A DNA stretch of 64,000 nucleotides from a bacterium (GTDB taxonomy: Bacteria > Sysuimicrobiota > Sysuimicrobiia > Sysuimicrobiales > Segetimicrobiaceae). The DNA lies in NCBI GenBank assembly GCA_035945995.1, contig DASYZR010000120.1, forward strand, positions 927 through 64,926, in the 5' to 3' direction. The notes below the pieces were generated by a model. That model made no database searches. It saw only the letters and a list, made by a program, of their open reading frames with translations, and had not been told where the DNA came from. The position numbers and the translations under genes are program-made. Shown here in pieces: positions 1 through 64,000 of the stretch. Within the stretch, counting starts at the first letter, position 1, and every line of letters begins with the position of its first letter.

Positions 1-599
1 ACCGCGCCGCGCCGCACGCGGTTCGCGAACCCGAGGGCCGCGCCGCCCAGCACCGCCGTCCCGCAGTCAGGCCCCATCATCAGGCGGTGTTCGCCGGCCG
101 CGGCGTGCTTGAGGCGCACTTCATCGGCAAGCGGCACGTTGTCGCTGAACAGCATGACGTGCAGTCCGGCGCCGAGCGCCTCACGAGCGACGCCGGCCGC
201 AAAGCGGCCGGGCACGGAGACGAGCGCGAGGTTCGCCCCGGCGAGATGGCGCGCGGCCGCAGTCACGGTCCGCGGCCGGTACTGTCCGTCCGCGCCCGCC
301 GGGCGGCGGACGAGCAGTCCGTCCACGGCATCGAGCGCGGCCTGAACCTGCTCCGACCTGGCCCCGCCCACCATGACCACGAGATCGTTCGGACCGGCGG
401 CGGTTCCAGCGGCCGGGGCGGTCACGGCAAGACTCATCGGGTCGAGGCCGGCGTCGCGGAGCATTTCCAGGTTCGCGGGGGTCGCCATGACCACACCCGC
501 CTCCTGAACTCCGGGAAATTCGCGCAGCGCCTGTTGCACCTGCATCAGTGCCGCGGAGTCGAAGTAGGCGCTCCGCCGGATGGTGCCGCGAACGATCAT
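1..599 (-). CDS. fdrA: FdrA-family protein (succinyl-CoA-synthetase-alpha-like), N-terminal ~199 aa; 3' end runs off the window
   Basis: Hand translation of the minus strand from ATG 599..597 gives MIVRGTIRRSAYFDSAALMQVQQALREFPGVQEAGVVMATPANLEMLRDAGL...NLALVSVPGRFAA...VMLFSDNVPLADEVRLK...LMMGPDCGTAVLGG. This is collinear with the E. coli FdrA N-terminus as I recall it. It is absent from the ORF track because there is no in-window stop. Confidence 0.8.
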   Translation of the reverse strand, partial: MIVRGTIRRSAYFDSAALMQVQQALREFPGVQEAGVVMATPANLEMLRDAGLDPMSLAVTAPAAGTAAGPNDLVVMVGGARSEQVQAALDAVDGLLVRRPAGADGQYRPRTVTAAARHLAGANLALVSVPGRFAAGVAREALGAGLHVMLFSDNVPLADEVRLKHAAAGEHRLMMGPDCGTAVLGGAALGFANRVRRGA

Positions 600-709
600 C
601 GGAAAATCGGGCGAACCGGAAGCATGCGCATCGCTCGGGTGTGTTTCGACACGGGTGACACGCAGCCTCCGCCCCTGCTCCCACCCTGTTCGAAACCGGT
701 TGACCAGGG

Positions 710-1193
710 TCAGCGCGTCGTGGCGCGCCGGAGATCGACGCGCCCAAGGCCGGCCGTGGACGCCGGGACGCGGCCGGCGATGGCGATCCCGGAGACGACG
801 AGCAGCGTCCCGCCAATGAGCCGCGGGCTCAGCGGCTCGCCGAGAAGCCCGACGCCGAGCAACAGGCCGAAGAACCCAGGAGGCCAAGCCAGGCAAGGGC
901 CCGCCACGTCACCGGAAGATGTTGGCAGCCGCCGGCGGTGCGACCGCGGGAACAGCGAGCTCCAGCATCGCGTCGGCCATGCATACGGCGAGGGTCGCCT
1001 GCAAGATCAGCGGCCGTCCGCGCAGGTGCCTCCGGGCAAACGTCGCGGCAGGCGCATAACTGACGGAGGCGGCGAGAACCGCCGCCTGTCCCCAGAGGCT
1101 GTTCCACGGTGTCGCCGCCCCCAGGCTGCCGCTCACGAGGACGACGACGCCCGTGAAGCCGGGCGCGACGCCGCCGGCGCGCCACGGCGTCAT
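710..1193 (-). pseudogene. EamA/DMT-family transporter remnant (C-terminal half only, broken across three frames)
   Basis: ORF 909..1193 reads ...VVVLVSGSLGAATPWNSLWGQAAVLAASVSYAPAATFARRHL.... ORF 710..907, in another frame, reads ...FFGLLLGVGLLGEPLSPRLIGGTLLVVSGIAIAG. A third frame supplies WRALAWLGLLGS. These are typical EamA TM segments. About 30 aa are missing between the pieces and there is no N-terminal half upstream. Confidence 0.6.
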
Positions 1194-1408
1194 CTTCTCG
1201 TCACGAAGCCAGAAGTGCGCGATGACAAGGGTGAACCACCCGTTTTCTATCCGGTATCATCCGTCAAACCGGGAATGGGCGTGCGACCGTCTCCATGCGC
1301 TCTCCACATCGCCTCCATCGCTGCTCCATACCGCGGCCTCACACTCAACCAGAACCCCGGAACCGAGAGCCGCGATCTTGCGACGGCCAAGGAAGGAGCG
1401 TGCCGCTT

Positions 1409-1776
1409 GTGAAACTCAACCACGTCGATTTGCAGGTATCGGACGTCGACGCCGCGCGCGAGTTCTTCGAGCGATTTTTCGGCCTGCGGTGCACGTACCA
1501 GCGGCGCGGAGAGATCGCCATGCTGGAAGACGAAGCCGGATTTTCGCTCGGGGTAAGCAACCTGCGCCACTCGCCTCCGCCGGTGTACCCGCCGGATTTC
1601 CACGTGGGCTTCGTGCTGGAGCGCACGAGCGAGGTGCGCGAGGTGTACGATCGCCTGCGGAGGGCGGCGTCGCCATCGCGCGTGACCTGCAGCAGGGCGG
1701 GCCCAACGTGTACTTCATGTGCGTCGGACCCGATTCCATCCCGGTGGAAGTCCGGTCGCCACGGGACACCCCGTGA
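1409..1776 (+). pseudogene. VOC/glyoxalase-bleomycin-resistance family gene with a 1-nt frameshift near 1658..1668
   Basis: GGAAGGAG RBS at 1391..1398, then GTG 1409: VKLNHVDLQVSDVDAAREFFERFFGLRCTY...DFHVGFVLERTSEVREVYDRLRR in the 1295 frame. The natural C-terminus GGVAIARDLQQGGPNVYFMCVGPDSIPVEVRSPR* continues in the 1153 frame (stop 1774..1776). Confidence 0.7.
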
Positions 1777-1795
1777 GCAACGGCGGAGGTGGTTG

Positions 1796-2257
1796 ATGAG
1801 CGCCTATGTGCTCTTGCAATGGATTCACGTGCTGATGGCGATCACCGCGTTGGGGGCCAACATTACCTACGGTGTCTGGCTCACGAGGGCGGCCCGGGAA
1901 CCGCAGCACCTCGCCTTCGCGCTCCGCGGCGTCAAGATGCTGGACGATCGGATCGCCAATCCGGCCTACGGCCTCCTGCTGATCACGGGCATGGCCATGG
2001 CGGGCATGGGGAGGATCCCGCTGACGACGCCCTGGCTCCTCACGGGCCTCATCCTCTACGTCCTGCTCGTAGTGATCGCGATCGTCGGGTACACACCGAC
2101 GCTGCGGCGCCAAATCCAGGCGCTCGACGCGGGCGGTCCCAATTCACCCGCGTACCAAGCGCTCGCGGCGCGCGGCACGCGCCTCGGGATCTCACTCGCC
2201 ATCATCGCCGTGATCATCGTGTACATGATGGTGGCCAAACCGGCGTTGTGGGGATAG
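1796..2257 (+). CDS. DUF2269-family integral membrane protein
   Basis: ATG 1796 is preceded by GGAGGTGG. MSAYVLLQWIHVLMAITALGANITYGVWL...; 4 TM segments. It is in frame with but distinct from the VOC remnant inside track ORF 1295..2257. Confidence 0.8.
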   Translation: MSAYVLLQWIHVLMAITALGANITYGVWLTRAAREPQHLAFALRGVKMLDDRIANPAYGLLLITGMAMAGMGRIPLTTPWLLTGLILYVLLVVIAIVGYTPTLRRQIQALDAGGPNSPAYQALAARGTRLGISLAIIAVIIVYMMVAKPALWG

Positions 2258-2309
2258 GCCTCAATAGCGAGGAGCCCGGTGTGACCCGGACGCCGGTCCG
2301 CGGCAGGGC

Positions 2310-2546
2310 CTACCGGACCTGGATGCCGAGCAGCGTCACCCAATACTGGCACGACTGCAGGGCGAACCCGACGAGCAGAAGCGCAGTCCCCAGCACGCCG
2401 AGCCGCTGCGACGGCAGCGTGTCGGCCCACCACTCGACGTACGGGCTGACCGTCGCGACCACGGCGCCGACCGCGGCGACGACGAGCCCGATCTCGAACC
2501 CGAACTCGACGCCGCGGGCGCCTTCGTGGGTCAGGCGCCCGGCCAC
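2310..2546 (-). CDS. small 2-TM membrane protein, unknown function
   Basis: 78-aa ORF with two clear hydrophobic helices (IGLVVAAVGAVVATV, LGVLGTALLLVGFAL). It fills the gap between flanking genes. No family recognised. Confidence 0.4.
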   Translation of the reverse strand: MAGRLTHEGARGVEFGFEIGLVVAAVGAVVATVSPYVEWWADTLPSQRLGVLGTALLLVGFALQSCQYWVTLLGIQVR

Positions 2547-2683
2547 GGTCCCGGCGAGACCGATGACCGCTCCCCGAGATCCAGGACGACTCCACTCAGG
2601 CTGATCGCCGCGAGGACGTGGCTGCCGATCATCGCACCGGGAGTCCCGCGCGTGCCGGAGCAGACGTGCGGCGCTCGGCGACG

Positions 2684-3331
2684 TTACGGCTTTCGCAGGA
2701 ACTTAAACGCGTTGTTCCAGTTGTGGGAGGCTGACCCCGCGAGCACCCACACCATGCACATGGCTTCGAGGTAGTGGGCGGCGGCGATGCCGCCCACGTC
2801 GACCGTCTCCCAGCCAAAATCGCGGCAGATATCCGCCACACGCGCCTTGGCGCGCGCGTCGTCGCCGCAGATGAACATGCTCGGCGGTCCCCCCGGCAGC
2901 TCGGGCCGAAACATCAGCTGGTTCCCGACGGTGTTGAAGACCTTGACGACCTGCGCGTCCGGCAGGAGCCGCTGGTGCCGCTCGCCCCCGGAGTCCCCCA
3001 CCCCGCCGGCGAGCCCCGGGGGCGCCCCCTTCGAAAAGTCCAACGGGTTGGTGACGTCCATCACGAGCTTGCCGCGGAAGTGCTCGGGACCGGCGATGCG
3101 GATCGCGTTCTCTGTTGCCGCGCCGAGCGTCGCGAGCAGGACCATCTCGCCGAACTGCGCGGCCGCGGTGAAGGAGCCGGCGGATGCGCGCGCGCCGGCC
3201 GCCTTCGCCCACGCCGCCGCCTTGGGATTCTCCGGCTCGCGGGAGCCGAGCATCACCTCATCGCCGAGCGCGAGAAATCCCCGCCCGAGTGCCTGGCCGA
3301 CCTGGCCGCTCCCTAAGATGCCGACCTTCAT
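2684..3331 (-). CDS. NADPH-dependent F420 reductase-like (NADP oxidoreductase, coenzyme F420-dependent family)
   Basis: MKVGILGSGQVGQALGRGF Rossmann N-terminus; ...VKVFNTVG...MFICGDDARAK...DVGGIAAAHYLEAM. I prefer the internal ATG 3331 (GGGGGGTGG upstream) over the GTG at 3349. Confidence 0.8.
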   Translation of the reverse strand: MKVGILGSGQVGQALGRGFLALGDEVMLGSREPENPKAAAWAKAAGARASAGSFTAAAQFGEMVLLATLGAATENAIRIAGPEHFRGKLVMDVTNPLDFSKGAPPGLAGGVGDSGGERHQRLLPDAQVVKVFNTVGNQLMFRPELPGGPPSMFICGDDARAKARVADICRDFGWETVDVGGIAAAHYLEAMCMVWVLAGSASHNWNNAFKFLRKP

Positions 3332-3377
3332 GGCCACCCCCCTGGTCACGCGGTGTGCCGTCGGGAGTCCCGCGCCA

Positions 3378-4277
3378 TCACGCGGCCGCGGGCCGGTCTC
3401 CGATCGTCACCTGCACGTCCTGAATCTGTCCGGCACGCACGAGCCGGACCGACTCCGTCGCGCCGATCCGGTCTTCCGTAAGGAGCCCCATCAATTCATC
3501 CGCCCGGTCCACGGACCGGCCGCCGATGGCGAGCACCAGATCGCCGACCAGCAGTCCGGCGCGCTCCGCGGGGCTGCCCGGCTCGACGCCGTGCACGAGG
3601 AGCCCGGCGCGCTGATTGACGGTTTGCGCCAGTGCCGAGGGCACGGGCACTGTTTGCGCGGCGACGCCCAGGTATCCTCGTCTAACACGCCCGTGGGTCA
3701 GCAGGGCGTCCATCACGCGGCGCACCGTGGGCGTTGGAATGGTGAGTACGAGCCCCCGCCTGAGTCCCGCGGTATTCACCCCGATCACCCGGCCGTCGGC
3801 GTCGAGCAGCGGACCGCCGGAGACGCCGCGGACGGGCTCGATGTCGGGCTCCAGATAGCGATCGACTCGGGTCCCACCCGGAATTTGCCAGTCCTGCCCG
3901 GCCGCGCTCAAGATGCCCAACCTCGCCCGGACCGTCCGCCCGGGGCGGCCGAGGGCCAGGACCAACTGACCGACCTTCAGGGCTTCCGGGTCCCGCCACG
4001 TGAGAACCGGCAGCGCGCTGGCCTGAACTCTGAGGACGGCGAGATCGGTACTCGGATCCCGGCCGACAACCGTGGCCGCGAGTTCGCGTCCGTCGCCCAA
4101 GACGATCGTGATATCCTCGTCGCGGCGTAGCATGTGCTCCGTGGTCAGCACAATTCCATCCGCCGACCAGACAATTCCGGTAGACGGGCGGCGCCCGCCC
4201 GAGACGCGGACGACCGACGGAGCGGCCGCCTCCACCGCGCCCGCCAGGGCGTCGGAAAACGTCGTGAGTGCACTCAT
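3378..4277 (-). CDS. trypsin-like S1C (HtrA/DegP-like) serine protease with C-terminal PDZ domain, no signal peptide
   Basis: Triad context TTEHML / DLAVLRV / GVSGGPLLD. PDZ-like segment GLLVHGVEPGSPAERAGLLVGDLVLAIGG. GAGGTG RBS upstream. Confidence 0.85.
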   Translation of the reverse strand: MSALTTFSDALAGAVEAAAPSVVRVSGGRRPSTGIVWSADGIVLTTEHMLRRDEDITIVLGDGRELAATVVGRDPSTDLAVLRVQASALPVLTWRDPEALKVGQLVLALGRPGRTVRARLGILSAAGQDWQIPGGTRVDRYLEPDIEPVRGVSGGPLLDADGRVIGVNTAGLRRGLVLTIPTPTVRRVMDALLTHGRVRRGYLGVAAQTVPVPSALAQTVNQRAGLLVHGVEPGSPAERAGLLVGDLVLAIGGRSVDRADELMGLLTEDRIGATESVRLVRAGQIQDVQVTIGDRPAAA

Positions 4278-4372
4278 GACCGTGTCACCTCGTTTGCGTG
4301 TGATGTGTCTACAACCTGAGGGTAGCGTGGCACGACAGGCCCGACATCCATCGTTCGATCAGGTCCCGGGGG

Positions 4373-5005
4373 TCAAATCGTGATAAGACCCAGGCGGGCG
4401 GCACGGACAACCGCTTCCGTCCGGCTCTGGGTGCTCAGCTTGCCGAGGATAGTATGGACGTGGAACTTCGCGGTGTGCTCCGTAATGCCGAGGCGCTCGG
4501 CAATCGCTTTGTTCGCGAGTCCCTCGGCCATCAACCGCAAGACCTCGCGCTCGCGGCGGGTGAGCGTCTCCACGGGGAAGTCCGCCTCGGGGTCTCGGGC
4601 CGCGTCCCCAAACCCGGCGACCGAAGGGTCGAGCGCGAGGAGCCCTCCCGCCACCGTCCCGGCGGCGAGGATCACCCGCTCGGCGTCGGCCGCGCGCGGC
4701 AGCAGCCCCGCGGCGCCCAGCGCGAGCGCCCGGAACCCGTCGCGCTCGTCCTGAACCACGGCTACGATCGGCACCCGCAGCTCCTGCGCTTCGGAGAGGC
4801 GCAGGAGCGACGTTTCGGGATCGTCGCCCAGATCCCAAATGATCGCGTCGGGGTCCGCGGCCGCCGCGGCCGCGGCGAGATCGTCGTCGGTGCCAAACGG
4901 TCCGACGACCGTGCATGCGGGATGCGCGGCCAGGCGCGCGCTCATCTCGGATCGCGCGCCGGGATCGTCGATGACCAGCATCAGCGTGAGGGAAGCAGCG
5001 ACCAT
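4373..5005 (-). CDS. LuxR/NarL-type DNA-binding regulator with an atypical receiver domain
   Basis: C-terminal HTH LTRREREVLRLMAEGLANKAIAERLGITEHTAKFHVHTILGKL. N-terminal receiver-like fold: LVIDD, IIWDLG. Confidence 0.85.
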   Translation of the reverse strand: MVAASLTLMLVIDDPGARSEMSARLAAHPACTVVGPFGTDDDLAAAAAAADPDAIIWDLGDDPETSLLRLSEAQELRVPIVAVVQDERDGFRALALGAAGLLPRAADAERVILAAGTVAGGLLALDPSVAGFGDAARDPEADFPVETLTRREREVLRLMAEGLANKAIAERLGITEHTAKFHVHTILGKLSTQSRTEAVVRAARLGLITI

Positions 5006-5175
5006 ACAGCGACCTCGTCGCTGCGCCGAACGCCGCCGAGAGCAGCGTGATTCCCCGGCTCCTCAATGAAGGTCCGCGACAGGCGCTGCGCCACGCCGCC
5101 TACGAGCAGGGGTTGTTCGGGTCTTTGTGCCGGCGCAACGCAGATGCCGGGAACAACGGCGACGTCGCGGCGGAC

Positions 5176-6210
5176 TCAGTGGAGATGCGCCACCGGATGC
5201 CATATCTCGGCGAAGACGCCAAGGCCGACCAGCACCACCAAGACCGCCGTGCCCGCCGCCAGCGCGCGCCGCCGGCCTCTCCATCCCGGTCTGCGCTCAC
5301 GATCCAGGATCGGGACGGCGAGCAGCCAAAGGAAGAACACCAACGCGCCCCACAGGCCCTGCAGCCCAAACAGATTCTCCAGCCCGTACAAGGGCAGGAG
5401 GAGCCATGGTGGCTTTGTCACCTCGATGCCCGCGACGGGAGCGGCGCCTTCGCCGGGCGGCATGATGACCCCCAGCGCGAGCGCGAGGCCGAGCATGATG
5501 CCGCCGTACCCGGCCGCCTTCTTGAGGTGGTGGGCAAACGTGTACCGGGGCTCCGCCGCCGCGGGCCGGGTCAGGTGCGGCGAGATCCCGTGCTGTCGGA
5601 CCAGGTAGACGTGAGCCGTGAGCAAGATGAAGAGCACAAGCGGGAGCAGGCTCACGTGCGCCATGTACAATCGGGTCAGGAGCGGGACGTGACTCGAAAA
5701 TGTAGGCGAAAACCAACCGCCGAATATGCCCAGCAACGCGGTGAACGCGACGTTGTGCTCGAGCGCTTCGGCCGCCTCCTGGTCCCATCGCAGCACGGTC
5801 CCGGTGTAGAACAAAGCCAGCATCGTCGCGAGCAGCGCGACGCCCACAACCCAGTTGGCCTCGCGCGGGAACCGGTAGGCGCCGGTTGCGTAGACGCGCA
5901 TCAGATGCAGGAGCAGCACCACCATGGTCAGATGCGAGGCCCAGATGTGGATGCCGCGGATCGCCTCGCCGCCGGGGACTTGGGCGATAATGATCCGGAT
6001 GCTCTGGTTCGCGGCGCCGGGATCCGGAGCGTAGAACTGGCCGAGAAGGATACCGCTGGCAACCAGGATCACCAAGCCCGCGAGCGTGACCGCGCCCAGG
6101 ACGTACGGGAACGTGTTGGCGTAGGCAGGGACTTCGTAGAGGAAGTTGTGGAGCACCAGCCGCGCATCCAGCGCGACCCACAACCGCCTTACACGTGAAG
6201 GAGAACTCAT
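5176..6210 (-). CDS. cytochrome b (b6 plus subunit-IV type, single polypeptide)
   Basis: His pairs GIHIWASHLTMVVLLLH and AHVSLLPLVLFILLTAH have b6-type spacing. YRFPRE motif present. ATG 6210 overlaps the upstream stop (ATGA). The track ORF N-terminus (6211..6270) is rejected. Confidence 0.9.
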   Translation of the reverse strand: MSSPSRVRRLWVALDARLVLHNFLYEVPAYANTFPYVLGAVTLAGLVILVASGILLGQFYAPDPGAANQSIRIIIAQVPGGEAIRGIHIWASHLTMVVLLLHLMRVYATGAYRFPREANWVVGVALLATMLALFYTGTVLRWDQEAAEALEHNVAFTALLGIFGGWFSPTFSSHVPLLTRLYMAHVSLLPLVLFILLTAHVYLVRQHGISPHLTRPAAAEPRYTFAHHLKKAAGYGGIMLGLALALGVIMPPGEGAAPVAGIEVTKPPWLLLPLYGLENLFGLQGLWGALVFFLWLLAVPILDRERRPGWRGRRRALAAGTAVLVVLVGLGVFAEIWHPVAHLH

Positions 6211-6677
6211 CCGCGCACGACGAGTACCCCGGCCAGGGCCAGCAGCGCGGCGGCAGCCAGCAGGGCGCACGCGCTCGGCGTGGCGGCGAAGCGCGGCCGG
6301 ACGGGGATGAGGAGCGTCATGTCGATTCTCGCGGAGCCGGCTTGCGCGGGGCGCAGAGCGTCCATGAGGTCGGCCGCCGCGCCCGTGGGGTTCTCCTCGC
6401 CGAGCGCGTGGGCCGCGTTCTCCACACGGCTCATGTCCACTCCGCGCCGATCGGGTGCGAGCAGCGCCAGAATGACCTGTCGCGTGGCCGCGTCAAGGTC
6501 GGGCGGGGTGACCTCCAGGGCGGCCAACGCCCGGCGGACCAGGGTGAGCGCATCCTGAGGATTGGCTCCGGCCTCACCGGACCCAGATCCCGAAAGGGCC
6601 GCCAGGCCGAGAATGAGGGCGGCCGCGGCCGCCCCAGCGGCGGCCACTACCGTGGGGCGGCCCGGCGCCGCGTGCAT
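6207..6677 (-). CDS. hypothetical membrane-anchored protein (N- and C-terminal TM helices)
   Basis: 156-aa ORF translationally coupled (ATGA) to cytochrome b. TM helices at both ends, Ala/Leu-rich helical middle. No family recognised. Confidence 0.6.
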   Translation of the reverse strand: MHAAPGRPTVVAAAGAAAAALILGLAALSGSGSGEAGANPQDALTLVRRALAALEVTPPDLDAATRQVILALLAPDRRGVDMSRVENAAHALGEENPTGAAADLMDALRPAQAGSARIDMTLLIPVRPRFAATPSACALLAAAALLALAGVLVVRG

Positions 6678-6686
6678 GAAAAGGGA

Positions 6687-7421
6687 CTAGAGGACCACTA
6701 CGAACCCCTGCATCGCGATCGGAAAGTGAGGGGCGCCCTTCTTGGCCGCCGCCAGTCCGAATTTCGGGTTATACGTCGCGCTGCCCTCGTCGTAGAAAAA
6801 GTAGATTCCGGGGGTGGCAAACGTCACCGAGTGGCTCTTCCCGGCCGCGAGATCGAATTTGGGCCGGCCGGCCTGGACGAGTACCGGCGTGTGGGTGCGC
6901 GTGTCATCGTTGACCCAAGTCACCTTCCCTCCGGCGCGCACCACGGCGACGTCCGGGCCGTAGGCGCCTCCGGAGATCGTGACGGTTGCGGCGGGTGCGC
7001 CCGTGAAGCCGGGACCTTTGACCACAATCAGTCCTTCCATGGCCAAGGGGAACGCATCGGATTCTTTCCTGGCGGCGACCCGCCGGCTCGCGGTGTTGAA
7101 TGTCGCGTGATCCAGGCAGTAGTACGGGTACACCCCGGGCTTGGTGAATTTGAATGACACCGGCTTCCCGGGCGCATGGACGAGCGTGAACGCCTGGGGC
7201 GTCCCGGGGACGGTCGTGGTGACGTGCGGGTCGGAATCTTTGTTGATCCATGTGACGGTCTGCCCCGCCTCGATCATGACGGCCGCGGGGGCATAGTTAT
7301 CTCCCGGGATTGTGACCAGAACCCCGGCGGCGGCCTGGACCGCCCCGCGGTGGATGAGTGGACTGAGCATCGCCGCGCCCGCAAACAACAGAACCGCGAT
7401 CGTCGTGTACACTCGCCGCAT
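6687..7421 (-). CDS. secreted tandem cupredoxin (plastocyanin/amicyanin-like) protein
   Basis: Signal peptide MRRVYTTIAVLLFAGAAM. Domain 1 has type-1 Cu ligands: DPH ... YYCLDH ... AMEG. Domain 2 is a paralogous repeat lacking the Cys and the second His (FFYDEGS ... AMQG). GGGAGG RBS. Confidence 0.85.
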   Translation of the reverse strand: MRRVYTTIAVLLFAGAAMLSPLIHRGAVQAAAGVLVTIPGDNYAPAAVMIEAGQTVTWINKDSDPHVTTTVPGTPQAFTLVHAPGKPVSFKFTKPGVYPYYCLDHATFNTASRRVAARKESDAFPLAMEGLIVVKGPGFTGAPAATVTISGGAYGPDVAVVRAGGKVTWVNDDTRTHTPVLVQAGRPKFDLAAGKSHSVTFATPGIYFFYDEGSATYNPKFGLAAAKKGAPHFPIAMQGFVVVL

Positions 7422-7451
7422 CCTCTGCGCCTCCCTGGTGTCTCGGACCGA

Positions 7452-8798
7452 CTACAGAACTGCGAACGACAACAGAGACGGGGCCCGTGGCACTACGGGC
7501 TCGTCGCCGCACGGCAGTATTACGTCAATGCGTGTTCCCGCTCCTGGAAGGGTGGACGCGCTCACCTGCCCGCCGATGGCGGCGGCTCGCTCCCGCATGG
7601 CGAACACCCCGATGGCCCGCCCCTCGCCGCCGTGCGGGCTCATCGCGGGTTCGAACCTTGCGCCGTTGTCGGTGACCATGGCGCGCACGGTCAAACCGGC
7701 GCGCGCGATGGTCACCCCGACCCGGGTGGCGCCGGCATGTTTGGCGATGTCCGTGAGGGACTCCTGGAGGATGCGAAAGAGCACCACTTCCACCTTCGGC
7801 GGCAGGCGCGTCGCGAGGCCGTCGGTTTCAATGTCGACCGATATCCCGGCCGGTCTCAGTACCCGGTGCGCGTGAGCGGAAATGGCGGCCAGGAGCCCGA
7901 GCTCGTCGAGAAGCGTGGGCCGCAGGTCGCTGACGATCGCACGGATCTGGTCCAAGGTCTTCTCAGCCACGCTCCGTATGTACGCGATCTGCCGGGTCGT
8001 CTCCGCGGGCGCCTCGGCGAGGAACGGTTCGGTGCCATCCAGCGACATGATGAAGGCGGACAGCATCTGTCCGATCTCCTCGTGGAGCGCCCGGCAGATC
8101 CACCGGCGTTCGTCCTCCTGCGTGGTGAACACCCGCGCCAGCAGCGTCCCGCGCACGGTGTTGAGCAACGTCAGTTCGCGAACCCGTTGATTGGCGCGCA
8201 ACACGATCCCGGTCCCAAAGAGCAGCGTGAACACGCCCGACGCCAGCGCTCCCGGCAGCGGGGCCACCGGCCGCAAGAGCGGGTAATCCAACGCATGCAG
8301 ACCGGTGAAGACGAGCCCCCAGAAGAGAAGGACCGTTCCCCACTGCCGCACGCCGCGCTCGGCCTGCCGGAGGAAGTACGCCGAGGCGAGGAACGCGGCC
8401 GCCGCGAAGACCGACGGGGGCCACACCGTGATCCACCAGGTCCCGGCACCCGCGCCGAGTGCCGACGCCGCAAGCACGAACACGGCGGCTCCGCCCGCAC
8501 CGGCCAGCAGTTGGCGCCGTGTCAGCCCCCGCCACGCCGCGGCCACGCTCGAGAGCATCACCAGCGAGGCCGCGACGAATGCCGTGTTCCGGGCGAAGAA
8601 GAGCCAGGGCTGCGCCGTGCGCATCGCCGCCGCTTCGGCCACGACGTGCAGCGTGAACAGGACATAGGCGCCCGTCCACCACAGCACAATCCGCTCGCGG
8701 CTCTCGAGGTAACGCAGGAACAACAACAGCGTCACCGCGGCGTGGGCGCCGATCCCCAGGGCCAGCCAGTCGAGCGTCTCGATCGATACCGTCGGCAT
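7452..8798 (-). CDS. sensor histidine kinase, polytopic membrane N-terminus plus HisKA_3 plus HATPase_c
   Basis: H-box QEDERRWICRALHEEIGQMLSAF. ATPase boxes ILQESLTDIAKHA, DNGARFEP, GVFAMRERAAAIGG. About 6 N-terminal TM helices. Confidence 0.9.
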   Translation of the reverse strand: MPTVSIETLDWLALGIGAHAAVTLLLFLRYLESRERIVLWWTGAYVLFTLHVVAEAAAMRTAQPWLFFARNTAFVAASLVMLSSVAAAWRGLTRRQLLAGAGGAAVFVLAASALGAGAGTWWITVWPPSVFAAAAFLASAYFLRQAERGVRQWGTVLLFWGLVFTGLHALDYPLLRPVAPLPGALASGVFTLLFGTGIVLRANQRVRELTLLNTVRGTLLARVFTTQEDERRWICRALHEEIGQMLSAFIMSLDGTEPFLAEAPAETTRQIAYIRSVAEKTLDQIRAIVSDLRPTLLDELGLLAAISAHAHRVLRPAGISVDIETDGLATRLPPKVEVVLFRILQESLTDIAKHAGATRVGVTIARAGLTVRAMVTDNGARFEPAMSPHGGEGRAIGVFAMRERAAAIGGQVSASTLPGAGTRIDVILPCGDEPVVPRAPSLLSFAVL

Positions 8799-8929
8799 CG
8801 TCAGGCCCTCAACGCGATGCGAAACGCAGGAGGGGCAGGCGCGCGACCGGCCGGGACCTCTCGTTCCGCCGGCCGATCAGCGGCATGCCCCGTCAACCCC
8901 TGAGCCATCGCCCTGTGTGCTGCATTACA

Positions 8930-9568
8930 TTACGTCTGGCTTGTCGCGTACCGGGCCCCCTGCGTTACGGCGGTCGGGCCCGTCGTGGACAGTACCGCAG
9001 CCGGTTGCGCGGCGAGGTCGGCCGCCATGCGCATCAGGCAGCAGTAGCGCGGCCGCTGATCGTCCCACAGTTGGTTGACGGCCATGCCGGCGACGCCGCC
9101 CGATAGTCCGGGGAACCGCCGCACCAGCTCGGCTTGGTACTCCGCCCGCGCATGCAGCGGCGACCCGCCGAGTTGCGCCGTGCGGCCATCGACGGAGCAC
9201 GCCCAGAGGAGTTTGAACCGCCGTCGCAGCGTGGGCGTCATGATCAGGTCTTCCGGGACGTGACCGTACGCGAACTCGTCGTCGAGGATATCGGCGACGT
9301 GTCCCAGCTCGTGACGGAGGAACCGCGTCAACCCGAGCGGATCGGCAAAGCGCGCCGGAAGAACGGTCAAACTAAGCGTGACGCCATCTGCGCCCACCTC
9401 CGCGCCCTCTTCGGCCGCGGCCCAGGCCGGGCTCAGGCGCACCTCGGTGAACCGGTCGGTGAGCACCGAGATGGCCTCCCGTACCGTCGCGTCAAATCTA
9501 CCGACTCCCTCGCGCCGTGCGAGCGCGCCCTCCAGCTCCGGACTGTAGCTGATCCGCGTTGCAGCCAT
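8930..9568 (-). CDS. hypothetical protein with an HExxH motif
   Basis: ATG 9568 follows GGGAGG. MAATRISYSPELEG...LTRFLRHELGHVADILDDEFAYGHVPEDL.... The track ORF N-terminus (9569..9799) runs through the intergenic palindrome and is rejected. Confidence 0.6.
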   Translation of the reverse strand: MAATRISYSPELEGALARREGVGRFDATVREAISVLTDRFTEVRLSPAWAAAEEGAEVGADGVTLSLTVLPARFADPLGLTRFLRHELGHVADILDDEFAYGHVPEDLIMTPTLRRRFKLLWACSVDGRTAQLGGSPLHARAEYQAELVRRFPGLSGGVAGMAVNQLWDDQRPRYCCLMRMAADLAAQPAAVLSTTGPTAVTQGARYATSQT

Positions 9569-9629
9569 GACCGCGCCTCCCAACGTTCGCGCAACGAGCG
9601 CCTCAGTCTCTACGATAGAGTCGGCGCGG

Positions 9630-9709
9630 GCGCGGCGGTAGAGCCGTTGGCCCCAAGACTGAGGGCCAAAGGTCCCGGGACCTTTGGCCCTTCGGTAGAG
9701 CCGCCGCGC
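9630..9709 (-). repeat. nested palindromic element: 9-bp outer stem enclosing a perfect 28-bp palindrome, with CGRTAGAGYCG direct repeats
   Basis: Outer stem GCGCGGCGG (9630..9638) pairs with CCGCCGCGC (9701..9709). Inner palindrome GGGCCAAAGGTCCCGGGACCTTTGGCCC at 9663..9690. CGGTAGAGCCG occurs at 9636..9646 and 9693..9703, with a degenerate copy at 9613..9623. Confidence 0.8.
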
Positions 9710-9716
9710 GCGGAGG

Positions 9717-10361
9717 CTAGGACAGTTTCTGCTTGGCGGCCAGCGCCGCGGCCGCCGCGCGCCGCTGCACGTGCAGCTTGCCGAGCAGGGTGCTGACATA
9801 GTTCTTGACCGTCTTCTCGCTCAGGTGCAGCGCGGCGGCGATCTCTCGATTGGTCTTCCCGTCCCCGACCAGCGCCAGCACGCGGCGCTCCTGTTCCGTC
9901 AGCGCCGCGACGGGATCGCCGCCGGTCCCGGCCAGGCGCCTGAAGCGCGCGAGGAGTTGATGGGTGACCGTGGGATCGAGCAGCGATTCCCCGGCGGCCA
10001 CGACCTCAATCGCATGGATCAGCTCCGCGCTGCGGGTCTGCTTCAGCAGGTAGCCCGACGCTCCGGCCATCACGGAGGCATCGACGGCTTCCTCATCCGC
10101 AAACGACGTGAGCATCAGCACGCGGGTGTCGGGTCGCGCCGACCGGATCTCCCTGCAGGCTTCGACGCCGCTTCCATCCGGGAGGCGCACGTCCATGATC
10201 ACCACGTCGGGCGCCGCCCGCGCCGCCTCCTCCACCGCGGCCGCCGCGGTCGAGGCTTCGCCGACGATCGTCATATTGGACCGGTGCCCCAGCAGCATCC
10301 GGAGCCCGGCCCGCACCACTTCGTGGTCATCCACCAGCAGGATGCGCAGCGGCTTCTCCAT
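9717..10361 (-). CDS. NarL/FixJ-family response regulator
   Basis: MEKPLRILLVDDHEVVRAGL...VVIMDVRLPDGSG...LTSF...GYLLK. HTH LTEQERRVLALVGDGKTNREIAAALHLSEKTVKNYVSTLL. GGAGG RBS. The start overlaps the kinase 3' end. Confidence 0.95.
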   Translation of the reverse strand: MEKPLRILLVDDHEVVRAGLRMLLGHRSNMTIVGEASTAAAAVEEAARAAPDVVIMDVRLPDGSGVEACREIRSARPDTRVLMLTSFADEEAVDASVMAGASGYLLKQTRSAELIHAIEVVAAGESLLDPTVTHQLLARFRRLAGTGGDPVAALTEQERRVLALVGDGKTNREIAAALHLSEKTVKNYVSTLLGKLHVQRRAAAAALAAKQKLS

Positions 10362-12630
10362 GGTGCACCTCCACCTGCGCGCGGGTCGGCCGTGGGACAG
10401 AGACTTCGACCGTTGTCCCCGCGTCCGGGGCGGCCGTAACCCGAAGCCGCCCCCCGATCGCGCGGGCCCGTTCGGCCATACTGCCGAGGCCGAGGCCGTA
10501 GCGCGACGACAGCCCGGCAGGATCGAATCCACAACCGTCGTCCCGCACCCGGAGCGTGAGCGTGTCGTCTGCCGCGGACGCGTGGACGGTCACGCGTGCG
10601 GCCTGCGCGTGGCGGGCGGCGTTCGCGAGCGCTTCGCGAACGATGAGGATCAGTTGATTCCGCATCTCGTTGGGCAGCGCCGGCACTGCGTCGGCGCCTT
10701 CGAGGTCCAGGGTGACGGGGAGCCGGGAGTGCTCCTGGAACTCTCCGGCAACGGCCTCCAGAGCCGTCCGGAAGGTCCGCTCGGCCGTCTCGGGTGGACG
10801 AAGGTTGTGAACGTAGCCGCGAATCTCCTGAATGATGCGGGTGTGGATATCCAGCGTCTCGGCCAGCCGCCGCTTGGCGTCACCCGGGTCTTCGTCGATC
10901 AGTCCGGCGGCGTATTCCAGCGCAAGGTCGACGCCGTACAGGGCCTGCATCGTATTGTCATGGAGATCACGGCTGATGCGATCCCGCTCGCTGAGCACGG
11001 CAAGTTGTTGCACCTGCTGGTGCAGCTCGTTGCTCCGGACGGCCAGGGCGGCCAGGGCGGCGAGCGCGGAGAGCAGATTGGTGTCGTCCGGCGTCACGCG
11101 GCGGGGCGTGCTGCTGGCTACGCACAGTGTTCCAAGGGTGCGATCGCCGATTTGCACAGGTGCGACGGCGTGCGCGCGGTTGTAGCGGGCGTCGACAAAT
11201 GGACACGTGTGGCCCGTGGAGCACACTAACGGGTCTCCCTGCGCCAGGCCGCCGGAGCCGTTGGAATGCTCCGGCAGCCGCGCGTCGGGCGGTCCGCTCA
11301 ACTCCCCGAGCACGATGGGGCCGCCGTGTTCGGTGAACAGGCATAGCGCGCCGACCTCCATGTGGAGCAAGCGCCGCGCGTGCTCGGCGATGGCCGCGAG
11401 GATCGTCTGGAGGTCGGTGAGCGCCAGAATCTCGCGGCTGACGGCGTACAGTGCCTGCGCCTCGTGCTCGCGCCGGGCCCGTTCCGCGAGCGACGTCTTC
11501 AGGCGGTCGCGCATCGTATCGTAGGCGTCGGCCAGGCTGCCGATCTCATCGTGTCGATCAACCCGCACCACCGTCTCGAGGTCGCCGCCGGCGATGCGCT
11601 GTGCCGCGCCGGCCAGGAGCCGCAGCGGCCGCACTACGGTGCCGGTGTCCCACCACGCGAACAAGAGGGCCAGGATCAGGGCGGTCGTGCCGATCAAGAG
11701 ATTACGGTTCCGCACCGCGACGATCGGGGCAAAGGTTTCGGCTTGAGTCTGCCCCACACTCACCCCCCACGCCGTCTGATACAGCGGGGCAAAGGCCATG
11801 ATGTGGTATCCGTGGACCTGCCCTCCTTCGACCACCGCGGCGCGGCCGACCCCCGCCCGATGGCCGGCCATGAGCGCGTGATGGAACAGAGGGTGTTCGT
11901 TGGCCTGGAAGGCCTCGGCGTCTTCGGTGGTGGCCAGAACCTCTCCGTGCGCATCGATGATCAGCGCGTGCCACGTGGTGCCCGGCCGGCGCGTCGCGCT
12001 GTACTCCGTAATGTAGGGCAAGAGCTGCTGCCGGCGAAGGTCGACGGCGGCGCACAGTCCTCCGGCACGAATCGGCAATGGCACACAGAGCAGGACGGCT
12101 GGGACCCGGCCGGCACCCAGGACCTCGAGATTCGATGCCGCCGCGGGCGCGCCGCCGAGAACTTTCCCCAGGGCCGCATCGTTCCGGAAATTGATCGCAA
12201 AATCCCCCGGATGGGCGGGTTCCGCGATTCTGAGGCGCCCTGTCGCATCCACGAGGTAGAAGCCGTACGAAGCAAGCGCAATTTGGGACCGCATCTGACG
12301 AAGCAGTTCCCGTTGGCGGTCCGCGGCGGCGCCCGAAGCAGCCATTGCCGGCGAAGACGCAAGCGCCTGCAACTGCCGGAAGGATTGAGCCAGCGTTCCG
12401 TCCAGGAGCTCCGCCGTAGCCTGCGCTGATCGGAGCCGCTCTTGGAGTAGCTGGTCGGTCAACTGCCGTGCCATCTGGTAGCTGTCAACGCCCATGACGA
12501 CCAGCAGAACCAGAATGCCGACGGCGACGACCACCATGATTCGCGCCCGCAGGCTTCGCCCAGAAGACCACCCGCGCGCTGTGTCGGCGATCCGCTGTCT
12601 CCACGCAAACCCGTGGTGAGGCGCGTCCAT
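10327..12630 (-). CDS. sensor histidine kinase: extracytoplasmic sensor domain, HAMP, GAF, HisKA_3, HATPase_c
   Basis: TM, then a ~270-aa periplasmic region, then TM. HAMP RIAGGDLETVVRVDRHDEIGSLADAYDTM. GAF-like 150 aa. H-box ERDRISRDLHDNTMQALYG. REALANAARHA, DDGCGFD, GLGLGSMAERA. Confidence 0.95.
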   Translation of the reverse strand: MDAPHHGFAWRQRIADTARGWSSGRSLRARIMVVVAVGILVLLVVMGVDSYQMARQLTDQLLQERLRSAQATAELLDGTLAQSFRQLQALASSPAMAASGAAADRQRELLRQMRSQIALASYGFYLVDATGRLRIAEPAHPGDFAINFRNDAALGKVLGGAPAAASNLEVLGAGRVPAVLLCVPLPIRAGGLCAAVDLRRQQLLPYITEYSATRRPGTTWHALIIDAHGEVLATTEDAEAFQANEHPLFHHALMAGHRAGVGRAAVVEGGQVHGYHIMAFAPLYQTAWGVSVGQTQAETFAPIVAVRNRNLLIGTTALILALLFAWWDTGTVVRPLRLLAGAAQRIAGGDLETVVRVDRHDEIGSLADAYDTMRDRLKTSLAERARREHEAQALYAVSREILALTDLQTILAAIAEHARRLLHMEVGALCLFTEHGGPIVLGELSGPPDARLPEHSNGSGGLAQGDPLVCSTGHTCPFVDARYNRAHAVAPVQIGDRTLGTLCVASSTPRRVTPDDTNLLSALAALAALAVRSNELHQQVQQLAVLSERDRISRDLHDNTMQALYGVDLALEYAAGLIDEDPGDAKRRLAETLDIHTRIIQEIRGYVHNLRPPETAERTFRTALEAVAGEFQEHSRLPVTLDLEGADAVPALPNEMRNQLILIVREALANAARHAQAARVTVHASAADDTLTLRVRDDGCGFDPAGLSSRYGLGLGSMAERARAIGGRLRVTAAPDAGTTVEVSVPRPTRAQVEVHHGEAAAHPAGG

Positions 12631-12835
12631 CTCTGGTTCCTTTGCCCTGGCTTCGGAGCCGGGCGGGTATTTCTATCAGGATAACGCGAGAATACAGGGA
12701 GGGAGTATCGGGCGGCGGCCCGTATGTGGCATCAGACCTTCGCCGTATGGGGGCTGGGGGACCCGGCGAAAGGGGAAAGACCCTATCACGAGGTCCCATG
12801 CCACGCATGCGCCCTGCCGCCCGGAACCCCCACCC

Positions 12836-13840
12836 GTGAACGTCCAAGGCGCCCGCGTCCGCCGCCGGCTCGCACGCGGAGCGCAGGCCGTGCTGGCGTG
12901 CGCCATGGTCTTGACGTTGCCCGCATACGCCGGCGCTCAGGCCCCGCCCGACAGCACCGCATTGGCCGTCCCCGTCAGCGGGCGCATCGTGATTACCGAC
13001 ATGGGGAAGGCCCAAACGCATATCGTCCCCACACCGGTGGTCAGCAGCGGCAGCACCAGCCAGCGCGAGGATCTCGACATCAGCCTACCCGTGCTCGGGG
13101 TCCCGCTTCGCGGACCGGCGTCGCTGGTGATGGAAGCCCACATGACCTTGGTCGTCGTGAGCGCGACGACGACCGCGCAGGGCAAGGCGGAGCGCGTCGT
13201 CCTTCACGGGCCCGCGGGCGACGCGGTCGTGTCGCTCCTCATTAACCAACCCGTGCAAGGTATGGGAGGCTACGATCCGGCCGAGGCCACGGTCCACATC
13301 CGCGGCACCGGCGGCACCGGGATGTTCGAAGGCGTGCGAATCCAGGCCGATCTCAAGGGCGCCTTCAAACCCGCCGGCACGCTCTACCTCGGGTACCCGT
13401 CGGCCGACGCGGCGCTCGCGGCCGCCGGGCGCGGTCTCGCGCAGAATTCCGCCCTGACCGACCCGCAGCGGGCCGCGATCTTGAACCAGGTGCGACAAGC
13501 CCTCGCCGGCGCGACCGTCGACATCTTCCCGCCCGACCAAGGCGCCGGGCCGGCCGGCCGGCCCGGGAAGGCGCCGGCAAAAGCGATCGTGACGTCGGCG
13601 GTCCGGCCGGCCGGCCCGCAAACGCAGGTGATTGTGCGGATCGCCGTTCCTCAAGGCGACGCGCACCAACCCGTGAAGGTCCTCGCCGTTCAACCGGACG
13701 GAAGCCAGCGCACGGTCTATCTGGCCAACCACGCTCCGGGAGACGTCGTCTCCACGTCGGCCTCCGGGACGCCCCCGTTTGTGGTGCTGGTGTACGTGGC
13801 GGGCGAGATGGTACGGCAAATCGACGTCCCGGCCCCGTAG
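12836..13840 (+). CDS. secreted hypothetical protein
   Basis: GTG start. Signal peptide RRRLARGAQAVLACAMVLTLPAYAGAQA. 334 aa, with a Pro/Gly/Ala linker in the middle. No family recognised. Confidence 0.6.
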   Translation: MNVQGARVRRRLARGAQAVLACAMVLTLPAYAGAQAPPDSTALAVPVSGRIVITDMGKAQTHIVPTPVVSSGSTSQREDLDISLPVLGVPLRGPASLVMEAHMTLVVVSATTTAQGKAERVVLHGPAGDAVVSLLINQPVQGMGGYDPAEATVHIRGTGGTGMFEGVRIQADLKGAFKPAGTLYLGYPSADAALAAAGRGLAQNSALTDPQRAAILNQVRQALAGATVDIFPPDQGAGPAGRPGKAPAKAIVTSAVRPAGPQTQVIVRIAVPQGDAHQPVKVLAVQPDGSQRTVYLANHAPGDVVSTSASGTPPFVVLVYVAGEMVRQIDVPAP

Positions 13841-13895
13841 GCCTGTCCGCCCGGCGCGACAGGACGGCCGGCCTGCCCGGTGGAAGGTGGACGGC

Positions 13896-15116
13896 GTGAC
13901 TGACGCGGGATCGGCGCTCAGCGGCGTCCGGGTCGTGGACCTGACCCAATTCGAAGCCGGCACCTCCTGTACGGAGACGCTCGCCTGGCTGGGCGCCGAC
14001 GTCATCAAGGTGGAGCCGCCGGGGAAGGGTGAACAGGGCCGGGCGGCGTCGACCGATGTCCCCGGCCTCGACTCCTACTATTTCCTCCTCCTCAACGCCA
14101 ACAAACGCTCGGTCACCCTCAATCTCAAACACGCCGAGGGCAAGCGGCTGCTCGGCCGCCTGATCGAACGGGCGGACGTGTTCGTCGAGAACTTCGCTCC
14201 GGGCATCATCGAGCGGCTGGGGTTTGGCTACGATGACGTGCGGCGGCTCAATCCGCGCGCCGTCTACGCGCAGGTCAAGGGGTTCGCGCCGGACGGCCCC
14301 TTCGGAAATTATCCGGCATTCGACATGATCGCCCAGGCGGCCGGCGGCGCGATGAGCCTCACTGGGCGGCCGCAGGACCCGCCCCTCAAGCCCGGGCCGA
14401 CCATCGGCGACACCGGGGCCGGCCTTCATCTGGCGGTCGGGGTCCTCGCCGCGCTCGTCCAGCGGCAGCGGACCGGCCTCGGCCAGCGCGTCGAAGTGGC
14501 GATGCAGGAAGCGGTGATCAACTACTGCCGGATCTCGTTCGCCCGCCAGTTGCTCACGGGGCACGCGGCGGAGCGGTGGGGCAATCAGAGCCAGCTCGGC
14601 ATGACGGCGCCGAGCGGCATCTACCCGTGCACGCCGGGCGGCCCCAACGACTACGTGTTCATCTACACCAGCCGGGCGGCCAACCACCAGTGGGAGCGCC
14701 TGCTTGATGTGATCGGCCGTCCCGATCTGAGACACGATCCGCGGTTCGCGAACCCGGTGCAGCGGGCCGCCCATGCGGACGTGATCGACGAGGCGATCTC
14801 GGCGTGGACCCGCCAGTACACGAAGCGGGAGGCCATGGAGCGTCTGGGCACGGCCGGCGTGCCGGCCGGCGCGACCTTCGATACCTTGGAGTTGACCGGG
14901 GACGAGCACCTGAACCGCCGTGAGGCGATCGTGACCGTCGACCATCCGACGCGGGGACGCCTCAAGATGCCGGGCTGGCCGGTAAAGATGGAGCGCTCGC
15001 ACGTACCGGTCGCGGCGGCGCCCCTGCTGGGCCAGCACAATCGCGAGGTCTACGAGGAGCTTCTCGAACTGAGTGGCGAGGAACTCGCCCGTCTGCGCGA
15101 GCAGGGCGTCATCTAA
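13896..15116 (+). CDS. family III (CaiB/BaiF) CoA-transferase, formyl-CoA transferase (Frc/YfdW)-like
   Basis: GGAAGGTGG RBS then GTG 13896. GVRVVDLTQFEAGTSCTETLAWLGADVIKVEPPG, YFLLLNANKRS, VENFAPG and AQAAGGAMSLTG are collinear with E. coli YfdW as I recall it. Confidence 0.85.
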   Translation: MTDAGSALSGVRVVDLTQFEAGTSCTETLAWLGADVIKVEPPGKGEQGRAASTDVPGLDSYYFLLLNANKRSVTLNLKHAEGKRLLGRLIERADVFVENFAPGIIERLGFGYDDVRRLNPRAVYAQVKGFAPDGPFGNYPAFDMIAQAAGGAMSLTGRPQDPPLKPGPTIGDTGAGLHLAVGVLAALVQRQRTGLGQRVEVAMQEAVINYCRISFARQLLTGHAAERWGNQSQLGMTAPSGIYPCTPGGPNDYVFIYTSRAANHQWERLLDVIGRPDLRHDPRFANPVQRAAHADVIDEAISAWTRQYTKREAMERLGTAGVPAGATFDTLELTGDEHLNRREAIVTVDHPTRGRLKMPGWPVKMERSHVPVAAAPLLGQHNREVYEELLELSGEELARLREQGVI

Positions 15117-15128
15117 GGGGAGCGAACC

Positions 15129-16748
15129 GTGACCGGCAACGAGATCCTGGCGCGCTGCCTGAAAGACCACGGGGTGGACGTGATTTTCTTCCTCATGGGC
15201 GGCCCCATGATCGACTGCGAGAATGCCTGCCTGCGGCAGGAAATCCGGATGGTCGACGTGCGGCACGAGCAGGCGGCCGCGATGGCGGCCAACGCCTACA
15301 GCCGGCTCCGGCGGCGGCCGGCGGTCTGCATGGCCTGCAGCGGTCCTGGTTCGGCGAACCTCGTCACCGGGGTCGCCAACGCGTTCGTCGATTCCGCACC
15401 GGTGATCGCCATCGGCGGGTCGAGCCCAGTCTCCCATGCCGGGATGGGCGCCTTCCAGGAGACCGACCAGGTGGCGCTCTTTCGCCCGATCACCCGCTGG
15501 GCCGAGCGCTGCTACGATCCGCGGCGCATCCCCGAGCTGGTCGGCACCGCCTTCCGCCACGCCTTCGGCGCCCGGCCCGGACCGGTCTACCTGGACATGC
15601 CCGGGGACGTCCTCTACCGCGAAACACCAGATGATCAGGTCCGCAGGGTCCCGGCCGAGGCGGAGCGCCGGCGGCCGCCGGGAGACCCCCGGACCGTGGA
15701 GCGCGCCCTCGCGCTCATCGCCGCGTCCGAGCGCCCGATTCTCATCAGCGGCAGCGGCGTGCTGTGGGCGGAAGCGGAGGGCGAGTTGCGGTCGCTCGTG
15801 GAGCGGGCTCAAATTCCCTTTTATACGACGCCCCAGGGGCGCGGGGTCATTCCCGAGGATCATCCGCTCTGCTTCTTGGGGGCGCGCGGCGCGGCGTGGC
15901 GGGAGACCGACCTGATCGTCTTGGTGGGCACGCGCCAAAACTACGTGATCGGATACGCCCGGCCGCCGCGCGTGAATCCCGAGGCCAAGCTGATCCAGAT
16001 CGACATCGACCCCGAGGAGATCGGCCGCAACCGGCACGCGCACGCCGGCATCGCCGGAGACGCCAAAGCCGTCCTGGCGCAGATCCTCGACGCCGGCGGC
16101 GAGGCGTTCCACCCCGAACGGCGGACCGGCTGGGTCTCATACCTGGCAGGTCAGGACGAAGAAAGGCGGGCCGAGCAAGAGGAGCGGATGTCCTCGGACG
16201 CACGCCCCATCCATCCGCTCCGCCTCTGCAAGGAAGTCCGCGACTTCCTGCCGCGGGACGCGATCCTCTGCGTCGACGGGCAGGAAATCCTCAACTACGC
16301 CCGGGGCTCGATCCCCTTCTACGCCCCGCACAGCCTCAATTCGGGGCCGTACGGCTGCATGGGGGTGGGCCTGCCGTTCGGGCTGGGCGCGAAGGTGGCG
16401 ATGCCCGACAACCTCGTCGTGGTCCTCCACGGCGACGGCTCCTTCGGCCTCAACGCCATGGAGATGGACACGGCCCTCCGGCACCGCCTGCCGGTCGTCT
16501 GCGTGATCTCGAACAACGGCGGCTGGACCGCCACCGACCGATTCAAGACCGGCCGCGACCTCGGCTTCACGCGCTACGACCTCATGTTCGCGGCCGCCGG
16601 CTGCCACGGCGAGTACGTCGAGGACCCGGGCCTCATCAGGCCGGCCCTGGAACGGGCGGCGGCCAGCGGCAGGCCGGCCGTCGTCAATGTGGTCACCGAC
16701 CCTACCGCGCGGGCCCAGACCGCCCGTTTCGCCGATTACTCGACGTGA
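15129..16748 (+). CDS. thiamine-diphosphate enzyme of the oxalyl-CoA decarboxylase / 2-hydroxyacyl-CoA lyase / acetolactate-synthase-like family
   Basis: N-terminal TPP-PYR domain (VRHEQAAAMAANAY, SGPGSANLVTGVANA). C-terminal TPP-binding GDGSFGLNAMEMDT...NNGGW. AAGGGGAG RBS. Confidence 0.85.
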   Translation: MTGNEILARCLKDHGVDVIFFLMGGPMIDCENACLRQEIRMVDVRHEQAAAMAANAYSRLRRRPAVCMACSGPGSANLVTGVANAFVDSAPVIAIGGSSPVSHAGMGAFQETDQVALFRPITRWAERCYDPRRIPELVGTAFRHAFGARPGPVYLDMPGDVLYRETPDDQVRRVPAEAERRRPPGDPRTVERALALIAASERPILISGSGVLWAEAEGELRSLVERAQIPFYTTPQGRGVIPEDHPLCFLGARGAAWRETDLIVLVGTRQNYVIGYARPPRVNPEAKLIQIDIDPEEIGRNRHAHAGIAGDAKAVLAQILDAGGEAFHPERRTGWVSYLAGQDEERRAEQEERMSSDARPIHPLRLCKEVRDFLPRDAILCVDGQEILNYARGSIPFYAPHSLNSGPYGCMGVGLPFGLGAKVAMPDNLVVVLHGDGSFGLNAMEMDTALRHRLPVVCVISNNGGWTATDRFKTGRDLGFTRYDLMFAAAGCHGEYVEDPGLIRPALERAAASGRPAVVNVVTDPTARAQTARFADYST

Positions 16749-16971
16749 ACCCGAGGTAGCCGCCCGGCATCCGGTCCCGGCCCGACCTCCACAATCGAAT
16801 CGGTGCCGTATTGGCGCCTGGCCCGGCGCGCCATCATACTGAAGGGACAAGCAGCAAGAACGCCGACTCGCGCATGGGGGTGTCTGTACGGCCACCGTCC
16901 CCGGCACACCGCGCCTGACCCGCAGGCCCCCGGCCCGATCGCTCGGGCTTCAGGCCCGGATCACGCTCAGC

Positions 16972-18711
16972 GTGGCGGCGGCCACCGCCATCATTCTCAC
17001 CGTGTTTGCCTTTATCGCGTTCCGGGCCGTTCAAGAGAGCACGTCGACCGTGCTGCAGCAGCGGCTGCAGGTCGGGACCGCGCTTGCCGACCGGATTGCC
17101 GCCACCCTTACGGGTTACCGAAACGAGCTGGAAGATCTCGGGTGGGAACTATCTCAGGAAAGTGCGCCCGAACGTCGCGCCGCGGTCCTCGAAGACTCCG
17201 AGTGGGCCCGCAGGTTTTCCGCGCTCGCGATCATTGGCCCGGACGGCCGCGTGATCTGGTCCCAGCCGGCATCGTGGTTTGCCTCGATGCGGCGAGGTCT
17301 CCCCCTGGCGGTTTTGACGGCAGCGTCCGGTGGCGCGGCCGTGCTTCCTCCCCTCGCCATAGCGCCGAACGTGCATCTGACGGCCCTCGCCGTCCCTCTC
17401 GCCGATCGCGGCGTTCTTCTGGGCGCCGTGGACCTCGAACGCCTTGCCCTCAGGGGCATCTTCGACGGCCCAGTGGGGGCATCGTTCGACTTCGAAATCA
17501 TGGACGCGCAGGGCATCGTCCGCGCGTCGGCCGTCCTCGCCGAGGTCGGGCGGCCGAGCGAGCATCTCCCCATCCTCGCCCCGGTGGTTCGGCCGGGAAG
17601 GCAGGCCATTGTGTACCACAACGTTCCACGGCGCCCGCACTACGTCGTGTACACACCGCTCGCCGAGTACCCGGGGTGGTCGGTCAACTTCGAGGAGCCC
17701 AGCGACGTTGTGCTCTCGCTGCCGCATGCGCTTCGCAACGGCCTGCTCGCGCTCGGAGCCGTTATCATGGTAGGGATGTCCACTCTGGCCTTTTTCGACA
17801 CAAAGGGCATGCTGCGGCCGCTCGCCCGGCTGCGGAAGGCGGCGGAGCATATCGCCGGCGGCAATCTGGACGACACCGTGGACGTCGAACGCCGCGACGA
17901 GGTCGGCGCGCTCGCGCAGGCTTTCGAGGCGATGCGGGTGAAGCTGCGCGCCTCGCGTGACGAGATCGCCGCCTGGAACCGCGAACTCGAGGACCGGGTC
18001 GCCAGCCGCACGCGGGAGCTCAGCGCGGCCCATGCCCTGCGCCGCCAGCTCCTCGAACGGATCGTGCTCGCCCACGAGGAAGAGCGCCGCCGAATTGCCC
18101 GAGAGCTGCACGACGAGATCGGCCAGGGCTTGACCGCCCTCGTGATGCAGCTCGGAACGGCGGAGGGCGCCCTGGAGCCCGACGCGGATGGGATCCGGCC
18201 GCAGCTCCAGGCCGTCCGCGAACAGACCTCCGAGATGATCGAGAACGTCCGGCGGCTCATGCTGGACCTGCGCCCGGCGGTCCTGGACGATCTCGGGCTC
18301 GTCCCGGCCATTCGCTGGTACGCCGAATCCCATCTGCCTGCGGCCGGCATCGACGCCCAAGTGTCGATCTCGGGCCTCGACGAGCACGAGCGGCTCCCGC
18401 GGCGCCTCGAACTGGTGGCGTTCCGTCTCGCGCAGGAGGCTGTCACGAACGTGATCCGCCACGCGCAGGCCAGGCGCGCCGTCATTTCCTTGGCGCGCGT
18501 GGCGGGCGGGCTCGAGATCTCGGTCGAGGACGACGGCCGCGGCTTCGACCCGGAGGCGGCGCCCCCCACCGGACGCCGCGGGTGGGGCCTCGCCGGGATG
18601 CGGGAGCGGGTCGCCCTGCTCGGCGGCACGCTGTCCGTCACGTCCCACCCGGGGTGCGGCACGCGCGTCGCGGCCAGGATCCCCGTCGAGGAGACGCCGG
18701 ATGCCGATTAG
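16972..18711 (+). CDS. sensor histidine kinase (periplasmic domain, HAMP, HisKA_3, HATPase_c); N-terminus uncertain
   Basis: HAMP LRKAAEHIAGGNLDDTVDVERRDEVGALAQAFEAM. H-box EEERRRIARELHDEIGQGLTAL. EAVTNVIRHA, DDGRGFD, GWGLAGMRERV. The upstream in-frame sequence RSLGLQARITLS looks like genuine N-terminus but has no canonical start codon. Confidence 0.9.
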   Translation: MAAATAIILTVFAFIAFRAVQESTSTVLQQRLQVGTALADRIAATLTGYRNELEDLGWELSQESAPERRAAVLEDSEWARRFSALAIIGPDGRVIWSQPASWFASMRRGLPLAVLTAASGGAAVLPPLAIAPNVHLTALAVPLADRGVLLGAVDLERLALRGIFDGPVGASFDFEIMDAQGIVRASAVLAEVGRPSEHLPILAPVVRPGRQAIVYHNVPRRPHYVVYTPLAEYPGWSVNFEEPSDVVLSLPHALRNGLLALGAVIMVGMSTLAFFDTKGMLRPLARLRKAAEHIAGGNLDDTVDVERRDEVGALAQAFEAMRVKLRASRDEIAAWNRELEDRVASRTRELSAAHALRRQLLERIVLAHEEERRRIARELHDEIGQGLTALVMQLGTAEGALEPDADGIRPQLQAVREQTSEMIENVRRLMLDLRPAVLDDLGLVPAIRWYAESHLPAAGIDAQVSISGLDEHERLPRRLELVAFRLAQEAVTNVIRHAQARRAVISLARVAGGLEISVEDDGRGFDPEAAPPTGRRGWGLAGMRERVALLGGTLSVTSHPGCGTRVAARIPVEETPDAD

Positions 18712-19363
18712 GGTGCTGGTCGCCGACGACCATCGGATCGTCCGCGCGGGAATCCGGTCGTTTCTGGAGGGCCAGCGGGACATCGCCGTCGTGGGGGAAG
18801 CCGGCACGGGCGAAGAGGCGTTGGCGATGGCCCAAACGCTGCGGCCGGACGTGACGGTCATGGATCTCAATATGCCGGGAATGGGCGGGCTCGAGGCCAT
18901 TCGCCGTATCAAAGGCGAAATCGCGGAGGTCCACGTCGTCGCGCTGACCATGCACGCGGACCAGCGGTTCTTTCTCGAGGCCCTCGCCGCCGGCGCCGAA
19001 GGCTACGTGCTCAAAGGCGCCGACCCGGCGCAGTTGCTGGCCGCGGTGCGCGCGGCGGCGGCGGGCACCGCGTATCTGACGCCGGAACAGGCAAAGCGCA
19101 TGCTCACCGAATACCGCCGCGCCGGCGAACGCCAGGCCGAGGGAGCCGGCGCCGGGCTCACCGCGCGCGAGCGCGAAGTGCTCACGCTCATCGCCGAGGG
19201 GCTGACCGGCAAGGCGATCGCCGAGCAGCTCTGCCTGAGCCCCAACACGGTCGAGCGCCACCGCACCAACATCATGAACAAGCTCGGCCTGCACAACCGC
19301 GCGGAGCTTGTGCGGTTCGCCATCCGCGAGCGGTTGATCGACGACGAGCCGCCGTCCCCGTAA
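18701..19363 (+). CDS. NarL/FixJ-family response regulator
   Basis: MPIRVLVADDHRIVRAG...VTVMDLNMPGMGG...LTMH...GYVLK. HTH LTAREREVLTLIAEGLTGKAIAEQLCLSPNTVERHRTNIMNKL. Confidence 0.95.
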   Translation: MPIRVLVADDHRIVRAGIRSFLEGQRDIAVVGEAGTGEEALAMAQTLRPDVTVMDLNMPGMGGLEAIRRIKGEIAEVHVVALTMHADQRFFLEALAAGAEGYVLKGADPAQLLAAVRAAAAGTAYLTPEQAKRMLTEYRRAGERQAEGAGAGLTAREREVLTLIAEGLTGKAIAEQLCLSPNTVERHRTNIMNKLGLHNRAELVRFAIRERLIDDEPPSP

Positions 19364-19384
19364 CCACCCCCGTCGATACTCGAC

Positions 19385-20422
19385 TCAACCCTGCGGCGGA
19401 GCGGGGTCACGGCGCAGGGCCAGCACCAGCCCGCACGCCAGCGCAAGCGCAAGCCCGGCGGCCACAATTCCGGGCAGGCGGTCGACAACCACCGGCAGTC
19501 CGTCGACGCGCACCGACACCGCGCCTCCGGCAGACACGGGGCCGCCGGACCACCGCCCGTAGTGGCGCCCGCGTTCCGCAACGATACCGCCGGCACGCAG
19601 TGCCGTACCGGACACCCGGATGTTCGGGTCCGCCAGGAGCTCCAGGTCGGTCGCGCCGTAGGGGAACTCCCACCCCAGCGTCGCCGACCGGGAGCGCGGC
19701 TCAACCCCGAACGCGTACGCGACCTGTGTGGCGCCGGGCATCACGGGGATCGCATCCGTAATCGTGCGGTCTCGAATGTGCGGATTGCGCCATCCGTCGA
19801 CGAACTCGACCGGCTCGGCCGCCCGCGGCGCCGGGGACACCAGCGGCAACGGGAACACGAGGGGATCCCGGTCCGTCACCGCCACGACTCGATCGGTCGC
19901 GTTGTGGAGCTGCTGGATCACGCTCACGCGAAGTGCGTCGTGCACGAGCTCGAGGACGACGAATACCACCGTCCCGTGCACGGCGGCCCGGTCGGGCGTA
20001 GCGGCGAATACGGACAGCGGCACGTTGCGCACGGGGGCGGCGGCGGTCAGGACGATCCGGGCGGTATACGGAACTCCGCCGTATTCCACGTGCACCACGA
20101 ACACCCGAGGTCCGCCGCCGACCGGTAGGCCGGGGAACGCGAAGCGGCCCTGAGCGTCAGTCGTCGTGACCCGCGTCGAGCTGAAGGCGGGCTCGACGAT
20201 CTCGAGACGCACCGCCCGCCCCGCCACCGGGTGCGCCGGAGCTGTTTGATCTGCCACGCTGCCCCGGATCTCGCCGACCATACCCGCGGCGTACGCGGTG
20301 GTGCCGGTGCCGAGCGCGGCACAGACGATGAACGCGGCCCAGGAGCGCGCGGCCCGGCTAGAACGCCCACCAGGTGAACAAGAGAAGGTTGTTGTTGTCG
20401 TTCGCGTTGCGTCCGAACCCAT
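19385..20422 (-). CDS. CarboxypepD_reg-like domain protein with signal peptide and C-terminal TM anchor
   Basis: RSWAAFIVCAALGTGTTAYA signal. GEIRGSVADQ...GRAVRLEIV...TTTDAQGRFAFPGLPVGG...VVHVEYGGVPY matches the carboxypeptidase-regulatory fold pattern. C-terminal GIVAAGLALALACGLVLAL. The only canonical start (ATG 20422) overlaps the upstream gene by 65 nt. Confidence 0.7.
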   Translation of the reverse strand: MGSDATRTTTTTFSCSPGGRSSRAARSWAAFIVCAALGTGTTAYAAGMVGEIRGSVADQTAPAHPVAGRAVRLEIVEPAFSSTRVTTTDAQGRFAFPGLPVGGGPRVFVVHVEYGGVPYTARIVLTAAAPVRNVPLSVFAATPDRAAVHGTVVFVVLELVHDALRVSVIQQLHNATDRVVAVTDRDPLVFPLPLVSPAPRAAEPVEFVDGWRNPHIRDRTITDAIPVMPGATQVAYAFGVEPRSRSATLGWEFPYGATDLELLADPNIRVSGTALRAGGIVAERGRHYGRWSGGPVSAGGAVSVRVDGLPVVVDRLPGIVAAGLALALACGLVLALRRDPAPPQG

Positions 20423-21818
20423 CGTAATTGGTCGTCCCGCCGTTGAACTTCAGATAATAAGTATACTGCAGTGCGATCCGCACATTGAGCCATGGGTAGC
20501 CCGCGTGGGTGGTGTCGTTGCCAAAGGGCGTCCAATCGATTTGCGCAACGATCGCCTGCGAATTCGGGTATCCGTTTGCGCTCCCGGTCAGCGACGCGGG
20601 CGCGTACAGCGTCGGGTCCGCACTTCCAAAGGTGCTGGCATAGGCCAGCGTGACTCCATAGGTGTTGCGCCAGTAATAGGCCGCGGCGATGCGGAACTGC
20701 GTCAGATCGTTGGAAAGATTGCTGGACAGGCCCGCCGCGTTGGACGCCGTCAGTGTTTGCGTCTCAAACAGGATATTGCTGGTAATCGCGAGGGTGTCCG
20801 GCCCGAAGGTATGCTGGTACGTGGCGTCGAGACCCCAATCGATGTACCGATTTTGGTCCGACGGGGTTACGGCGCCCGGGACTTGCTGGAGCGGGATGTC
20901 CATGTACACCCCGCCGACTTCGAGGAAGTTGCTGCCCCACGAGTGCTGGTAGGCGAGCCGGAAATACGGGGCGGTGCCGGAAATGACTCCCAGGCTCGAC
21001 GGACTGATGTTCATGGTGCTGAGCGTACTCGCGCTCCATGATTGGTAGAGCCCGCCTTCGATATAGAGCTTGTTGTCGTACAAGGCCGACAGACTCAGGC
21101 CATATACCGTCGTACCGAGGGCACTGATCGCCGGGCTCGCGCTCGGCGCAGGCCCGATGAACGGCGTCAAATACGGGAACTGAAAGCCATTGTACAGCGA
21201 GTTGTAGGGATCGCTCCCCGACGGCGTATTCGTGAGATCGAACCCCAGCAAGAGCGAGTGATTCCCGATCGTCAACGGTTTCGTGAGCCGAAGATCCGAC
21301 GTGGCTTCTACCGCGGTGACCGATCCCCCGGGGACGCCGCTGAACCCAATTTGTTCAAATCCGCCGATGCCAAACTTGCCGTTGAACGAATACCCGCCCG
21401 TGATAAAGATGCCGCTGCCGCTCCCCAGGAGATTGAAAAAGTTATTCGTGCCGTACCCTGCGGGCGCCGCCGGCAGGGCCTTCGCGTCGATTTGGAGGCT
21501 CGGTGTAACGAGGATGTTGATCGGAATATTCGCCCAGGGGCCGGTGCCGCCACGCCAGGTATATCCGTTCGCTCTGAAAGCGATACCGAACGGCGTCAGT
21601 TGCGGCCCGAACCCGCCGATGTGGCAGGCGCTGCACGGTGCCCCTGTTTGTCCGGCGAAACTCGGCAGGGCATCGGCGCGCGGAGTCCACCAGAACGCGA
21701 TGGCGAGCGCCAGGATACCGAAGACCGCGGCGCGCAGGCCGCCAACCACACGCACCACGTCGATGGAAAGCGCGCCCCGCGTCCTCAGGCACAAGCCACG
21801 TCCCGACCTGCTCGCCAC
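20358..21818 (-). CDS. fused monoheme cytochrome c / outer-membrane beta-barrel porin, Cyc2-like
   Basis: Signal peptide GLRAAVFGILALAIAFWWTPRADA, then LPSFAGQTGAPCSACH (single CxxCH), then FGPQLTPFGIAFRANGY. About 430 aa rich in G/Y/T/S/N with alternating hydrophobicity. C-terminal LLLFTWWAF (terminal Phe OMP signature). Start options: GTG 21818 (GAGGGGGGA RBS), ATG 21887, GTG 21758. Confidence 0.75.
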   Translation of the reverse strand: MASRSGRGLCLRTRGALSIDVVRVVGGLRAAVFGILALAIAFWWTPRADALPSFAGQTGAPCSACHIGGFGPQLTPFGIAFRANGYTWRGGTGPWANIPINILVTPSLQIDAKALPAAPAGYGTNNFFNLLGSGSGIFITGGYSFNGKFGIGGFEQIGFSGVPGGSVTAVEATSDLRLTKPLTIGNHSLLLGFDLTNTPSGSDPYNSLYNGFQFPYLTPFIGPAPSASPAISALGTTVYGLSLSALYDNKLYIEGGLYQSWSASTLSTMNISPSSLGVISGTAPYFRLAYQHSWGSNFLEVGGVYMDIPLQQVPGAVTPSDQNRYIDWGLDATYQHTFGPDTLAITSNILFETQTLTASNAAGLSSNLSNDLTQFRIAAAYYWRNTYGVTLAYASTFGSADPTLYAPASLTGSANGYPNSQAIVAQIDWTPFGNDTTHAGYPWLNVRIALQYTYYLKFNGGTTNYDGFGRNANDNNNLLLFTWWAF

Positions 21819-21962
21819 CCCTGTTCCCCCCTCTTCTCGTCGTGCTCTCACGACCGCGCGCTCTTTTCTCGCCCCGGTCCGCGGCACGCCGAGCCCCGTT
21901 CTGAATTTCCGATTTTCGTCCCTGGACTCCTCCGGCCGGCGGGACCCGTCCGGTCTCGGCCG

Positions 21963-22421
21963 CTAGGGAGGCGTCACGATTAATCGTCCGAACATCGTCG
22001 CGTGCCGCACCCCGCAGTAGGTCGTGCACATGTACAGGTATGTGCCGGGTTTGGGAGCGGTCACCGTCAGCTCGATCGATTTCCCCGGAATCAGTTCGGT
22101 GACTTGCGCGTCCAGACCCAGGATTTTGAACCCATGCACGACGTCCTCCGACTCGAGCCGGATCCGGAGCGGCACCCCCGCGGTCGCGTGCAGAACGTTC
22201 GGCGCGTACTGCCACTGGGTCGCGTGGACCACGACCACGTGACGATCCATCCACCGGCCGTACGCGAACACCGTGGCCGGCCCCACCACGAGCACCGCCG
22301 CGGCGACGCCGAGCGCGGCCAGTTCACCCGCTCCGACCGCGCGGACGCGCGCCGCCGCCGCCCGCACCGCGGCCAGCGTGCGTCGTCCCCGTGTCGATAG
22401 GGCGTTCACGTGGGTTCGCAT
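21963..22421 (-). CDS. membrane-anchored CuA-type cupredoxin (cytochrome oxidase subunit II-like domain, no partner subunit I)
   Basis: N-terminal TM LAALGVAAAVLVVGPATVFA. DVVHGF ... CTTYCGVRHATM fits H...C-x3-C-G-x2-H-x2-M, the binuclear CuA ligand pattern. AGGAGG RBS. Confidence 0.8.
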   Translation of the reverse strand: MRTHVNALSTRGRRTLAAVRAAAARVRAVGAGELAALGVAAAVLVVGPATVFAYGRWMDRHVVVVHATQWQYAPNVLHATAGVPLRIRLESEDVVHGFKILGLDAQVTELIPGKSIELTVTAPKPGTYLYMCTTYCGVRHATMFGRLIVTPP

Positions 22422-22431
22422 CTTGGGCCTC

Positions 22432-23910
22432 CTATCCCACGAACAGCCAGAGGAATGCCGCCGTAATCCCGCCGAGCAGCACGATCTGCGGCATCACCGC
22501 GCGGGCCGCCGCGGCCGGCGCGGGAAACGTCTGCCGGGCGATCTTCCAGGCCACGTCGAGCGAATACACGAACCCGAAGAGGAGGGCCGCGGCCTGCAGC
22601 GCCGGCAGCCAGCTCGTGAGGATCGGCGTCCAGGCGAAATGCGCGGTCCCGAAGAGATTCCAGCCCCAGCCGAAGGGGTCGGAGATGATCCGCAGCACGT
22701 ACGACCCGTTCGGCAGCAGGATCGCGAAGCTGAACCCGATCCACGCCAGCAGCCCGATCGGCACCAGGTGATAGGCGAAGTTCGTGAACACGCGGCGAAA
22801 CGGCACGGTGCGCCCCGCAAGCCGCCAGGACAACCAGGCGGAGGCGCCGTGCAGCGCCGGCAGCACGCCGGCCAGGACCGTGACGAGCCCCGCGGCAAAC
22901 AACGCCCACCCGCCGAGCGACCGGAGGTTCGCCCAGTCCTTGAGCGTGCCCCACGGCCCCATCATCGTCGCCGAGTAGACGGCCGCCGCGCCGAGCATGA
23001 TGAACGCCTTCCACGACTCGTCGAGACCGCGGTGCGACTCCACCAGGAGATCCGTCCCGAACGGGCGGACGTACAGACCCATGTTGTCATGCGAGCAGCA
23101 GCGGAAACATTCGAGGCAGAGCCCGCAGTAGGTGTTGCGTTTCAGGCTGGTCGGCTGCTCGAGCCACGGGCAGCCGTGGCCCGCGGCGCTGCCGAGGATG
23201 CACTCCTTGGACTTGTGGCCGACGCAGACCGGCGTGCTCTTCGGCCGGATCTCCAGCGCCGCGAAATTAGCGTACAGGCCGAGGAAGCCCCCGACCGGAC
23301 AGAGGTAGCGGCAGAACGTCCGCCGCTCGTAGACGAGGAAAAGGCCCGTGCCCAGGACCATGATCGAGCCCAGGAGCGCCACGGTCGCCCACGGCCGCGT
23401 CGTGATGATCCCGCTGAACGCCGCGACGCCCAGAAACACGCCGTTCACGAGCCACATGCTGCGCAGCTTCTTGGGCCATTTCAGCGACAGGCCGAGCGGC
23501 CGGCGCCAGCTGCGCCGGACGAGGGAGAGGCGCTGCAGCCACTCGCCCAGCACGGGCAGGGGGCACATCCCGCACCAGAGGCGGGACGCGAACGGGACGA
23601 GCACCAGCATCAGCGCCGACCACCACAGGATCCAAATGAACACGATCGCGATGTTCGCGTTGCCCACAGGCGTGCCGACGATGCCGGCGGCGAGGATGAC
23701 CAGGAACAGGAAGAGGTTCAGCGCGGTCGGCAGGAAGGTCGTCCAGCGGCTTCGCAGCAGGCGGCGCAGCCACGGCGCCTTCGTCAGCTCGAGACGCGCG
23801 TCCACGGGCACGAGGCCGAGGAAGACGTCGCGCGGTCGGGCGTTGCCGGCCGCGGTTCCGCCGGCCACGGCCGTCGCGGTGTCCGCCGCCACCCGATCCA
23901 CCGCACTCAT
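22432..23910 (-). CDS. polytopic 4Fe-4S (NapH/MauN/CcoG-like polyferredoxin) membrane protein with an extra C-terminal 5-TM domain
   Basis: WCGMCP and FCRYLCPVGG membrane Cys motifs. Soluble Cys-rich loop CVGHKSKEC...GHGCPW...YCGLCLECFRCC. About 10 TM helices. ATG 23910 overlaps the upstream stop (ATGA). The track ORF N-terminal 53 aa are rejected. Confidence 0.8.
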   Translation of the reverse strand: MSAVDRVAADTATAVAGGTAAGNARPRDVFLGLVPVDARLELTKAPWLRRLLRSRWTTFLPTALNLFLFLVILAAGIVGTPVGNANIAIVFIWILWWSALMLVLVPFASRLWCGMCPLPVLGEWLQRLSLVRRSWRRPLGLSLKWPKKLRSMWLVNGVFLGVAAFSGIITTRPWATVALLGSIMVLGTGLFLVYERRTFCRYLCPVGGFLGLYANFAALEIRPKSTPVCVGHKSKECILGSAAGHGCPWLEQPTSLKRNTYCGLCLECFRCCSHDNMGLYVRPFGTDLLVESHRGLDESWKAFIMLGAAAVYSATMMGPWGTLKDWANLRSLGGWALFAAGLVTVLAGVLPALHGASAWLSWRLAGRTVPFRRVFTNFAYHLVPIGLLAWIGFSFAILLPNGSYVLRIISDPFGWGWNLFGTAHFAWTPILTSWLPALQAAALLFGFVYSLDVAWKIARQTFPAPAAAARAVMPQIVLLGGITAAFLWLFVG

Positions 23911-24368
23911 GGCTTCCGTCCCTCCTCCCACGCGGCGTAGAGCACCGTGGCGCCGATCGTGCCGAGCGCCAGCAGACCCAGCCGCAGCGTGACATTGGGC
24001 TGAACGCGCAGCCAGCCGATCATGTACGGATGGAACGGTCCGCACGTGACCGCGCACCGGAACATCCATCGTCCGCTCCGCGTCGCCACGAACCGCGCGG
24101 TGACCGTTTGGCCGGGCACCACGGTTTCGGTGACGTTGTAGCCGTCGAGGTAGAATCCATGGGTCACGTCGTCGGCCTTGATGATCAGGGTGACCGGGTC
24201 ACCCTCGTTCACGGTCACGATGCCCGGCGTATACCGCCACTGCGACGCGGTGAGCGTAATCGTCCGCGGGTGCGGTAGCGGCGACGCGCCCAGGCGCACC
24301 ACGAAGACGCCGGCCGCGAGGAGCACCGCGCCCGCCACCACGACCAGATATCGTCGGCCTCTTATCAT
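23907..24368 (-). CDS. CuA-type cupredoxin with N- and C-terminal TM helices
   Basis: ATG 24368 follows GGGAGG. YLVVVAGAVLLAAGVFVV. DVTHGF ... CAVTCGPFHPYM (C-x3-C-G-x2-H-x2-M). C-terminal LRLGLLALGTIGATVLYAAW. Confidence 0.8.
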   Translation of the reverse strand: MIRGRRYLVVVAGAVLLAAGVFVVRLGASPLPHPRTITLTASQWRYTPGIVTVNEGDPVTLIIKADDVTHGFYLDGYNVTETVVPGQTVTARFVATRSGRWMFRCAVTCGPFHPYMIGWLRVQPNVTLRLGLLALGTIGATVLYAAWEEGRKP

Positions 24369-24392
24369 GGTCGCCTCCCGTCGGCCGGATGC

Positions 24393-24419
24393 GCGAGGCC
24401 CGGCCTGCGCCGGGCTCGC
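24393..24419 (-). promoter_or_regulatory. intercistronic GC-rich stem-loop between the blue-copper gene and the rest of the cluster
   Basis: GCGAGGCCCGGC-CTGC-GCCGGGCTCGC: 11-12 bp stem with one bulge, 4-nt loop. It lies in the 73-nt gap 24369..24441. No U tract. Confidence 0.45.
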
Positions 24420-24441
24420 GTCGTCGTTCGGCTGCCAACCC

Positions 24442-24978
24442 TTAGTTCGCACCCGCGACGAGCGACGCGGCGCCCGCCGGAGCGACACTCGGTGCCTGGG
24501 CCGTGGGGGAGACGACCAGTTTGTCCCACATCCCGGCGACTGCGTGTCCCGAGACGCCGCAGATCAACTCGTACGTCCCGGCCTTGCTCGCCTCGAAGGT
24601 GAATGTCTCCTTGGCGCCCTTGGGGAGTCCCGTTGCGGGATCTTTGGTCGTCGCACCCGAGAATACCGGGGCGGCCGACGGCGCCGGCTGCTGGTTCGCG
24701 CCGGAGGGCAACACCGCCAGGCTGTGGGGGAGGTCGTTGGCGTTCACAAAGTGCACGACGACCCGCCAGCCGAGGGGCACGGTAATCGTCATCCCGCCGC
24801 GCTGGTACCCGTTGAAATCGAAGCCCCCGCCGGCCGCGTTCTTACCCGCCACGATCGACAGTTCAACCGTGTGCGCCGCCGCGGCCGAGCCCGCCGTCCC
24901 CGGCACCATTGCCGCGAGGCCCCCGAGGATCCCGACCGCGAGCGCCCGCCACGCCGCTCTTGTCAGGTTGGATGTCAT
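24442..24978 (-). CDS. sulfocyanin-like type-1 blue copper protein
   Basis: ATG 24978 follows GGAGGTGGGAG. Signal/anchor AWRALAVGILGGLAAMV. Ligands LPHSL ... ELICGVSGHAVAGMW, close to the sulfocyanin C-G-x-P-G-H-x3-G-M-W pattern as I recall it. Confidence 0.75.
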   Translation of the reverse strand: MTSNLTRAAWRALAVGILGGLAAMVPGTAGSAAAAHTVELSIVAGKNAAGGGFDFNGYQRGGMTITVPLGWRVVVHFVNANDLPHSLAVLPSGANQQPAPSAAPVFSGATTKDPATGLPKGAKETFTFEASKAGTYELICGVSGHAVAGMWDKLVVSPTAQAPSVAPAGAASLVAGAN

Positions 24979-25204
24979 TGTCTCCCACCTCCGCTTGCGT
25001 TTTGTCGGCACCGTCCTTACCCGCACTGTAACCCGGCGCGGCTGCACGACCATCCCCATACGCCGTCATGGGCCAATGGCGATTTCCCGTCATTCGGCCT
25101 CGGATCGTTGCCCGATGGCGGGATCGGGCGCGGAGACGAGGCCGCTAGGGCGGGGGAATTCAGGGCCGCATGGAGAGGCGGCCGGCGCACAGAAATACCC
25201 GGGT

Positions 25205-26092
25205 ATGGAGACTCAACGGATCGGATTTGTCGGCCTGGGCCGCATGGGGCGCCCGATGGCCCGGCGGCTCGTGCAGGCCGGCTATCGGGTGACCGGATAC
25301 GACCTCAACGACGACGCCCTCGCGGCGGCGCGGCGCGACGGGGCCGCGTCCGCCTCGAGCGTGGCGGAGGCGGCCGGTGAGGCGGACGTGATCATCACCA
25401 TGCTGCCGGACGGACCGGCGGTCGAGCACGCCGCCTACGGTGACCGCGGACTCGCCGCCGCCGTCCGGCCCGGGCAGACGCTGCTCGAGATGACCTCGTC
25501 GCACCCGGCCGTCACCCGGCGGCTCGCCGCCGATCTGGCCGCCCGCGGGGTCGGGGTGCTCGATGCCCCGGTCTCCGGCGGCGTGCGCGGCGCGGAACAG
25601 GGCACCCTCTGCGTGATGGTCGGCGGTCCCGCCGCCCTCATCGAGTTGCAGCGGGCCGTCCTCGAGTGCTTCGGCGGGATCGTCCACGTCGGGGATGCGC
25701 CGGGAGACGGCGACGTCGCCAAGACGATCAACAACCTGATGTCGGCGACGACGATCTGGAGCGCCGTCGAAGCCGTCGCGCTGGCGCGCCGCGCCGGCGT
25801 GGACCCTGTGCGGATGCTCGACGCGGTGAACCGCTCGACCGGCCGCAGTTACACCACGGAGCACAAGGTCGCGCAGTACATGCTGCCCCGGCGGTTCACG
25901 GCCGGCTTCACCGTCGCCCAGTACCTGAAGGACCTCGACATCTGCCTCGACGTCGCCGGCGGTCTGGGCGTCCCCATGGTGCTCGGGGAAGTCGTCCGGC
26001 AAGCGTGGCGGGCGGCGGCCGAGTCGGGCCTGGCGGGCGAGGATCACACGGCGCTCATCACGCTGGTCGAGCGGTGGCTGGGACCAGCCTAG
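25205..26092 (+). CDS. NAD(P)-dependent 3-hydroxyisobutyrate/6-phosphogluconate dehydrogenase-family (HIBADH-like) oxidoreductase
   Basis: METQRIGFVGLGRMGRPMARRL Rossmann. DAPVSGG, GDGDVAKTINN. The 234-aa N-terminal extension of track ORF 24503..26092 is antisense to the blue-copper gene and is rejected. Confidence 0.9.
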   Translation: METQRIGFVGLGRMGRPMARRLVQAGYRVTGYDLNDDALAAARRDGAASASSVAEAAGEADVIITMLPDGPAVEHAAYGDRGLAAAVRPGQTLLEMTSSHPAVTRRLAADLAARGVGVLDAPVSGGVRGAEQGTLCVMVGGPAALIELQRAVLECFGGIVHVGDAPGDGDVAKTINNLMSATTIWSAVEAVALARRAGVDPVRMLDAVNRSTGRSYTTEHKVAQYMLPRRFTAGFTVAQYLKDLDICLDVAGGLGVPMVLGEVVRQAWRAAAESGLAGEDHTALITLVERWLGPA

Positions 26093-26106
26093 CGAGGCCG
26101 GACGGG

Positions 26107-26505
26107 GTGCTCCGGCGCGCGCGCGTCGCGCGGCTGGCGACGGCCGACCGGCAGGGCCGGCCGAGCGTAGTACCGATCTGTTTCGCGGTTCGCGGCCGCC
26201 GGCTCTATTCGGCGATCGACGAGAAACCGAAGCGCGCGGCGCCCCGGCGCCTCAAACGGGTCCGCAATATCGCGGCGAATCCGCACGTCGCCCTCGTGGT
26301 GGACGCGTACCGGGAAGACTGGCGCCGCCTTTGGTACGTCCTCGTCATCGGCACGGCCGAGGTGATTCAGCCTGGCGCGGCCGAGCATGCCGCGGCGCTT
26401 AGAGCCCTCCGCCGGAAGTACCGTCAGTACAGAACGATGCGGCTTGAAGAGCGCCCCGTGCTCGGCATCACGCCGGGCCGCATTGTCATGTGGACGGCGA
26501 CCTGA
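26107..26505 (+). CDS. PPOX-class (pyridoxamine 5'-phosphate oxidase fold) probable F420-dependent enzyme
   Basis: GTG 26107. RRARVARLATADRQGRPSVVPICFAV...LYSAIDEKPK...NPHVALVVD...WRRLWYVLVIGTAEV. Confidence 0.75.
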   Translation: MLRRARVARLATADRQGRPSVVPICFAVRGRRLYSAIDEKPKRAAPRRLKRVRNIAANPHVALVVDAYREDWRRLWYVLVIGTAEVIQPGAAEHAAALRALRRKYRQYRTMRLEERPVLGITPGRIVMWTAT

Positions 26506-27097
26506 CGACGCGGAAGCGGAGATTCGTCAGCTGCCCTGACCGGGTTATGCTCGCCGTTTCCAAGTCGATCGGCAGGGTCCAAGGTCCGCCGTACAGCCGG
26601 ACGCCCTCGCCGAGTAAGACCGGCGCCAGACGAACGAGGATCTCGTCGACAAGGCGTGCGTGGATGCACTGCTGCGCGACGTTGGCGCCGATCACAACCA
26701 CATTTTTGCCCTTGGCGGCGCGAAGGGCCGTGGTGACGGCGCGATGGATATCCCCTGAGAGGAATGTGATCGTCGGATCTTCGGGAACGTCCGGGGCGCG
26801 GTGGGTGAGTACGAATTGCGGTCCGGTCCAGGCTCCGCCGTAGACTGTGCTGAATTCGGCGCGCTGCCCGTTTCTTCTCCCGGTGTCGTAGCTGCGCCGC
26901 CCCACCAGCACCGCACCGGTTGTGCTGACGACCTCGTCGGTGATCGCCCTCATGGCGGACGCCTCGTGCGGTCCCGAATATCGCAAGATCCGGTCCATAA
27001 CGTCGCCCGGGCCGGCGATGAAGCCGTCTAAGGACATCGTCACATGCCAAAGGACTTTGCCCGCCGTGCTTCCATTGCGTCTCAACGTACGTCCCAT
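26486..27097 (-). CDS. dihydrofolate reductase-family protein (RibD C-terminal domain)
   Basis: ATG 27097. GKVLWHVTMSLDGFIAGP...VLVGRRSY...VVIGANVAQQCIHARLVDEILVRLAPVLLGEGVRL. Confidence 0.85.
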   Translation of the reverse strand: MGRTLRRNGSTAGKVLWHVTMSLDGFIAGPGDVMDRILRYSGPHEASAMRAITDEVVSTTGAVLVGRRSYDTGRRNGQRAEFSTVYGGAWTGPQFVLTHRAPDVPEDPTITFLSGDIHRAVTTALRAAKGKNVVVIGANVAQQCIHARLVDEILVRLAPVLLGEGVRLYGGPWTLPIDLETASITRSGQLTNLRFRVVRSPST

Positions 27098-27388
27098 GAG
27101 AACCTCTTCTCTCCCCGCCCGGACCGGGGACGGTCCTTCTCTCACACTAGATAGTCGGACGGACGGCTTCGAAATCGACACGACCGGCGTCTCTCATGAA
27201 CGTACGATGCCCTTGTGGGCACGCCGTGGAGGCGCAGTGGCGAGGTTGTGGAGGTTTCCGTTCTCGGCGGCTGAGCGGCTCGCTCTGGTGGTACGGACGG
27301 AGACGTTCGCGTAAAGCGTACGTCCGCTCGCCGTCAGGCGCGCTCCATCGGAGACCTCGCAGCGCTCTTTCACCCGGATTGTCCCTGT

Positions 27389-27988
27389 CTACTTCTTCTT
27401 CCTCATGACGTCGCAGAGCATGTCCGAGTGGATGTTCAGACCGATATTTGTCATGTTGTAAATGTGCTCGCTGGCGACAAGCCACACGATCTCGCAGATT
27501 TGGCGGTCGGAATAATAGGCGGACATGCGGGCAAAAGTGTTCGGGTTCACCTTTTTGTCCCTTGTCAACTCCGTCACATAGTTCAGAGCGGCACGTTCTG
27601 CATCGGTAAAGAGTGAGCTGGTCTGATAGTGCTCCAGGGCATCGAATTTGGCTTCATTCATCGCCGCTTTGATCACGGCCGCGCGGGCAGCATCGATGCA
27701 GAAAAGGCAGACGTTGATACGCGCCACCTGTACACGGATGAGCACCGCCGTTTCCGGCGGCAGCGACAGCTTCTTATCCAGCGCGCTGACCTTACCGTAG
27801 AACACGCCGAATGCAAGCGGCAATCGGGCGGAATACACCGTCAGCGGTGTAAGCACTTTGCCAAACTGCCGGCGTGTAAAGTAGAACACCAGCTTCATCA
27901 TCACCCCCTTGGGGTTTTCGATGGGAGGAAGAAATGTGCCCTGGGCGTCGGGAACTGCTGGCACTGGGTTTTTCACACTTGCTTGCAT
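27389..27988 (-). CDS. carboxymuconolactone decarboxylase (AhpD-like) family protein, compositionally atypical
   Basis: ATG 27988 follows GGAAGGAG. ...RVQVARINVCLFCIDAARAA...ALNYVTELT.... Three 60-nt lines counted by hand gave 47, 55 and 52% G+C, against about 72% next door. Confidence 0.8.
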   Translation of the reverse strand: MQASVKNPVPAVPDAQGTFLPPIENPKGVMMKLVFYFTRRQFGKVLTPLTVYSARLPLAFGVFYGKVSALDKKLSLPPETAVLIRVQVARINVCLFCIDAARAAVIKAAMNEAKFDALEHYQTSSLFTDAERAALNYVTELTRDKKVNPNTFARMSAYYSDRQICEIVWLVASEHIYNMTNIGLNIHSDMLCDVMRKKK

Positions 27989-28033
27989 GGCTGTCTCCTT
28001 CCACAATGCGTTCATATCCGCTCGACTTCCCAT

Positions 28034-28060
28034 TGTCACATCGATTGGGCTTCATCCGTC
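28034..28060 (+). promoter_or_regulatory. ECF41-type promoter motif TGTCACA-N16-CGTC upstream of the sigma factor gene
   Basis: TGTCACA at 28034..28040, 16-nt spacer, CGTC at 28057..28060. It lies 30 nt before GTG 28090. A 9-bp inverted repeat ATCCGTCAT/ATGACGGAT (28054..28075) overlaps the -10 element. Confidence 0.55.
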
Positions 28061-28089
28061 ATAGTGATGACGGATCGCAAGGAGGAAAC

Positions 28090-28974
28090 GTGACCGTGGG
28101 CGGGAGCGACTGGCTGGCGGGACGGTTCGAGGCCCACCGGACCCACCTAAGAGCGGTGGCCTACCGAATGCTGGGCTCGCTGAGCGAGGCGGACGACGCC
28201 GTCCAGGACGCCTGGCTGCGGCTCAGCCGCTCCGGCGCGAGCGGCGTCGAGAACCTCGGGGGATGGCTGACGACGGTGGTCGCGCGGGTGTGCCTCGACA
28301 TGCTGCGCGCGCGCAAGTCGCGGCGGGAGGAGTCCCTGGGCGTGCACGTGCCCGACCCGATCGTGGGCCGCGAGGATCGGTTCGACCCCGAGCACGAAGC
28401 GCTCCTGGCCGACTCGGTCGGTCTCGCGCTGCTCGTGGTGCTCGAAACGCTCGCTCCCGCCGAACGGCTCGCGTTCGTGCTGCACGACATGTTCGACGTC
28501 CCCTTCGATGAGATCGCGTCCATCGTCGGGCGCTCCCCGGTTGCGGCACGGCAACTCGCGAGCCGCGCACGCCGCCGGGTGCGGGGCGCGGCGACCGTTC
28601 CCGACGTCGATCTCACCCGCCAGCGGTCAGTCGTCGACGCCTTTCTCGCGGCCTCGCGCGGCGGTGACTTCGATGCGCTGCTCACGGTGCTCGACCCAGA
28701 CGTCGTGCTCCGAGCCGACCGCGGCTCCGCGGCTCCGGGAGCATCGCGGCTGGTCCGCGGTGCGCGGGCCGTGGCCGAGCAGGCGCTCACTTTCTCGCGG
28801 CTTGTCGCGTTCGTACGACCGGTACTCGTGAATGGAGCCGCGGGAATCGCGTCCTGGCTTCCGGATGGACGGCTGCTTTCTGTCATGGGCTTCACGATCG
28901 CCCGCGGGAAGATCGTCGAAATTGACGTGCTCGCCGACCCCGAGCGCCTCCGCCGGCTCGACCTCGGCGGTTAA
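28090..28974 (+). CDS. ECF sigma factor, ECF41/SigJ-like, with fused SnoaL-like C-terminal domain
   Basis: GGAGGA RBS then GTG 28090. Region 2 DDAVQDAWLRL. Region 4 LAPAERLAFVLHDMFDVPFDEIASIVGRSPVAARQLASRARRRV. About 110-aa C-terminal extension VVDAFLAASRGGDFDALLTVLDPDVV.... No anti-sigma gene is adjacent. Confidence 0.9.
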   Translation: MTVGGSDWLAGRFEAHRTHLRAVAYRMLGSLSEADDAVQDAWLRLSRSGASGVENLGGWLTTVVARVCLDMLRARKSRREESLGVHVPDPIVGREDRFDPEHEALLADSVGLALLVVLETLAPAERLAFVLHDMFDVPFDEIASIVGRSPVAARQLASRARRRVRGAATVPDVDLTRQRSVVDAFLAASRGGDFDALLTVLDPDVVLRADRGSAAPGASRLVRGARAVAEQALTFSRLVAFVRPVLVNGAAGIASWLPDGRLLSVMGFTIARGKIVEIDVLADPERLRRLDLGG

Positions 28975-29194
28975 CTACGCAATCTGCCTCTGCCGCCGGC
29001 CTTGTTGTGGGCGACGGCGGCGCGCACCAGATGGTACCCCAGTTCCACTCTTCGGTAATGCCGGGGGCGGCCATACTGGATGCCACTGCCCCTGTAGCCA
29101 GATGTTCTCCGGGCAAGGATGAAGTCCACGCGTCTACTCCCTGCCGCCCATGAGCTCGACCCCTGGGCCGCATCGAGGTGGACACGAGTGGTGA

Positions 29195-30358
29195 CTACGC
29201 ATCCCGGTTCCGGCTTTCTCCGTAGGGCGCGAACTCCAGCACGCTGAGGCCACGGTTGCGATCGATCGCGTAGACCAAGCCGCGCGCGTCCACAAAGATG
29301 TCGTTCGTCTGCGGCGCGGCCTCGCCCGCCGGCGTCGGCGGCACGTAGTAGCCGGCCTCGCGCGGCGCGTACGGATCCGAGACGTCGACGGCCCGGACGC
29401 CGCCGCTGAACCACGCGAGGAAGACGAGATTGTCGGGTCCGACATGCTCCCACGGCTGATGTGCACCGAAGCGCCGGCCCGGGACGGCGAGCCCCTCGGG
29501 GCTCGCCTGGTACGTCGCCACCGGCACCGGCCGCGCCTCGTTCGTGATATCGAGCACCCACATGAACGCCGGCGGATCCTCGAGGACGTCGTCGGTGACG
29601 TCTTCGTCGGTGACGACCGCGAACCGGCGGCCGCGGATCGCGTGCGGCAGCGGCAGAAAGGTGTGCGTCGGACACGTGTACGGCGGGTTCCAGGCCGCGG
29701 CCCCGACCGTGCGCGGCGCGCGGAGATCCGTGATGTCGACGATCACGGCGCCGGCACGTCCGCACGCGGCGTACGCCCGCTCGCCCCGGGCGAGCGCGAG
29801 ATGGACCCAGTAGTGCCCGCCGGCCGGGGGCTCCTCTCCCGCCGCCGTGTGCTGCCCCGGCAGCCACCACCGGCCGATCAACTCCGGATGCGCCGGGCGG
29901 GCCACGTCGACGATCGCCAGGATGTTGGTGGAGAACCCGTCCCACTCCGTCGAGAGAAACACGCGGGTCCCGGCGAGGTCGAAGCGGTGGACGCCGCGGG
30001 CGACCGTCGGGAACCGGCCGATGAGGCGTGGCTGCGCCCGATCGGCGATGTCGTAGAGCACGAGACCGACAGCCGGACCATCCGCGCCCGCGCCCCCCCG
30101 GGCGGGGTAGCGTTCGTGGTTCACGAGCATCAGGTCGCCGAGCACCCGCACCTTGTGCGAGTGGATGTCTTGGGGCACGGAAATTTCCGCGACCAGCCGC
30201 GGTGTGCGCGGGTTCGAGACGTCGACGATGCTCGTCCCGTGCGGCGGCGCCATGTGGCCGACGTACGCCCACGGCCCGTCGACGATGACCTGGCCGCCGC
30301 CGGGGATGTCGAGGTAGCCGATGCGGCTGAACTGCGATGCGCGGACAGACTGACTCAA
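29195..30358 (-). CDS. LVIVD-repeat beta-propeller protein, no signal peptide
   Basis: TTG 30358 follows GAGGAGG. Repeats TSIVDVSNPRTP, LVLYDIADRAQP, LAIVDVARPAHP, AVIVDITDLRAP, MWVLDITNEARP, VRAVDVSDPYAP. Confidence 0.8.
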   Translation of the reverse strand: MSQSVRASQFSRIGYLDIPGGGQVIVDGPWAYVGHMAPPHGTSIVDVSNPRTPRLVAEISVPQDIHSHKVRVLGDLMLVNHERYPARGGAGADGPAVGLVLYDIADRAQPRLIGRFPTVARGVHRFDLAGTRVFLSTEWDGFSTNILAIVDVARPAHPELIGRWWLPGQHTAAGEEPPAGGHYWVHLALARGERAYAACGRAGAVIVDITDLRAPRTVGAAAWNPPYTCPTHTFLPLPHAIRGRRFAVVTDEDVTDDVLEDPPAFMWVLDITNEARPVPVATYQASPEGLAVPGRRFGAHQPWEHVGPDNLVFLAWFSGGVRAVDVSDPYAPREAGYYVPPTPAGEAAPQTNDIFVDARGLVYAIDRNRGLSVLEFAPYGESRNRDA

Positions 30359-30592
30359 CGGGGGAGCCTCCTCGCCATGGCCGTGAGCGGAATTCGACGA
30401 CTGCCGTGCTCTTGAATGGTACGCCGGGCGCGGCACGACATCCTCGCTCCGGGCGCACTCATTGCTCAGCGGCCCCCCGGCATCCGATGCGCGTGTGATT
30501 CGTTTCACACCGCACCTGTGTGTGACCTCATCGCCGCTGTGGAGCTGAAGGCCTACGTTTGACGTGACCACACTGCCGACGTCGGGGGGCGG

Positions 30593-31903
30593 ATGATGGG
30601 GCCGGACGTGTTTGATCACAAGCGGCATGCCATCGTCATCAGTGTGTTGGCGGCTGTGTTACTTGCCGTCGCGATGAAACCCGCCGCCGGTCAGCCGCTT
30701 GATCCTCCGCGTGCCGGAATCCTCGACGTGGGCATGGCGCGGCAGTCCCTGCGGATCACGATGGCAACGGAGGGGCTGGAGGGCTCCCAGGCCGATCCCC
30801 CAATTGTGACCGTATCGGTTTGGCTGGACGGTGTGCCGATCCGTGCGGCGCTGCCATTGATTCACATGCCGTCCCGTTTCGCGATGGACATTGATCTCCC
30901 CGCGGGCGTCGTCCGCGTCGGCGGCGTCGCGGTCGGGCGCTTCGCGCCCGTGCCCCCGTTCAGAGAGAATCTGCGATTCCCGGTCGAGGTGACGGTCCGT
31001 CGCGGACCGCTCGTCGCCACGGCCCGCCGGACGGCCACGATCCTCCTGCCGACCGTCATCGTGCCCGGCTATCTCAACGAGGAGGACGGGCCGAGTCAGG
31101 CGGTGCTGACGGTCTTTCGCGGGCATGGCTATACCGACACCGGCGCGGCTCGGAACGTGTTCTGGTTTACCTATCCCTCGCGGCAGATCACGCTCCCGGA
31201 GGGTGCCCAGGCCCTCGCCGCGTATGTGCGCCGCGTCGTGCTGCCCGCGACCTACGCCGCGAGCGTCAACATCGTCGGGTACAGCCTCGGCGGCCTCATG
31301 GCCCGGTGGAACGTCGCCTACGACGTTGACGGCTGGGACACGCTGGTCAACCGGCTCGTGCTGGTCGGCGTGCCCAACGAGGGGACGGTCATAGCCTACT
31401 TGGGGAGCCACGCGCCGTCCGCGCTGCCGGCCTCGGGCCTCGGGCGAACGCCGGCGGCCCGGTCGTTCATGCCGACGTTCCCCTTTTGGCGGGCCGCACC
31501 TACGCTCCCATGGAGCATGCCGCCGGACGCGCAGAATGCCCTTCTCGCCGGGCTCAACGCCCGCGCGATTCCGCCCGACATTCGCATCTATCTCTTCTAC
31601 GGGAGCCATGATCCCCGCGACGCTGCCGGACCGCAGACGTCGGCGGGGATCACCGGCGTCTTGCCCGGCGCCACGCTTTCGTATGGAGCCGGGGATGGGA
31701 TGGTTCTTGCGGCCAGCGCCCAAGGGCTGCCGATCCGCGGGGGGAAGGGTGTGCCCGGCCTGATCGATCGGGCCGTGCTTCGCGTCGACCTGGGCGCCGT
31801 ATATCATACGCGACTCCTCGACGCGGCCGCCGACAGGATCGCCGGAGCATTGCTCGACCGGTTCGCTCACCGGGTGGATGATTGGACGCCGCATTCGCCT
31901 TGA
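30593..31903 (+). CDS. secreted alpha/beta-hydrolase (lipase/esterase-like) with an N-terminal extra domain
   Basis: Signal AIVISVLAAVLLAVAMKPAAG. Nucleophile elbow VNIVGYSLGGLMA. VLVGVPNEG. Confidence 0.75.
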   Translation: MMGPDVFDHKRHAIVISVLAAVLLAVAMKPAAGQPLDPPRAGILDVGMARQSLRITMATEGLEGSQADPPIVTVSVWLDGVPIRAALPLIHMPSRFAMDIDLPAGVVRVGGVAVGRFAPVPPFRENLRFPVEVTVRRGPLVATARRTATILLPTVIVPGYLNEEDGPSQAVLTVFRGHGYTDTGAARNVFWFTYPSRQITLPEGAQALAAYVRRVVLPATYAASVNIVGYSLGGLMARWNVAYDVDGWDTLVNRLVLVGVPNEGTVIAYLGSHAPSALPASGLGRTPAARSFMPTFPFWRAAPTLPWSMPPDAQNALLAGLNARAIPPDIRIYLFYGSHDPRDAAGPQTSAGITGVLPGATLSYGAGDGMVLAASAQGLPIRGGKGVPGLIDRAVLRVDLGAVYHTRLLDAAADRIAGALLDRFAHRVDDWTPHSP

Positions 31904-31969
31904 CCTCACGCGCAGCGGCTGTGTTGAAGCGGACCTGCCGCCCCTCGTTCTCGGCGAAGATCCCTGGGG

Positions 31970-32560
31970 TCAGGGGACGAGCGTGGCGCATTCCCACTCC
32001 GCGCCGGACCGGCAAAACAGCCGGCGGTCGTGCAGTCGCTCCTCCGATCCGTGCCAGGTCTCGATCTCGCGGGGCACCACATAGATGCCCGCGAGGCTCG
32101 GCGGCGCGGGTACGGCGTCGCCGTCCGGATAGCGGTGCCGCAGCTCCCCGATCCCGGCCAGAAACTCCTGTCGCGAGGCGATCCGTGCGCTCTGGGGCCG
32201 GAACTCCGTGTAATAGTGCTCCAGCAACTTGGATCCGTGACTCTTGCGCCGCCAATACGCGTCGACCTGCTCCGGCTCCATCGTCGCGACGCCGCCCCAA
32301 ATCCGGTACTGCCGACGGACGCTCGGCCAGTGAATCAGGATGGCCGCCGTCCCGGCGCCCCGCAGCTGCCGCCACTTGGGGCTGGTGCGGTTGACGAGGA
32401 CGCCGACTCCGCGCTCGGTGACGTCCCGCAACGTCAACGCGCGCCCTTCCGCCCGCTCGGCCGAGGCCACGGTCACCAGATAACAGACGTCGGTGAGCGG
32501 GTCGCCCAGCGCTCTGGCTCGTTCGCGCTCTTGGATGATCTCCTGGATCGGGTCGGCCAT
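31970..32560 (-). CDS. pyridoxamine 5'-phosphate oxidase (PdxH-like)
   Basis: ...RALTLRDVTERGVGVLVNRTSPKWRQL...RRQYRIWG...AYWRRKSHGSKL...IETWHGSEERLHDRRLF. Confidence 0.8.
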   Translation of the reverse strand: MADPIQEIIQERERARALGDPLTDVCYLVTVASAERAEGRALTLRDVTERGVGVLVNRTSPKWRQLRGAGTAAILIHWPSVRRQYRIWGGVATMEPEQVDAYWRRKSHGSKLLEHYYTEFRPQSARIASRQEFLAGIGELRHRYPDGDAVPAPPSLAGIYVVPREIETWHGSEERLHDRRLFCRSGAEWECATLVP

Positions 32561-32624
32561 CGCGTGAGACTCTTCGGACCGGCCGCGATCAGTCCTCCGA
32601 TCGTCGGATCGCGGCGCGGGTGCC

Positions 32625-33434
32625 TCAGCGCCCCAGCCATGGTGCGGCCCACATCGCGACGCCGGAGACGAGCATCGCTACGCCGGCCAGTCTCCCGATA
32701 GGCGGCCCGTGGGGAACGACGTTCTCGATGAAGATCACCGCCGCCAACAGCGCCATCCACCCGAGGTTCATCAAGCCTACGGCAAACAATACGCACATCA
32801 AACCGGCACTGCACCCGACGCACCGTGCGCCGTGAGCCGCGCCCGATCGGAACGCACCAGCTGCGCCCTCCCGCCATTCTTGTTGGAGACGAGCAAGCCG
32901 CGAGCGGCAGTGCTCGAGGCAAGACCGCTTCAGGGAGCTCCACTGGTAGAGTCCGGCGACGATCAAGATGAACCCGCCGATGAAGGGACTGGACGTCCGC
33001 AGCCCGGGCGCCGCCATGCGCACGTCCGGCACGACGAGCGAAAGCATATAGATCCCGGCACCGACGAGGCCCCAGATCGCGAGATATCCGAGGAGGAAGA
33101 GCGAGGTCGCCGCTCCGCGCGGGCCTGCCCGGCGGCGGTCTTGGCCCATCGTCGCAAAGACTGTCGCCGTTGGGGCTACCGAGGGGAACATCATCGCCAC
33201 CATCATCGCAAGCCAGCCCGACAGGAAGGGCACAGCGGAAGACGGTGGAGGCGGCATGTCGGGTATGCCGCCCATACCGCCCATGCTCCGAGCCTGGAAA
33301 ACCATCACCGCCCACGCAACGGCGGCCAACCCTAGCAACGCCGCCCAGACGGCAATCGGGGTGAACGGTGACGGTCCCGAGGATGTCCGCGGGGGCCGGT
33401 ACGGCTCTGCCGTCGACGGGTGGACGTTACTCAT
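32625..33434 (-). CDS. DUF2182-family predicted metal-binding integral membrane protein
   Basis: WLAMMVAMMFPSVAPT, LLGYLAIWGLVG, SLKRSCLEHCRS and GARCVGCSAGLM are typical DUF2182 blocks. Confidence 0.8.
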   Translation of the reverse strand: MSNVHPSTAEPYRPPRTSSGPSPFTPIAVWAALLGLAAVAWAVMVFQARSMGGMGGIPDMPPPPSSAVPFLSGWLAMMVAMMFPSVAPTATVFATMGQDRRRAGPRGAATSLFLLGYLAIWGLVGAGIYMLSLVVPDVRMAAPGLRTSSPFIGGFILIVAGLYQWSSLKRSCLEHCRSRLARLQQEWREGAAGAFRSGAAHGARCVGCSAGLMCVLFAVGLMNLGWMALLAAVIFIENVVPHGPPIGRLAGVAMLVSGVAMWAAPWLGR

Positions 33435-34200
33435 ACCTGTCGTGATGATGCACCCAGTCGGTCAGGTTGTGCCGGGGGCCCGTCTCGTTGCGGCCCTTCG
33501 GCGTCAGGTCGAGCCAGTGGTAGGTGCCGAGCAGCATGTCGCCGCCGCGCGCGTAACTGGAGTAGCTGTGGAAGATGTCGCCGGTCTCGGCCTTGCAGAA
33601 CACGCTGATCCCGAATATCTCGTCGGTCGCCCCAATGCCCTGGAAGTCGAGCACCCCGTAGTTGTAGTAGACCTTGCCCGCGGCCATCTCGTCGTTCGTG
33701 AACGTGACGTGATAATCGTAGTTGAAATCACTTCCGTAGGACGACACCCACTTGAAGCGCCAGCCCATCCGCTTCTTGAAGGCTTCGATCTGGGGCAGCC
33801 GCGCGCGCGAGACTGCCAGCCATGTCACGTCGCGCTGCGCCAGGTGCGCCACCGCGCCGTCCATATGGTCTGCCAGGAACGAGCAATACGGGCACCCCTC
33901 CTCCCAGTCCGGGCCGAGCATGAAATGATAGACGATCAACTGGCTTCGGCCGTCGAACAGGTCGGCGAGCGTTTGCTTGCCCTCGGGCGTGTCGAACACG
34001 TAATTTTTCTCGACCTTGACCCAGGGAAGCTCGCGCCGCTCCCGGCTGAGCGCGTCTCGCTGCCGTGTGAACTCCTTCTCTCTGGTCAGGTGCGCTTTGC
34101 GCGCCTCGAGCCATTCGTCCCTCGAGACGATCGTGTGGCCGATATCGAACGCCTTCATGGCGTTGCCTCCTGTTTGATGGCGCTGCACCTGCTCGCTCAT
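33427..34200 (-). CDS. DUF899 thioredoxin-like family protein
   Basis: SRDEWLEARKAHLTREKEFTRQRDALSRERRELPWV...LIVYHFMLGPDWEEGCPYCSFLADH...SVFCKAETGDIFHSYSSYARG. Confidence 0.85.
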   Translation of the reverse strand: MSEQVQRHQTGGNAMKAFDIGHTIVSRDEWLEARKAHLTREKEFTRQRDALSRERRELPWVKVEKNYVFDTPEGKQTLADLFDGRSQLIVYHFMLGPDWEEGCPYCSFLADHMDGAVAHLAQRDVTWLAVSRARLPQIEAFKKRMGWRFKWVSSYGSDFNYDYHVTFTNDEMAAGKVYYNYGVLDFQGIGATDEIFGISVFCKAETGDIFHSYSSYARGGDMLLGTYHWLDLTPKGRNETGPRHNLTDWVHHHDRYE

Positions 34201-34649
34201 CGGCGACGCTCTGCCCCTTCACGAACCTTGGCGAGAATGTAGCTCCACCCTTGGCCGACGCCCTCTCGATGGGCGGGTGTGATCGGTCCGATCGCCCGAT
34301 GGACCAATGTGAGGCGCGTGTGGCGGCCCTCGGCCGTCAGCCGGTATTGGACGTGGGAGACGGCAGGATACGACATGAACAGCGGCCCGCTGATTTCGAG
34401 AAGCGTGGGCGGCTTGATGACCTGGACATGCCCCCAGAAGTGCCCTGTGTTCTGCCCGAGATCCCGGTACCACCGGCCGCCCGGCCACGGCTCGAGCGTC
34501 ATGGGCATCGGCGACCCCGGCCCCGTCTCGTTGAGCGGCCCGAGATGCTCCAGGAGCGTCTCGAACACGACCTCGATGGGCGCCGCGATCTCTTCCTCCT
34601 TTGTGATCTCCAGCGTGTGCACCGCCTGCTCTGACGTGCTAGTCACCAT
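34197..34649 (-). CDS. SRPBCC/AHSA1 (START-like) domain protein
   Basis: LEITKEEEIAAPIEVVFETLLEHLG...WPGGRWYRDLG...GHVQVIKPPTLLEISG...RLTLVHR. Confidence 0.8.
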   Translation of the reverse strand: MVTSTSEQAVHTLEITKEEEIAAPIEVVFETLLEHLGPLNETGPGSPMPMTLEPWPGGRWYRDLGQNTGHFWGHVQVIKPPTLLEISGPLFMSYPAVSHVQYRLTAEGRHTRLTLVHRAIGPITPAHREGVGQGWSYILAKVREGAERRR

Positions 34650-34863
34650 GGTTACCCCTCCTCGTCTCTGGCTCGTCGTTTTCGCGAGCCGATCGCTCCG
34701 TCATCTTGCGCTCGGCCCGCTCCTTGATTCGGCCGAGCTGCCGGGTCCAGAAGTGCTCAAACCTCTTCACCCAGTCGTGCACCGGCCCCAGCTCCCTCGC
34801 GTCGTGGCCGTGAGTGGCATCGCCTAGCATTATATTCCCATATAGGAATATGTCAAGAGGCAA
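34639..34863 (-). pseudogene. C-terminal remnant of an ArsR/SmtB-type regulator (HTH part missing); possibly a 47-aa leader ORF from GTG 34782
   Basis: HDWVKRFEHFWTRQLGRIKERAERK resembles the C-terminal helix of ArsR regulators that precede SRPBCC genes. The 5' third of the track ORF is the promoter itself. There is no room upstream for a winged helix. Confidence 0.4.
34829..34856 (-). promoter_or_regulatory. consensus sigma70-type promoter TTGACA-N16-TATAAT with an embedded inverted repeat
   Basis: Minus strand reads cctcTTGACAtattcctatatgggaaTATAATgctagg. The -35 is at 34856..34851 and the -10 at 34834..34829. The inverted repeat ATATTCC/GGAATAT (34832..34851) fills the spacer. Only AT-rich island in this stretch. 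Confidence 0.6.
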
Positions 34864-34904
34864 AAACCGGTGGGGGGGAACCGGCGCTTGTCGACCTTAC
34901 CCCT

Positions 34905-36263
34905 TCATGAGAGCGGCGTTTCCGCCCCGGCGCCCGGGAGCCACCGTCCCCACCCCGGCTCTCCGACCGGCCGCCCGTCGCGGGCGACGAGGCGGCCGCG
35001 CACAAACGTCATCACCGGGGTCCCGATCACCTCGCGGCCGGCATACGGCGTCCAGCCGGCCTTGCTCACGACGTCGGCGTCCGCGAGGCGGCGCCGGCGG
35101 GCGGGATCGATCAGCGTGATGTCGGCGTCGGCGCCCGGCGCGAGCGTGCCCTTGCGCGGATAGAACCCGTACAACCTGGCGGGCTGCTCGCAGAGCACGT
35201 CGACGACGCGTTCGAGCGTCACCCGGCCCTGCGCGGCGGCGGTCAGCATGAGAGACAGTGTGGTCTCGACGCCCGGCAGTCCGAAGGGACACGCCCAGAT
35301 GTCCCCGCGGCGTTTCTGCTCCCGGGTGGCCGGCGCGTGGTCCGTGCTGACGTGGGTGATGGCGCCCGACGCGAGCCGCCGCCACATCGCATCCGCGTCG
35401 TCCGGCGTGCGGATCCTCGCGGGCGGCGTGAACTTCCGAAACGGGCCGTGCTCCAGCACCTCGCGCTCCTCGAGGTAGAAGTACTGCGGACAGCTCTCGA
35501 CCCACAGCCGGCCGCCCATGGCCCGCGCGGCCGCGATCGCGTCCACGACCGGCGCATGGCTGGTGTGGGCGATCACCACCCGCGCGCCGGTGAGCCGCGC
35601 CAGGACGGCGACTTCGTCGACCGCGACGGCCTCCGCTTCACGCGCCCGCCACTCCGGAATGACGCCGCCGTCCTGGCGGCCGGCCGCACGCAGAGCGTCG
35701 GCACGGTCGCGCGTGATCGCGTCGTCTTCGCAGTGCGCCAGCACGACCCCGTCCCACCGCGCGACCTCCCGGAGGGCGCGCAGGAGATGCCCGGCGGGGA
35801 CGGCGGGCACGCCGTGGGTCTCACAGGTGAAGATCTTGAGGTACGCGGGCCCCGCGGTCCACAACTCACCCAGATGGGGGACCTGGTCCGGCCAGACATG
35901 CGCGGCGAGGGCAAAGTCGACGAAGGAGCGGCCGGCGAGGTGCGCGACCTTGCCGCGGAGGTCGCCGGCAGTCCGCACCGGGGCAGCGTGTGTGTGCTCG
36001 ACGACCGTCGTCGTGCCGCCGGCCGCGGCGGCGGCGCTGCCGGTGATGAAATCTTCGCGGTCGGTCTCGCCCGGATCCATGAAATGAACGTGACTGTCCA
36101 CGACGCCGGGGATCGCCATGAGTCCGCCGGCGTCCACGACGGTTCGCGCCGGAGTGTCCAGGGTGCCGAGGGCGACGATCGTGCCGCCGGCGACCTGTAG
36201 GTCCGCCCGGTACCGTCCCCGCGGCCCGACTACCGTCGCCCCCCGGACTGCGAGATCGATCAC
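34905..36263 (-). CDS. cyclic amidohydrolase (allantoinase / dihydropyrimidinase / dihydroorotase superfamily)
   Basis: GTG 36263 (GTGA overlap). GVVDSHVHF, AYLKIF, VLAHCED, VIAHTSH, VSTDHAP. Confidence 0.85.
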   Translation of the reverse strand: MIDLAVRGATVVGPRGRYRADLQVAGGTIVALGTLDTPARTVVDAGGLMAIPGVVDSHVHFMDPGETDREDFITGSAAAAAGGTTTVVEHTHAAPVRTAGDLRGKVAHLAGRSFVDFALAAHVWPDQVPHLGELWTAGPAYLKIFTCETHGVPAVPAGHLLRALREVARWDGVVLAHCEDDAITRDRADALRAAGRQDGGVIPEWRAREAEAVAVDEVAVLARLTGARVVIAHTSHAPVVDAIAAARAMGGRLWVESCPQYFYLEEREVLEHGPFRKFTPPARIRTPDDADAMWRRLASGAITHVSTDHAPATREQKRRGDIWACPFGLPGVETTLSLMLTAAAQGRVTLERVVDVLCEQPARLYGFYPRKGTLAPGADADITLIDPARRRRLADADVVSKAGWTPYAGREVIGTPVMTFVRGRLVARDGRPVGEPGWGRWLPGAGAETPLS

Positions 36264-37420
36264 CCAGCCTGCCCCGCCTGCCCCGCCTGCCCCGCCTGCC
36301 CCGCGCCAGACGGGGCGCCAGACGGGGCGCCAGACGGGGCGCCAGACCCCGCGACAAACGGGGCGACCCGGACGACGACGCGGCCGGTCACCCGGTCCTC
36401 TCGGACCATCGCCAGGGCGTCGTTGACGCGCGCGAGCGGCACCTCCTCAGCGACGATCGGCCGCACGAGCCCGCGCGATACCAGGTCGAGCGCCCGGCGC
36501 AATTCCCGGCGGGTCACGTACCGGGAGCCGACGACGCTGATCTCCCCGAGCGCCAGCCGCTCGCTCGGCACCGGCGGATAATCGGCGGCGACGACTGTGT
36601 ACCCGACGAGCACGATGCGCCCCCCGGTCCGGACCAGGTCGGCCGCGGCGAGGAGCGACCCATGGTGGCCGACGGTGTCCACGACGACGTCCGCCCCGCG
36701 GCCGTCCGTGGCCTGCCGCACCGCGTCCGCCGCCCCGTCCCCCGCGAGAAACGCGCCGTCGGCGCCGAGGACGCGCGCCGCGTCCAGGCGGTGGCGTTGC
36801 AGGTCAACCGCGAGGGCGCGCGCCCCCGCGGCCCGCACGACCTCGACCGCGTGCAATCCGACGCCGCCGGCGCCGAGGATCGCTACGGTCTCACCGGCCC
36901 GGACGCCCGCGCGCGTGACCACCGCGCGGTAGGCGGTGCCGAGCGCGCAGGACAGCGGACCGCCGTGCTCGGGCGGCACGTTCACCGGCAACGGCAGCAC
37001 GCAGTCGCCCGGGACGACGAGGTATTCTTGGAAGCCGCCGGGAGAGGTAAAACCCGTCCATCCTTGGAGCCGTTCGCACAGGTTTTCCTCGCCGGCTTGG
37101 CAGCGCGCGCACGTGCGGCAGCCCCAGTAGTTGTAGACGACGACCCGATCGCCGGTGTGCACGCCGGGAGTGGCCCCCGGACCGCCGTCTTGCGCCGGGG
37201 GGCCGAACGCGACGATCTCTCCGGCGATCTCGTGCCCCGGCACGTGGGGCAGCCGGAGCGTCGCGGAAAACGGCATCGCGCCGTCGGCGATCTTGAGGTC
37301 GGACCGGCACACGCCGCACCCAAGCACCCGCACCAGGACCTGTCCCGGCCCGGGAACCGGCTGCGGCAGGTCGATCGGCCGCAGCGGCTCGCCGTATCGC
37401 TCCACCGCCATCGCGCGCAC
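36260..37420 (-). CDS. Zn-dependent alcohol dehydrogenase (MDR family) with a repeat-encoded C-terminal tail
   Basis: GCGVCRSDL, GHEIAGEIV, CRTCARCQAGEENLC, ILGAGGVGL. The tail ...GAPSGAPSGAPSGAGQAGQAGQAGQAG* is encoded by the tandem arrays. AAGGAGGG RBS. Confidence 0.9.
   Translation of the reverse strand: MRAMAVERYGEPLRPIDLPQPVPGPGQVLVRVLGCGVCRSDLKIADGAMPFSATLRLPHVPGHEIAGEIVAFGPPAQDGGPGATPGVHTGDRVVVYNYWGCRTCARCQAGEENLCERLQGWTGFTSPGGFQEYLVVPGDCVLPLPVNVPPEHGGPLSCALGTAYRAVVTRAGVRAGETVAILGAGGVGLHAVEVVRAAGARALAVDLQRHRLDAARVLGADGAFLAGDGAADAVRQATDGRGADVVVDTVGHHGSLLAAADLVRTGGRIVLVGYTVVAADYPPVPSERLALGEISVVGSRYVTRRELRRALDLVSRGLVRPIVAEEVPLARVNDALAMVREDRVTGRVVVRVAPFVAGSGAPSGAPSGAPSGAGQAGQAGQAGQAG
36268..36351. 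repeat. composite tandem array: (CCTGCCCCG)x4 followed by (CGCCAGACGGGG)x3 plus one degenerate copy
   Basis: Direct reading. 9-mers at 36268..36303. 12-mers at 36304..36339, plus the degenerate copy at 36340..36351. Confidence 0.95.
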
Positions 37421-37432
37421 GCGATCCCTCCT

Positions 37433-38473
37433 TCAAAATGCTCTACCGTCGATCGCGATCGCCCCGCGTCCGAGGAGCGTGCCGGCCCGCAGCATCGCGT
37501 GCAGCGCCTCCGCGTCGGCGAGCGGGCGCACGCCGGACACGACCGGCGCGATCCGGCCCTCCTGCACGAGCCGGGCCGCCGCGAGCACCTCGGCCCGCGA
37601 ACAGTAGCGCGATCCCATGATCGTCAGCTCGCCCATCACCATCCGGCGGGTCGCCACGTCGAGCGCGGCGCCTTCCGCGGTGGTGAGCATCACCATCCGG
37701 CCACCGGCCCCGAGCAGGCCGAACGCCCACGCGAGGGTCTCCGGACCGCCGACGAGATCGATCGCCACGGTCGCCCCGCCCGCGAGCGCCGTTCGTGCGC
37801 GATCCTCCGCGTCCGGAGCCCGGAAGTTCACCGCGGCCTCGGCGCCCGCGCGGCGGCAGTGCTCGAGCTTCGCCTCGTCCACGTCCACGGCCACGACGCG
37901 CCCGCCGAACAGCCGCGCCATCTGCACCATGTGAATGCCGACGCCACCACCCGCGCCGATCACGAGCACGCGATCCCCGACCCGGACCGCCGCCCGCGAC
38001 GCGCAGACGTGATACGGCGTCGCCACCGCGTCCGGAATCACCGTCCCGTCGACGAACGGCACGCCGTCCGGCAGCGGCAGCACGTTCGCCTCGGGCAGGC
38101 AGACCAGTTCCGCGTACCCGCCGTCCCGATGCACCCCCACGTACCCGCCGTGGTTCCGGCAGAGCGGCTCGCGGCCGGACCGGCACCATTCGCAGCGCCC
38201 GCAGGTGAGGTAGAAGTAACTCATCACACGGTCCCCGGGGCGGAGGCCGGTCACGCCCGGCCCCGCCTCGACCACGACGCCAGTGAACTCGTGGCCCGGC
38301 ACCCGCGGCAACGGCTCCGGGCGGCCGAGCCGCCCGGCCATGTAGTTGACCACGGTGAGCCCGACGCCGCACGCCCGAACGGCAACGAGCACTTCACCCG
38401 CCCCGGCGACCGGGTCGGGGTGGTCCGCGTAGACGAGCGGACCGCCCCACGCCCGCAGCAGCTGGGCCTTCAC
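37433..38473 (-). CDS. Zn-dependent alcohol dehydrogenase (MDR family)
   Basis: GHEFTGVVVE, CGRCEWCRSGREPLC, VIGAGGGVG. GTG 38473 in a GTGA overlap. Confidence 0.9.
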   Translation of the reverse strand: MKAQLLRAWGGPLVYADHPDPVAGAGEVLVAVRACGVGLTVVNYMAGRLGRPEPLPRVPGHEFTGVVVEAGPGVTGLRPGDRVMSYFYLTCGRCEWCRSGREPLCRNHGGYVGVHRDGGYAELVCLPEANVLPLPDGVPFVDGTVIPDAVATPYHVCASRAAVRVGDRVLVIGAGGGVGIHMVQMARLFGGRVVAVDVDEAKLEHCRRAGAEAAVNFRAPDAEDRARTALAGGATVAIDLVGGPETLAWAFGLLGAGGRMVMLTTAEGAALDVATRRMVMGELTIMGSRYCSRAEVLAAARLVQEGRIAPVVSGVRPLADAEALHAMLRAGTLLGRGAIAIDGRAF

Positions 38474-39192
38474 GGGGTCCCGGCGGGCACCCCGCGGAAC
38501 AGCGTCAAGATCTCATCGGTCTGCAGGACCCAGCCCAGGCAGCGCTGGACGTTCTCGAGTCCCAAGACGTGGAGATCGTCGCCGTACATGCTGGCGACGG
38601 CGTCGGACGCGACGATCACCCGCAGGTCGCGGTTGAACGCGTCGAACGCGGTGCACAGCACGCACGTGTTGGTGTTGATGCCGCAGATCACCACGGTATC
38701 AGCGCCGAGCGCGCGCAGCAGCGTGTCCAGTTCGGTCCCATAGAACGCGCTGAGCCGCTTCTTGCTGCGGATCACGTAGTCGCCCGGCTGCGCGGCGAGC
38801 TCCGGCGGCAGCTCGGTCTGCGGCGAGCCTTCCTGGTTGTGGTGCACGATCGTGCTGCGCCGCCCGGGCGTCATCGACTCCCGCGCCGCCTCGACGGCCT
38901 GCCAAAAGGGATTGCCCATGCTCTCGAGCCCGGGCGGGGTCGTGCGGCGGTACGTCAGTAGGACATAGATCACGGATACCGTGGCCGCCCGCGCGCCTCC
39001 GAGGAGACGCGTCACCGCGGCGCGCACCCGCCGCGCGTCCTCCGGCGCCACGGGCATCGTCGCCACGTCGGGATCGAGATGGCCGCGGTGAACATCCACC
39101 GCGAGCACGACGGTCTTCGCGGGATCAAGGTACAACTGCGCGCGGATCGCCCCGAGAAACGCGCGGCGATCCGGAGGCGCTACACCGGCCAC
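38470..39192 (-). CDS. isochorismatase-family cysteine hydrolase
   Basis: VVLAVDVH (Asp), IRSKKRLSAF (Lys), VICGINTNTCV (Cys). Confidence 0.85.
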   Translation of the reverse strand: MAGVAPPDRRAFLGAIRAQLYLDPAKTVVLAVDVHRGHLDPDVATMPVAPEDARRVRAAVTRLLGGARAATVSVIYVLLTYRRTTPPGLESMGNPFWQAVEAARESMTPGRRSTIVHHNQEGSPQTELPPELAAQPGDYVIRSKKRLSAFYGTELDTLLRALGADTVVICGINTNTCVLCTAFDAFNRDLRVIVASDAVASMYGDDLHVLGLENVQRCLGWVLQTDEILTLFRGVPAGTP

Positions 39193-39213
39193 GACGCGCT
39201 CCCCGTCACCCGG

Positions 39214-40464
39214 TCACCGGCCGCACCCGTTGCAGGGCGGGTACGTGCGCGAGTAGACGGGGTGCGCGAGAAACTCCTCCGGCTTGTAGGTCCAGAACTG
39301 CGAGACGCTGTGGTACGTGTAGATGATCACGTTGGCCAACTCGCCGTTGACCTGCTCGACCTTCCGGACGTACACGTTCTGCACGGGGTTGCCGTAGGCG
39401 TCGAGCCGCACGGGCCCCCGGGGCGCGTCGGGAATCGTGATCCCGCGCATGAGCGTGGCGAACGCGGCGCCGTCCGTAATGTCGCCGTGGACGGCCTGGA
39501 GCGCCCGGTCGAGGAACATCATCCCTACGTAAGTCCCGTCCGCGTAGTAGGACGGGACGTGTCCGTTCGCCGCCTTGTACGCCGCCACGAACGCCTTGTT
39601 CGCCGGCGTGTCGAGCGTCGCGCTGTACTGCAGCGCCGTGATCGTCCCGATCGCCGGCGTGCCGGTCGCCGCGAGCGTACTCTCGTCGGTGGCGTTCCCC
39701 TGGCACACCAGCGGCATCTTCAGGCCGAAGGCCCGGTACTGCCTGAAGAACGCGATCGCGGTCGACCCGGAAAAACTGCAGAGCACGGCATCGACGTCGC
39801 GCGGGATCTGCGAGAGGTAGGCCGAGAAGTCGTTCGTCGTCTGCGGCGTCCAGATCTCCTTGACGACCGTGCCGCCGTCCTGCTGGAAGGTCTGCACGAA
39901 CCCGCTGATGCTCTGCCAGCCGAACTCGAAGTCGTAGGCGATCGCGGCCACCTTGCGGTAGCGCAGGGTCTTGTAGGCGTAGTCGCCGAGCGGCTGCGTG
40001 GGCTGGCTGCTCGTCCAGCCGGTGCGGACGATGTAGGGGCTGCGCTTGCGCTGCGTGAGGTCGTCGGCGGAGACGATCGGGTAGACGGCCGGGATCTTGT
40101 GCTGGTCGATGTACGGCACCAGCGCCGAGCCGACCGCGGCGTTGAGCGGTCCAAAGAGCACGGTCGCGCCGTCCTGCTCGACGAGCCGCCGCGCCTGGGT
40201 CAGGCCGACCGACGGATTGCCGGCTGTGTCGCCGATCACGACCTGCACGTCACGGCCGCCGAGCTTGTTGCCGTGCTGCTTCAGGTAGAGCTCGAATCCT
40301 TCGCGCATGAACTTCCCCGGCGCCGCGAGATAGCCGGTCTCCGGGATGATCACGCCGATCTTGAGCGGCGCCGGCATGGCCGCCGGCCACGCCGCACCCG
40401 AGACGCCGAGCACCAGCAACAGCACGAGCGACGCGCTGAGTCGCTTCACGCCCCTACCCCCCAT
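39214..40464 (-). CDS. ABC substrate-binding protein, HAAT (LivK/LivJ-like) family
   Basis: Signal peptide RLSASLVLLLVLGVSGAAWPAA. KIGVIIPETGYLAAPG..., type-I periplasmic binding fold pattern. GGGAGGA RBS. Confidence 0.9.
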   Translation of the reverse strand: MGGRGVKRLSASLVLLLVLGVSGAAWPAAMPAPLKIGVIIPETGYLAAPGKFMREGFELYLKQHGNKLGGRDVQVVIGDTAGNPSVGLTQARRLVEQDGATVLFGPLNAAVGSALVPYIDQHKIPAVYPIVSADDLTQRKRSPYIVRTGWTSSQPTQPLGDYAYKTLRYRKVAAIAYDFEFGWQSISGFVQTFQQDGGTVVKEIWTPQTTNDFSAYLSQIPRDVDAVLCSFSGSTAIAFFRQYRAFGLKMPLVCQGNATDESTLAATGTPAIGTITALQYSATLDTPANKAFVAAYKAANGHVPSYYADGTYVGMMFLDRALQAVHGDITDGAAFATLMRGITIPDAPRGPVRLDAYGNPVQNVYVRKVEQVNGELANVIIYTYHSVSQFWTYKPEEFLAHPVYSRTYPPCNGCGR

Positions 40465-40518
40465 CGTGACATCCTCCCGAATCCGTCCTTCGCTGGCCGC
40501 GCCACGCCCTCCCGCGCG

Positions 40519-41223
40519 TCACACGCCGAGGTGGCGCCGGCGAATTTCGTCGTCCTTCGCGATCTCGCCGGCGGAGGCCTGATGCACGACCTGTCCCCGG
40601 CTCAGCAGATAGCAGGTATGCGCGACGGCGAGCGCGAGCGGCAGGTTCTGCTCGACCAGCAGGATCGCGAGGCCCCCCTGCGCCAGCTGCGCGATCGCGT
40701 CCTTGAGGTCGCGGACGATGAGCGGCGCCAGCCCCTCGGACGGCTCGTCCATCAACAGCAGCGCCGGGTTGGTCATCAGCGCGCGCCCGATCGCGAGCAT
40801 CTGCTGCTCGCCCCCCGAGAGCTGCCCGCCGAGATGCCCGCGCCGCTCGAGGAGCCGGGGAAAGAGGCCGTAGACCCGGTCGAGGGTCCAGCGGCCGTCG
40901 CCGTGGGCGACCACGCGCAGCTGCTCCTCGACGGTCAGGGACGGAAAGATCCGGCGTCCCTGCGGCACGAGCCCGATCCCCTGCCGCGCGATCGCGTGGC
41001 TCGGCAACCGCTGGATCTCCCTGCCGGCGAAGACGATCCGGCCCCGCCGGGGCGGGGTGAAGCCGATCACCGACCGGATCAACGTGGTCTTGCCCATCCC
41101 GTTGCGGCCGAGCAGGGCGGTGACCTCGCCCGCGGGAACGGTGAGGGTCACGCCGTGCAACACGTGGTTGTCGCCGTAGTAGGTGTGGATGTCCGCCAGG
41201 GAGAGCAGGGCGTCCGCGGTCAC
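40519..41223 (-). CDS. ABC ATPase, LivF-like
   Basis: GTG 41223 (GTGA overlap). GRNGMGKTT Walker A, LSGGEQQMLAIGRAL, LLLMDEPSEGL. The N-terminal 158 aa of the track ORF are rejected. Confidence 0.9.
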   Translation of the reverse strand: MTADALLSLADIHTYYGDNHVLHGVTLTVPAGEVTALLGRNGMGKTTLIRSVIGFTPPRRGRIVFAGREIQRLPSHAIARQGIGLVPQGRRIFPSLTVEEQLRVVAHGDGRWTLDRVYGLFPRLLERRGHLGGQLSGGEQQMLAIGRALMTNPALLLMDEPSEGLAPLIVRDLKDAIAQLAQGGLAILLVEQNLPLALAVAHTCYLLSRGQVVHQASAGEIAKDDEIRRRHLGV

Positions 41224-41972
41224 ACCACGCCTCCGAGATAGATCTCCTGCACGGTCGCGTCGGCGCGGATCTCCGCCGGCGCGCCCTCGGCCACCACCGC
41301 CCCGTGGTGCAGGACCGTGATCCGCTCGACGATGTCGAACACGACGTCCATGTCGTGCTCGATCAGCACGATCGTCACGTCGCGCGGGTAGGTGCGGAGC
41401 ATCGCGGTGACGAGCGTCGCGTCGCCCGGCGCGAGGCCGGCGGTCGGCTCGTCGAGCAGCAGCAGCGTGGGCCGCTGCGCGATGGCGAGCAGGATCTCGA
41501 CCTGCCGTTGCTCGCCGTGGCCCAGCATGCGCACCGGCCAGTCGGCCCGCTCGTCGAGCTGCACCTGCGCGAGAAGCCGGAGGGCCTCGTCTCGCAGGTC
41601 CGTATACCGTTCGAGCGGCACGAGGCACTGGTAGCGGACCGGACGCAGCGCGGCGAGCGAGAGCATCACGTTGTCGACGACGCGCAGCCGCGGACACAGC
41701 ATCGTCGTCTGAAACGTCCGGGCGATCCCGAGCCGCGCCCGGCGATACGGCGGAAACGACGTGATGTCGCGTCCGAGGAGCCGTACGGCCCCGGCGCTCG
41801 GCCTGACCTCGCCCGAGATCGCGTTGAAGAGCGTGCTTTTGCCGGCGCCGTTCGGGCCGATGATTCCCCGGCGTTCGCCGGCCATCACCGTCATCGACAC
41901 GTTGTCGAGCGCCCGCAGACTGCCGAAACGGACCGAGAGGCCACGGACGTCCAACGACGGCACCGCGGTCAC
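41220..41972 (-). CDS. ABC ATPase, LivG-like
   Basis: GTG 41972 (GTGA overlap). GPNGAGKST, LGHGEQRQVEILLA, LLLLDEPTAGL. Confidence 0.9.
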   Translation of the reverse strand: MTAVPSLDVRGLSVRFGSLRALDNVSMTVMAGERRGIIGPNGAGKSTLFNAISGEVRPSAGAVRLLGRDITSFPPYRRARLGIARTFQTTMLCPRLRVVDNVMLSLAALRPVRYQCLVPLERYTDLRDEALRLLAQVQLDERADWPVRMLGHGEQRQVEILLAIAQRPTLLLLDEPTAGLAPGDATLVTAMLRTYPRDVTIVLIEHDMDVVFDIVERITVLHHGAVVAEGAPAEIRADATVQEIYLGGVV

Positions 41973-42985
41973 AATTTCACCCCCGTCTGACGCCCCGTCT
42001 GGCGCCCCGTCTGGCGCGGGGCTGGCGGGGCTGGGCGTCGCCCGGCGGCGCTCCACATCCGCCGGGCGACGCCCACCAGGCCGTCGCGGGCGTAGAGCAA
42101 GATGACGACGTACATTGCGCCGAGGATCAGCTCCCATCGCTGGGTGAGGTTGCTGAGCGCGTTGCTGACGAAGACGACCACGCCGGCCCCGGCGAGCGGT
42201 CCGAGCAGTGTGCCGGTCCCGCCCAAGATGACCATGATGAGAATCTGCACTGTCGTCTCGAGACTGAGGTTGACGGGGCCGACGAACTCATTGTAGTACG
42301 CGAACAGCACGCCCGCGACACCGGCGAACGCCGCGGCCATAACGTAGGCCGCGTAGCGGAACCGGTTGACGGGATAGCCGAGCGCCGCCATCCGGCGCGG
42401 CCGCTCCCGGATGCCCCGCAACACCAGCCCGAACGGCGAGCGGACGATCGTGACGAGGAGCGCGACACACACGACGAGCACGGCCAGGCAGAACAGATAA
42501 TAGGCCGGGGTCGAGGCGAGATTCATCCCCGCGATCACCGGCCGGGGGAAGCCGGCGATCCCGTTGTCGCCGCCGCTCATGTCCACCCACTGATAGGCAA
42601 GGCCCCAGATGATCTCGTTCAGGGCGAGCGTGATGATGATGAAGCTGACGCCTTCGCCCCGGAAGGCCAGGAGGCCGAAGACCCCGGCGAGGGCAGCGGC
42701 GCCGAGCACCGCCAGCGCCGGCACCGGCCAGAACGCGGCGACGCCGTACCGCGTGAGGAGCAGCGCGACGATATAGGCGCTCGTGCCGAAGAACGCGGCG
42801 TGGCTGAAACTCACGAGGCCGGTGAACCCGACCAGCAGGTCCAGGCTCATCGCGGCGATGCCGTAGATCCACGTCTGCGTCAGCAGCGACACGTAATACT
42901 GCGGCAGCCCGAACGACGGCACGAGCGCCGCGAGCGCGATCGCGGCCGCCACGATACCGGCGAGCAGCGCGCGGCGGCGGGTCAC
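41969..42985 (-). CDS. ABC permease, LivM-like, with a repeat-encoded C-terminal tail
   Basis: About 9 TM helices. GGDNGIAGFPRP motif. The tail ...PAPPAPRQTGRQTGRQTGVKL* is encoded by the tandem arrays. Confidence 0.9.
   Translation of the reverse strand: MTRRRALLAGIVAAAIALAALVPSFGLPQYYVSLLTQTWIYGIAAMSLDLLVGFTGLVSFSHAAFFGTSAYIVALLLTRYGVAAFWPVPALAVLGAAALAGVFGLLAFRGEGVSFIIITLALNEIIWGLAYQWVDMSGGDNGIAGFPRPVIAGMNLASTPAYYLFCLAVLVVCVALLVTIVRSPFGLVLRGIRERPRRMAALGYPVNRFRYAAYVMAAAFAGVAGVLFAYYNEFVGPVNLSLETTVQILIMVILGGTGTLLGPLAGAGVVVFVSNALSNLTQRWELILGAMYVVILLYARDGLVGVARRMWSAAGRRPAPPAPRQTGRQTGRQTGVKL
41981..42034. repeat. composite tandem array: (CCCCGTCTGRCG)x3 followed by (CGGGGCTGG)x2; inverted copy of the 36268..36351 array
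   Basis: Direct reading. 12-mers at 41981..42016. 9-mers at 42017..42034. Confidence 0.95.
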
Positions 42986-43839
42986 CGCTTCCGTCCCAGG
43001 AGGCCCTGGGGGCGCAGCGCCATGATCGCCGCCACGGGCACGAAAATCGTGAAGTAGGAGAGCTGCGGGAACAGCGCCTTGCCGAAGGTGCCCACGAGCC
43101 CGATGACGAGGCTCCCGACGTACGCGCCCTCGAGGCTCCCGATGCCGCCGATGATGATTACGGCGAACGCCAGCGGCAGCAGCTCACCGTCCAGACCGGG
43201 GTAGGCGCCGGTGATCGGCCCCCCGAGCAGGCCCCCGGCACCGGCGAGGAACGCGCCGATCCCGAAGACGATGAAGAACGCGCGATCGACGTCGATGCCG
43301 AGCCCGCGGATCATCTCCTCGTCGTCGACGCCCGCGCGGATGACCGCACCCAGCATCGTGCGGCGCTCGACGAAGGCGAGTGCTGCGCCGATGAGCAGGC
43401 TGATGCCGATCAACGCGAGCCAGTACGACGGAAAGATCAGCGTGCCCACCTGCAGCGAGGACGCCAGCATCGCGGGCGGGGCCACCGATTGCGGGTCCCC
43501 GCCCCAGACCGCCAGCGCGCCGTCGTCCAACATCAGCGTGAAGCCGATGGTCAGCAAGAGCGCGGTCAGTTCGTCCGCGTGATACGGATGCAGGACGCGG
43601 TAGATGGCGAGACCGATCACGGTGACCGCGGCGCCGGCCAGCGGCACCGCGGCGAAAAACGGCACGCCGTGGTTCGTGAGCATCAGGCCGACGTAGACGC
43701 CGATGAGGAAAAACGCCGTCTGCGCGATGTTGACGACCCGCATCAGGCCGAAGATCAGGGTGAAGCCGGCCGCGATCAGGAACAGCAGGCTGCCGTACGC
43801 CAGCCCCCCGAGTGCGTTCTGCGCGTAGAACGTCGTCAT
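42982..43839 (-). CDS. ABC permease, LivH-like
   Basis: 285 aa, about 8 TM helices. LGGLAYGSLLFLIAAGFTLIFG typical N-terminus. Confidence 0.9.
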   Translation of the reverse strand: MTTFYAQNALGGLAYGSLLFLIAAGFTLIFGLMRVVNIAQTAFFLIGVYVGLMLTNHGVPFFAAVPLAGAAVTVIGLAIYRVLHPYHADELTALLLTIGFTLMLDDGALAVWGGDPQSVAPPAMLASSLQVGTLIFPSYWLALIGISLLIGAALAFVERRTMLGAVIRAGVDDEEMIRGLGIDVDRAFFIVFGIGAFLAGAGGLLGGPITGAYPGLDGELLPLAFAVIIIGGIGSLEGAYVGSLVIGLVGTFGKALFPQLSYFTIFVPVAAIMALRPQGLLGRKR

Positions 43840-43848
43840 CGGCCGGAC

Positions 43849-43906
43849 CCCCGCGCAAGGCGCGGGGCAGGCGCGGCGCCTGCCCTGCCCCGCGCTCTGC
43901 GCGGGG
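43849..43906 (-). repeat. three adjacent GC-rich palindromes in the binding-protein/permease spacer (REP-like)
   Basis: CCCGCGC-AAG-GCGCGGG core hairpin at 43849..43867. Palindrome CAGGCGC-G-GCGCCTG at 43868..43882. CCCCGCGC-TCT-GCGCGGGG at 43888..43906. Confidence 0.7.
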
Positions 43907-43940
43907 CCGATCGAGACCGCCTACCCCCGCGGGCAGGCAC

Positions 43941-45236
43941 TCACTTGGCGATGCCCTGGAACGTGTTGGAGTACACCGGCTGTTTGAGGTATTGCGCCGG
44001 ATTGTAGGTCCAGAACTGGGAAACGCTCGGATATGTCTTGATCACGACGTTCCACGTCTTCGCGTACGCCGCGTACTGGGGGGGGACGCGCTGCACTTCC
44101 CGGATGTACACGTTCTGCACCGGCGCCCCGTACGGATCCAGGCGTTGCGGCCCGAAGGGCGAATCGGGCACCGAGGCGGTCCGGACGGCGTTCAAGAACT
44201 TCTGCTGGTCCGTCGCGTCGCCGTGGACCTCCACGAGCGCCCTCTGGATCCACTCCGCCGCGGTATAGAAGCCGGCCGCCATGTAGGACGGCAGCGCATG
44301 GTACGCCTTGGCGTAGGTGGCGATAAACCGCTCGGTCGCCGGATCGCCGCGGCCTTCCGCGTAGTGGGAGAAGGCGATGATGCCGACCACATCCTCCGGC
44401 GGGAGCGTGCGGATGCTCGACTGGTCGGTGACCGTCTCCTGCACGATCAGCGGGACCCTGCCTTTGAGCCCAAACGAGGTCCACTGCTGCAGGAAATGGA
44501 CCGCGTCCGCGCCGACGACGCAGACCATGACCACGTCGGGGCGCTCCGCTTGCACCTGAGAGAGGTAGGGGCTGAAGTCCGTCGTGCCGAGCGGCACCCA
44601 CAGCTGCTTGGTCACCTTGCCGCCCTTTTCCGTGAACGTTTGCGCGAACCCGCCGACGCTCTCGTACGCGAAGGCGTACGCGTCGCCGAGTGTGACGGCC
44701 TTCCGGTACCCCTTCTCGACCGCCCAACCGCCGGCCGGATGCGTCGTTTGGCTCGAGGACCAGCCGGCCACCTTGATCACGAACGAACTGGCCTTTCGCT
44801 GCGTCAGATCGTCCGCCGAGACCGTCGGCAGAAACAGCGGCGTCTTGTGCTCTTCCGCGTACGGCGCCACCGCGAGGCCCTCGTTGGCCAGGTAGGGGCC
44901 GATCAGCAGCTGCACCCCGTCCTGCTCCACGGCCCGGCGCGCCTGCGTCAGCGCGGTGTTGGGATTCGACGCCGTATCGTAGTAGGTGGTGTCGATCGTC
45001 GTCCCGGCTACGGCGTCGCCGTGCTGGGACCACCACAACTTCCACCCGTTGATCATGTCGTGGCCCGGCGCCGCCGCCACGCCCGTGGTCGGGGCCAGCA
45101 AACCGACCTTCAACCGGGCCGGTGGGGCCGCCGCGGCGAAGCGCGCCGGCCCCCCGCCTGGAAGGACGGCACCCGGCCCTGACCCGACCGTCACGAAGAC
45201 AATGGCGATCGCCGCGTTCCTGAGTATTCGCGTCAT
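43941..45236 (-). CDS. ABC substrate-binding protein, HAAT (LivK-like) family, second copy
   Basis: ATG 45236 (ATGA overlap). Signal MTRILRNAAIAIVFVTVGSG. KVGLLAPTTGVAAAPG.... The N-terminal 187 aa of the track ORF are rejected. Confidence 0.9.
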   Translation of the reverse strand: MTRILRNAAIAIVFVTVGSGPGAVLPGGGPARFAAAAPPARLKVGLLAPTTGVAAAPGHDMINGWKLWWSQHGDAVAGTTIDTTYYDTASNPNTALTQARRAVEQDGVQLLIGPYLANEGLAVAPYAEEHKTPLFLPTVSADDLTQRKASSFVIKVAGWSSSQTTHPAGGWAVEKGYRKAVTLGDAYAFAYESVGGFAQTFTEKGGKVTKQLWVPLGTTDFSPYLSQVQAERPDVVMVCVVGADAVHFLQQWTSFGLKGRVPLIVQETVTDQSSIRTLPPEDVVGIIAFSHYAEGRGDPATERFIATYAKAYHALPSYMAAGFYTAAEWIQRALVEVHGDATDQQKFLNAVRTASVPDSPFGPQRLDPYGAPVQNVYIREVQRVPPQYAAYAKTWNVVIKTYPSVSQFWTYNPAQYLKQPVYSNTFQGIAK

Positions 45237-46279
45237 GACCTGCCCCCTTCGGTCATTCTGTCGTGCTCCGTGTGTACCGTACCGGCGCCGGTGAGCCCCA
45301 AGAGCCGCGCGCCGTTGTCGCCCAGGATGGCCCGTGTCTCGTCCGGACCCAGCCCCAACCGGTTCACCCGCTCCACCGGCCGCTCGTCCGCCATGTCGTA
45401 CGGCAGATCGGTCCCGAGCAGCACGCGCGCCGGGCCCGCCGCCTCGACGAGATACCCGAGCGCGCGGTCGCTGTGGGTGATCGTGTCGGCATACATGCGG
45501 CGCAGGTAGGCCGACGGAGGTGCGGGGATCGCGTCCCGCACCTCCGCCCGGACCGCGTAGGTGTGGTCGAGCCGTCCCAGCAGAAACGGCAGGCTCCCCG
45601 CGCCGTGGGCGAGGACGAGCCGCAGCTCGGGATACCGGTCGAGCGTACCGGACAGAATGAGCCGCGCCGCGGCGAGCGCCGTTTCGCCGGGGTTGCCGAC
45701 TGAGTTGCCGAGATGCCACCCGCTCATCCGGTCCTCGCCGGCGTTGTTCAGCGGGTGGGTGAACACCGGCAGCCCGTGACGCACGGCGCAGTCCCACAGC
45801 GGGGCGAACGACGGATCGTCGAGATACCGGCCGTTCACGTTCGTGCCGACGTACAGCGCCCGGCAGCCGGCCCGGGCGGCCCGCTCGGCCTCCGCCACCG
45901 CCGCCCGGACGTCTTGCAGCGGCAGCGTCGCGAACGCGAGGAACCGGGGCGGATGCGCCCGGGCGATCGCCGCGACCTCGTCGTTGAACACCGCGGCCAG
46001 TTCGCGGCCTAGATCCGGCGGCGCCCAGTACAGCATCGGCGGCGAGAGCGACAACGCCTGCATCGTGATCCCCCAGCGGTCGAGCGCCGCCAGGCGTTCG
46101 CCCACGTCCCAGAAGACCGGGCCGATCGTCGCCCGCTGATGCGGGCTGCTCCAGACGATCCGGTCGCCCCCCCGCGCTTCAACTTTGGCGCCGTAGCGGC
46201 CGCCCTCCCGGTCCAGCGCCGCGAGAAACCGGTCCGGGAACACGTGGGCGTGCACGTCGAGGATCATGCGCGCCGCCAC
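45233..46279 (-). CDS. amidohydrolase_2 (ACMSD / non-oxidative decarboxylase-like) family protein
   Basis: ILDVHAHVFP, FATLPLQD, VFTHP, LVLAHGAG, LLGTDLPYD. The start is either GTG 46279 or ATG 46267. Confidence 0.85.
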   Translation of the reverse strand: MAARMILDVHAHVFPDRFLAALDREGGRYGAKVEARGGDRIVWSSPHQRATIGPVFWDVGERLAALDRWGITMQALSLSPPMLYWAPPDLGRELAAVFNDEVAAIARAHPPRFLAFATLPLQDVRAAVAEAERAARAGCRALYVGTNVNGRYLDDPSFAPLWDCAVRHGLPVFTHPLNNAGEDRMSGWHLGNSVGNPGETALAAARLILSGTLDRYPELRLVLAHGAGSLPFLLGRLDHTYAVRAEVRDAIPAPPSAYLRRMYADTITHSDRALGYLVEAAGPARVLLGTDLPYDMADERPVERVNRLGLGPDETRAILGDNGARLLGLTGAGTVHTEHDRMTEGGRS

Positions 46280-46319
46280 GGGCCCCCAGGCGGGGATATG
46301 CGGCTCATCGCGTACGATC

Positions 46320-47576
46320 TCATGCCATCATGTCGTCGGCATGCTCGCAAAGGGTGAACCGCTCGTGGCCGGTCTCTGTCACGACGATGTTTTCTTCGAG
46401 GCGCACCGTCTGCTCGAGGCCGGCGTGCCCCGCGAAGGTCTCGATCGCGAAGTACATGTTCTGCTTGAGCTCCGCCGGGTACTTGAGCGAGTAGGCGCGC
46501 GAGATCCACATCCCCTCGTACAGGCTGAGGCCGATGCTGTGCGCGAACTGCTGCAGGGAGACGCTGCCGTACTTATCGTCGTCGTAGACCGGGAAGTGCT
46601 TCGCGACGTCCGCGCTCGTCGCCCCCGCCCGGACGGCGCCGATCGCGGCGTAGAGGGAATCGTAACACTCCCGGTAGAGGTCCTTCTCCTTTTGGGTCGG
46701 CGGTGAGGCGACTTTCCAGCAGCGCACGAAGTCGATGAAATAGCCGCCCGGGCCGACGGCGTTGATGTCGATGATCATCAGGTCGCCCTGACGGATGATC
46801 TTGTCCGTGTGCCAGCGGCGGTACGGGCTCGTGTTGCCGCCAGAGGCGACGATGATGTCGTAGACGAAGTCGAAGCCGCTCCGGTACAAGTACTCGTTCA
46901 CCTTGGCGCAGACCTCGGCTTCGCGCACGCCGGGCCGGGCCCACTCGTGCTTCGCCATGTACATCGCCGCGTCGCCGTGCGCGGCGGAGATCTTGTGGCA
47001 CTCCAACTCGTCCTGCGTCTTGATGACACGCGCCTGCGACATCGCCGGCCAGCCGTTCACGATGTTGAGGCCCTCCTGGGTGAGCGCCTGATATGCCACC
47101 ATGTCCATGATGTCGATGCCGATCTTTTCCTTGTGCACGCCGGCCTCGCGCAGCACGTCCGCGATCGACCCGGCCATCCGCGCCGCCATCTCGGGCTCCG
47201 CGCCCTCGGACCACTTCCAGGTGATCGCCGGCCGGATCTCCGTCAACCACGGCGCGTCGATCTCGGCGCAGACCATGTCGCTCCCCACCGTCTCGAACAG
47301 CACCGGGTCCCCTCCGCGCGGGAGGACCGCGTAGCGGATGAAGATGTTGTTCTTCCAGTTGCCCTGGTAGACGCCGGTCGTGTAGCGGACGTTCTCGCCG
47401 ACGAACAGAATGAGCGCGCCGAGGTCGTGCTTGGCCATCATCTCCCGGGCGCGGGCCAGCCGCTCGCTCCGCAGCCGGTCGAAGTTGACACGGCCCTGCC
47501 AGTCGGTGCCCGAGGTGCTGAAGACACGCCGGGGTTGCAGTTCGTGCTGCCCGGCGAGGAACTGATGGTACGTCAT
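46320..47576 (-). CDS. M24-family metallohydrolase (creatinase/prolidase fold)
   Basis: Creatinase-like N-domain. Metal ligands in IIDINAV..YFIDF, FAHSIG, FAIETF, RLEENIVV. Confidence 0.85.
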   Translation of the reverse strand: MTYHQFLAGQHELQPRRVFSTSGTDWQGRVNFDRLRSERLARAREMMAKHDLGALILFVGENVRYTTGVYQGNWKNNIFIRYAVLPRGGDPVLFETVGSDMVCAEIDAPWLTEIRPAITWKWSEGAEPEMAARMAGSIADVLREAGVHKEKIGIDIMDMVAYQALTQEGLNIVNGWPAMSQARVIKTQDELECHKISAAHGDAAMYMAKHEWARPGVREAEVCAKVNEYLYRSGFDFVYDIIVASGGNTSPYRRWHTDKIIRQGDLMIIDINAVGPGGYFIDFVRCWKVASPPTQKEKDLYRECYDSLYAAIGAVRAGATSADVAKHFPVYDDDKYGSVSLQQFAHSIGLSLYEGMWISRAYSLKYPAELKQNMYFAIETFAGHAGLEQTVRLEENIVVTETGHERFTLCEHADDMMA

Positions 47577-47693
47577 CGATGCGACCCCCCTTTGCGTTCG
47601 CGTCGGCCGCCCCGCCCCGCGTAGCCGGGGTGCCCCGACGCAGCCGTCTTCTCGCGTCCGCGACGTGCGTCGTATGGGGCAGGTGCGGGAGCG

Positions 47694-48911
47694 CTACGCG
47701 AGCAGCGCCGCGCAGTAGGCACTTCGCGAAATCCGCCGTGACCCCGCTTCCGTCACGGCCACCATGTCCTCCAGCCGTACCCCTCCGCCGCCCCGCACGC
47801 CGGGCAGCCAGATGAGGGGCTCGACCGCGAATACCATGCCGGCTTCGAGCGGCACGGTCGCCGCGCCGGGAAACGCTTCGCCGATATACGGGGGCTCGTT
47901 GGACCCGCACCCGATTCCGTGGCCGATGAAGAGGCTGAGGAAACGGTCACCGAGGCCGTGGGATCCGGCGCGGGCCCGGATCACCGAAGCCACCTCGGCG
48001 TTGGTGGCACCCGGCCGCATCGCCTCGATGCCCGCCTGCAGGCCGTCCCACACCGCCCGGTAAATGCGCCGCTGCTCCGGCGAGGGCTCGCCGCAGACCA
48101 CCGTGCGGCCGATGTCGCCGAAATAGCCGTTCCACATCGCGCCGATGTCGATGAAGACGAGATCGCCCTCGCGGATCAGTTTGTCGGTCGCGAGGCGGGT
48201 GGGCGGCGCCATCCGCTCGCCGCTCGCCACGAACGGCGTCGTGACGTGGGGCGACTCCCCGCCGAGCCGGTACAAGGTCCGGAGCGCTTCCCCCGCGACC
48301 TCGCACTCCCGCACCCCCTCGCGCGCGGCGGCGGTCGCGGTCGCCGTGACCGCCTCGGCGATCGCGGTCGCCTCTTCGATGAGCGCGAGCTCGTCCGCGG
48401 TCTTGATGCGCCGCGCCGCCTGCATCGCCGCGTCGCCGTCCACCCAGCGGATGTCGACGCACGTCTCCGCCAGCGCGTCCATCAGCAGCTTGCTCGCCAG
48501 GTCGATGCCGACGCGCGCGCCGCGGAGCCCCCGGCGGCGCAGCAGGCCCGGGATGATCTCCGAGGCGACGTGACGGATGAGGCCGGGCTCTTCGAGGATC
48601 GGAATCGTCTCCCAATCGCCCACCCACGGCATCGTGGCCTCGGCGCGGTCGCGGTCGCCGCCCGAGATGAGCAGCGCGACCGTGCCGTCCCGGGTGCACA
48701 GCGCGCCGTTCAGCACCCCGTTCTTGCCGGCGATGATCTGCGGCCGCAGGCTCGTGAGGTACCGGACGTTCTCTTCCTTCCAGACGAGCACGGCGTCGAG
48801 GTTCGCCGCCGCGATGGCGTGCCGCGCCCGCTCGACCCGCCCGGCGCGCAGGCGCGCCATGTCGACGCGCGCCTCGTAATCGGCGGCGCCGGCGCCGCGC
48901 GACCAGGTCAA
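47694..48911 (-). CDS. M24-family metallohydrolase (creatinase/prolidase fold), paralogue
   Basis: TTG start in a TTGA overlap. VFIDIGAMWNGYFGDIGR, FIGHGIG, VFAVEP, VRLEDMVAVT. Confidence 0.85.
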   Translation of the reverse strand: MTWSRGAGAADYEARVDMARLRAGRVERARHAIAAANLDAVLVWKEENVRYLTSLRPQIIAGKNGVLNGALCTRDGTVALLISGGDRDRAEATMPWVGDWETIPILEEPGLIRHVASEIIPGLLRRRGLRGARVGIDLASKLLMDALAETCVDIRWVDGDAAMQAARRIKTADELALIEEATAIAEAVTATATAAAREGVRECEVAGEALRTLYRLGGESPHVTTPFVASGERMAPPTRLATDKLIREGDLVFIDIGAMWNGYFGDIGRTVVCGEPSPEQRRIYRAVWDGLQAGIEAMRPGATNAEVASVIRARAGSHGLGDRFLSLFIGHGIGCGSNEPPYIGEAFPGAATVPLEAGMVFAVEPLIWLPGVRGGGGVRLEDMVAVTEAGSRRISRSAYCAALLA

Positions 48912-49903
48912 TACGCGACCTCGACGAGGCGGCCCTCGCGTGCCGATCGGACCACCGCGTCGGTCAACTGCACGCTGCGCAGACCGTCCAACCCCGAGGC
49001 GTTCGGCTCGTGATCCTGCTTGACGGCATCGTTGAACGCGGCCACCGACCGCACGACCGCGTCCTTGCTGGAATGCTTGGTGACCTGCTCGCCGGCCGCG
49101 GTGAGGACGCGGAGCTCGCCGTCACGGAAGGGCCGCGTGCAGTCGACGCCGAGGATGCGGCCCGCAGTACCGTAAATGTCGATGTCCGGCTGGAAGTTCG
49201 GCACCTTCTGGTTTGCGTTGACGTAGGCCATCGCGCCGTTCTGAAAGCGCAGCAGCGCGAGGACCATGTGCTCCAATTCGGCACCCCGGGCCACGTCCGT
49301 CATCGCCGTCACTTCCCGGACCTCGGACCCCAGCAGGTGGCGCACCAAATCGAAGGGGTGGACCGCGATGTTGTTGATCGAGCCCAGTCCGGCGAGCTGT
49401 GGGTCGGCGCGCCAGGACCGGAATGGATTCGCGCCGGAGCTCGCTTCGATCTGCACGAGGATCACGTCCCCGATCGCGCGCCGCTGCAGCAGACGCTTCG
49501 TCTCGACGAACGCGGTGTGATGGCGCGTCTGAAAGTGCGTGCCGAGCTTCAGGCCCGCCGCCTCGAACGCTTCGACCATGCGCCGCGCGTCACTCACCGA
49601 AAGCGCAAGCGGCTTCTCGCAGAGCACGTGCTTGCCGGCGCGCGCGGCCGCGAGGGCCTGCTCCGCGTGCTGGGCGTTCGGGGTGGAGATGTAGACGATA
49701 TCGACGTCGCGGTCGCGCAGCAGGTCCGCGTAGTCCGTATACGCCCGCTTGGCGCCGTGCTGCGCCGCGAACGCGTCGGCGCGGCCCCGGTCGCGGCTGA
49801 CCGCGGCGATCAGCGAGCCCTGATCGCCGAGCGCCTGGATCGCCGGCGCGGTGGCGCTGCCGGCGAAGCCGCCGGTCCCGATGATGCCCCATCCGAGTGA
49901 CAC
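48908..49903 (-). CDS. Gfo/Idh/MocA-family NAD(P) oxidoreductase
   Basis: GTG 49903 follows GGGGAGGGGAG. GWGIIGTGGFAG, YISTPNAQHAEQALAAARAGKHVLCEKP. Confidence 0.9.
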   Translation of the reverse strand: MSLGWGIIGTGGFAGSATAPAIQALGDQGSLIAAVSRDRGRADAFAAQHGAKRAYTDYADLLRDRDVDIVYISTPNAQHAEQALAAARAGKHVLCEKPLALSVSDARRMVEAFEAAGLKLGTHFQTRHHTAFVETKRLLQRRAIGDVILVQIEASSGANPFRSWRADPQLAGLGSINNIAVHPFDLVRHLLGSEVREVTAMTDVARGAELEHMVLALLRFQNGAMAYVNANQKVPNFQPDIDIYGTAGRILGVDCTRPFRDGELRVLTAAGEQVTKHSSKDAVVRSVAAFNDAVKQDHEPNASGLDGLRSVQLTDAVVRSAREGRLVEVAY

Positions 49904-50077
49904 GTGGCTCCCCTCCCCGGCCTCTTGGGGTATGGTGCGATCTTCCCTTCGATAACTATCGGTTCCCTACCCGCCCTACCATGCAATCGAAGCCGCGCCG
50001 GTCCAACGCGTCCAGGATCAGCCCCTTCGCGGCAACCTAGGAAACGGTCGCGGGCCGGGGGAAATCGACAGGTCAGA

Positions 50078-51280
50078 ATGAAGACCGCATCTCGGCGTCG
50101 CGCGCCGAGCCTCGCGCTGGGCGCCGCTGGATTCTGCGCGAGTATCTCCTGGCAGGTCGTGCTCCCCATCCTCTCCCTCCATCTTGCGCACATCGGCTTC
50201 AGTTTCGCAGAGATCGGCATCGTGGTCGGCGTGTTCAGCCTGAGCATGGGACTGGTGGAGCTCCAGGCCGGCGTAATCGCCGCCGCGGTCGGACGCCGCC
50301 GCCAGTTGCTGGGGGCCTTCGCCGCGAACGCGCTCTGTCTTGGCGTCGCCGCGATCGGCCAGGCCCGCTGGCTCGTCGCCGTCGCCCTCACGGCGGTCGG
50401 CGCCGCACGGGGCGTGCTCGTCCCTCCGCTCCACGCCACCGTCGCGGACTCGTCGACGCCGGAAGACCGCGGGCGGGCCTTCGGCACCTTCTGGCTGTGC
50501 ACGTCGTTCGCCGCGCTCACCGGTCCCGCGATCGGCGGCTTCGTGGCGGCGCGCACCGGCGAGCGCACGCCCTTCGTGCTCGGCGCGCTCTTCAGCCTGG
50601 CCGCGCTCCCGCTCATGGCCGGCTGGCCGATGCCCGGGCGCGCCGCGAATCGGGCGTCGTTTCGCGACTTCATCGCGTTTCTGTCAACGGCATCGGTGGC
50701 GCGCCTCGGCGTCGCCATTCTGCTCTGCTACAGCGTGGCCGGCATCTGGACGACGTTCCTGCCGCTGTACGCGTCGCGGCAGGGCGTCTCCGTCCTGTTC
50801 ATCGGCTGGATCTTCGCGATTCAAGGCGGCATGTACGCGCTGATGCAGGTCCCGACCGGCCGGCTCGTCGCGCGGGACCACGGCCGGTGGCTGATGCTCG
50901 CCGCCATCGCCGGGACGGCCGGCACCGAATTCGCCATCCCGCTCGTCCGCGGCGTGCCGCTGCTGCTCGCCGCGGGCGCCGTTTACGGAGTGGCCTGGGG
51001 GATTATGCCGGTCACGTTCGCCATGCTCATGACGCGGCGCGTATCGGCCGACCAGTACACGGCGGCCATGAGCGTCTATAACAGCGCGATCGACCTGGGC
51101 TTGTTCGCCGGCCCGCTCCTGGGCGCGGCGGTGACGCGGTGGAGCCTGACGGTGCCGTTCCTGCTGGCGCTCCCGCTCGGGCTCGCGGCCGCCGCGATAG
51201 GCCCGGGGGCGTCGTCCCAGCAGGCCGGCCAAGGAATGGTCCCGGATCGAAGAGGATCGCCGCCAGCCGCTTGCCGTTGA
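50078..51280 (+). CDS. MFS transporter
   Basis: ATG 50078. 12 TM pattern. GAAVGRRRQLL loop motif. The upstream 58 aa of the track ORF are rejected. Confidence 0.85.
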   Translation: MKTASRRRAPSLALGAAGFCASISWQVVLPILSLHLAHIGFSFAEIGIVVGVFSLSMGLVELQAGVIAAAVGRRRQLLGAFAANALCLGVAAIGQARWLVAVALTAVGAARGVLVPPLHATVADSSTPEDRGRAFGTFWLCTSFAALTGPAIGGFVAARTGERTPFVLGALFSLAALPLMAGWPMPGRAANRASFRDFIAFLSTASVARLGVAILLCYSVAGIWTTFLPLYASRQGVSVLFIGWIFAIQGGMYALMQVPTGRLVARDHGRWLMLAAIAGTAGTEFAIPLVRGVPLLLAAGAVYGVAWGIMPVTFAMLMTRRVSADQYTAAMSVYNSAIDLGLFAGPLLGAAVTRWSLTVPFLLALPLGLAAAAIGPGASSQQAGQGMVPDRRGSPPAACR

Positions 51281-51388
51281 GCGCCCGGATCGTGCGGCGG
51301 CCCTCGCCGCCGGCGACGACCCTCACGTCGCGCAGCACATCGAGCGCCAGGGCCTCTCTGTGACTGTCAGCATGCACCCCTCCGGACT

Positions 51389-52375
51389 TTAGCGCGCGTA
51401 GACTTCGGGATTGGCGACATTCGGCGGGCGGTCCCCGCGCAGCCACGCCTCGATGTTGTCGACGACCACGCCGGCGATCCGCTCGCGCGTGTCGCGGTCG
51501 GCGCTGCCGACATGCGGCGTGAGCACAACGTTGGGCAGGCCGATGAGGTCCGGCGCGACCCGCGGCTCGTGCTCGTACACGTCGAGGCCGGCCCCGGCGA
51601 TCCGGCCTTCGCGCAGGGCGCGGGCCAGCGCGGCCTCGTCGACGAGCGGGCCCCGCGACGTGTTGATCAAGTACGCGGCCGGCTTCATGAGGCCGAGCTC
51701 GCGCGCGCCGATTAGATGGCGCGTCTCCCGGGTCAGGAGCGCGTTCACGGAGACGAAATCCGAGGCCCGGAGCAGGTCGTCGAGCGGCGCCCACTCGACG
51801 CCGAGCGCGCGTTCGTCCGGCTCCGGAAGCCGGCGGCGCTTCACGTACAACACCCGCATGCCGAACCCGTGCCCCCGGCGCGCCACCGCCCGGCCGATCG
51901 CGCCAAACCCCACGATGCCGAGCGTCTTGCCGTGCACGGTTCCGCCGACGAGGTGCATCGACTGGGAGCCCGGAAAGACGCCGGAGCGGAGCAGCCGGTC
52001 GCCTTCCACGATCCGCCTGGCCACGGCCAGCAGCAGCGCCATGTTCACGTCGGCCGTGGCTTCGGTTACGAGCGGCGGGATCACCGTCACCGGGATCGAG
52101 CGGGCCGTGGCCGCCGCCAGATCGACGTTGGCCGGGATGATGGCCATGCACGCCACGAGCCGGAGCCGCCCGCCGGCGGTCAGCACCTCGGCATCGATCC
52201 GGTCGTGGAGGAGACAGAACAGAACGTCCGCCTCGCGGACCCCGGCGAGCAGCCGGTCGCGCGGCGCGATCGTCAACGGGTCGTCGTGCATCTCGACCTC
52301 GGCCAGAGCTCGAAGACGCGCGAGCGCGCCCTCGGGAATCGGCTGCGTGAGAAAGATCCGCGGAGACGGCGCCAT
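51389..52375 (-). CDS. D-isomer-specific 2-hydroxyacid dehydrogenase (glyoxylate/hydroxypyruvate reductase-like)
   Basis: GKTLGIVGFGAIGRAVARR, NTSRGPLVDE, TPHVGSA. Confidence 0.9.
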   Translation of the reverse strand: MAPSPRIFLTQPIPEGALARLRALAEVEMHDDPLTIAPRDRLLAGVREADVLFCLLHDRIDAEVLTAGGRLRLVACMAIIPANVDLAAATARSIPVTVIPPLVTEATADVNMALLLAVARRIVEGDRLLRSGVFPGSQSMHLVGGTVHGKTLGIVGFGAIGRAVARRGHGFGMRVLYVKRRRLPEPDERALGVEWAPLDDLLRASDFVSVNALLTRETRHLIGARELGLMKPAAYLINTSRGPLVDEAALARALREGRIAGAGLDVYEHEPRVAPDLIGLPNVVLTPHVGSADRDTRERIAGVVVDNIEAWLRGDRPPNVANPEVYAR

Positions 52376-52511
52376 CGGGCTCCCCGGACGCGGCGGCCGT
52401 CACGGGCCGGCGCGGGATCGGAACGGTCACGTGCAGCTTTCGAAGGCGCGCGGATGCGGTCCTCTTGCGCGTTGCCGCCGGGCAGGCCATTCGGGCGCGC
52501 GGGCGAATATC

Positions 52512-53297
52512 ATGAGCCCCATGACCTCAGACGGGCAGATCGCCTTGGTGACCGGCGCGTCACGCGGATTGGGCAGAGCCATCGCCCTGCGTCTGGCGCG
52601 GGACGGGGCGGCCGTGTGCGTGAACTACCGGACCCGGGCCGGCAAGGCGCAGGCGGTCGTGGACCAGATCCGCGCCGCGGGCGGACGGGCGATCGCGGTG
52701 CGCGCGGACATCGGCGACCCGAATCAGGTCCGGGAGATGGTGGCCCGAGCCGCGGAGGAGTTGGGGCCGGTCTCCGTCCTCGTGAACAACGCCGGGGTCG
52801 GTGTGGACGTCACGCTGGAAGACTTCGACGTGAGCCGTCTCGACGAGATGCGCCGCACCAACGTCGACGGGCTGATCCACGCGACGCGAACCGTGATCCC
52901 CTCGATGAAAGAACGCCGCTACGGCCGCATCGTCAACATCAGCTCGATCGCCGGCCACGGGACGACGCTGCCCGGCACCACGTTCTACGCCGCGACCAAG
53001 GCCGCGGTGTCGGTCTTGACGCGGCGATTCGCCATGAAGCTCGGACCGCACGGCATCACCGTCAATGCTGTCGCGCCCGGCTTCATCCTCACCGACATGG
53101 TCAGAGAGGACCGCACCGAGCCCGAGCTCCGCGACGTCGTGAAGAGCGTCGGCGAGCGCAGCATGGTCCGCCGGGTCGGCGACCCTGAAGACATCGCCCA
53201 CGCCGTGGCCTTCCTCGCCGCGCCGGAGTCGGGGTTCATCACGGCGCAGATCCTGACGGTGGACGGCGGCCGCATGGACTACATTGGTCACCCGTAA
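52512..53297 (+). CDS. short-chain dehydrogenase/reductase (FabG-like)
   Basis: ATG 52512. ALVTGASRGLGRAIA, NNAG, YAATKAAV. The N-terminal 367 aa of track ORF 51411..53297 are antisense to the 2-HADH gene and are rejected. Confidence 0.9.
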   Translation: MSPMTSDGQIALVTGASRGLGRAIALRLARDGAAVCVNYRTRAGKAQAVVDQIRAAGGRAIAVRADIGDPNQVREMVARAAEELGPVSVLVNNAGVGVDVTLEDFDVSRLDEMRRTNVDGLIHATRTVIPSMKERRYGRIVNISSIAGHGTTLPGTTFYAATKAAVSVLTRRFAMKLGPHGITVNAVAPGFILTDMVREDRTEPELRDVVKSVGERSMVRRVGDPEDIAHAVAFLAAPESGFITAQILTVDGGRMDYIGHP

Positions 53298-53330
53298 CCG
53301 GCGCCCACGCCGATTCCCGGGGCCGGCACA

Positions 53331-54071
53331 ATGACGGCGTCCCAAGCCCGCTCCGCGCTCTCGCCGTCCGGTACCCTGCGCGCCGGCATCAACTACGGAA
53401 ACTTCCTGCTCGCGCACCGTGACGGCCCCGGCGGGGAGCCGCGCGGTATCGCGCCCGACCTGGGGCGGGAGATCGCACGGCGGCTCGGCGTGCCCGTGGC
53501 GTTCGTGGCGTTCGACCAGGCCGGCCCCCTCGCCGACGCCGCGACCGAGGACGTGTGGGACATCGGGTTCCTCGGCAACGAGCCGCGGCGCGCCGCCGAG
53601 ATCGCTTTTAGCCCGGCGTACCTCGAGATCCCCGTGACGTATCTCGTGCCGGCGGGCTCGCCGATCCGGACGCTTGCGGATGTGGACCGCGCAGGGGTCC
53701 GGATCGCGGTCTCGGGCGAGAGCGCCTACGACCTCTTTCTCAGTCGCACGCTCACGCACGCGACGCTCGTGCGCGCCCGGGGCATCGGGGCGTCATACCG
53801 CCTCTTCGTCGACGAGAAGTTGGACGCGTTGGCGGGCCTGAGGCCTCGGCTGATCGCCGACGCCGCGGCGCTGCGGGGGTCGCGCGTCCTCGACGGCCAG
53901 GTGACCGGCGTGCAGCAATCGATCGGGACGCCGCGCGCCCGCGGCGAGGCGGGCGTGAGCTACCTGCGGGAGTTCGTCGAGGAGGCGAAGGCCTCCGGGC
54001 TCGTGGCGCGGCTCATCGCGTCCCACGGCGTGCGCGGCGTGACGGTGGCGCCGATGGCGCCGGGGCCGTGA
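53331..54071 (+). CDS. type-3 solute-binding-protein-fold (SBP_bac_3-like) protein without an obvious signal peptide
   Basis: LRAGINYGNFLLA...GIAPDLGREIARRLGVPVAFV...FSPAYLEIPVTYLV. Confidence 0.65.
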   Translation: MTASQARSALSPSGTLRAGINYGNFLLAHRDGPGGEPRGIAPDLGREIARRLGVPVAFVAFDQAGPLADAATEDVWDIGFLGNEPRRAAEIAFSPAYLEIPVTYLVPAGSPIRTLADVDRAGVRIAVSGESAYDLFLSRTLTHATLVRARGIGASYRLFVDEKLDALAGLRPRLIADAAALRGSRVLDGQVTGVQQSIGTPRARGEAGVSYLREFVEEAKASGLVARLIASHGVRGVTVAPMAPGP

Positions 54072-54079
54072 ACGGGTCT

Positions 54080-54096
54080 GCCCCCTGCCGGGGGGC
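54080..54096. terminator. GC hairpin in the 37-nt convergent gap (possible bidirectional terminator)
   Basis: GCCCCC-TGCCG-GGGGGC: 6 GC pairs, 5-nt loop, no clear U tract. Confidence 0.3.
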
Positions 54097-54108
54097 CAAC
54101 GGCGCGAC

Positions 54109-55503
54109 CTACTTCAGCGATTGGAGGTAATCGAGCAGCGCATGGAGGTCGGACGGGCCGAGCGTGGTGAACGCCGGCATGCCGTCTTTCCCGTGCGTGA
54201 TCGTCGTCTGGATGTCCGTCCGGCCGAGCCTCGCGCCGACGTGCGTGAGATCCGGACCGACATTGGCGCCCACGCCGGCGATCGTGTGGCAATTGACGCA
54301 TCCCTGGACCTGGAACTGCCGGGCGCCGGCGGCGGCCGCCGCCGGCGCGGCCGCGGGGGTGGGGACGGCGGTCGTGCGGGCGGCCGGCGCGGGAGCGATG
54401 ATTCCGAGGTAGGTCAGCCCGAGGACGCCGACGACCGCCAGGCCCGCGCAGGCCGTGGCGATCGGACGGCGCAGAGGATGGCGCTCGGGGCTGCGGTCGA
54501 AGAACGGCAGCAGCAGAAGCAGCAGCACGACGCCCGTTACCGCGAGAAAGATCCACAGGGGCTCCCACTGTCCTTTGAGGTACCAGAGCAGCTGAAAGAA
54601 GTCGAGGAAGTACCATTCGGGGCGCGGGACGTAACTGGTGGTATTGGGATCCGCGGGGGTCTCGACCGGGCTGCCGACGGCCACCGCCAGCACGCCGATC
54701 GCAACAAAGAGGACCAGGGCAAAGAGTGCGTCCTTCTGGACCGCCAGGTAGAACGGATGGCCGGCCCGCTTCTCCATCGCGTACTCGCGCTCGTAGCGCT
54801 CGCGAAGCGGAAGCCCCTGCCCTTCCGGGCCGAGGGCGAGCGGCCGGCGTCGGGGCGGCGCGGCGATCCCCTGCCGGATCACCATGAAGAGGTGCACCGC
54901 GACAAACAAGAGAAGCGCGGCCGGCAGCAACCAGATGTGAAACGCGTAGAAGCGCTGCAACGTCAGTTCCCCGATCGCGGTACCCCCTCGGAGCAGGCGC
55001 AACGCCCACCCGCCGACGAAGGGCGCGGCCCCGGCGATGTTGGTCCCGACCACCGTGGCCCAGTAGGCCTTCTCATCGTAGGGCAGGAGATACCCGGTGA
55101 ACGAAAACCCGAGCACCAACAGCAGCAAGACGACCCCGGTGATCCAGGTCGCTTCCCGCGGGTACTTGTAGGCCCCATAGAGGAACACCCGGAGCATGTG
55201 CAATCCGACGATGACCACCAGGAAGCTCGCGGACCATCGATGGACGCCGCGCACGAACTCCCCAAACGGCACGTCCTGGGTGATGAAGCGGACGCTCTGA
55301 TACGCGTGATCGGCCGAGGGCGAGTAGTACACGGTGAGAAAGATGCCGGTCACAATCTGGACCGTGAGCAGGAACAGGGTGGCGCTCCCGAACACGTGGA
55401 ACCAGCCGACGCCCCGAGGCACGGACCGGTCCAGGAACGCGCGCCACAGGGGAACGACGTCGAGGCGTTCGTCAAGCCACCCTACGAACCGCCTCACCGT
55501 CAC
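54109..55503 (-). CDS. cytochrome b (b6 plus subunit IV) fused to a C-terminal monoheme cytochrome c
   Basis: GTG 55503 (GTGA overlap with the Rieske gene). VHRWSASFLVVIVGLH, FHIWLLPAALLLFVAVH, PRPEWYFLDFFQ. C-terminal GCVNCH...GMPAF. The N-terminal 133 aa of the track ORF are rejected. Confidence 0.9.
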   Translation of the reverse strand: MTVRRFVGWLDERLDVVPLWRAFLDRSVPRGVGWFHVFGSATLFLLTVQIVTGIFLTVYYSPSADHAYQSVRFITQDVPFGEFVRGVHRWSASFLVVIVGLHMLRVFLYGAYKYPREATWITGVVLLLLVLGFSFTGYLLPYDEKAYWATVVGTNIAGAAPFVGGWALRLLRGGTAIGELTLQRFYAFHIWLLPAALLLFVAVHLFMVIRQGIAAPPRRRPLALGPEGQGLPLRERYEREYAMEKRAGHPFYLAVQKDALFALVLFVAIGVLAVAVGSPVETPADPNTTSYVPRPEWYFLDFFQLLWYLKGQWEPLWIFLAVTGVVLLLLLLPFFDRSPERHPLRRPIATACAGLAVVGVLGLTYLGIIAPAPAARTTAVPTPAAAPAAAAAGARQFQVQGCVNCHTIAGVGANVGPDLTHVGARLGRTDIQTTITHGKDGMPAFTTLGPSDLHALLDYLQSLK

Positions 55504-56048
55504 GCCTCCCCTGGGGTCAGGTGTCCCATGTACAAGACCCCCTGCTCGACCCTGGTCGCGTACTGATCCAGCGGCCGCGGCGGAGGACCGGAGACGGCGT
55601 GTCCGGAGGCATCGAAGACGCCGCCGTGACACGGACAGAAGAACCGCTGCGCGGCGGCATTCCATCTCACGGCGCACCCCATGTGGGTGCAGTGGATGTC
55701 GAAGACGGAGGCCCGGTCGGGTCCCGTCGGATGGACGTAGACGGCGATGGGGGTGTCCGTCTGGATCCACCCATCCTGCACCGGCACGCTCACCTTCGCA
55801 AGCGTTGTCGTGCCGGACGGAAACGAGTCCATGGTCCCCACCCGCACCCACGGCTCTCGCGCGGCGAGGGTCGGAGCGATCGAGCGGCCGAGCCAGCGCC
55901 ACGCGTACCGGCCGCGGATCGTCGGCCCGAAGAGGAACACGAACAGGGGGACGCCGAGGACGATCCCGATGAAGCCGGTAATCGCGCCCAGAAGGCGGAT
56001 GACGGCACGGCGCCGGGTTAGGGTCTCCTCAGTTGGGGATCCGTTCAT
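55500..56048 (-). CDS. Rieske [2Fe-2S] protein
   Basis: Tat-like TRRRAVIRLLGAITG. CTHMGC ... CPCHGG. GGAGG RBS. Confidence 0.95.
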   Translation of the reverse strand: MNGSPTEETLTRRRAVIRLLGAITGFIGIVLGVPLFVFLFGPTIRGRYAWRWLGRSIAPTLAAREPWVRVGTMDSFPSGTTTLAKVSVPVQDGWIQTDTPIAVYVHPTGPDRASVFDIHCTHMGCAVRWNAAAQRFFCPCHGGVFDASGHAVSGPPPRPLDQYATRVEQGVLYMGHLTPGEA

Positions 56049-56060
56049 CCGTCGCCTCCG

Positions 56061-56393
56061 CTAGGGCCGGCTCTCGAGCGTGTCGACCTTCTTCACCCAG
56101 TAGAAGCCCGCAATCTCCCGCACCTGCGCCGCGGTCAACTGGAGCACGCGGATGCGGTGGCCTTCCACGCCGGCCACGGTGCCGATCTGCTGCAGCCTGT
56201 TGATGTGAAAGAATTCCGGCTGGAACGGAAACTCCACCGCGACCGAATACAGCGGTTGGTTCTGCCGCAGCGCCTGCCGGAGCGCGGGGCTGAGCCGGCC
56301 CTCCGCCGTGAGGGCGCCGTAGAGCGGCCCGGCTTCCAGCGCGAGCGCCGCCACGATCGCCGGCACCAGGAGGCGGATGGCGAGCCCCTTCAC
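56061..56393 (-). CDS. hypothetical small protein (N-terminal hydrophobic segment), GTGA-coupled to the ABC permease
   Basis: GTG 56393. VKGLAIRLLVPAIVAALALEAG.... 110 aa. No family recognised. Confidence 0.5.
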   Translation of the reverse strand: MKGLAIRLLVPAIVAALALEAGPLYGALTAEGRLSPALRQALRQNQPLYSVAVEFPFQPEFFHINRLQQIGTVAGVEGHRIRVLQLTAAQVREIAGFYWVKKVDTLESRP

Positions 56394-57157
56394 GGCTCGA
56401 CCACCGTGCCCCAGCGCTTCACGGTGCGGCGCTCGAGCGGCATCAGGATCACGTTGTCCATGACGACCCACAGGATGCCGATGGTGGCGATCCCCGCCAG
56501 GATCTCGTCGGTCCGGAAGTAGTGGCTCGCATCGAAGATCAGGAACCCGAGCCCGCTCGTCGCCGCGATCAACTCGGCCGCGACCAGCGCCCGCCACCCG
56601 AAGCCCAACCCGCTGCGGATGCCCGCGACGATGTAGGGCAGCGCCCCCGGCAGGAAGACCTGCAGGATGAGCACGCGGGGCCCGCCGCCGAGCGTCCGGA
56701 TCGCCTGCTCCATGATCCGCGGCACCGACCGGATGCCGAGCACGGTGTTGAAGAAGACGAGAAAGAAGATCGAATTCCAGATCACGAAGGTCACGGCGAC
56801 CGTCCCGAGCCCGAACCACATGATCGCGAGCGGGATCCACGCGATGCCGCTCACCGCGCTGAAGAACGCGGCAAGCGGAAGGAGCAGATCGCCGAGCACC
56901 CGGTTGAGTCCGGCCAGGATGCCGAGACCGACCGCGAGGACGATGCTCACGGTGGCGCCCAGCGCGAGCCGGGCGAGACTGGCCAGGATGTCGGCCGCGA
57001 GCGTTCCGTCGGACAGGAGCGTCCGCGCCGCGCCGAGCACGCTCTCGGGCCGCGGCAGCGCCCCGGCGCTGAACCGGCCGGAGTGCGACGCCAGCCACCA
57101 CGCCGCCACCAGCGCGAGGAACGGCAGCGCGCCCAGGGCGGACTCGACCCGTTTCAC
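56390..57157 (-). CDS. ABC permease, NitT/TauT (SsuC/TauC-like) family
   Basis: GTG 57157 (GTGA overlap). BPD-transport EAA-like loop RSVPRIMEQAIRTLGGGPRVLILQVFLPGALPY. Confidence 0.9.
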   Translation of the reverse strand: MKRVESALGALPFLALVAAWWLASHSGRFSAGALPRPESVLGAARTLLSDGTLAADILASLARLALGATVSIVLAVGLGILAGLNRVLGDLLLPLAAFFSAVSGIAWIPLAIMWFGLGTVAVTFVIWNSIFFLVFFNTVLGIRSVPRIMEQAIRTLGGGPRVLILQVFLPGALPYIVAGIRSGLGFGWRALVAAELIAATSGLGFLIFDASHYFRTDEILAGIATIGILWVVMDNVILMPLERRTVKRWGTVVEP

Positions 57158-57996
57158 CGCTGCACCATCCCCCAGCGCTCGATGGTACAGCGTTCGAGCG
57201 GCCGGAGGAACCCCGCGTCGAGAAAGATCCAGAGGAGCCCGATCACGATCATGCCGTCGATGATGCGGGCGGTCTGTTGAAAATCCCGTGACTGAAACAA
57301 GAGAAAGCCGATGCCTCCGACGCCGGCCACCATCTCGCCCGCGATGAGCGCGCGCCACCCGTACGCGACGCCGAGCCGGACGCCGACGATGATGCTCGGA
57401 AGCGCGCCGGGAAGCCAGACGTCCGTGATCAGCCGCCGCCGGCCGGCGCCCATGGTGCGGAGGGCGTCGGCAAGGTGGGCCGGGACCGTCCGGAGTCCGG
57501 TCATGGTGTTGAAGACGATCGGAAAGAAGGCGGTATAGAGAATGACCGCCTGGATCGTCTTCTCGGTGAACCCGAACCACACGACCACCATCGGCAGCCA
57601 GGCGATCCCGGAGAGCGACTGGAAGAATTTCAGGAAGGGCGTGAAGGTGATGGCGAGCGTGCGGTTCGAACCGAGCACGAGGCCGACGGGGACGCCGAGC
57701 AGGACGGCGAGTCCTCCGCCGACCGCGATCCGCTTGAGACTCGCCGCCGCATAATCCGGCAGGATCCCTTCCGCCAGCAGCGGCCCGGCCGCCCGCGCCG
57801 TGGCGGCCGGCGAGGGCAGGACCGCGGGGCCGGGGTGCAGGACGATCGCGGCGGCCCACCACACGGCGAGGAGCAGGAGGAAGGGCGCCACCGTCCGGCG
57901 GGCCGCGTCGAGCGCCGCGGGCCACCACGGCGTCGATCGTACGTCGAGACCCGTCGGTACCGGCCCGAGCACCGGCGCAGTCGGCTTCGCTTTCAT
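57154..57996 (-). CDS. ABC permease, NitT/TauT family
   Basis: RTVPAHLADALRTMGAGRRRLITDVWLPGALPS. 6 TM helices. Confidence 0.9.
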   Translation of the reverse strand: MKAKPTAPVLGPVPTGLDVRSTPWWPAALDAARRTVAPFLLLLAVWWAAAIVLHPGPAVLPSPAATARAAGPLLAEGILPDYAAASLKRIAVGGGLAVLLGVPVGLVLGSNRTLAITFTPFLKFFQSLSGIAWLPMVVVWFGFTEKTIQAVILYTAFFPIVFNTMTGLRTVPAHLADALRTMGAGRRRLITDVWLPGALPSIIVGVRLGVAYGWRALIAGEMVAGVGGIGFLLFQSRDFQQTARIIDGMIVIGLLWIFLDAGFLRPLERCTIERWGMVQR

Positions 57997-58850
57997 TGCG
58001 CTCCGGGGCGTCTCGCGGCCTGCGCCGCCTCCGGACTCGTGACTTCGGTCCTCACGGACTGCAGCACGTGGTCGCGGACCTCCAGGAACCGGCCGTCGCG
58101 GTTGACGACGTCCCAGGACCGCGCGCCGCGCGGCAGCGGGACCGTCACCGACTCCTTGACCGTCCCGGGGCGGCGCGTCAGGACCATCACGCGGTCGCCG
58201 AGGAACACCGCCTCATCGACGCTGTGCGTGACGAACAGGATCGTCTTCTTCGTGACGACGGAGATCCGGAGCAATTCTTCTTGAAGCGTGATCCGTGTTT
58301 GGGCATCCACGGCGGCGAACGGCTCGTCCATGAGGATGACGTTGGGATCGGGGGCCAGCGTCCGCGCCACCGCCACACGCTGCTTCATGCCGCCGGACAG
58401 CTCGTGCGGGTAGCGGTCTTCGAACCCGCGCAGTCCCACGAGGTCGATGTAGCGGGCGACGATCGTCTCCCGTGCCGGCCCCGGGACGCCGGCGATCTCG
58501 AGGCCGTGCCCGATGTTGCGCCGGACCGTGCGCCAGGGCAGGATCGCGAGTTCCTGGAACACCACGCCCCGGTCGCTCCCGGGGCCGCGAACGCGCCGGC
58601 CGTCGACGAACAGGTCGCCGGCGGCGGGCCGGATCAACCCCGCGATAATGTGGATGAGCGTCGACTTGCCGCACCCGCTCGGGCCGACGACCGTCACCAG
58701 CTCGCCTTCCGCCACCTCGAACGACACGTGGTCGAGCGCCGGCACCTGGCGGCCGTCGTTGCTCCGATACTGATGGCGAAGGCCGGCGACCCGGATCTTG
58801 ACCGCCGCCGGTGCGGCGCCAGCCTGCGCGCCGTGCGCCGGCAGGATCAC
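57993..58850 (-). CDS. ABC ATPase, NitT/TauT (SsuB/TauB-like) family
   Basis: GPSGCGKST, LSGGMKQRVAVARTL, ILMDEPFAAVD. Confidence 0.95.
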   Translation of the reverse strand: MILPAHGAQAGAAPAAVKIRVAGLRHQYRSNDGRQVPALDHVSFEVAEGELVTVVGPSGCGKSTLIHIIAGLIRPAAGDLFVDGRRVRGPGSDRGVVFQELAILPWRTVRRNIGHGLEIAGVPGPARETIVARYIDLVGLRGFEDRYPHELSGGMKQRVAVARTLAPDPNVILMDEPFAAVDAQTRITLQEELLRISVVTKKTILFVTHSVDEAVFLGDRVMVLTRRPGTVKESVTVPLPRGARSWDVVNRDGRFLEVRDHVLQSVRTEVTSPEAAQAARRPGAQ

Positions 58851-58866
58851 CTCGGACGAGGCGCCC

Positions 58867-59910
58867 CTAGCGGCCGCACGACGCCGGGATCGGCTTGAGG
58901 TCGCGGAACAGCCCCGGGTACAGCGCCTGGGTCTGCTTCGCGAAACGGTCGGTCAGCTGCTGGTCGGCGGGCATGAGTGCCTTGATCTTGTGCTGCTCGT
59001 AGAGCAGCTGCGTCGCCGCGGCAAACGCCTTGACCGTGCAGCCGCTGACCCGCGGATCGAAGGGGATGTGCTTGATGGCATCCGCGGCCACTTTCGCGTC
59101 GAGCCCGGGAATCCAGTGCGTCACCACCTGGGCGGCGTCCCCGGGATGGGTGCGGATCCAGAACGAGGTCTCGGCGATCGCGTCGGCGACGTCCTGGACG
59201 ATCGCCGCGTGGCTCTGCGCGTACGCCTCGGTGGTCCCGACGCCGAGGATGTAGCCCAGGATCGGGCCCCCGCGCTTGATCAGCACGGCCTGCGGCCCCA
59301 TGGTCTCGAGGATCACCGTCTGGAAGGGCTCCCACGTGGCGATGGCATCGACGTTCTTGTTCTGGATCGTGACGAGCTGGGATCCCGGCTCGACGTTCAA
59401 GTAGCCGACCTGCTTCGGATCGACGCCCTGCTTCGTCAGCCACGTCGTCAGCCACACGTCCGCCGTGCCGCCCCGGACCAGCCCGACCTTCTTGCCGGCG
59501 AAGCTCCGCGCGTCCTCGGGCTTGATCCCGCTGTCCGCCCGGGCGACGACGGCCAGCGGACTGTCGCCGTACTCGGTGGTGGCGTCGTTCAGGACCGGCA
59601 CGGCCATGAACACCTTGAGCCCGGCCTCGCGCGCCGCCTGGACCGACGTCACGCCGGTGTCCGTGAACTGCGCGGCGCCCGATTCCATGGCGGCATTGGC
59701 CTCGGCGCCCGTCTGGGTGTGGATAAACTTCACGTTGATCCCGTGCTTGAGAAAGAACCCCTTCTCGACCGCCACGAATTCGGGCGTGTGGAGCATGTTG
59801 GTGACGGTGATCAGCGTCACCGTGGTCGGCATGGGGGCCGCCCGCCCCACCGCGCCGGCGACGAGGGTACATGCGATTGCGCAGACCAGCGCCGCGGAAC
59901 GTCGCAGCAC
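58867..59910 (-). CDS. ABC substrate-binding protein, NMT1/THI5 (SsuA/TauA-like) family
   Basis: GTG 59910. Signal RRSAALVCAIACTLVAGAVG. ...EKGFFLKHGINVKF.... The N-terminal 114 aa of the track ORF are rejected. Confidence 0.85.
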   Translation of the reverse strand: MLRRSAALVCAIACTLVAGAVGRAAPMPTTVTLITVTNMLHTPEFVAVEKGFFLKHGINVKFIHTQTGAEANAAMESGAAQFTDTGVTSVQAAREAGLKVFMAVPVLNDATTEYGDSPLAVVARADSGIKPEDARSFAGKKVGLVRGGTADVWLTTWLTKQGVDPKQVGYLNVEPGSQLVTIQNKNVDAIATWEPFQTVILETMGPQAVLIKRGGPILGYILGVGTTEAYAQSHAAIVQDVADAIAETSFWIRTHPGDAAQVVTHWIPGLDAKVAADAIKHIPFDPRVSGCTVKAFAAATQLLYEQHKIKALMPADQQLTDRFAKQTQALYPGLFRDLKPIPASCGR

Positions 59911-60041
59911 GTTACCGTCCCCCCGTCGAGCGATCGTGATCGGCCGACGCAGACGCACCCATCGGACGTCGACCCGGTCGCACGGAACTTCGTTTTGGGC
60001 TGTCGCACACCCTCCGGCGCCGCCGGAACGCCGGGGCCCGG

Positions 60042-60788
60042 TCATGCGGGCCGTCCGTACGGCCGGAGCCGATACGCCGCCGCGGCATTGGCGCCGAAGA
60101 TTTTCTCCCGCGCCGCGCCCGGCAGATCGCCCAGGGCATGGCGCGCCGCGTCGAGCACCTCGGCGTACGTCCCGGCCAGCAGACACACCGGCCAATCCGA
60201 GCCGAACATGAGCCGGTCCGCCCCGAACCACGCCAGCGCCTCCCGTACGCACCCGGTCAGGTCATCGGGGCGCCACCGGCGCCAGTCCGCCTCGGCGATC
60301 AGCCCGGAGAGCTTGCACCAGACATTGCCGTACGCGGCGAGCGGAGCGAGCGCGGCCGCCCATTCTCCGAGTGCCCCCGTCCGCAGCGGCGGCTTGGCGA
60401 GATGATCCACGATCAGGCGAAGGCCGGGGCGCAGCAGCCACTCGGGGTCTGCCTCATCGTGCACCTGGTGGCGGACCCCGACGAGCCGCCTTCCCCCGGC
60501 CGACGACCGGAGCATCTCGAGTTGCCCCGCCACGTCGGACGCGCTCAAGTCCACCCAGGCCACGACACCGGCGATGAAGTCCGTCCGGCACGCGATGGCC
60601 AGGAACTCGCGCGACTCCTCGAGGCTCGCGCGGGTCTGCACGAGGATGGTGCGGTCCACACCGCATTCCGCCAGCAGCGGACGCAGATCTTCGGGGCCGA
60701 AGCGGCGCCGGACGGCCGCGAAGTCGCCCGTCATCCACGGGTAGTCCGCCGTGGACGGATCCCAGAAATGCTGATGGGCGTCGATCAC
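60042..60788 (-). CDS. amidohydrolase_2-family metal hydrolase, sugar-lactonase (L-fuconolactonase)-like
   Basis: GTG 60788. VIDAHQHFWDP, ILVQT, VGVRHQVHDE, IVDHLAKPP, MFGSDWPVC. Confidence 0.75.
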   Translation of the reverse strand: MIDAHQHFWDPSTADYPWMTGDFAAVRRRFGPEDLRPLLAECGVDRTILVQTRASLEESREFLAIACRTDFIAGVVAWVDLSASDVAGQLEMLRSSAGGRRLVGVRHQVHDEADPEWLLRPGLRLIVDHLAKPPLRTGALGEWAAALAPLAAYGNVWCKLSGLIAEADWRRWRPDDLTGCVREALAWFGADRLMFGSDWPVCLLAGTYAEVLDAARHALGDLPGAAREKIFGANAAAAYRLRPYGRPA

Positions 60789-60802
60789 CGCAGGCTGGGG
60801 TC

Positions 60803-61813
60803 TCAGGCGGCTTCGGGCGGCACCGGGACATCGTCCGGGAGCAGACGTGCCCGGCGGAGACCGTCCCACAGCGACGCGGGTATGGGACGGCGAAACATGC
60901 GCACGTTGTCCGCCAGTTCGTGCTCGGACCGGCACCCGACCACCACCGCGGTGACGGCCGGATGGCCGAACGGAAACTGGAGCGCCGCCGCGGCCAGCGG
61001 CACGCCGTGCTCGGCGCACAGCGCCTCGAGCCGCCGCGCTTTGGCGATCACCTCGGGAGCGGCCGGGCCGTAGTCGAACGGGGCGTCCGGCGCGGGCGCC
61101 GCCAGGATGCCGCTGTTGAACACGCCGCCCGCGATGACGGCGATGCCCCGGGCCAGACACACGGGCAGCAGGTCCGGCAGCGCGCTCTGATCCAGCAGCG
61201 TGTACCGCCCCGCCACGAGGAAGCAGTCGACGTCGGTCTCCCGCGCGAAGCGCAGCAGCACGGCGGTCCCGTTCATGCCCACGCCGACAGCCCCGATCAC
61301 CCCCTCGCCGCGCAGCCGGGCCAGCGCCGCATACGCGCCGGCGCGCGCCTCATCGTAGTGGTCGTCCGGATCATGAATGTGCAGGATGTCGATTCGCCCG
61401 AGCCCGAGCCGCTCGAGGCTTTCGTCCATGGAGCGGAGCACGCCGTCGTACGAGAAGTCAAAGACGGGATTGAACGGGAGGGCGCCCTGATACAGGGGCC
61501 GGCCGTCGCGAAACTGCGTCCGGTCGGGCGGCGCGCCGGCGCGAAGAAGACGCCCCACCTTCGTCGCGAGCACGAACTCATCCCGCGGGCGCTCCCGCAG
61601 CGCCGATCCGACTCTGCGCTCGGCCAGACCGCTGCCGTACAGCGGCGCGGTATCGAACAGCCGAAGGCCTTCGGCGTAGGCGCGCGCGAGGACGGCCGAT
61701 GCGTCCGCGTCGCCGACGGAGGCGAACAGGCCCCCCAGCGGGGCGGTGCCCAGGCCGAGACGCGTGACCTGGAGGGCGGACCTACCCAGGCGTACGCGCG
61801 TCGCGGGATCCAT
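60803..61813 (-). CDS. aldo/keto reductase (D-threo-aldose / L-fucose 1-dehydrogenase-like)
   Basis: LGLGTAPLGG, FDTAPLYG, VLATKVGR, HIHDPD. Confidence 0.85.
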   Translation of the reverse strand: MDPATRVRLGRSALQVTRLGLGTAPLGGLFASVGDADASAVLARAYAEGLRLFDTAPLYGSGLAERRVGSALRERPRDEFVLATKVGRLLRAGAPPDRTQFRDGRPLYQGALPFNPVFDFSYDGVLRSMDESLERLGLGRIDILHIHDPDDHYDEARAGAYAALARLRGEGVIGAVGVGMNGTAVLLRFARETDVDCFLVAGRYTLLDQSALPDLLPVCLARGIAVIAGGVFNSGILAAPAPDAPFDYGPAAPEVIAKARRLEALCAEHGVPLAAAALQFPFGHPAVTAVVVGCRSEHELADNVRMFRRPIPASLWDGLRRARLLPDDVPVPPEAA

Positions 61814-61822
61814 CGCCCGTGT

Positions 61823-62590
61823 TCATGACGACGCGCCGCCCGGCTCGGCCGCGGCGGCACGGCCTCCGGTGACGATCAGTTCAAGGATCTCGTCCTCGGT
61901 CGAGTCGCGGACCCGCCGCGTGCCGACGTGGCGTCCCTGCTTGAGCACCGCGACGCGGTCGCCGATCGCGAAGACTTCCTGCAGTCGGTGGCTGATCAGG
62001 ATCACGCCGACGTTGTGCCGCTTGAGGTCCGCCACCAACGCCAGCACCTCGTGGGTCGCGCCGGGCGAGAGGTTCGCGGTGGGCTCGTCGAGGATCAGGA
62101 CGGCGGGATCGAACGACAGGGCGCGCGCGATCGCCACGCTCTGGCGCCGCCCGCCCGACAGATGGCGCACCTGCAGCGCGACCGACGGCACGTCGATGCG
62201 CAGCCGGGCCAGCATCGCCTCCGCGGAGCGCTGCATGGCCCGGCGGTCGACCAGGAAGCGGCCGCGCAGCGGCCACCGTCCCAGGAAGACGTTCTGCGCG
62301 ATGTCGAGATTGTTGCACAACGCGAAGTCCTGGTAGACCATCTCGATTCCACGCAACCGGGCGTCGGCGGGCGAATCGAAACGAACCGGCGCGCCCCGGA
62401 ACACGATGTGGCCGGCGTCCGGGGGGATCGCGCCGGACAGGATCTTCATCAACGTCGACTTGCCGGCGGCGTTGTCGCCGACCAGCCCCAGCACTTCCCC
62501 GGGCCACAGCTCAAGGTCGACCCCGCGGAGCGCGTGGATCGCGCCAAAATGTTTCTCGATGGCCCGCAGCTCCACGACAGGCGGCGTCAT
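61823..62590 (-). CDS. sugar ABC transporter ATPase (single NBD, CUT2-like)
   Basis: GDNAAGKST, LSGGRRQSVAIARAL, LILDEPTANL. Confidence 0.9.
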   Translation of the reverse strand: MTPPVVELRAIEKHFGAIHALRGVDLELWPGEVLGLVGDNAAGKSTLMKILSGAIPPDAGHIVFRGAPVRFDSPADARLRGIEMVYQDFALCNNLDIAQNVFLGRWPLRGRFLVDRRAMQRSAEAMLARLRIDVPSVALQVRHLSGGRRQSVAIARALSFDPAVLILDEPTANLSPGATHEVLALVADLKRHNVGVILISHRLQEVFAIGDRVAVLKQGRHVGTRRVRDSTEDEILELIVTGGRAAAAEPGGASS

Positions 62591-62594
62591 GCGA

Positions 62595-63578
62595 CTACTT
62601 GAGGAACTGGGCGACGTTGACCTTCGTCACCACGTCGAGACCGGTGTGCCAAGGATCCTGCGGCTTGACCTTCTTCGTGACATAGTTGTTGAGGGCAAGG
62701 ATGCTGTCCGCGCCCATCTCGTAGGGCCGCTGGCCGACGAGCGCGCTCACGTAGCCGGCCTTCAGCAGCTGCAGCTCCTGCTGCAGCGTGTCGAAGGAGA
62801 CGATCGCGAACTTCCCCGCGGCCATCGCCGCCGTCTTCGGCTTCAGCGCCTGCTTGAACGCCTCGGGCGCGAACAGCGGCCACCCCCCGACCGGCACGAC
62901 CCCGGCCAGATCCGGGTGCGCGATGATGGCCTGCTCGATGAGCTGCACCGCCCGGTTGACGTCATCGTTGCACGGGAACGGCGATCCGGACTGTTCGATG
63001 AACTTCGCGGCGACGCCGGCCTGTTTGAGGCCGTCGTGGACTCCCTTGATCCGCTCGTTGAGGTTCTCCGCGCCAAGTCCGCCCGTGATGATCACGTACT
63101 TGCCGCCGCCGGGCAGGGCCCGCGCGAACTGCTTCCCGAGGGCGACGCCGCCGGCGTAGTTGTCGGTCCCGATGAACGCCAGGCGCTTCGATCCCGGCGC
63201 CGCGTCGGAATCGAACGTCACGACCGCGATCCCCTTGCCCATGGCGCTGTCGATGAGCGGCACCGCCGCCTTGCCGTCGACCGGGGCGATCGCCATTCCG
63301 TCCACGTGCCGCTGGACCAGACTCTCCAACACCTGCATCTGCGGCTGGATCTCGGTGACCGTCGGCCCCGTAAAATCGCACGTCACGCCGAGCTTCCTGG
63401 CTTCATCTTCACATCCCCGCCGGACCTCGTTGTAGAACGGGTTGTTGATCGCCTTCGGCACGACCGCGAACACCAGGCGCTTCGCGCCGCGGGCCGGGGA
63501 TGTGCCGAGCACCAACGAGCCCGCCAGCAGGACGGCCAGGACGGCCGCCCCAGAAACCCGCCACCTGCACATATTCAC
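62595..63578 (-). CDS. sugar ABC substrate-binding protein (RbsB-like, type-I PBP)
   Basis: Signal VSGAAVLAVLLAGSLVLG. FAVVPKAINNPFYNEV..., GTDNYAGG. Confidence 0.9.
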   Translation of the reverse strand: MNMCRWRVSGAAVLAVLLAGSLVLGTSPARGAKRLVFAVVPKAINNPFYNEVRRGCEDEARKLGVTCDFTGPTVTEIQPQMQVLESLVQRHVDGMAIAPVDGKAAVPLIDSAMGKGIAVVTFDSDAAPGSKRLAFIGTDNYAGGVALGKQFARALPGGGKYVIITGGLGAENLNERIKGVHDGLKQAGVAAKFIEQSGSPFPCNDDVNRAVQLIEQAIIAHPDLAGVVPVGGWPLFAPEAFKQALKPKTAAMAAGKFAIVSFDTLQQELQLLKAGYVSALVGQRPYEMGADSILALNNYVTKKVKPQDPWHTGLDVVTKVNVAQFLK

Positions 63579-63651
63579 CCCTCCTCTTCTGTCATCGTGC
63601 GTGTGATGAGTGTGTTCGGTACGTCGTCTGTGATCCCCGGTGCCGGCCGGG

Positions 63652-64000
63652 CTAGTCGCGGCTCAGCCGGATCCGCAGCCGGTCCAGGAGCACCGCGACG
63701 ATGATCGTGGTCCCAATCACCACCTCCTGCCAGAACGCCGGGACGCCGATCAGCACCATCGCGTTCAGGAGCACGCCGATCAGCGCGGCTCCTGCGAACA
63801 GGCCGAGCACGGAACCCTGGCCGCCGAGGAGGCTCACGCCCCCGATGACCGCGGCGGCGATCACGTTGAGTTCCTCGCCCTGTCCCGTGGTGGCATCCCC
63901 GACGGAGAGCCGGGCGGCCAGCAGGATGCCCGTCAGGGCCGCCAGCGCCCCGCTGATCATATAGGCCGCGAGGCGCACTCGGGCGACGCGGATCCCGCTG
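63652..64000 (-). CDS. sugar ABC permease (RbsC-like), C-terminal part; 5' end outside the window
   Basis: ...AYMISGALAALTGILLAARL...AIAAVIGGVSLLGGQG.... The reading frame stays open upstream to the window edge (SGIRVARVRL). Confidence 0.85.
   Translation of the reverse strand, partial: SGIRVARVRLAAYMISGALAALTGILLAARLSVGDATTGQGEELNVIAAAVIGGVSLLGGQGSVLGLFAGAALIGVLLNAMVLIGVPAFWQEVVIGTTIIVAVLLDRLRIRLSRD

Follow-up and report, generated by a model that had tools for sequence, protein, structure and literature searches.

Within a 64-kb window (the whole stretch of DNA analyzed here) from an uncultured high-GC soil bacterium, we found a set of five genes, A to E, in which two CuA cupredoxins and a NapH-like polyferredoxin (the trio B-C-D) lie between a rusticyanin-like copper protein (A) and a Cyc2-type cytochrome-porin (E). 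A to E would form a single operon under the control of the neighboring NarL-type two-component system and encode a copper-based electron-transfer chain between the outer-membrane cytochrome-porin and the quinone pool. We consider the wiring from Cyc2 through the cupredoxin and the trio to the quinone pool to be probably correct. The operon and its surroundings comprise the following genes.

24442..24978, (−) strand: gene A, sulfocyanin/rusticyanin-family type-1 copper protein, membrane-anchored or secreted, 178 aa (Pfam SoxE)
23907..24368, (−) strand: gene B, CuA cupredoxin with an N-terminal and a C-terminal transmembrane (TM) helix, partner of C, 153 aa (Cupredoxin_1, COX2)
22432..23910, (−) strand: gene C, 9-TM NapH-like polyferredoxin, 492 aa (Fer4_5, 31.6 bits)
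21963..22421, (−) strand: gene D, second CuA cupredoxin, one N-terminal TM helix, 152 aa (Cupredoxin_1, COX2)
20358..21818, (−) strand: gene E, Cyc2-family fused monoheme cytochrome-porin, 486 aa (CSACH, barrel model)
19385..20422, (−) strand: gene F, secreted, C-tail-anchored CarboxypepD_reg-like protein, 345 aa (CarboxypepD_reg, 29 bits)
18701..19363, (+) strand: NarL/GerE-type response regulator, stop codon 21 nt from that of F (ORF)
16972..18711, (+) strand: sensor kinase with two TM helices, a ~230-aa periplasmic domain, HAMP, HisKA_3, and HATPase, convergent with the operon (Pfam)

An ORF check recovered six co-directional (−) strand ORFs with the domains that an earlier sequence-only reading had assigned to them and at the same coordinates, and Pfam and motif checks agreed with its parts list. 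The same reading had described strong ribosome-binding sites or 4-nt overlaps throughout; Shine-Dalgarno-like sequences do precede A, B, C, D, and E (GGAGGTGGGAG, GGGAGG, GGGAGGAGGG, TAGGAGG, and GAGGGGGG, respectively), but B-C is the sole pair with a 4-nt overlap (ATGA) and the ribosome-binding site of F is weak. The remaining gaps measure 73 nt (A to B), 10 nt (C to D), and 144 nt (D to E), and the sole (−) strand terminator-like hairpins fall within gene C. Among the six proteins, only E contains CxxCH. A regex search of the full 64-kb window found no heme-copper oxidase subunit I signature, and Pfam scans covering most of its larger ORFs likewise returned no subunit I. No oxidase, RuBisCO, or other autotrophy marker appeared among the window ORFs scanned, and the neighbors of the operon look organotrophic.

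Protein A matched SoxE with 78.5 bits (cutoff, 21), carries the ligand pattern H...C-x4-H-x4-M, and has a single, N-terminal hydrophobic segment. Its proposed sulfocyanin-like nature was borne out by the SoxE match and the copper ligands; A scores below the TIGR03094 and TIGR03095 equivalog cutoffs. Its closest solved relative is Acidithiobacillus ferrooxidans rusticyanin (E = 2e-8), with the His-Ser and C-x4-H-x4-M aligned. In 10 of 16 informative related loci, A immediately precedes either the Cyc2-like gene or B-C-D-E. Both B and D exceeded the Cupredoxin_1 and COX2 cutoffs while falling far under the CoxB equivalog cutoff, and each contains a complete CuA site, C-x3-C-x3-H-x2-M (CAVTCGPFHPYM in B and CTTYCGVRHATM in D), the full electron-transfer ligand set of which is kept across phyla. 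The top solved relative of each, aligned over its length, is the CuA domain of Thermus ba3 oxidase (E = 1.5e-15 for B and 5e-17 for D). Judging by these ligands, the cupredoxins are predicted to carry metal sites as had been proposed, CuA in B and D and type-1 copper in A.

Polyferredoxin C scored above the Fer4_5 cutoff and contains 12 Cys, 11 of them invariant across phyla, whereas it reached just 22.9 against a cutoff of 213 for the NapH model TIGR02163. Its AF2 model (pTM 0.77) shows nine long helices, and a PDB fold search with C returned no match. Topology, counted manually with the positive-inside rule on the AF2 helices, places two Cx2-3CP motifs and the FeS domain on the predicted cytoplasmic side, while the C-terminal 5-TM extension carries a highly conserved predicted periplasmic loop (SDPFGWGWNLFGT); the membrane part has no conserved heme ligands. 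The FeS clusters of C are thus predicted to lie on the opposite side of the membrane from the CuA domains, so that electrons would have to pass via quinone or another route. The earlier idea of copper proteins wired to a quinone-reactive polyferredoxin fits the comparative data described below, but this predicted sidedness complicates it.

Protein E matched no Pfam family. By published Cyc2 criteria (PMC8406198), it is a Cyc2-type protein: it has a single CXXCH (CSACH, residue 62), an upstream ALPSFAGQT in which the N-terminal motif shows one substitution (R to G), a PXL (PQL) following the heme motif, a length of 486 aa, and a porin model of about 16 long strands (barrel pLDDT, 75 to 90). Its C terminus is WWAF. 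Foldseek matched the model with a probability of 1.0 to 16-strand porins, including OprO (4RJW) and OprP (2O4V), and together with CSACH and the AF2 barrel these matches support the proposal that E binds heme and forms a barrel. E-related loci occur in at least 593 instances in species genomes, and the nearest named relatives of its Cyc2 clade, among the matches listed, are Acetobacteraceae Cyc2-like proteins. The GC3 of the cyc2 gene is 0.78, compared with 0.84 to 0.94 in its neighbors.

At least four related contigs (including L005, L012, and L014) share the order A-B-C-D-E with the convergent regulator pair, and shortened versions occur in L006, L175, and L177; in several contigs, the A-to-E order is kept at 68–75% protein identity. 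In L178, the order is instead Cyc2, double cupredoxin, B, and C. Pairs of A and E without the trio (L001, L003, L171–173, and L183) and a trio with a two-component system but without Cyc2 (L093) indicate that the two units are separable, and the SMAG_U8773 genome carries one short and one long form. In L184 and L185, a Cyc2 ortholog (61–69% identity) adjoins not the trio but a Rieske and cytochrome b/c complex and a monoheme cytochrome c; given this Rieske/cytochrome b complex beside cyc2, the trio probably acts as the quinone-pool junction.

Kinase orthologs (71–76% identical) occupy the same position in L005, L012, L014, L175, and L177, and response-regulator orthologs (85–91% identical) are convergent with cyc2 in these contigs and in L006. 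Judged by eye from sequence, a HisKA_3-signature kinase adjoins the trio in 39 of 85 loci and a response regulator with a GerE-type HTH in 40. The pair previously singled out as the nearest candidate regulator is thus conserved alongside these genes, in the closest relatives as well as in about 40 of the 85 trio loci across phyla. Gene F fared differently: A to E recur with the regulators, but F is missing from the long-form loci L005, L012, and L014, which reduces the proposed six-gene cluster to five, with F an accessory outside it. F has the expected C-terminal TM helix (residues 318 to 336), while its 29-bit CarboxypepD_reg match lies under the 32.3 cutoff. It starts at an ATG 65 nt within E, the best available start because homologs keep the N-terminal signal-like segment. 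The family is narrow (48 clusters). In L003 and L172, F comes after Cyc2, and in L015 it is found 1.7 kb 3′ of the Cyc2 gene; more distant homologs come after ccmC/E/F and ahead of genes for cytochromes c and b. Rather than an electron carrier, F is probably a periplasmic accessory linked to the biogenesis or anchoring of c-type cytochromes.

Beyond these relatives, we found the trio in syntenic arrangement in at least 534 species, often fused. B+C fusions occur in many genomes, with a B-type domain at the N terminus of C homologs in at least 12 of the best 120 matches, and in most of 85 loci the polyferredoxin gene is directly followed by a CuA-motif ORF. L009 and L093, both without Cyc2, also have a type-1 cupredoxin gene 5′ of the trio. 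The trio often adjoins periplasmic molybdoenzymes: about 30% of the 85 loci flank periplasmic type-II DMSO-reductase-family enzymes, the heme-b gamma subunit of which is sometimes fused to a CuA domain, indicating that the trio exchanges electrons with redox enzymes of the periplasm. Some of these partners are Nxr-like (one Brocadiaceae locus). Other neighbors include copper P-type ATPases (9/85 loci, judged from sequence), SCO1/SenC (6/85), PCYCGC proteins (24/85), and thioredoxin/DsbD-type proteins or fusions. Just 1–2 of the 85 loci (10 kb flank on each side) contain COX1 signature motifs, a scarcity that, with none in the window, argues against a coxA partner. The earlier reading, which knew of no characterized system with this architecture, needs correction in that the trio has a precedent: it was noted bioinformatically in 2015 as "HCO II–NapH–HCO II" in the nitrate-reductase operon of "Ca. 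Methanoperedens" (PMC4683180), the "NapH" of which is 50–51% identical to C. As of 2026, the literature holds no biochemical characterization of the trio.

The A. ferrooxidans rus operon (cyc2-cyc1-orf-coxBACD-rus), with the petI bc1 "uphill" branch, likewise combines a Cyc2-type porin-cytochrome by a rusticyanin-family copper protein with CuA-type cupredoxins, and L184 and L185 resemble it in having a Rieske/cytochrome b complex beside cyc2. However, the operon described here lacks a Cyc1-type dihaem cytochrome, CoxA/C/D, and HiPIP, its CuA proteins stand on either side of a NapH-like FeS membrane protein instead of accompanying an oxidase, and the window of this high-GC uncultured soil lineage shows no signs of acidophily or autotrophy. 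"Ca. Methanoperedens" has the same order of CuA, 9-TM NapH-like protein with five extra C-terminal helices, and CuA (Arshad et al. 2015, PMC4683180), but in that archaeal host the trio is associated with NarGH, NarJ, and Orf7 (a heme b protein), whereas the present bacterium pairs it with a Cyc2-like porin-cytochrome and a rusticyanin-like cupredoxin. Systems of the NapGH and NosR/PceC type share the polytopic membrane protein with Cx3CP motifs and cytoplasmic [4Fe-4S] motifs, and NapH-like proteins modularly link the membrane/cytoplasmic electron pool to extracytoplasmic redox enzymes (PMC8238504). In contrast to these, the present operon has neither NapG nor a flavinylated FMN-binding domain, its extracytoplasmic modules are two CuA cupredoxins, and C has five additional TM helices as well as its low NapH score. 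In the SoxM supercomplex of Sulfolobales (SoxEFGHIM), a sulfocyanin-family blue copper protein carries electrons from a quinol-oxidizing module to a CuA subunit, a precedent for type-1 copper to CuA transfer, but SoxM includes a Rieske/cytochrome b and a heme-copper catalytic subunit, neither of which is encoded here.

The outer-membrane electron entry or exit point suggested by the sequence-only reading fits these comparative data, from which we infer the function as a whole, including every electron-transfer step, quinone reactivity, direction of flow, and substrate. With less than even confidence, we slightly prefer the direction of Fe(II) oxidation to quinol-driven export. The heme of E in the outer membrane would oxidize Fe(II) and pass the electron to A in the periplasm, as rusticyanin is the Cyc2 acceptor in A. 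ferrooxidans, and A would reduce the CuA centers of D and/or B. B and D would sit on the periplasmic face of C, and "downhill" electrons may pass from A to an oxidase encoded elsewhere. CuA and type-1 copper centers are typically high-potential, so that electrons would have to move uphill from them to quinone, and C shows no visible energy-coupling mechanism; both points count against Fe(II) oxidation. So do the predicted placement of FeS clusters and CuA domains on opposite sides of the membrane, the probable reductases that accompany the trio in most contexts (such as the Methanoperedens nitrate reductase), the window scans for autotrophy markers and oxidases, the separability of the A-E pair and the trio, and the G in place of the motif R in E's clade with its Acetobacteraceae relatives.

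The same wiring run in reverse, which we regard as only a little less likely, would have C oxidize quinol and deliver electrons through the CuA of B and D to A and out via E, making the operon a self-contained terminal respiratory branch with a high-potential extracellular acceptor, either acidic or complexed Fe(III) or Mn(III/IV) oxides. It would then be complete (donor module, carriers, outlet) and need no oxidase. Electrons run downhill thermodynamically from quinol to CuA, regulators of the NarL type often govern branches of anaerobic respiration, and acidophilic Acetobacteraceae, home of the closest named Cyc2-like relatives, are known to reduce Fe(III). The NapH family is viewed as quinol dehydrogenases or outward electron-transfer apparatus (PMC8238504), the Methanoperedens trio lies within a highly transcribed operon (PMC4683180), the lineages in which the trio adjoins molybdoenzymes are mostly anaerobic, and a reversed Cyc2/rusticyanin chain has been proposed for A. 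ferrooxidans. Against export, extracellular acceptor reduction has been shown for no Cyc2-family protein, and all three tested biochemically oxidize Fe(II) (PMC8406198). High-potential copper would exclude low-potential Fe(III) oxides at neutral pH, which narrows the acceptor range, and Nxr-like partners would send electrons inward.

Doubtful in our estimation is that two independent units stand side by side, an iron module of A and E (with or without F) feeding generic respiratory complexes and an unrelated B-C-D with its two-component system, brought together by shared regulation or chance insertion. Each is found alone (the trio with its regulators in many phyla), both forms coexist in SMAG_U8773, and the lower GC3 of cyc2 hints at separate ancestry; yet the trio sits inside A...E with short gaps and ribosome-binding sites, the order is conserved in several contigs and the units are also joined in the different order of L178, a bc-type complex replaces the trio beside cyc2 in L184 and L185, and a type-1 cupredoxin gene normally precedes the trio. 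A role in copper homeostasis or in metallation of copper proteins such as A, with C a CcoG-like cupric reductase, B and D periplasmic copper binders, and the kinase pair a copper sensor, appears improbable. CcoG is a cupric reductase, and C shares the Fer4_5 architecture of such proteins and has copper-related neighbors, but these are expected for CuA-site maturation, and the conserved CuA ligands, gamma-subunit fusions, and location within respiratory molybdoenzyme operons, with high transcription alongside nar genes, speak for electron transfer. Least credible, and very improbable indeed, is an oxidase accessory or assembly locus in which B and D are spare CoxB-type subunits for a subunit I encoded elsewhere: they most resemble oxidase subunit II CuA domains, but COX1 motifs are scarce near the trio and lacking in the window, the CoxB scores are low, and B is fused to the polyferredoxin rather than to oxidase subunits.

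Oxidase-free clusters are not unusual among cyc2 loci, and the novelty here is the insertion of the trio between the rusticyanin-like gene and cyc2. On the preferred reading of Fe(II) oxidation, B-C-D would take the role played by the Rieske/cytochrome b complex beside cyc2 in relatives and in the "uphill" branch of A. ferrooxidans, joining an outer-membrane cytochrome-porin to the quinone pool through copper proteins.

The ORF call placed six co-directional genes (A to F) on the minus strand at exactly the coordinates that the sequence-only reading had assigned to them:

A: 24442-24978, minus strand, rusticyanin/sulfocyanin-like copper protein
B: 23907-24368, minus strand, CuA cupredoxin
C: 22432-23910, minus strand, NapH-like polyferredoxin
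D: 21963-22421, minus strand, CuA cupredoxin
E: 20358-21818, minus strand, Cyc2-family cytochrome-porin
F: 19385-20422, minus strand, CarboxypepD_reg-like protein

A Shine-Dalgarno-like sequence precedes each of A, B, C, D and E; B and C overlap by 4 nt, and the other spacings are 10 nt (C-D), 73 nt (A-B) and 144 nt (D-E). The earlier description of the junctions as strong ribosome-binding sites or 4-nt overlaps fits A to E but not F, which starts at an ATG located 65 nt within E, with no alternative in-frame start upstream of the signal-like segment kept by its homologues. Since the DNA is ~70% GC across the window, the promoter and terminator scans were uninformative: zero sigma-70-like sites were found in the window, and the only terminator-like hairpins on the minus strand fell within gene C, with the whole scan at chance level. 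An Rfam scan of the whole window gave 0 matches and so no rRNA, and, among the matches listed, the closest labelled relatives disagree from gene to gene (Armatimonadota, Firmicutes and Symbiobacteriaceae). Base composition also varies, with E (20358-21818) at GC 0.613 and GC3 0.78 compared with 0.67-0.71 and 0.82-0.94 for its operon partners, and a CMD-family ORF (27389-28039) below even E, at GC 0.544 and GC3 0.70. Both may be later acquisitions, and the low GC of E may also be due in part to its Asn/Tyr/Thr-rich barrel composition.

Protein A scored 78.5 bits against Pfam SoxE (cut-off 21), 80.8 against the NCBIfam equivalog model for sulfocyanin (cut-off 168.4) and 34 against that for rusticyanin (cut-off 146.7); on these scores, it is a SoxE family member and an equivalog of neither. 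Its nearest solved structure is Acidithiobacillus ferrooxidans rusticyanin (E=2e-8), with the His-Ser pair and the C-x4-H-x4-M loop lining up: the ligands PHS...CGVSGHAVAGM match rusticyanin His85-Ser86 and Cys138/His143/Met148, and the His, Cys, His, Met set is complete. The proposed sulfocyanin-like type-1 copper protein is therefore borne out in family and ligands but not in the sulfocyanin label, the best solved relative being rusticyanin.

Protein E (486 aa) has a single CXXCH (CSACH at residue 62, near the N-terminus), and a motif scan found CxxCH in none of the other five proteins, in line with the earlier statement that the cluster has no soluble c-type cytochrome. A hydrophobic segment at residues 24-42, followed by ADA|LP, was judged by eye to be a signal peptide. 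Cyc2 proteins have been defined by AXPXFAR[Q/K][T/Y], CXXCH and PXL, a length of at least 365 aa and a 16-strand, OprO/OprP-like porin (Keffer et al. 2021, PMC8406198). With ALPSFAGQT upstream of the heme site, PQL downstream and WWAF at the C-terminus, E has all of these sequence and fold features but the R of the first motif, which is G, and the strict filter of those authors would reject it (PMC8406198). In the alignment of the E family, A1, P, F, Q, T, G, C, C and H are invariant, and the R position is variable (R, Q, T, L or G). The AF2 model has ~16 long strands and a poorly modelled N-terminal heme domain; Foldseek matched it to 16-strand porins in the PDB with a probability of 1.0, including OprO (4RJW) and OprP (2O4V), which upholds the proposed monoheme cytochrome/porin fusion. 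No Pfam or NCBIfam family matched E. All of its close relatives (55-76% identity) belong to unclassified soil MAGs and contigs, and the wider Cyc2-like family comprises at least 593 species loci at ~40% identity, mostly in Acetobacteraceae and other Alphaproteobacteria, beside which tblastn found no partner genes among the matches listed.

Both B and D exceeded the thresholds for Cupredoxin_1 and COX2 (PF00116; 30.4 and 30.7 bits, cut-off 22), carry the C-x3-C-x3-H-x2-M CuA motif and align full length to the Thermus ba3 CuA domain, in agreement with their reading as CuA cupredoxins with metal sites. Against the CoxB equivalog TIGR02866 (cut-off 147.7), they scored 38.7 and 54.1. The two TM helices claimed for B were recovered in a predicted N-in, cupredoxin-out, C-in topology, which agrees with natural B-C fusions. 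Ahead of its TM helix, D contains a twin-arginine-like stretch, STRGRRTLAAV (residues 10-20), and might, to judge from this stretch, be exported by Tat, like NosZ, which is a Tat-exported protein.

Protein C exceeded the Fer4_5 threshold, and scored 22.9 against the NapH model TIGR02163 (cut-off 213) and 12.2 against PRK09477 (cut-off 234). The NapH/CcoG-like 4Fe-4S polytopic protein that had been proposed thus stands as to its Fer4_5 domain, Cys motifs and nine helices but not as a NapH equivalog. A cross-phylum alignment revealed 11 invariant Cys residues, in RxWCxxCP, RxFCxYxCPVxGF, C-x7-C-x9-CPW and CGxCxECxxxC, as well as a strikingly conserved loop, SDPFGWGWNLFGT. In the AF2 model (pTM 0.77), nine long helices were found, with the FeS domain lying internally between TM4 and TM5; from a manual count by the positive-inside rule on these helices, the N-terminus, both CxxCP motifs and the FeS domain are predicted to be cytoplasmic and the SDPFGWGWNLFGT loop periplasmic. 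A dual Sec/Tat polyferredoxin (PMC5449189) was ruled out for C, whose FeS domain is internal and, by this rule, cytoplasmic. Likeness to the NapH/MauN family is limited to the Fer4_5 core (CxxCP, CxxxCP and the cytoplasmic FeS domain): that family has four TM helices and a NapG partner, whereas C has nine, and no NapG-like gene was found in the locus among the ORFs or by Pfam. The membrane part of C shows no conserved heme ligands. A Foldseek search of this acceptable model against the PDB gave no match (best E=0.28), and the C-terminal 5-TM domain is thus without assignment to a known quinone-binding fold.

Homologues of C fall into more than 2250 clusters, and the polyferredoxin of the B-C-D trio occurs at no fewer than 534 loci in one-genome-per-species data. 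The hosts include Symbiobacteriaceae and other Bacillota, Chloroflexota, Planctomycetota (including a Brocadiaceae MAG), Omnitrophota, Nitrospinota, Acidobacteriota and Ca. Hakubella; an Armatimonadota-labelled MAG encodes a homologue with 83% identity, and four Ca. Methanoperedens genomes encode homologues with 50-51% identity over nearly the full length. A CuA domain is fused to the N-terminus in at least 12 of the best 120 C homologues. In the homologue P0183, a thioredoxin-like (AhpC-TSA/Thioredoxin_8) domain lies N-terminal to the CuA domain, and in the Symbiobacteriaceae locus L009 a thioredoxin-family gene and a DsbD_TM protein (4131-4661 and 9879-11141) flank the trio, a context that suggests dedicated thiol-redox support for CuA maturation. 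We then clustered every ORF within 8 kb of the polyferredoxin at 85 loci. Most loci (at least 70 of 85) have a CuA-motif ORF both directly upstream and directly downstream of the polyferredoxin, and the following genes were found nearby.

Genes found near the trio at the 85 surveyed loci (number of loci; basis of the call)
NarL-type response regulator: 40; sequence inspection
HisKA_3 kinase: 39; sequence inspection
Fer4_11 beta subunit: 28; Pfam
NarJ-like chaperone: 26; Pfam
Type-II DMSO-reductase-family alpha subunit (~1150 aa): 25; sequence inspection
PCYCGC protein (PF13798): 24; Pfam
DUF1573 protein: 20; Pfam
Copper P-type ATPase: 9; sequence inspection
SCO1/SenC: 6; Pfam

Among the window ORFs scanned, there are no molybdopterin or Fer4_11 genes, and such genes are present at only ~25-28 of the 85 trio loci. 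In several Planctomycetota, including the Brocadiaceae MAG, the upstream CuA ORF is long (436-470 aa; L011, L115, L117, L120, L121, L128, L139 and L143) and sits ~1.4 kb upstream of the polyferredoxin. In L011, it is fused with the EB_dh-type heme-b gamma subunit of the adjoining molybdoenzyme, which ties the trio to a respiratory enzyme directly, at the level of domains; we infer from similar length and position that the others of these loci probably carry the same fusion. Chloroflexota loci within L129-L170 often combine the trio with PCYCGC and DUF1573 proteins and have no molybdoenzyme close by; their downstream CuA protein is ~335-345 aa long, which points to an extra domain.

The gene order of the trio is that of the Methanoperedens nar operon, described as NarG, NarH, NarJ, Orf7, HCO II, NapH, HCO II, in which NapH has 9 TMH, five of them extra C-terminal helices (Arshad et al. 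2015, PMC4683180). All of those nar genes are highly transcribed, and an unusual membrane-bound complex was proposed (PMC4683180); a 2026 paper still names the system only a "non-canonical nitrate reductase." There, the trio adjoins a NarGH/Orf7-type molybdoenzyme, whereas none was found among the window ORFs scanned. NapH-like proteins have been described as modular transmembrane electron-transfer devices for extracytoplasmic oxidoreductases (Méheust et al., PMC8238504); NosR/PceC carry a flavinylated domain, in place of which CuA cupredoxins stand here.

Synteny was compared across 16 informative loci of the close clade of E, at which gene absence means no tblastn hit at E<=1e-5 on often incomplete contigs, such that divergent cupredoxins could escape. 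The long form, i.e., A-B-C-D-E with a convergent NarL-type regulator and HisKA_3 kinase, occurs in the window, L005, L012 and L014, and the partial loci L006, L175 and L177 are consistent with it; in L178, the order differs (Cyc2, two-domain cupredoxin, B, C). A short form (A-E or A-E-F) occurs in L001, L003, L171, L172, L173 and L183, and the genome SMAG_U8773 has one short and one long form. Cyc2 adjoins a Rieske protein, a cytochrome b/c fusion and a monoheme cytochrome c in L184 and L185, and a cytochrome b lies 2 kb from Cyc2 in L174. The trio is also preceded by a type-1 cupredoxin gene at loci with no Cyc2 (plastocyanin-like in the Symbiobacteriaceae locus L009, a double cupredoxin in L093). 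Cyc2 and the blue copper protein are thus a tight pair, while a cupredoxin, the trio and the two-component system make up a second conserved unit; these units were brought together on at least two occasions, in different orders, and the place of the trio can be taken by a bc-type complex. The HisKA_3/NarL pair, previously named as the candidate regulator, gains weight from its recurrence with the long form and near the trio in the wider survey.

Recurrence in L005, L012 and L014 supports the proposed six-gene cluster for A to E but not for F, which is absent from all long-form loci other than the window. F has a signal-like N-terminus and a C-terminal TM helix, in keeping with the tail-anchored protein proposed, but its CarboxypepD_reg domain scored below threshold. 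Its family (48 clusters) is restricted to this lineage and has an invariant His within a TAPAHPV motif; a motif scan found no redox-cofactor motif. In two short-form loci, L003 and L172, F comes after Cyc2; in L015, its position is 1.7 kb downstream of Cyc2. Homologues with ~50% identity directly follow ccmC/ccmE/ccmF, ahead of a dihaem cytochrome c and two cytochrome b genes (L181, 3267-7942; L182, 2895-8098, where ccmB is also present), and the family may have a lineage-specific role, either associated with Ccm or as a subunit of a cytochrome complex. Given these ccm-linked homologues, the absence from the other long-form loci and the lack of a cofactor motif, F would be a c-type-cytochrome-associated accessory rather than a component of the wire.

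No COX1 signature (GHPEVY or WAHHMF type) was found in the 64-kb window, consistent with the claim that the cluster has no CoxA/heme-copper subunit. Among 183 sequences (2.63 Mb), such signatures were detected only in L168 and, doubtfully, L112, so that just 1-2 of the 85 trio loci have one and a coxA-type gene is not the normal partner of these CoxB-like genes. On the COX1 scan and the CoxB scores under the cut-off, we rejected the oxidase-assembly reading. The A. ferrooxidans rus operon comprises cyc2, cyc1, coxBACD and rus, whereas the window has only cyc2-like, rus-like and coxB-like genes, without a second CxxCH protein or a coxA-type gene in the cluster.

Pfam scans of most of the larger ORFs in the rest of the window gave transporters, dehydrogenases and amidohydrolases. 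At 55500-56048 on the minus strand stands a lone gene for a 182-aa protein with a Rieske [2Fe-2S] domain, with no cytochrome b found beside it (three adjoining ORFs had no Pfam match); the only one found in the window lies 50 kb off. A CoA-transferase family III gene and a TPP-dependent enzyme (13779-16748, plus strand) adjoin the sensor kinase; this frc/oxc-like pair (oxalate or formyl-CoA type) also occurs in L005 (14123-16962) and L003 (7868-11205), and its presence in L005 indicates that synteny with the closest relative extends over the entire neighbourhood. Another regulated redox island lies at 4373-12630 on the minus strand:

10327-12630, minus strand: GAF/HisKA_3 kinase
9717-10532, minus strand: NarL-type regulator
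7452-8798, minus strand: multi-TM HisKA_3 kinase
6687-7421, minus strand: secreted two-domain cupredoxin
6207-6677, minus strand: 156-aa membrane protein
5176-6270, minus strand: cytochrome b (Pfam Cytochrome_B)
4373-5005, minus strand: GerE regulator

L183 shares synteny with this island and has SoxE-Cyc2 in the inter-regulator slot that the cupredoxin and cytochrome b hold here, and homologues of its double cupredoxin lie ahead of the trio in L093 and L178.

Building on the observed cofactor motifs, folds, topology prediction, synteny and fusions, we propose that E would exchange electrons with A, A with the CuA sites in B and D, and B-C-D with quinone. With CuA predicted to be periplasmic, FeS cytoplasmic and no membrane heme ligands conserved, the simplest route would run through a quinone site close to the periplasmic side. 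The conserved pairings, their repeated joining and the bc-type substitution supply the main argument for placing the trio between the Cyc2/cupredoxin pair and the quinone pool, and this wiring is, over both polarities, rather probable. Set against the same argument, the reading that independent modules merely lie side by side appears improbable; a role in copper handling is very improbable, and one as an oxidase accessory, which the near absence of COX1 signatures speaks against, extremely so.

For the wiring from Cyc2 through the cupredoxin and trio to the quinone pool, inward flow with Fe(II) oxidation is possible, if short of probable: every tested Cyc2 protein oxidises Fe(II) (PMC8406198). 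E and A are homologous to the two carriers with which the A. ferrooxidans chain begins, and the bc-type neighbours of the relatives' cyc2 mirror pet/rus logic. Quinol-driven export, i.e., outward flow, is somewhat unlikely, and has in its favor that the operon would be self-sufficient and that NapH-type proteins are regarded as quinol dehydrogenases. Electron transfer from quinol to CuA is thermodynamically downhill, and the opposite reaction must be driven by energy, with no device for this apparent. The trio also accompanies a nitrate reductase in Methanoperedens (PMC4683180).

The individual parts of the locus all come from known families, and the trio itself is already on record. The earlier view of the architecture as uncharacterised therefore holds for the full set of A to E but not for the trio, known since 2015 (PMC4683180): in the literature searched, whose coverage left anammox complexome work outside, we found neither the combination of Cyc2, a rusticyanin-like protein and a CuA-NapH-like-CuA trio nor a description of the trio as a portable, two-component-system-associated module whose periplasmic partner can be exchanged (Mo-enzymes or Cyc2). 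Three features point to the trio as a portable junction to the quinone pool: the fusions, the regulator pair conserved with it and its apparent replacement by a Rieske/cytochrome b complex. Tentatively, it may be an unrecognised, widespread Cu-dependent quinol:cupredoxin oxidoreductase, a functional alternative to bc1 or alternative complex III for high-potential periplasmic partners; here it would be hard-wired via the rusticyanin-like protein to the Cyc2 porin-cytochrome as a nearly cytochrome-free extracellular chain, possibly outward, with the Cyc2-family protein then being the terminal reductase for extracellular Fe(III) or Mn.

Judged from its genes, the locus appears to be of real interest. 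The route from Cyc2 to the quinone pool is poorly defined outside A. ferrooxidans, and the locus proposes a specific set of carriers, namely copper centres and one heme, in an operon without genes for a bc1 complex or a soluble cytochrome c. The HCO II-NapH-HCO II module, found in the literature searched only in nitrate-reductase operons, gains a second, independent kind of partner. If confirmed, this would be a new class of respiratory complex for many soil, sediment and subsurface lineages, including Chloroflexota, Planctomycetota (with the Brocadiaceae MAG), Omnitrophota, Bacillota and Methanoperedens, and surveys that use cyc2 as a marker would have to allow for different downstream wiring and possibly reversed flow.

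Follow-up and report, generated by a model that had tools for sequence, protein, structure and literature searches.

Does this locus encode an outer-membrane iron oxidase of the Cyc2 type, and what would such a protein serve? The question is raised by an open reading frame in a 64-kb stretch of bacterial DNA (64,000 nucleotides, hereafter the window), which a sequence-only reading had proposed to encode a Cyc2-like fused monohaem cytochrome-porin.

A precursor with a signal peptide, one haem site and a barrel

The reading frame at 20358..21887 on the minus strand is intact, both in the ORF list and on reading of the sequence. Its product runs from a signal peptide through a haem site with one CxxCH to a beta-barrel of ~390 aa that ends in ...FTWWAF. 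The gene and its parts lie at the following positions of the window.

20358..21818, minus strand: cyc2-like gene, stop included, encoding a precursor of 486 aa; alternative starts GTG 21887 (longest ORF) and GTG 21758
21669..21818, minus strand: signal peptide (residues 1-50 of the 486-aa form)
21534..21668, minus strand: small N-terminal cytochrome c domain, LPSFAGQTGAPCSACHIGGFGPQLTPFGIAFRANGYT
20361..21527, minus strand: beta-barrel porin domain, ~390 aa, with the C-terminal beta-signal-like ...LLLFTWWAF

The start codon had been described as ambiguous among three. All three are candidates, but the codon at 21887, given as ATG, is in fact GTG, and the best start appears to be GTG 21818, which yields the 486-aa form. 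A Shine-Dalgarno-like run, GAGGGGGGA, stands ~7 nt ahead of this codon, and database gene calls begin at the same position in a 99% identical protein (P0001) and in many orthologues. The N-terminal extension 'ASRSGRG..W..GAL.I..LR' is kept in orthologue proteins, several of which have M at the GTG 21818 position. It is because of this ribosome-binding site and the conserved orthologue N-termini that we favour GTG 21818.

The signal peptide, as read from the sequence, has a long basic n-region, a hydrophobic core (AAVFGILALAIAFWW) and a cleavage site between ADA and LP. The protein reads ...WWTPRADA followed by LPSFAGQTGAPCSACHIGGFGPQLTPFGIAFRANGY and ends in LLLFTWWAF before the stop; the cleavage site, protein sequence and C-terminus reported earlier were exact on re-reading. 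The sole CxxCH of the protein is CSACH (nt 21621-21635, residues 62-66 of the 486-aa form), in the context ALPSFAGQTGAPCSACH...GPQL, and the terminal F is kept in at least 90% of the sequences in a 54-sequence alignment of homologues.

Homology to characterized Cyc2

We compared the protein with Cyc2 of Acidithiobacillus ferrooxidans (AfCyc2, B7JAQ7; sequence from the supplement of bioRxiv 10.1101/2021.03.22.436458). An HMM built from the 54-sequence alignment (A1, down to 38% identity) matched AfCyc2 end to end, model positions 9-455 of 455 against residues 11-483 of 483, with 209 bits and E 3.9e-56 (Z = 5.8e9). Single-sequence comparisons also matched: phmmer gave 75 bits (E 5.6e-16 at Z = 1.8e9), and pairwise BLASTP gave 98.6 bits (30% over 334 aa of porin) plus 45 bits (47%, cytochrome domain), with a pairwise E of 2e-26 compared to a published pipeline cut-off of 1e-5. 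Global identity between the mature proteins was 28.8% of columns, or 33.7% of aligned pairs. AfCyc2 is 26.7-29.6% identical to members of its own cluster and 18-23% to other clusters (Fig. S7, PMC8406198); by this measure the identity of the present protein to AfCyc2 equals the within-cluster level and exceeds the between-cluster level.

Architecture and length are alike in the two proteins (precursors of 486 aa here and 485 aa in AfCyc2). The mature N-terminus LPSFA-QTG..C.ACH is common to both, AfCyc2 beginning LPSFARQTG, and in both the haem-binding His is mature residue 16; the blocks PQLTP.G, APY.RLAYQH.WG and KFNG and a C-terminal aromatic residue are likewise common. The Arg of PxFARQT is Gly here. 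A. ferrooxidans is an acidophilic proteobacterium, whereas the present host belongs to an uncultivated high-GC lineage of soils and peat.

Homologues were numerous, with 544 found by a word-indexed search and 1,942 representative clusters by an exhaustive search. CxxCH and its surrounding motif were conserved in 119 of the 120 closest homologues, the exception (P0049) being a 387-aa fragment without the N-terminus. Residues C42, C45, H46, G48, G51, P52 and L54 were invariant in the 54-sequence alignment, and CxxCH with ~20 flanking residues was invariant or nearly so in homologues down to 38% identity. The published Cyc2 signature is AXPXFAR[Q/K][T/Y] plus PXL, around CXXCH (Keffer et al. 2021, PMC8406198), and the PxFAxQTGxxCxxCH-type signature that had been given for this protein is the same one. 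Here it reads ALPSFAGQT-GAP-CSACH-IGGFG-PQL, in which ALPSFAGQT agrees at 8 of 9 positions and the consensus Arg is replaced by Gly; a strict PXFAR filter, as in PMC8406198, would reject the protein. This Arg is kept in 4 of 118 among the 120 closest homologues versus 99 of 126 wider-family representatives.

The PQL is present 5 residues past the haem His, as compared to 3 in AfCyc2, making the spacer 2 residues longer; both CxxCH-to-PxL spacers are common in the family (51 representatives with 5 residues and 69 with 3). The clade containing the window protein nests within a separate branch that carries the 5-residue spacer. This clade is monophyletic and deeply separated, with at most 44% identity to anything outside. 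Its nearest named relatives are from Acidiphilium, Ralstonia, Caballeronia, Rhodanobacter and Acetobacteraceae.

Searches of Pfam, NCBIfam and PDB sequences returned no match for the protein, nor a matching Cyc2 model. We applied the family criteria of McAllister 2020, Keffer 2021 and FeGenie, and found a signal peptide, a single N-terminal CXXCH, a PXL, a chain of 365 aa or more that includes a barrel, and similarity to characterized Cyc2.

Predicted fold

AlphaFold2 modelled the protein as a barrel (pLDDT 85.7, pTM 0.83) with 16-18 long DSSP strands, mostly at pLDDT >90; the prediction for Cyc2 is 16 strands. Foldseek matched this model in the PDB to OmpU, Omp32, OmpF and AlgE, with E-values down to 5e-10, the best matches being 16-18-stranded porins, in agreement with the proposal that the C-terminal ~430 aa form a barrel. 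The pLDDT was low in the cytochrome domain because the model was built without haem, and since this domain is poorly modelled the placement of the haem as a 'plug' stays putative. The precursor is predicted to be a Sec signal peptide and a ~45-residue monohaem c-type domain fused to a 16-18-stranded outer-membrane beta-barrel. Taken together, the end-to-end AfCyc2 profile match, the barrel model and the conserved CxxCH bear out the description as a Cyc2-like fused monohaem cytochrome-porin, and as judged by homology we regard the protein as a genuine member of the Cyc2 family.

A copper-protein operon

The cyc2-like gene comes fifth in an operon whose genes lie on one strand and encode, in order, a sulfocyanin/rusticyanin-like blue copper protein, a CuA cupredoxin, a NapH-like polyferredoxin, a second CuA cupredoxin, Cyc2 and a CarboxypepD_reg protein. 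Adjacent genes overlap by 4 nt at the tightest junction and stand 144 nt apart at the widest, which lies ahead of cyc2.

24442..24978, minus strand: secreted type-1 blue copper protein of the sulfocyanin/rusticyanin group, 178 aa (Pfam SoxE; ORF extends to 25059)
23907..24368, minus strand: CuA1, membrane-anchored CuA-type cupredoxin, 153 aa (Pfam Cupredoxin_1 and COX2)
22432..23910, minus strand: NapH/MauN-like membrane polyferredoxin, 492 aa (Pfam Fer4_5; weak NCBIfam napH_)
21963..22421, minus strand: CuA2, membrane-anchored CuA-type cupredoxin, 152 aa (Pfam Cupredoxin_1 and COX2)
19385..20422, minus strand: CarboxypepD_reg (transthyretin-like) protein, anchored to the membrane by its C-terminus and encoded directly after cyc2 (Pfam 29.1 bits, cut-off 32.3)
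16972..19363, plus strand: convergent two-component system, HAMP/HisKA_3 histidine kinase 16972-18711 and NarL/GerE-type response regulator 18701-19363 (Pfam)

The blue copper protein, encoded four genes upstream of cyc2, carries the ligands H ... C-x4-H-x4-M (ICGVSGHAVAGM), with the upstream His aligned. It scored 77.8 bits against Pfam SoxE (PF06525; cut-off 21), and its best solved structures were of A. ferrooxidans rusticyanin (E 2e-8, ligands aligned). In NCBIfam it reached 80.8 bits for sulfocyanin (TIGR03094) and 34 bits for rusticyanin, below the equivalog cut-offs of both; as the sulfocyanin cut-off is 168.4, the protein is not an equivalog of sulfocyanin. CuA1 shows the ligand pattern THGF ... 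CAVTCGPFHPYM and matched the CuA domains of NosZ, CoxB and SoxA in NCBIfam. CuA2 has the pattern H...C-x3-C-x3-H-x2-M (VHGF ... CTTYCGVRHATM), and its best PDB matches were to the CuA domain of Thermus ba3 oxidase subunit II (E 5e-17, ligands aligned).

The polyferredoxin gene starts at an ATG that shares bases with the preceding stop codon (ATGA). CX3CP motifs (CGMCP, CRYLCP) and one CxxCxxCxxC cluster motif were read from its sequence, and it scored 31 bits against Pfam Fer4_5 (cut-off 22) and 22.9 bits against TIGR02163 (napH_; cut-off 213). The NapH/MauN family is characterized by 4 TM helices, two CX3CP motifs and two 4Fe-4S motifs. Many of its 2,249 homologues are fused to a COX2/cupredoxin domain, suggesting a functional tie between these two operon components. 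The longest ORF of the CarboxypepD_reg protein overlaps the end of cyc2, so its start probably lies downstream of 20422. Within the 64-kb window there is neither a haem-copper oxidase subunit I (COX1 homologue) nor a Cyc1-type cytochrome, and the only other CxxCH protein is a cytochrome b-c fusion at 54109-55902.

Conservation of the locus in relatives

This copper-protein context is the new element here and is syntenic in related MAGs. The five-gene block recurs together with the kinase/regulator pair in loci L002, L084 and L085, where the pair adjoins the operon at 75-94% identity. A SoxE-Cyc2(-CarboxypepD_reg) arrangement is found in L001, L081-L083 and L088, with the CarboxypepD_reg orthologue next after cyc2 in L081-L083 and also in L087, while in L086, L087 and L089 Rieske/cytochrome b-c complexes and a monohaem cytochrome c adjoin cyc2. 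SoxE, CuA and polyferredoxin partners were found in 0 of 76 loci of more distant homologues (other phyla, mostly proteobacterial); outside the clade, a small monohaem cytochrome c is a recurrent cyc2 neighbour (16 of 70 loci).

Neighbouring genes are closest to those of Limnocylindria and Symbiobacteriaceae, which suggests that the host is probably a Terrabacteria-type diderm. The earlier deduction of a diderm cell from the C-terminus is reasonable, with the cyc2-like protein and an SLH-domain neighbour in a relative as its sole basis.

Proposed role and direction of electron flow

We consider it fairly likely that this Cyc2-family protein, set in a copper-carrier operon, works in inward electron transfer from Fe(II). 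Dissolved Fe(II) would be oxidized at the haem in or on the Cyc2 barrel, and electrons would later pass to the membrane-anchored CuA proteins. These may feed a terminal oxidase encoded elsewhere (a downhill branch) or, alternatively, the polyferredoxin and the quinone pool (an uphill branch). Rusticyanin is the physiological acceptor of AfCyc2 (pathway in PMC10654088), and the operon parallels the way in which the rus operon combines Cyc2, rusticyanin and CoxB. Encoded among copper electron carriers, the present Cyc2-family protein is a credible candidate iron oxidase, though an unproven one.

Some observations count against an Fe(II)-oxidizing role: the Arg-to-Gly change in the signature, at a position that is rarely Arg in the close subfamily; the lack of an oxidase subunit I and Cyc1 in the window; and the nearest named relatives, which to our knowledge are mostly heterotrophs and not known as iron oxidizers.

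Polyferredoxins of the NapH-like and CcoG-like kinds can act as quinol dehydrogenases or as cupric reductases, so the one in this operon may send electrons outward or have no role beyond maturation of the copper proteins. In an outward chain, electrons would pass from quinol through the polyferredoxin, the CuA proteins and the blue copper protein to Cyc2 and an extracellular acceptor (Fe(III) at low pH, or humic substances); or the system might serve only Fe(II) detoxification or sensing, without energy conservation. We think either of these possible but rather unlikely. NapH-family proteins, to which the polyferredoxin has its weak napH_ match, are quinol dehydrogenase modules feeding periplasmic redox partners, many close relatives (Acidiphilium, Acetobacteraceae, Rhodanobacter) are heterotrophs of acidic soil or peat, and neither the operon nor the window contains a terminal oxidase. 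The A. ferrooxidans chain is itself described as reversible, and many of the Cyc2 homologues that are distant from the three characterized proteins await verification and may serve other purposes (Keffer et al., PMC8406198). Nevertheless, all three characterized Cyc2-type proteins oxidize Fe(II) (Keffer et al., PMC8406198), and blue copper and CuA centres carry electrons at high potential, as is usual on the acceptor side of chains that oxidize Fe(II), such as that of the rus operon. The Rieske/cytochrome b-c complexes beside cyc2 in relatives also resemble the uphill/downhill branching of iron oxidizers, in keeping with the inward flow that we prefer.

Base composition and origin of the gene

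The G+C content of the window is 69.3% and that of the cyc2 gene 60.9-61.3%, with 500-nt windows inside the gene at 59-62%. The local dip first noticed by hand count is therefore real (about 61% versus 69%), but its suggested reading as a sign of acquisition found no support. Amino-acid composition alone predicts 63.7% against the observed 60.9%, accounting for about two thirds of the dip, and a cyc2 dip of 1-10 points recurs in nearly all of 15 other genomes examined (15 loci), which leaves a recent transfer unsupported. We accordingly regard it as improbable that cyc2 was recently acquired, for instance from Proteobacteria, and is foreign to this genome, even though the gene lies 8 points under the window, transfer is known to have shaped the Cyc2 phylogeny (PMC12442345) and the nearest relatives outside the clade are proteobacterial. 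Its GC3 of 0.78 (0.86 expected) is the fourth lowest of 55 genes yet not outlying (z = -1.5), and neither is its codon-likelihood deviation (z = -1.0); the flanking operon genes show typical codon use. Moreover, the whole locus is syntenic in MAGs whose Cyc2 is ~74-76% identical (L084, L085), and the deep separation of the monophyletic clade (at most 44% identity to outsiders) argues in the same direction. An ancient inter-phylum transfer of cyc2 is possible.

Comparison with other systems

That the protein is an ordinary diffusion porin with a chance CxxCH, neither cytochrome nor redox protein, is a reading to which its general-porin structural matches and its blank Pfam, NCBIfam and PDB sequence searches might lend themselves, but it is effectively refuted by the near-invariance of CxxCH and its flanks down to 38% identity, full-length homology to a purified haem-containing iron oxidase (AfCyc2) and an operon composed of redox proteins.

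The rus operon (cyc2-cyc1-cup-coxBACD-rus) shares with the present one a rusticyanin-type blue copper protein and CoxB-like CuA proteins. Cyc1 (a dihaem c4) and CoxA/C/D are absent here from the 64-kb window, the NapH-like polyferredoxin and the second CuA protein are extra, and the blue copper protein is nearer to sulfocyanin than to rusticyanin. We suggest, tentatively and with more doubt than conviction, that a soil/peat high-GC lineage wires Cyc2 to the cytoplasmic membrane via a copper relay without a soluble c-type cytochrome, in which the sulfocyanin/rusticyanin-like protein would pass electrons to the two orphan CuA proteins and the NapH-like polyferredoxin would be the point of entry to the quinone pool. 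If true, Fe(II) oxidation or extracellular electron exchange would here have an architecture not described before, and acidic soils would harbour a new iron-cycling phylum.

Among neutrophilic Cyc2 proteins, biochemical validation exists only for Cyc2PV-1 of Mariprofundus ferrooxydans (Keffer et al. 2021, PMC8406198). By published description it and other 'Cluster 1' Cyc2, whose known hosts are Zetaproteobacteria, Gallionellaceae and Chlorobi, are likewise fused monohaem cytochrome-porins that carry a signal peptide and follow the same logic in their consensus motif; identities between Cyc2 clusters are 17-23% (PMC8406198). The Cyc2-like proteins of Acetobacteraceae, Acidiphilium, Rhodanobacteraceae, Ralstonia and Burkholderiales, linked to AfCyc2 in an SSN study (PMC10654088), are the nearest named relatives, with 28-44% full-length identity. 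The closest of them (Acetobacteraceae and similar, ~38-44%) share the HxGxFGPQL 5-residue spacer, but the typical neighbour in these loci is a small monohaem cytochrome c rather than copper proteins.

MtoAB, PioAB and MtrAB are likewise outer-membrane conduits between extracellular iron and the periplasm. They consist of two proteins, a 26-strand barrel sheathing a decahaem cytochrome, as opposed to one polypeptide with one haem and 16-18 strands here. The NapGH, NosGH and NosR modules, together with the CuA domain of NosZ and CoxB, likewise pair a membrane polyferredoxin (CX3CP and 4Fe-4S motifs) with periplasmic CuA centres. The match here is far under the family cut-offs (napH_ 22.9 versus 213), and the CuA proteins are orphan single-domain proteins, with neither a NosZ catalytic domain nor an oxidase subunit I. 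Polyferredoxin-cupredoxin fusions also occur in other lineages.

The cyc2 gene and its product

20358-21818 (-), cyc2, best-supported start GTG 21818; product of 486 aa (the window protein)

The longest cyc2 open reading frame ran on the minus strand from 21887 down to a TAG at 20358-20360 and contained three in-frame starts, every one GTG. The sequence-only reading had proposed an ATG at 21887, where the codon is in fact GTG; the residues that it read agreed exactly with the translation. GTG 21818 is positioned about 7 nt past GAGGGGGGA and yields 486 aa, the length called in databases for the 99%-identical protein P0001 and for many orthologues. The 20 additional residues (ASRSGRG...GAL.I..LR) were conserved at the protein level in orthologues, several of which have their initiating Met there. 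Because of this spacing, the length shared with P0001 and the orthologues, and the conserved N-terminal residues, GTG 21818 is the best-supported start. The signal peptide comprised 50 residues and ended in ADA, directly before LPSF. The mature window protein starts LPSFAGQTGAPCSACH and mature AfCyc2, the characterised iron oxidase of Acidithiobacillus ferrooxidans, starts LPSFARQTGWSCAACH; the two N-termini correspond exactly, and the haem-binding His is mature residue 16 in both. A promoter and terminator scan gave nothing beyond shuffled expectation, and exact look-up of the window protein sequence returned no identical database record.

Membership in the Cyc2 family

A word-indexed search retrieved 544 homologues of the window protein, and an exhaustive search of 1.84 billion cluster representatives retrieved 1,942 at E <= 1e-3, 743 at E <= 1e-10 and 206 at E <= 1e-30. 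Many more distant Cyc2-related sequences came from soil, peat and bog MAG collections. The CxxCH was present in 119 of the 120 best homologues, the lone exception being a 387-aa fragment. In an alignment of 54 family sequences reaching down to 38% identity, both Cys, the His, G48, G51, P52, L54, G58 and F61 were invariant, and at least 90% of the sequences kept the upstream-motif residues A, P, F, Q, T and G as well as the terminal Phe. Searches of Pfam, NCBIfam and PDB sequences with the window protein gave no match save a spurious one to CydS (E 0.16).

For direct comparison, the AfCyc2 sequence (ATCC 23270, B7JAQ7) was read from supplementary OCR text, covering 483 of 485 residues, of Jiang et al. 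(bioRxiv 10.1101/2021.03.22.436458). BLASTP aligned the barrel at 98.6 bits (30% over 334 residues) and the cytochrome domain at 45 bits (47%), and phmmer gave 75 bits (E 5.6e-16 in a search space of 1.8 billion). An HMM of the window protein's own family matched AfCyc2 from end to end (model 9-455 of 455, AfCyc2 residues 11-483 of 483) with 209 bits and E 3.9e-56 in a search space of 5.8 billion. Global identity between the mature proteins was 28.8% of columns, or 33.7% of aligned pairs. Since AfCyc2 shares 26.7-29.6% identity with members of its own cluster and 18-23% with other clusters (Keffer et al. Fig. S7, PMC8406198), the window protein is as near to AfCyc2 as accepted members of that cluster are. 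PMC8406198 assigns AfCyc2 to Cluster 2 in its main text, but in the machine-read Fig. S7 the group seems to carry the number 3.

AlphaFold2, run on the 54-sequence alignment, produced a model with mean pLDDT 85.7, pTM 0.83 and 274 residues at or above 90, in which DSSP assigned three short helices to the N-terminal 80 residues and 16-18 long antiparallel strands to the rest of the chain, from residue 80 onwards. The pLDDT of the cytochrome domain fell below 50 in places, as expected for a haem-less model. Foldseek returned 230 PDB matches at E <= 1e-3 (best E 5e-10), and the top matches were all 16-18-strand outer-membrane channels (OmpU, OmpT, Omp38, Omp32, OmpF/C, DcaP and AlgE). Published Cyc2 models have 16 strands (PMC8406198, among others) or about 17 (PMC10654088). 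The end-to-end HMM match, the barrel model with its porin matches and the conserved CxxCH together bear out the sequence-only call of a Cyc2-like fused cytochrome-porin. The window protein also indicates that its lineage probably builds a Bam-type outer-membrane barrel.

A divergent signature motif in a distinct clade

Cyc2 proteins have been defined by a signal peptide, a single CXXCH with AXPXFAR[Q/K][T/Y] upstream and PXL downstream, a length of at least 365 aa and a porin (Keffer et al., PMC8406198). The window protein carries ALPSFAGQT, which follows the consensus at all positions except for Arg to Gly, and its PQL lies 5 residues beyond the haem His, compared to 3 in AfCyc2. The N-terminal signature named in the sequence-only reading is the published motif, and the window protein carries this motif, with CxxCH and PxL in place, apart from that Arg. 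Among the 120 nearest homologues the Arg position was occupied by G, A or Q, with Arg kept in only 4/118; it was retained in 99/126 representatives of the wider family. Both spacers between CxxCH and PxL were common in the family (3 residues in 69 sequences, 5 residues in 51). In a neighbour-joining tree, a rough distance tree without support values, the window clade (16 tips) was monophyletic and nested in a 54-tip group with the five-residue spacer (52 tips; no PxL was found in the other 2), and AfCyc2 was placed in the three-residue-spacer part. These data support assignment of the window protein to the Cyc2 family as a member of a distinct clade.

A strict PXFAR screen was used for the published tree of 1,593 sequences (PMC8406198). 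Such a screen would drop the window clade (PxFA[G/A/Q]QT) and much of the five-residue-spacer subfamily. No genetic marker of microbial iron oxidation is in wider use than Cyc2 and, because screens that demand PXFAR filter out this clade, the iron-cycling potential of acidic soils and peat may be under-counted.

In the cytochrome domain (21534-21668) the 54-sequence alignment contained no conserved Met or His besides the His of CxxCH. AfCyc2 has a Met in TPMGRMF, whereas the window clade has TPFGIAF at that site. With no second conserved Met or His in the domain, the haem of this subfamily may be five-coordinate or ligated by the barrel.

Cyc2 is encoded with copper proteins and a polyferredoxin

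In order from upstream to downstream on the minus strand, cyc2 has the following neighbours, cyc2 itself lying between the last two.

24442-24978 (-), secreted blue copper protein with a SoxE domain (77.8 bits in Pfam)
23907-24368 (-), CuA1, membrane-anchored CuA cupredoxin, ligands H...C-x3-C-x3-H-x2-M
22432-23910 (-), NapH/MauN-like polyferredoxin, encoded between CuA1 and CuA2; its ATG overlaps the stop codon of the gene before it
21963-22421 (-), CuA2, membrane-anchored CuA cupredoxin, ligands H...C-x3-C-x3-H-x2-M
19385-20422 (-), CarboxypepD_reg-domain protein, downstream of cyc2

The best solved relatives of the SoxE-like protein were rusticyanin structures (E 2e-8), to which its ligands His, Cys, His and Met could be aligned; it scored 80.8 bits with the sulfocyanin model and 34 with the rusticyanin model, both under the equivalog cut-offs. 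The CuA cupredoxins best matched the CuA domain of subunit II of the Thermus ba3 oxidase (E 5e-17). A NarL-type two-component system is convergent with the operon. From the gene arrangement, cyc2 is predicted to be co-transcribed with the genes of a membrane polyferredoxin and of three copper proteins that face the periplasm. The sole other CxxCH protein in the window is a cytochrome b-monohaem cytochrome c fusion beside a Rieske protein at 54109-56048, and haem-copper oxidase subunit I is absent from the 64-kb window.

Several further genes of the window encode redox or copper-handling proteins.

54109-56048 (-), Rieske protein and cytochrome b with C-terminal monohaem cytochrome c, a bc-type complex 33 kb from cyc2
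32625-33434 (-), PpoB2-family (PF09948) membrane copper chaperone, 8 kb off the copper-protein operon
5176-7421 (-), second copper/cytochrome cluster, with a histidine kinase (7452-8798) on one side and a GerE regulator (4373-5005) on the other, comprising:
6687-7421 (-), two-domain plastocyanin/amicyanin-like cupredoxin, Cys ligand missing in the second domain
6207-6677 (-), small unknown protein
5176-6270 (-), cytochrome b

The PpoB2-family chaperone may play a part in loading the three cupredoxins with copper. For cytochrome b the next named relatives were from Ca. Limnocylindria (Chloroflexota; 55-57% identity), and for the polyferredoxin from Bacillota/Symbiobacteriaceae (56-62% identity).

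Conservation of the operon in other genomes

The SoxE-CuA-polyferredoxin-CuA-Cyc2 block, with kinase and regulator, was also found in the closest MAGs (loci L002, L084 and L085), where the partner proteins were 75-94% identical to those of the window and Cyc2 was 71-76% identical. An alternative arrangement, SoxE-Cyc2-CarboxypepD_reg, occurred at L001 and L081-83, and SoxE-Cyc2 also at L088. MAG SMAG_U8773, which contains L001 and L002, encodes two cyc2 paralogues, each about 70% identical to the window protein; one lies in a SoxE-Cyc2 operon, whereas the other lies in the full SoxE-CuA-polyferredoxin-CuA-Cyc2 operon with kinase and regulator. In divergent clade members (L086, L087 and L089) the genes adjoining cyc2 encode a Rieske/cytochrome b-c complex together with either a monohaem cytochrome c or a cupredoxin. 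Among loci of Proteobacteria, Terriglobia and others, 76 were matched by Cyc2 alone, with no operon partners, and two more gave one weak additional match each (a response regulator at L016, CuA1 at L053). In 16/70 of those loci the gene after cyc2 encodes a small monohaem cytochrome c, for example in Polymorphobacter and on Acidiphilium plasmids.

Elsewhere, homologues of the polyferredoxin are often fused to a COX2/cupredoxin domain, a functional tie between the two components. Ten such database proteins (P0272, P0277, P0283, P0293, P0301, P0314, P0317, P0324, P0328 and P0340), of 611-658 aa with a Cupredoxin_1/COX2 domain, were ~48-52% identical to the window polyferredoxin, one example coming from an Anaerolineae MAG. 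As a Rosetta-stone link, these fusions suggest that the polyferredoxin and CuA cupredoxin may act as one unit, which seems to be undescribed.

No account of a Cyc2-sulfocyanin-CuA-polyferredoxin operon turned up in a text search limited to open papers; in the papers searched, sulfocyanin and Cyc2 were co-mentioned mainly in marker-gene lists or in different organisms. Cyc2 is a well-described and very widespread family, already reported in MAGs from candidate phyla, for example Eremiobacterota and Elusimicrobiota (PMC8357290), to which the window protein adds one member with one departure from the consensus motif. The set of co-encoded partners is also different, and the conserved copper-protein operon is a concrete, testable lead to the periplasmic partners of Cyc2 and to iron cycling missed by present motif filters.

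Other features of these loci were recorded. A conserved gene of 482-492 aa without a Pfam family follows cyc2 at L087 (1866-3314) and L088 (4023-5501); it has no counterpart in the window and was ruled out as a Cyc2 paralogue (BLASTP E 0.13). L087 also encodes, at 6616-8367, near cyc2 and the Rieske/cytochrome b-c genes, a protein of 583 aa whose only SLH domain is N-terminal, presumably similar in architecture to the OmpM-type outer-membrane tethers of diderm Terrabacteria. Plasmid CP084173.1, labelled Acidithiobacillus ferrooxidans, gave match statistics identical to those of Acidiphilium cryptum JF-5 pACRY03 (NC_009469.1), suggesting a shared or mislabelled plasmid. On pACRY03 (L091) the neighbours of the cyc2-like gene are a transposase and U32 peptidase/SCP2 genes with a ubiquinone-biosynthesis annotation, and a gene for a c-type cytochrome lies downstream.

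A putative electron-transfer route

In A. ferrooxidans, electrons pass from Cyc2 to rusticyanin and then to the oxidase CuA, or uphill via the bc1 complex (PMC10654088). By analogy, Fe(II) would most likely be oxidised at the Cyc2 haem of the window protein, the electron would pass to the rusticyanin/sulfocyanin-like protein and from this blue copper protein to the CuA proteins, and these would deliver it to an oxidase encoded elsewhere or, via the polyferredoxin, to the quinone pool. Such branching agrees with the bc complexes adjoining cyc2 in relatives. The main rival explanation keeps the parts unchanged but sends electrons the other way, out from quinol to an extracellular acceptor, or gives the system a role unrelated to energy conservation. 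This rival is favoured by the quinol dehydrogenase activity of NapH-type modules, by the reversibility of the A. ferrooxidans chain and by the many relatives that are heterotrophs; the bc complexes in relatives are accommodated by the branched oxidative route. The polyferredoxin may alternatively be a CcoG-like cupric reductase for copper-protein maturation.

The operon offers a concrete, testable proposal for the periplasmic electron acceptors of Cyc2, a step unsettled in most Cyc2 organisms, the candidates being the rusticyanin/sulfocyanin-type copper protein, the orphan CuA proteins and the polyferredoxin. If the protein is Cyc2-like without iron oxidation, it would be a reminder that Cyc2 matches beyond validated clades need biochemical checks; Keffer et al. 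urge caution here, asking for verification of homologues distant from the three characterised proteins (PMC8406198).

Origin of the low G+C content of cyc2

The sequence-only reading had noted lower local G+C at cyc2 and raised acquisition as its possible cause. The dip itself was confirmed (61% for the gene and 59-62% in 500-nt windows inside it, against 69.3% for the window), and the proposed cause was not. The window protein has many G, T, S, N, Y, F and I residues and few R and E, and its amino-acid sequence combined with the window's synonymous codon preferences predicted 63.7% G+C, compared to 60.9% observed and ~69% typically. The remainder was a shortfall in GC3, which was 0.78 where 0.86 was expected (z = -1.5, the 4th lowest value among 55 genes), with a codon-likelihood z of -1.0. 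Moreover, in nearly all of 15 further genomes, among them proteobacterial ones, cyc2 lay 1-10 points under its flanks, and the remaining operon genes had typical or above-average GC3. Composition, modest codon z-scores and a dip shared with other genomes therefore lend no support to recent horizontal transfer of cyc2, which was rejected as the cause of the dip; clear outliers were instead the genes at 26486-28039 (GC3 0.70-0.75). Ancient inter-phylum transfer of cyc2 is possible, and the Cyc2 phylogeny is transfer-rich (PMC12442345).

The region at 26486-28039 (-) forms a second, deeper trough (54-64% G+C), where codon use is less typical than anywhere else in the window.

26486-27181 (-), RibD_C-domain gene; GC3 0.75 against ~0.86 expected, codon log-likelihood deficit -0.26
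27389-28039 (-), carboxymuconolactone-decarboxylase-family gene; GC3 0.70 against ~0.86 expected, codon log-likelihood deficit -0.33
28081-28971 (+), ECF sigma factor with SnoaL domain, adjoining these two genes

Recent transfer is more likely for the genes at 26486-28039 than for cyc2.
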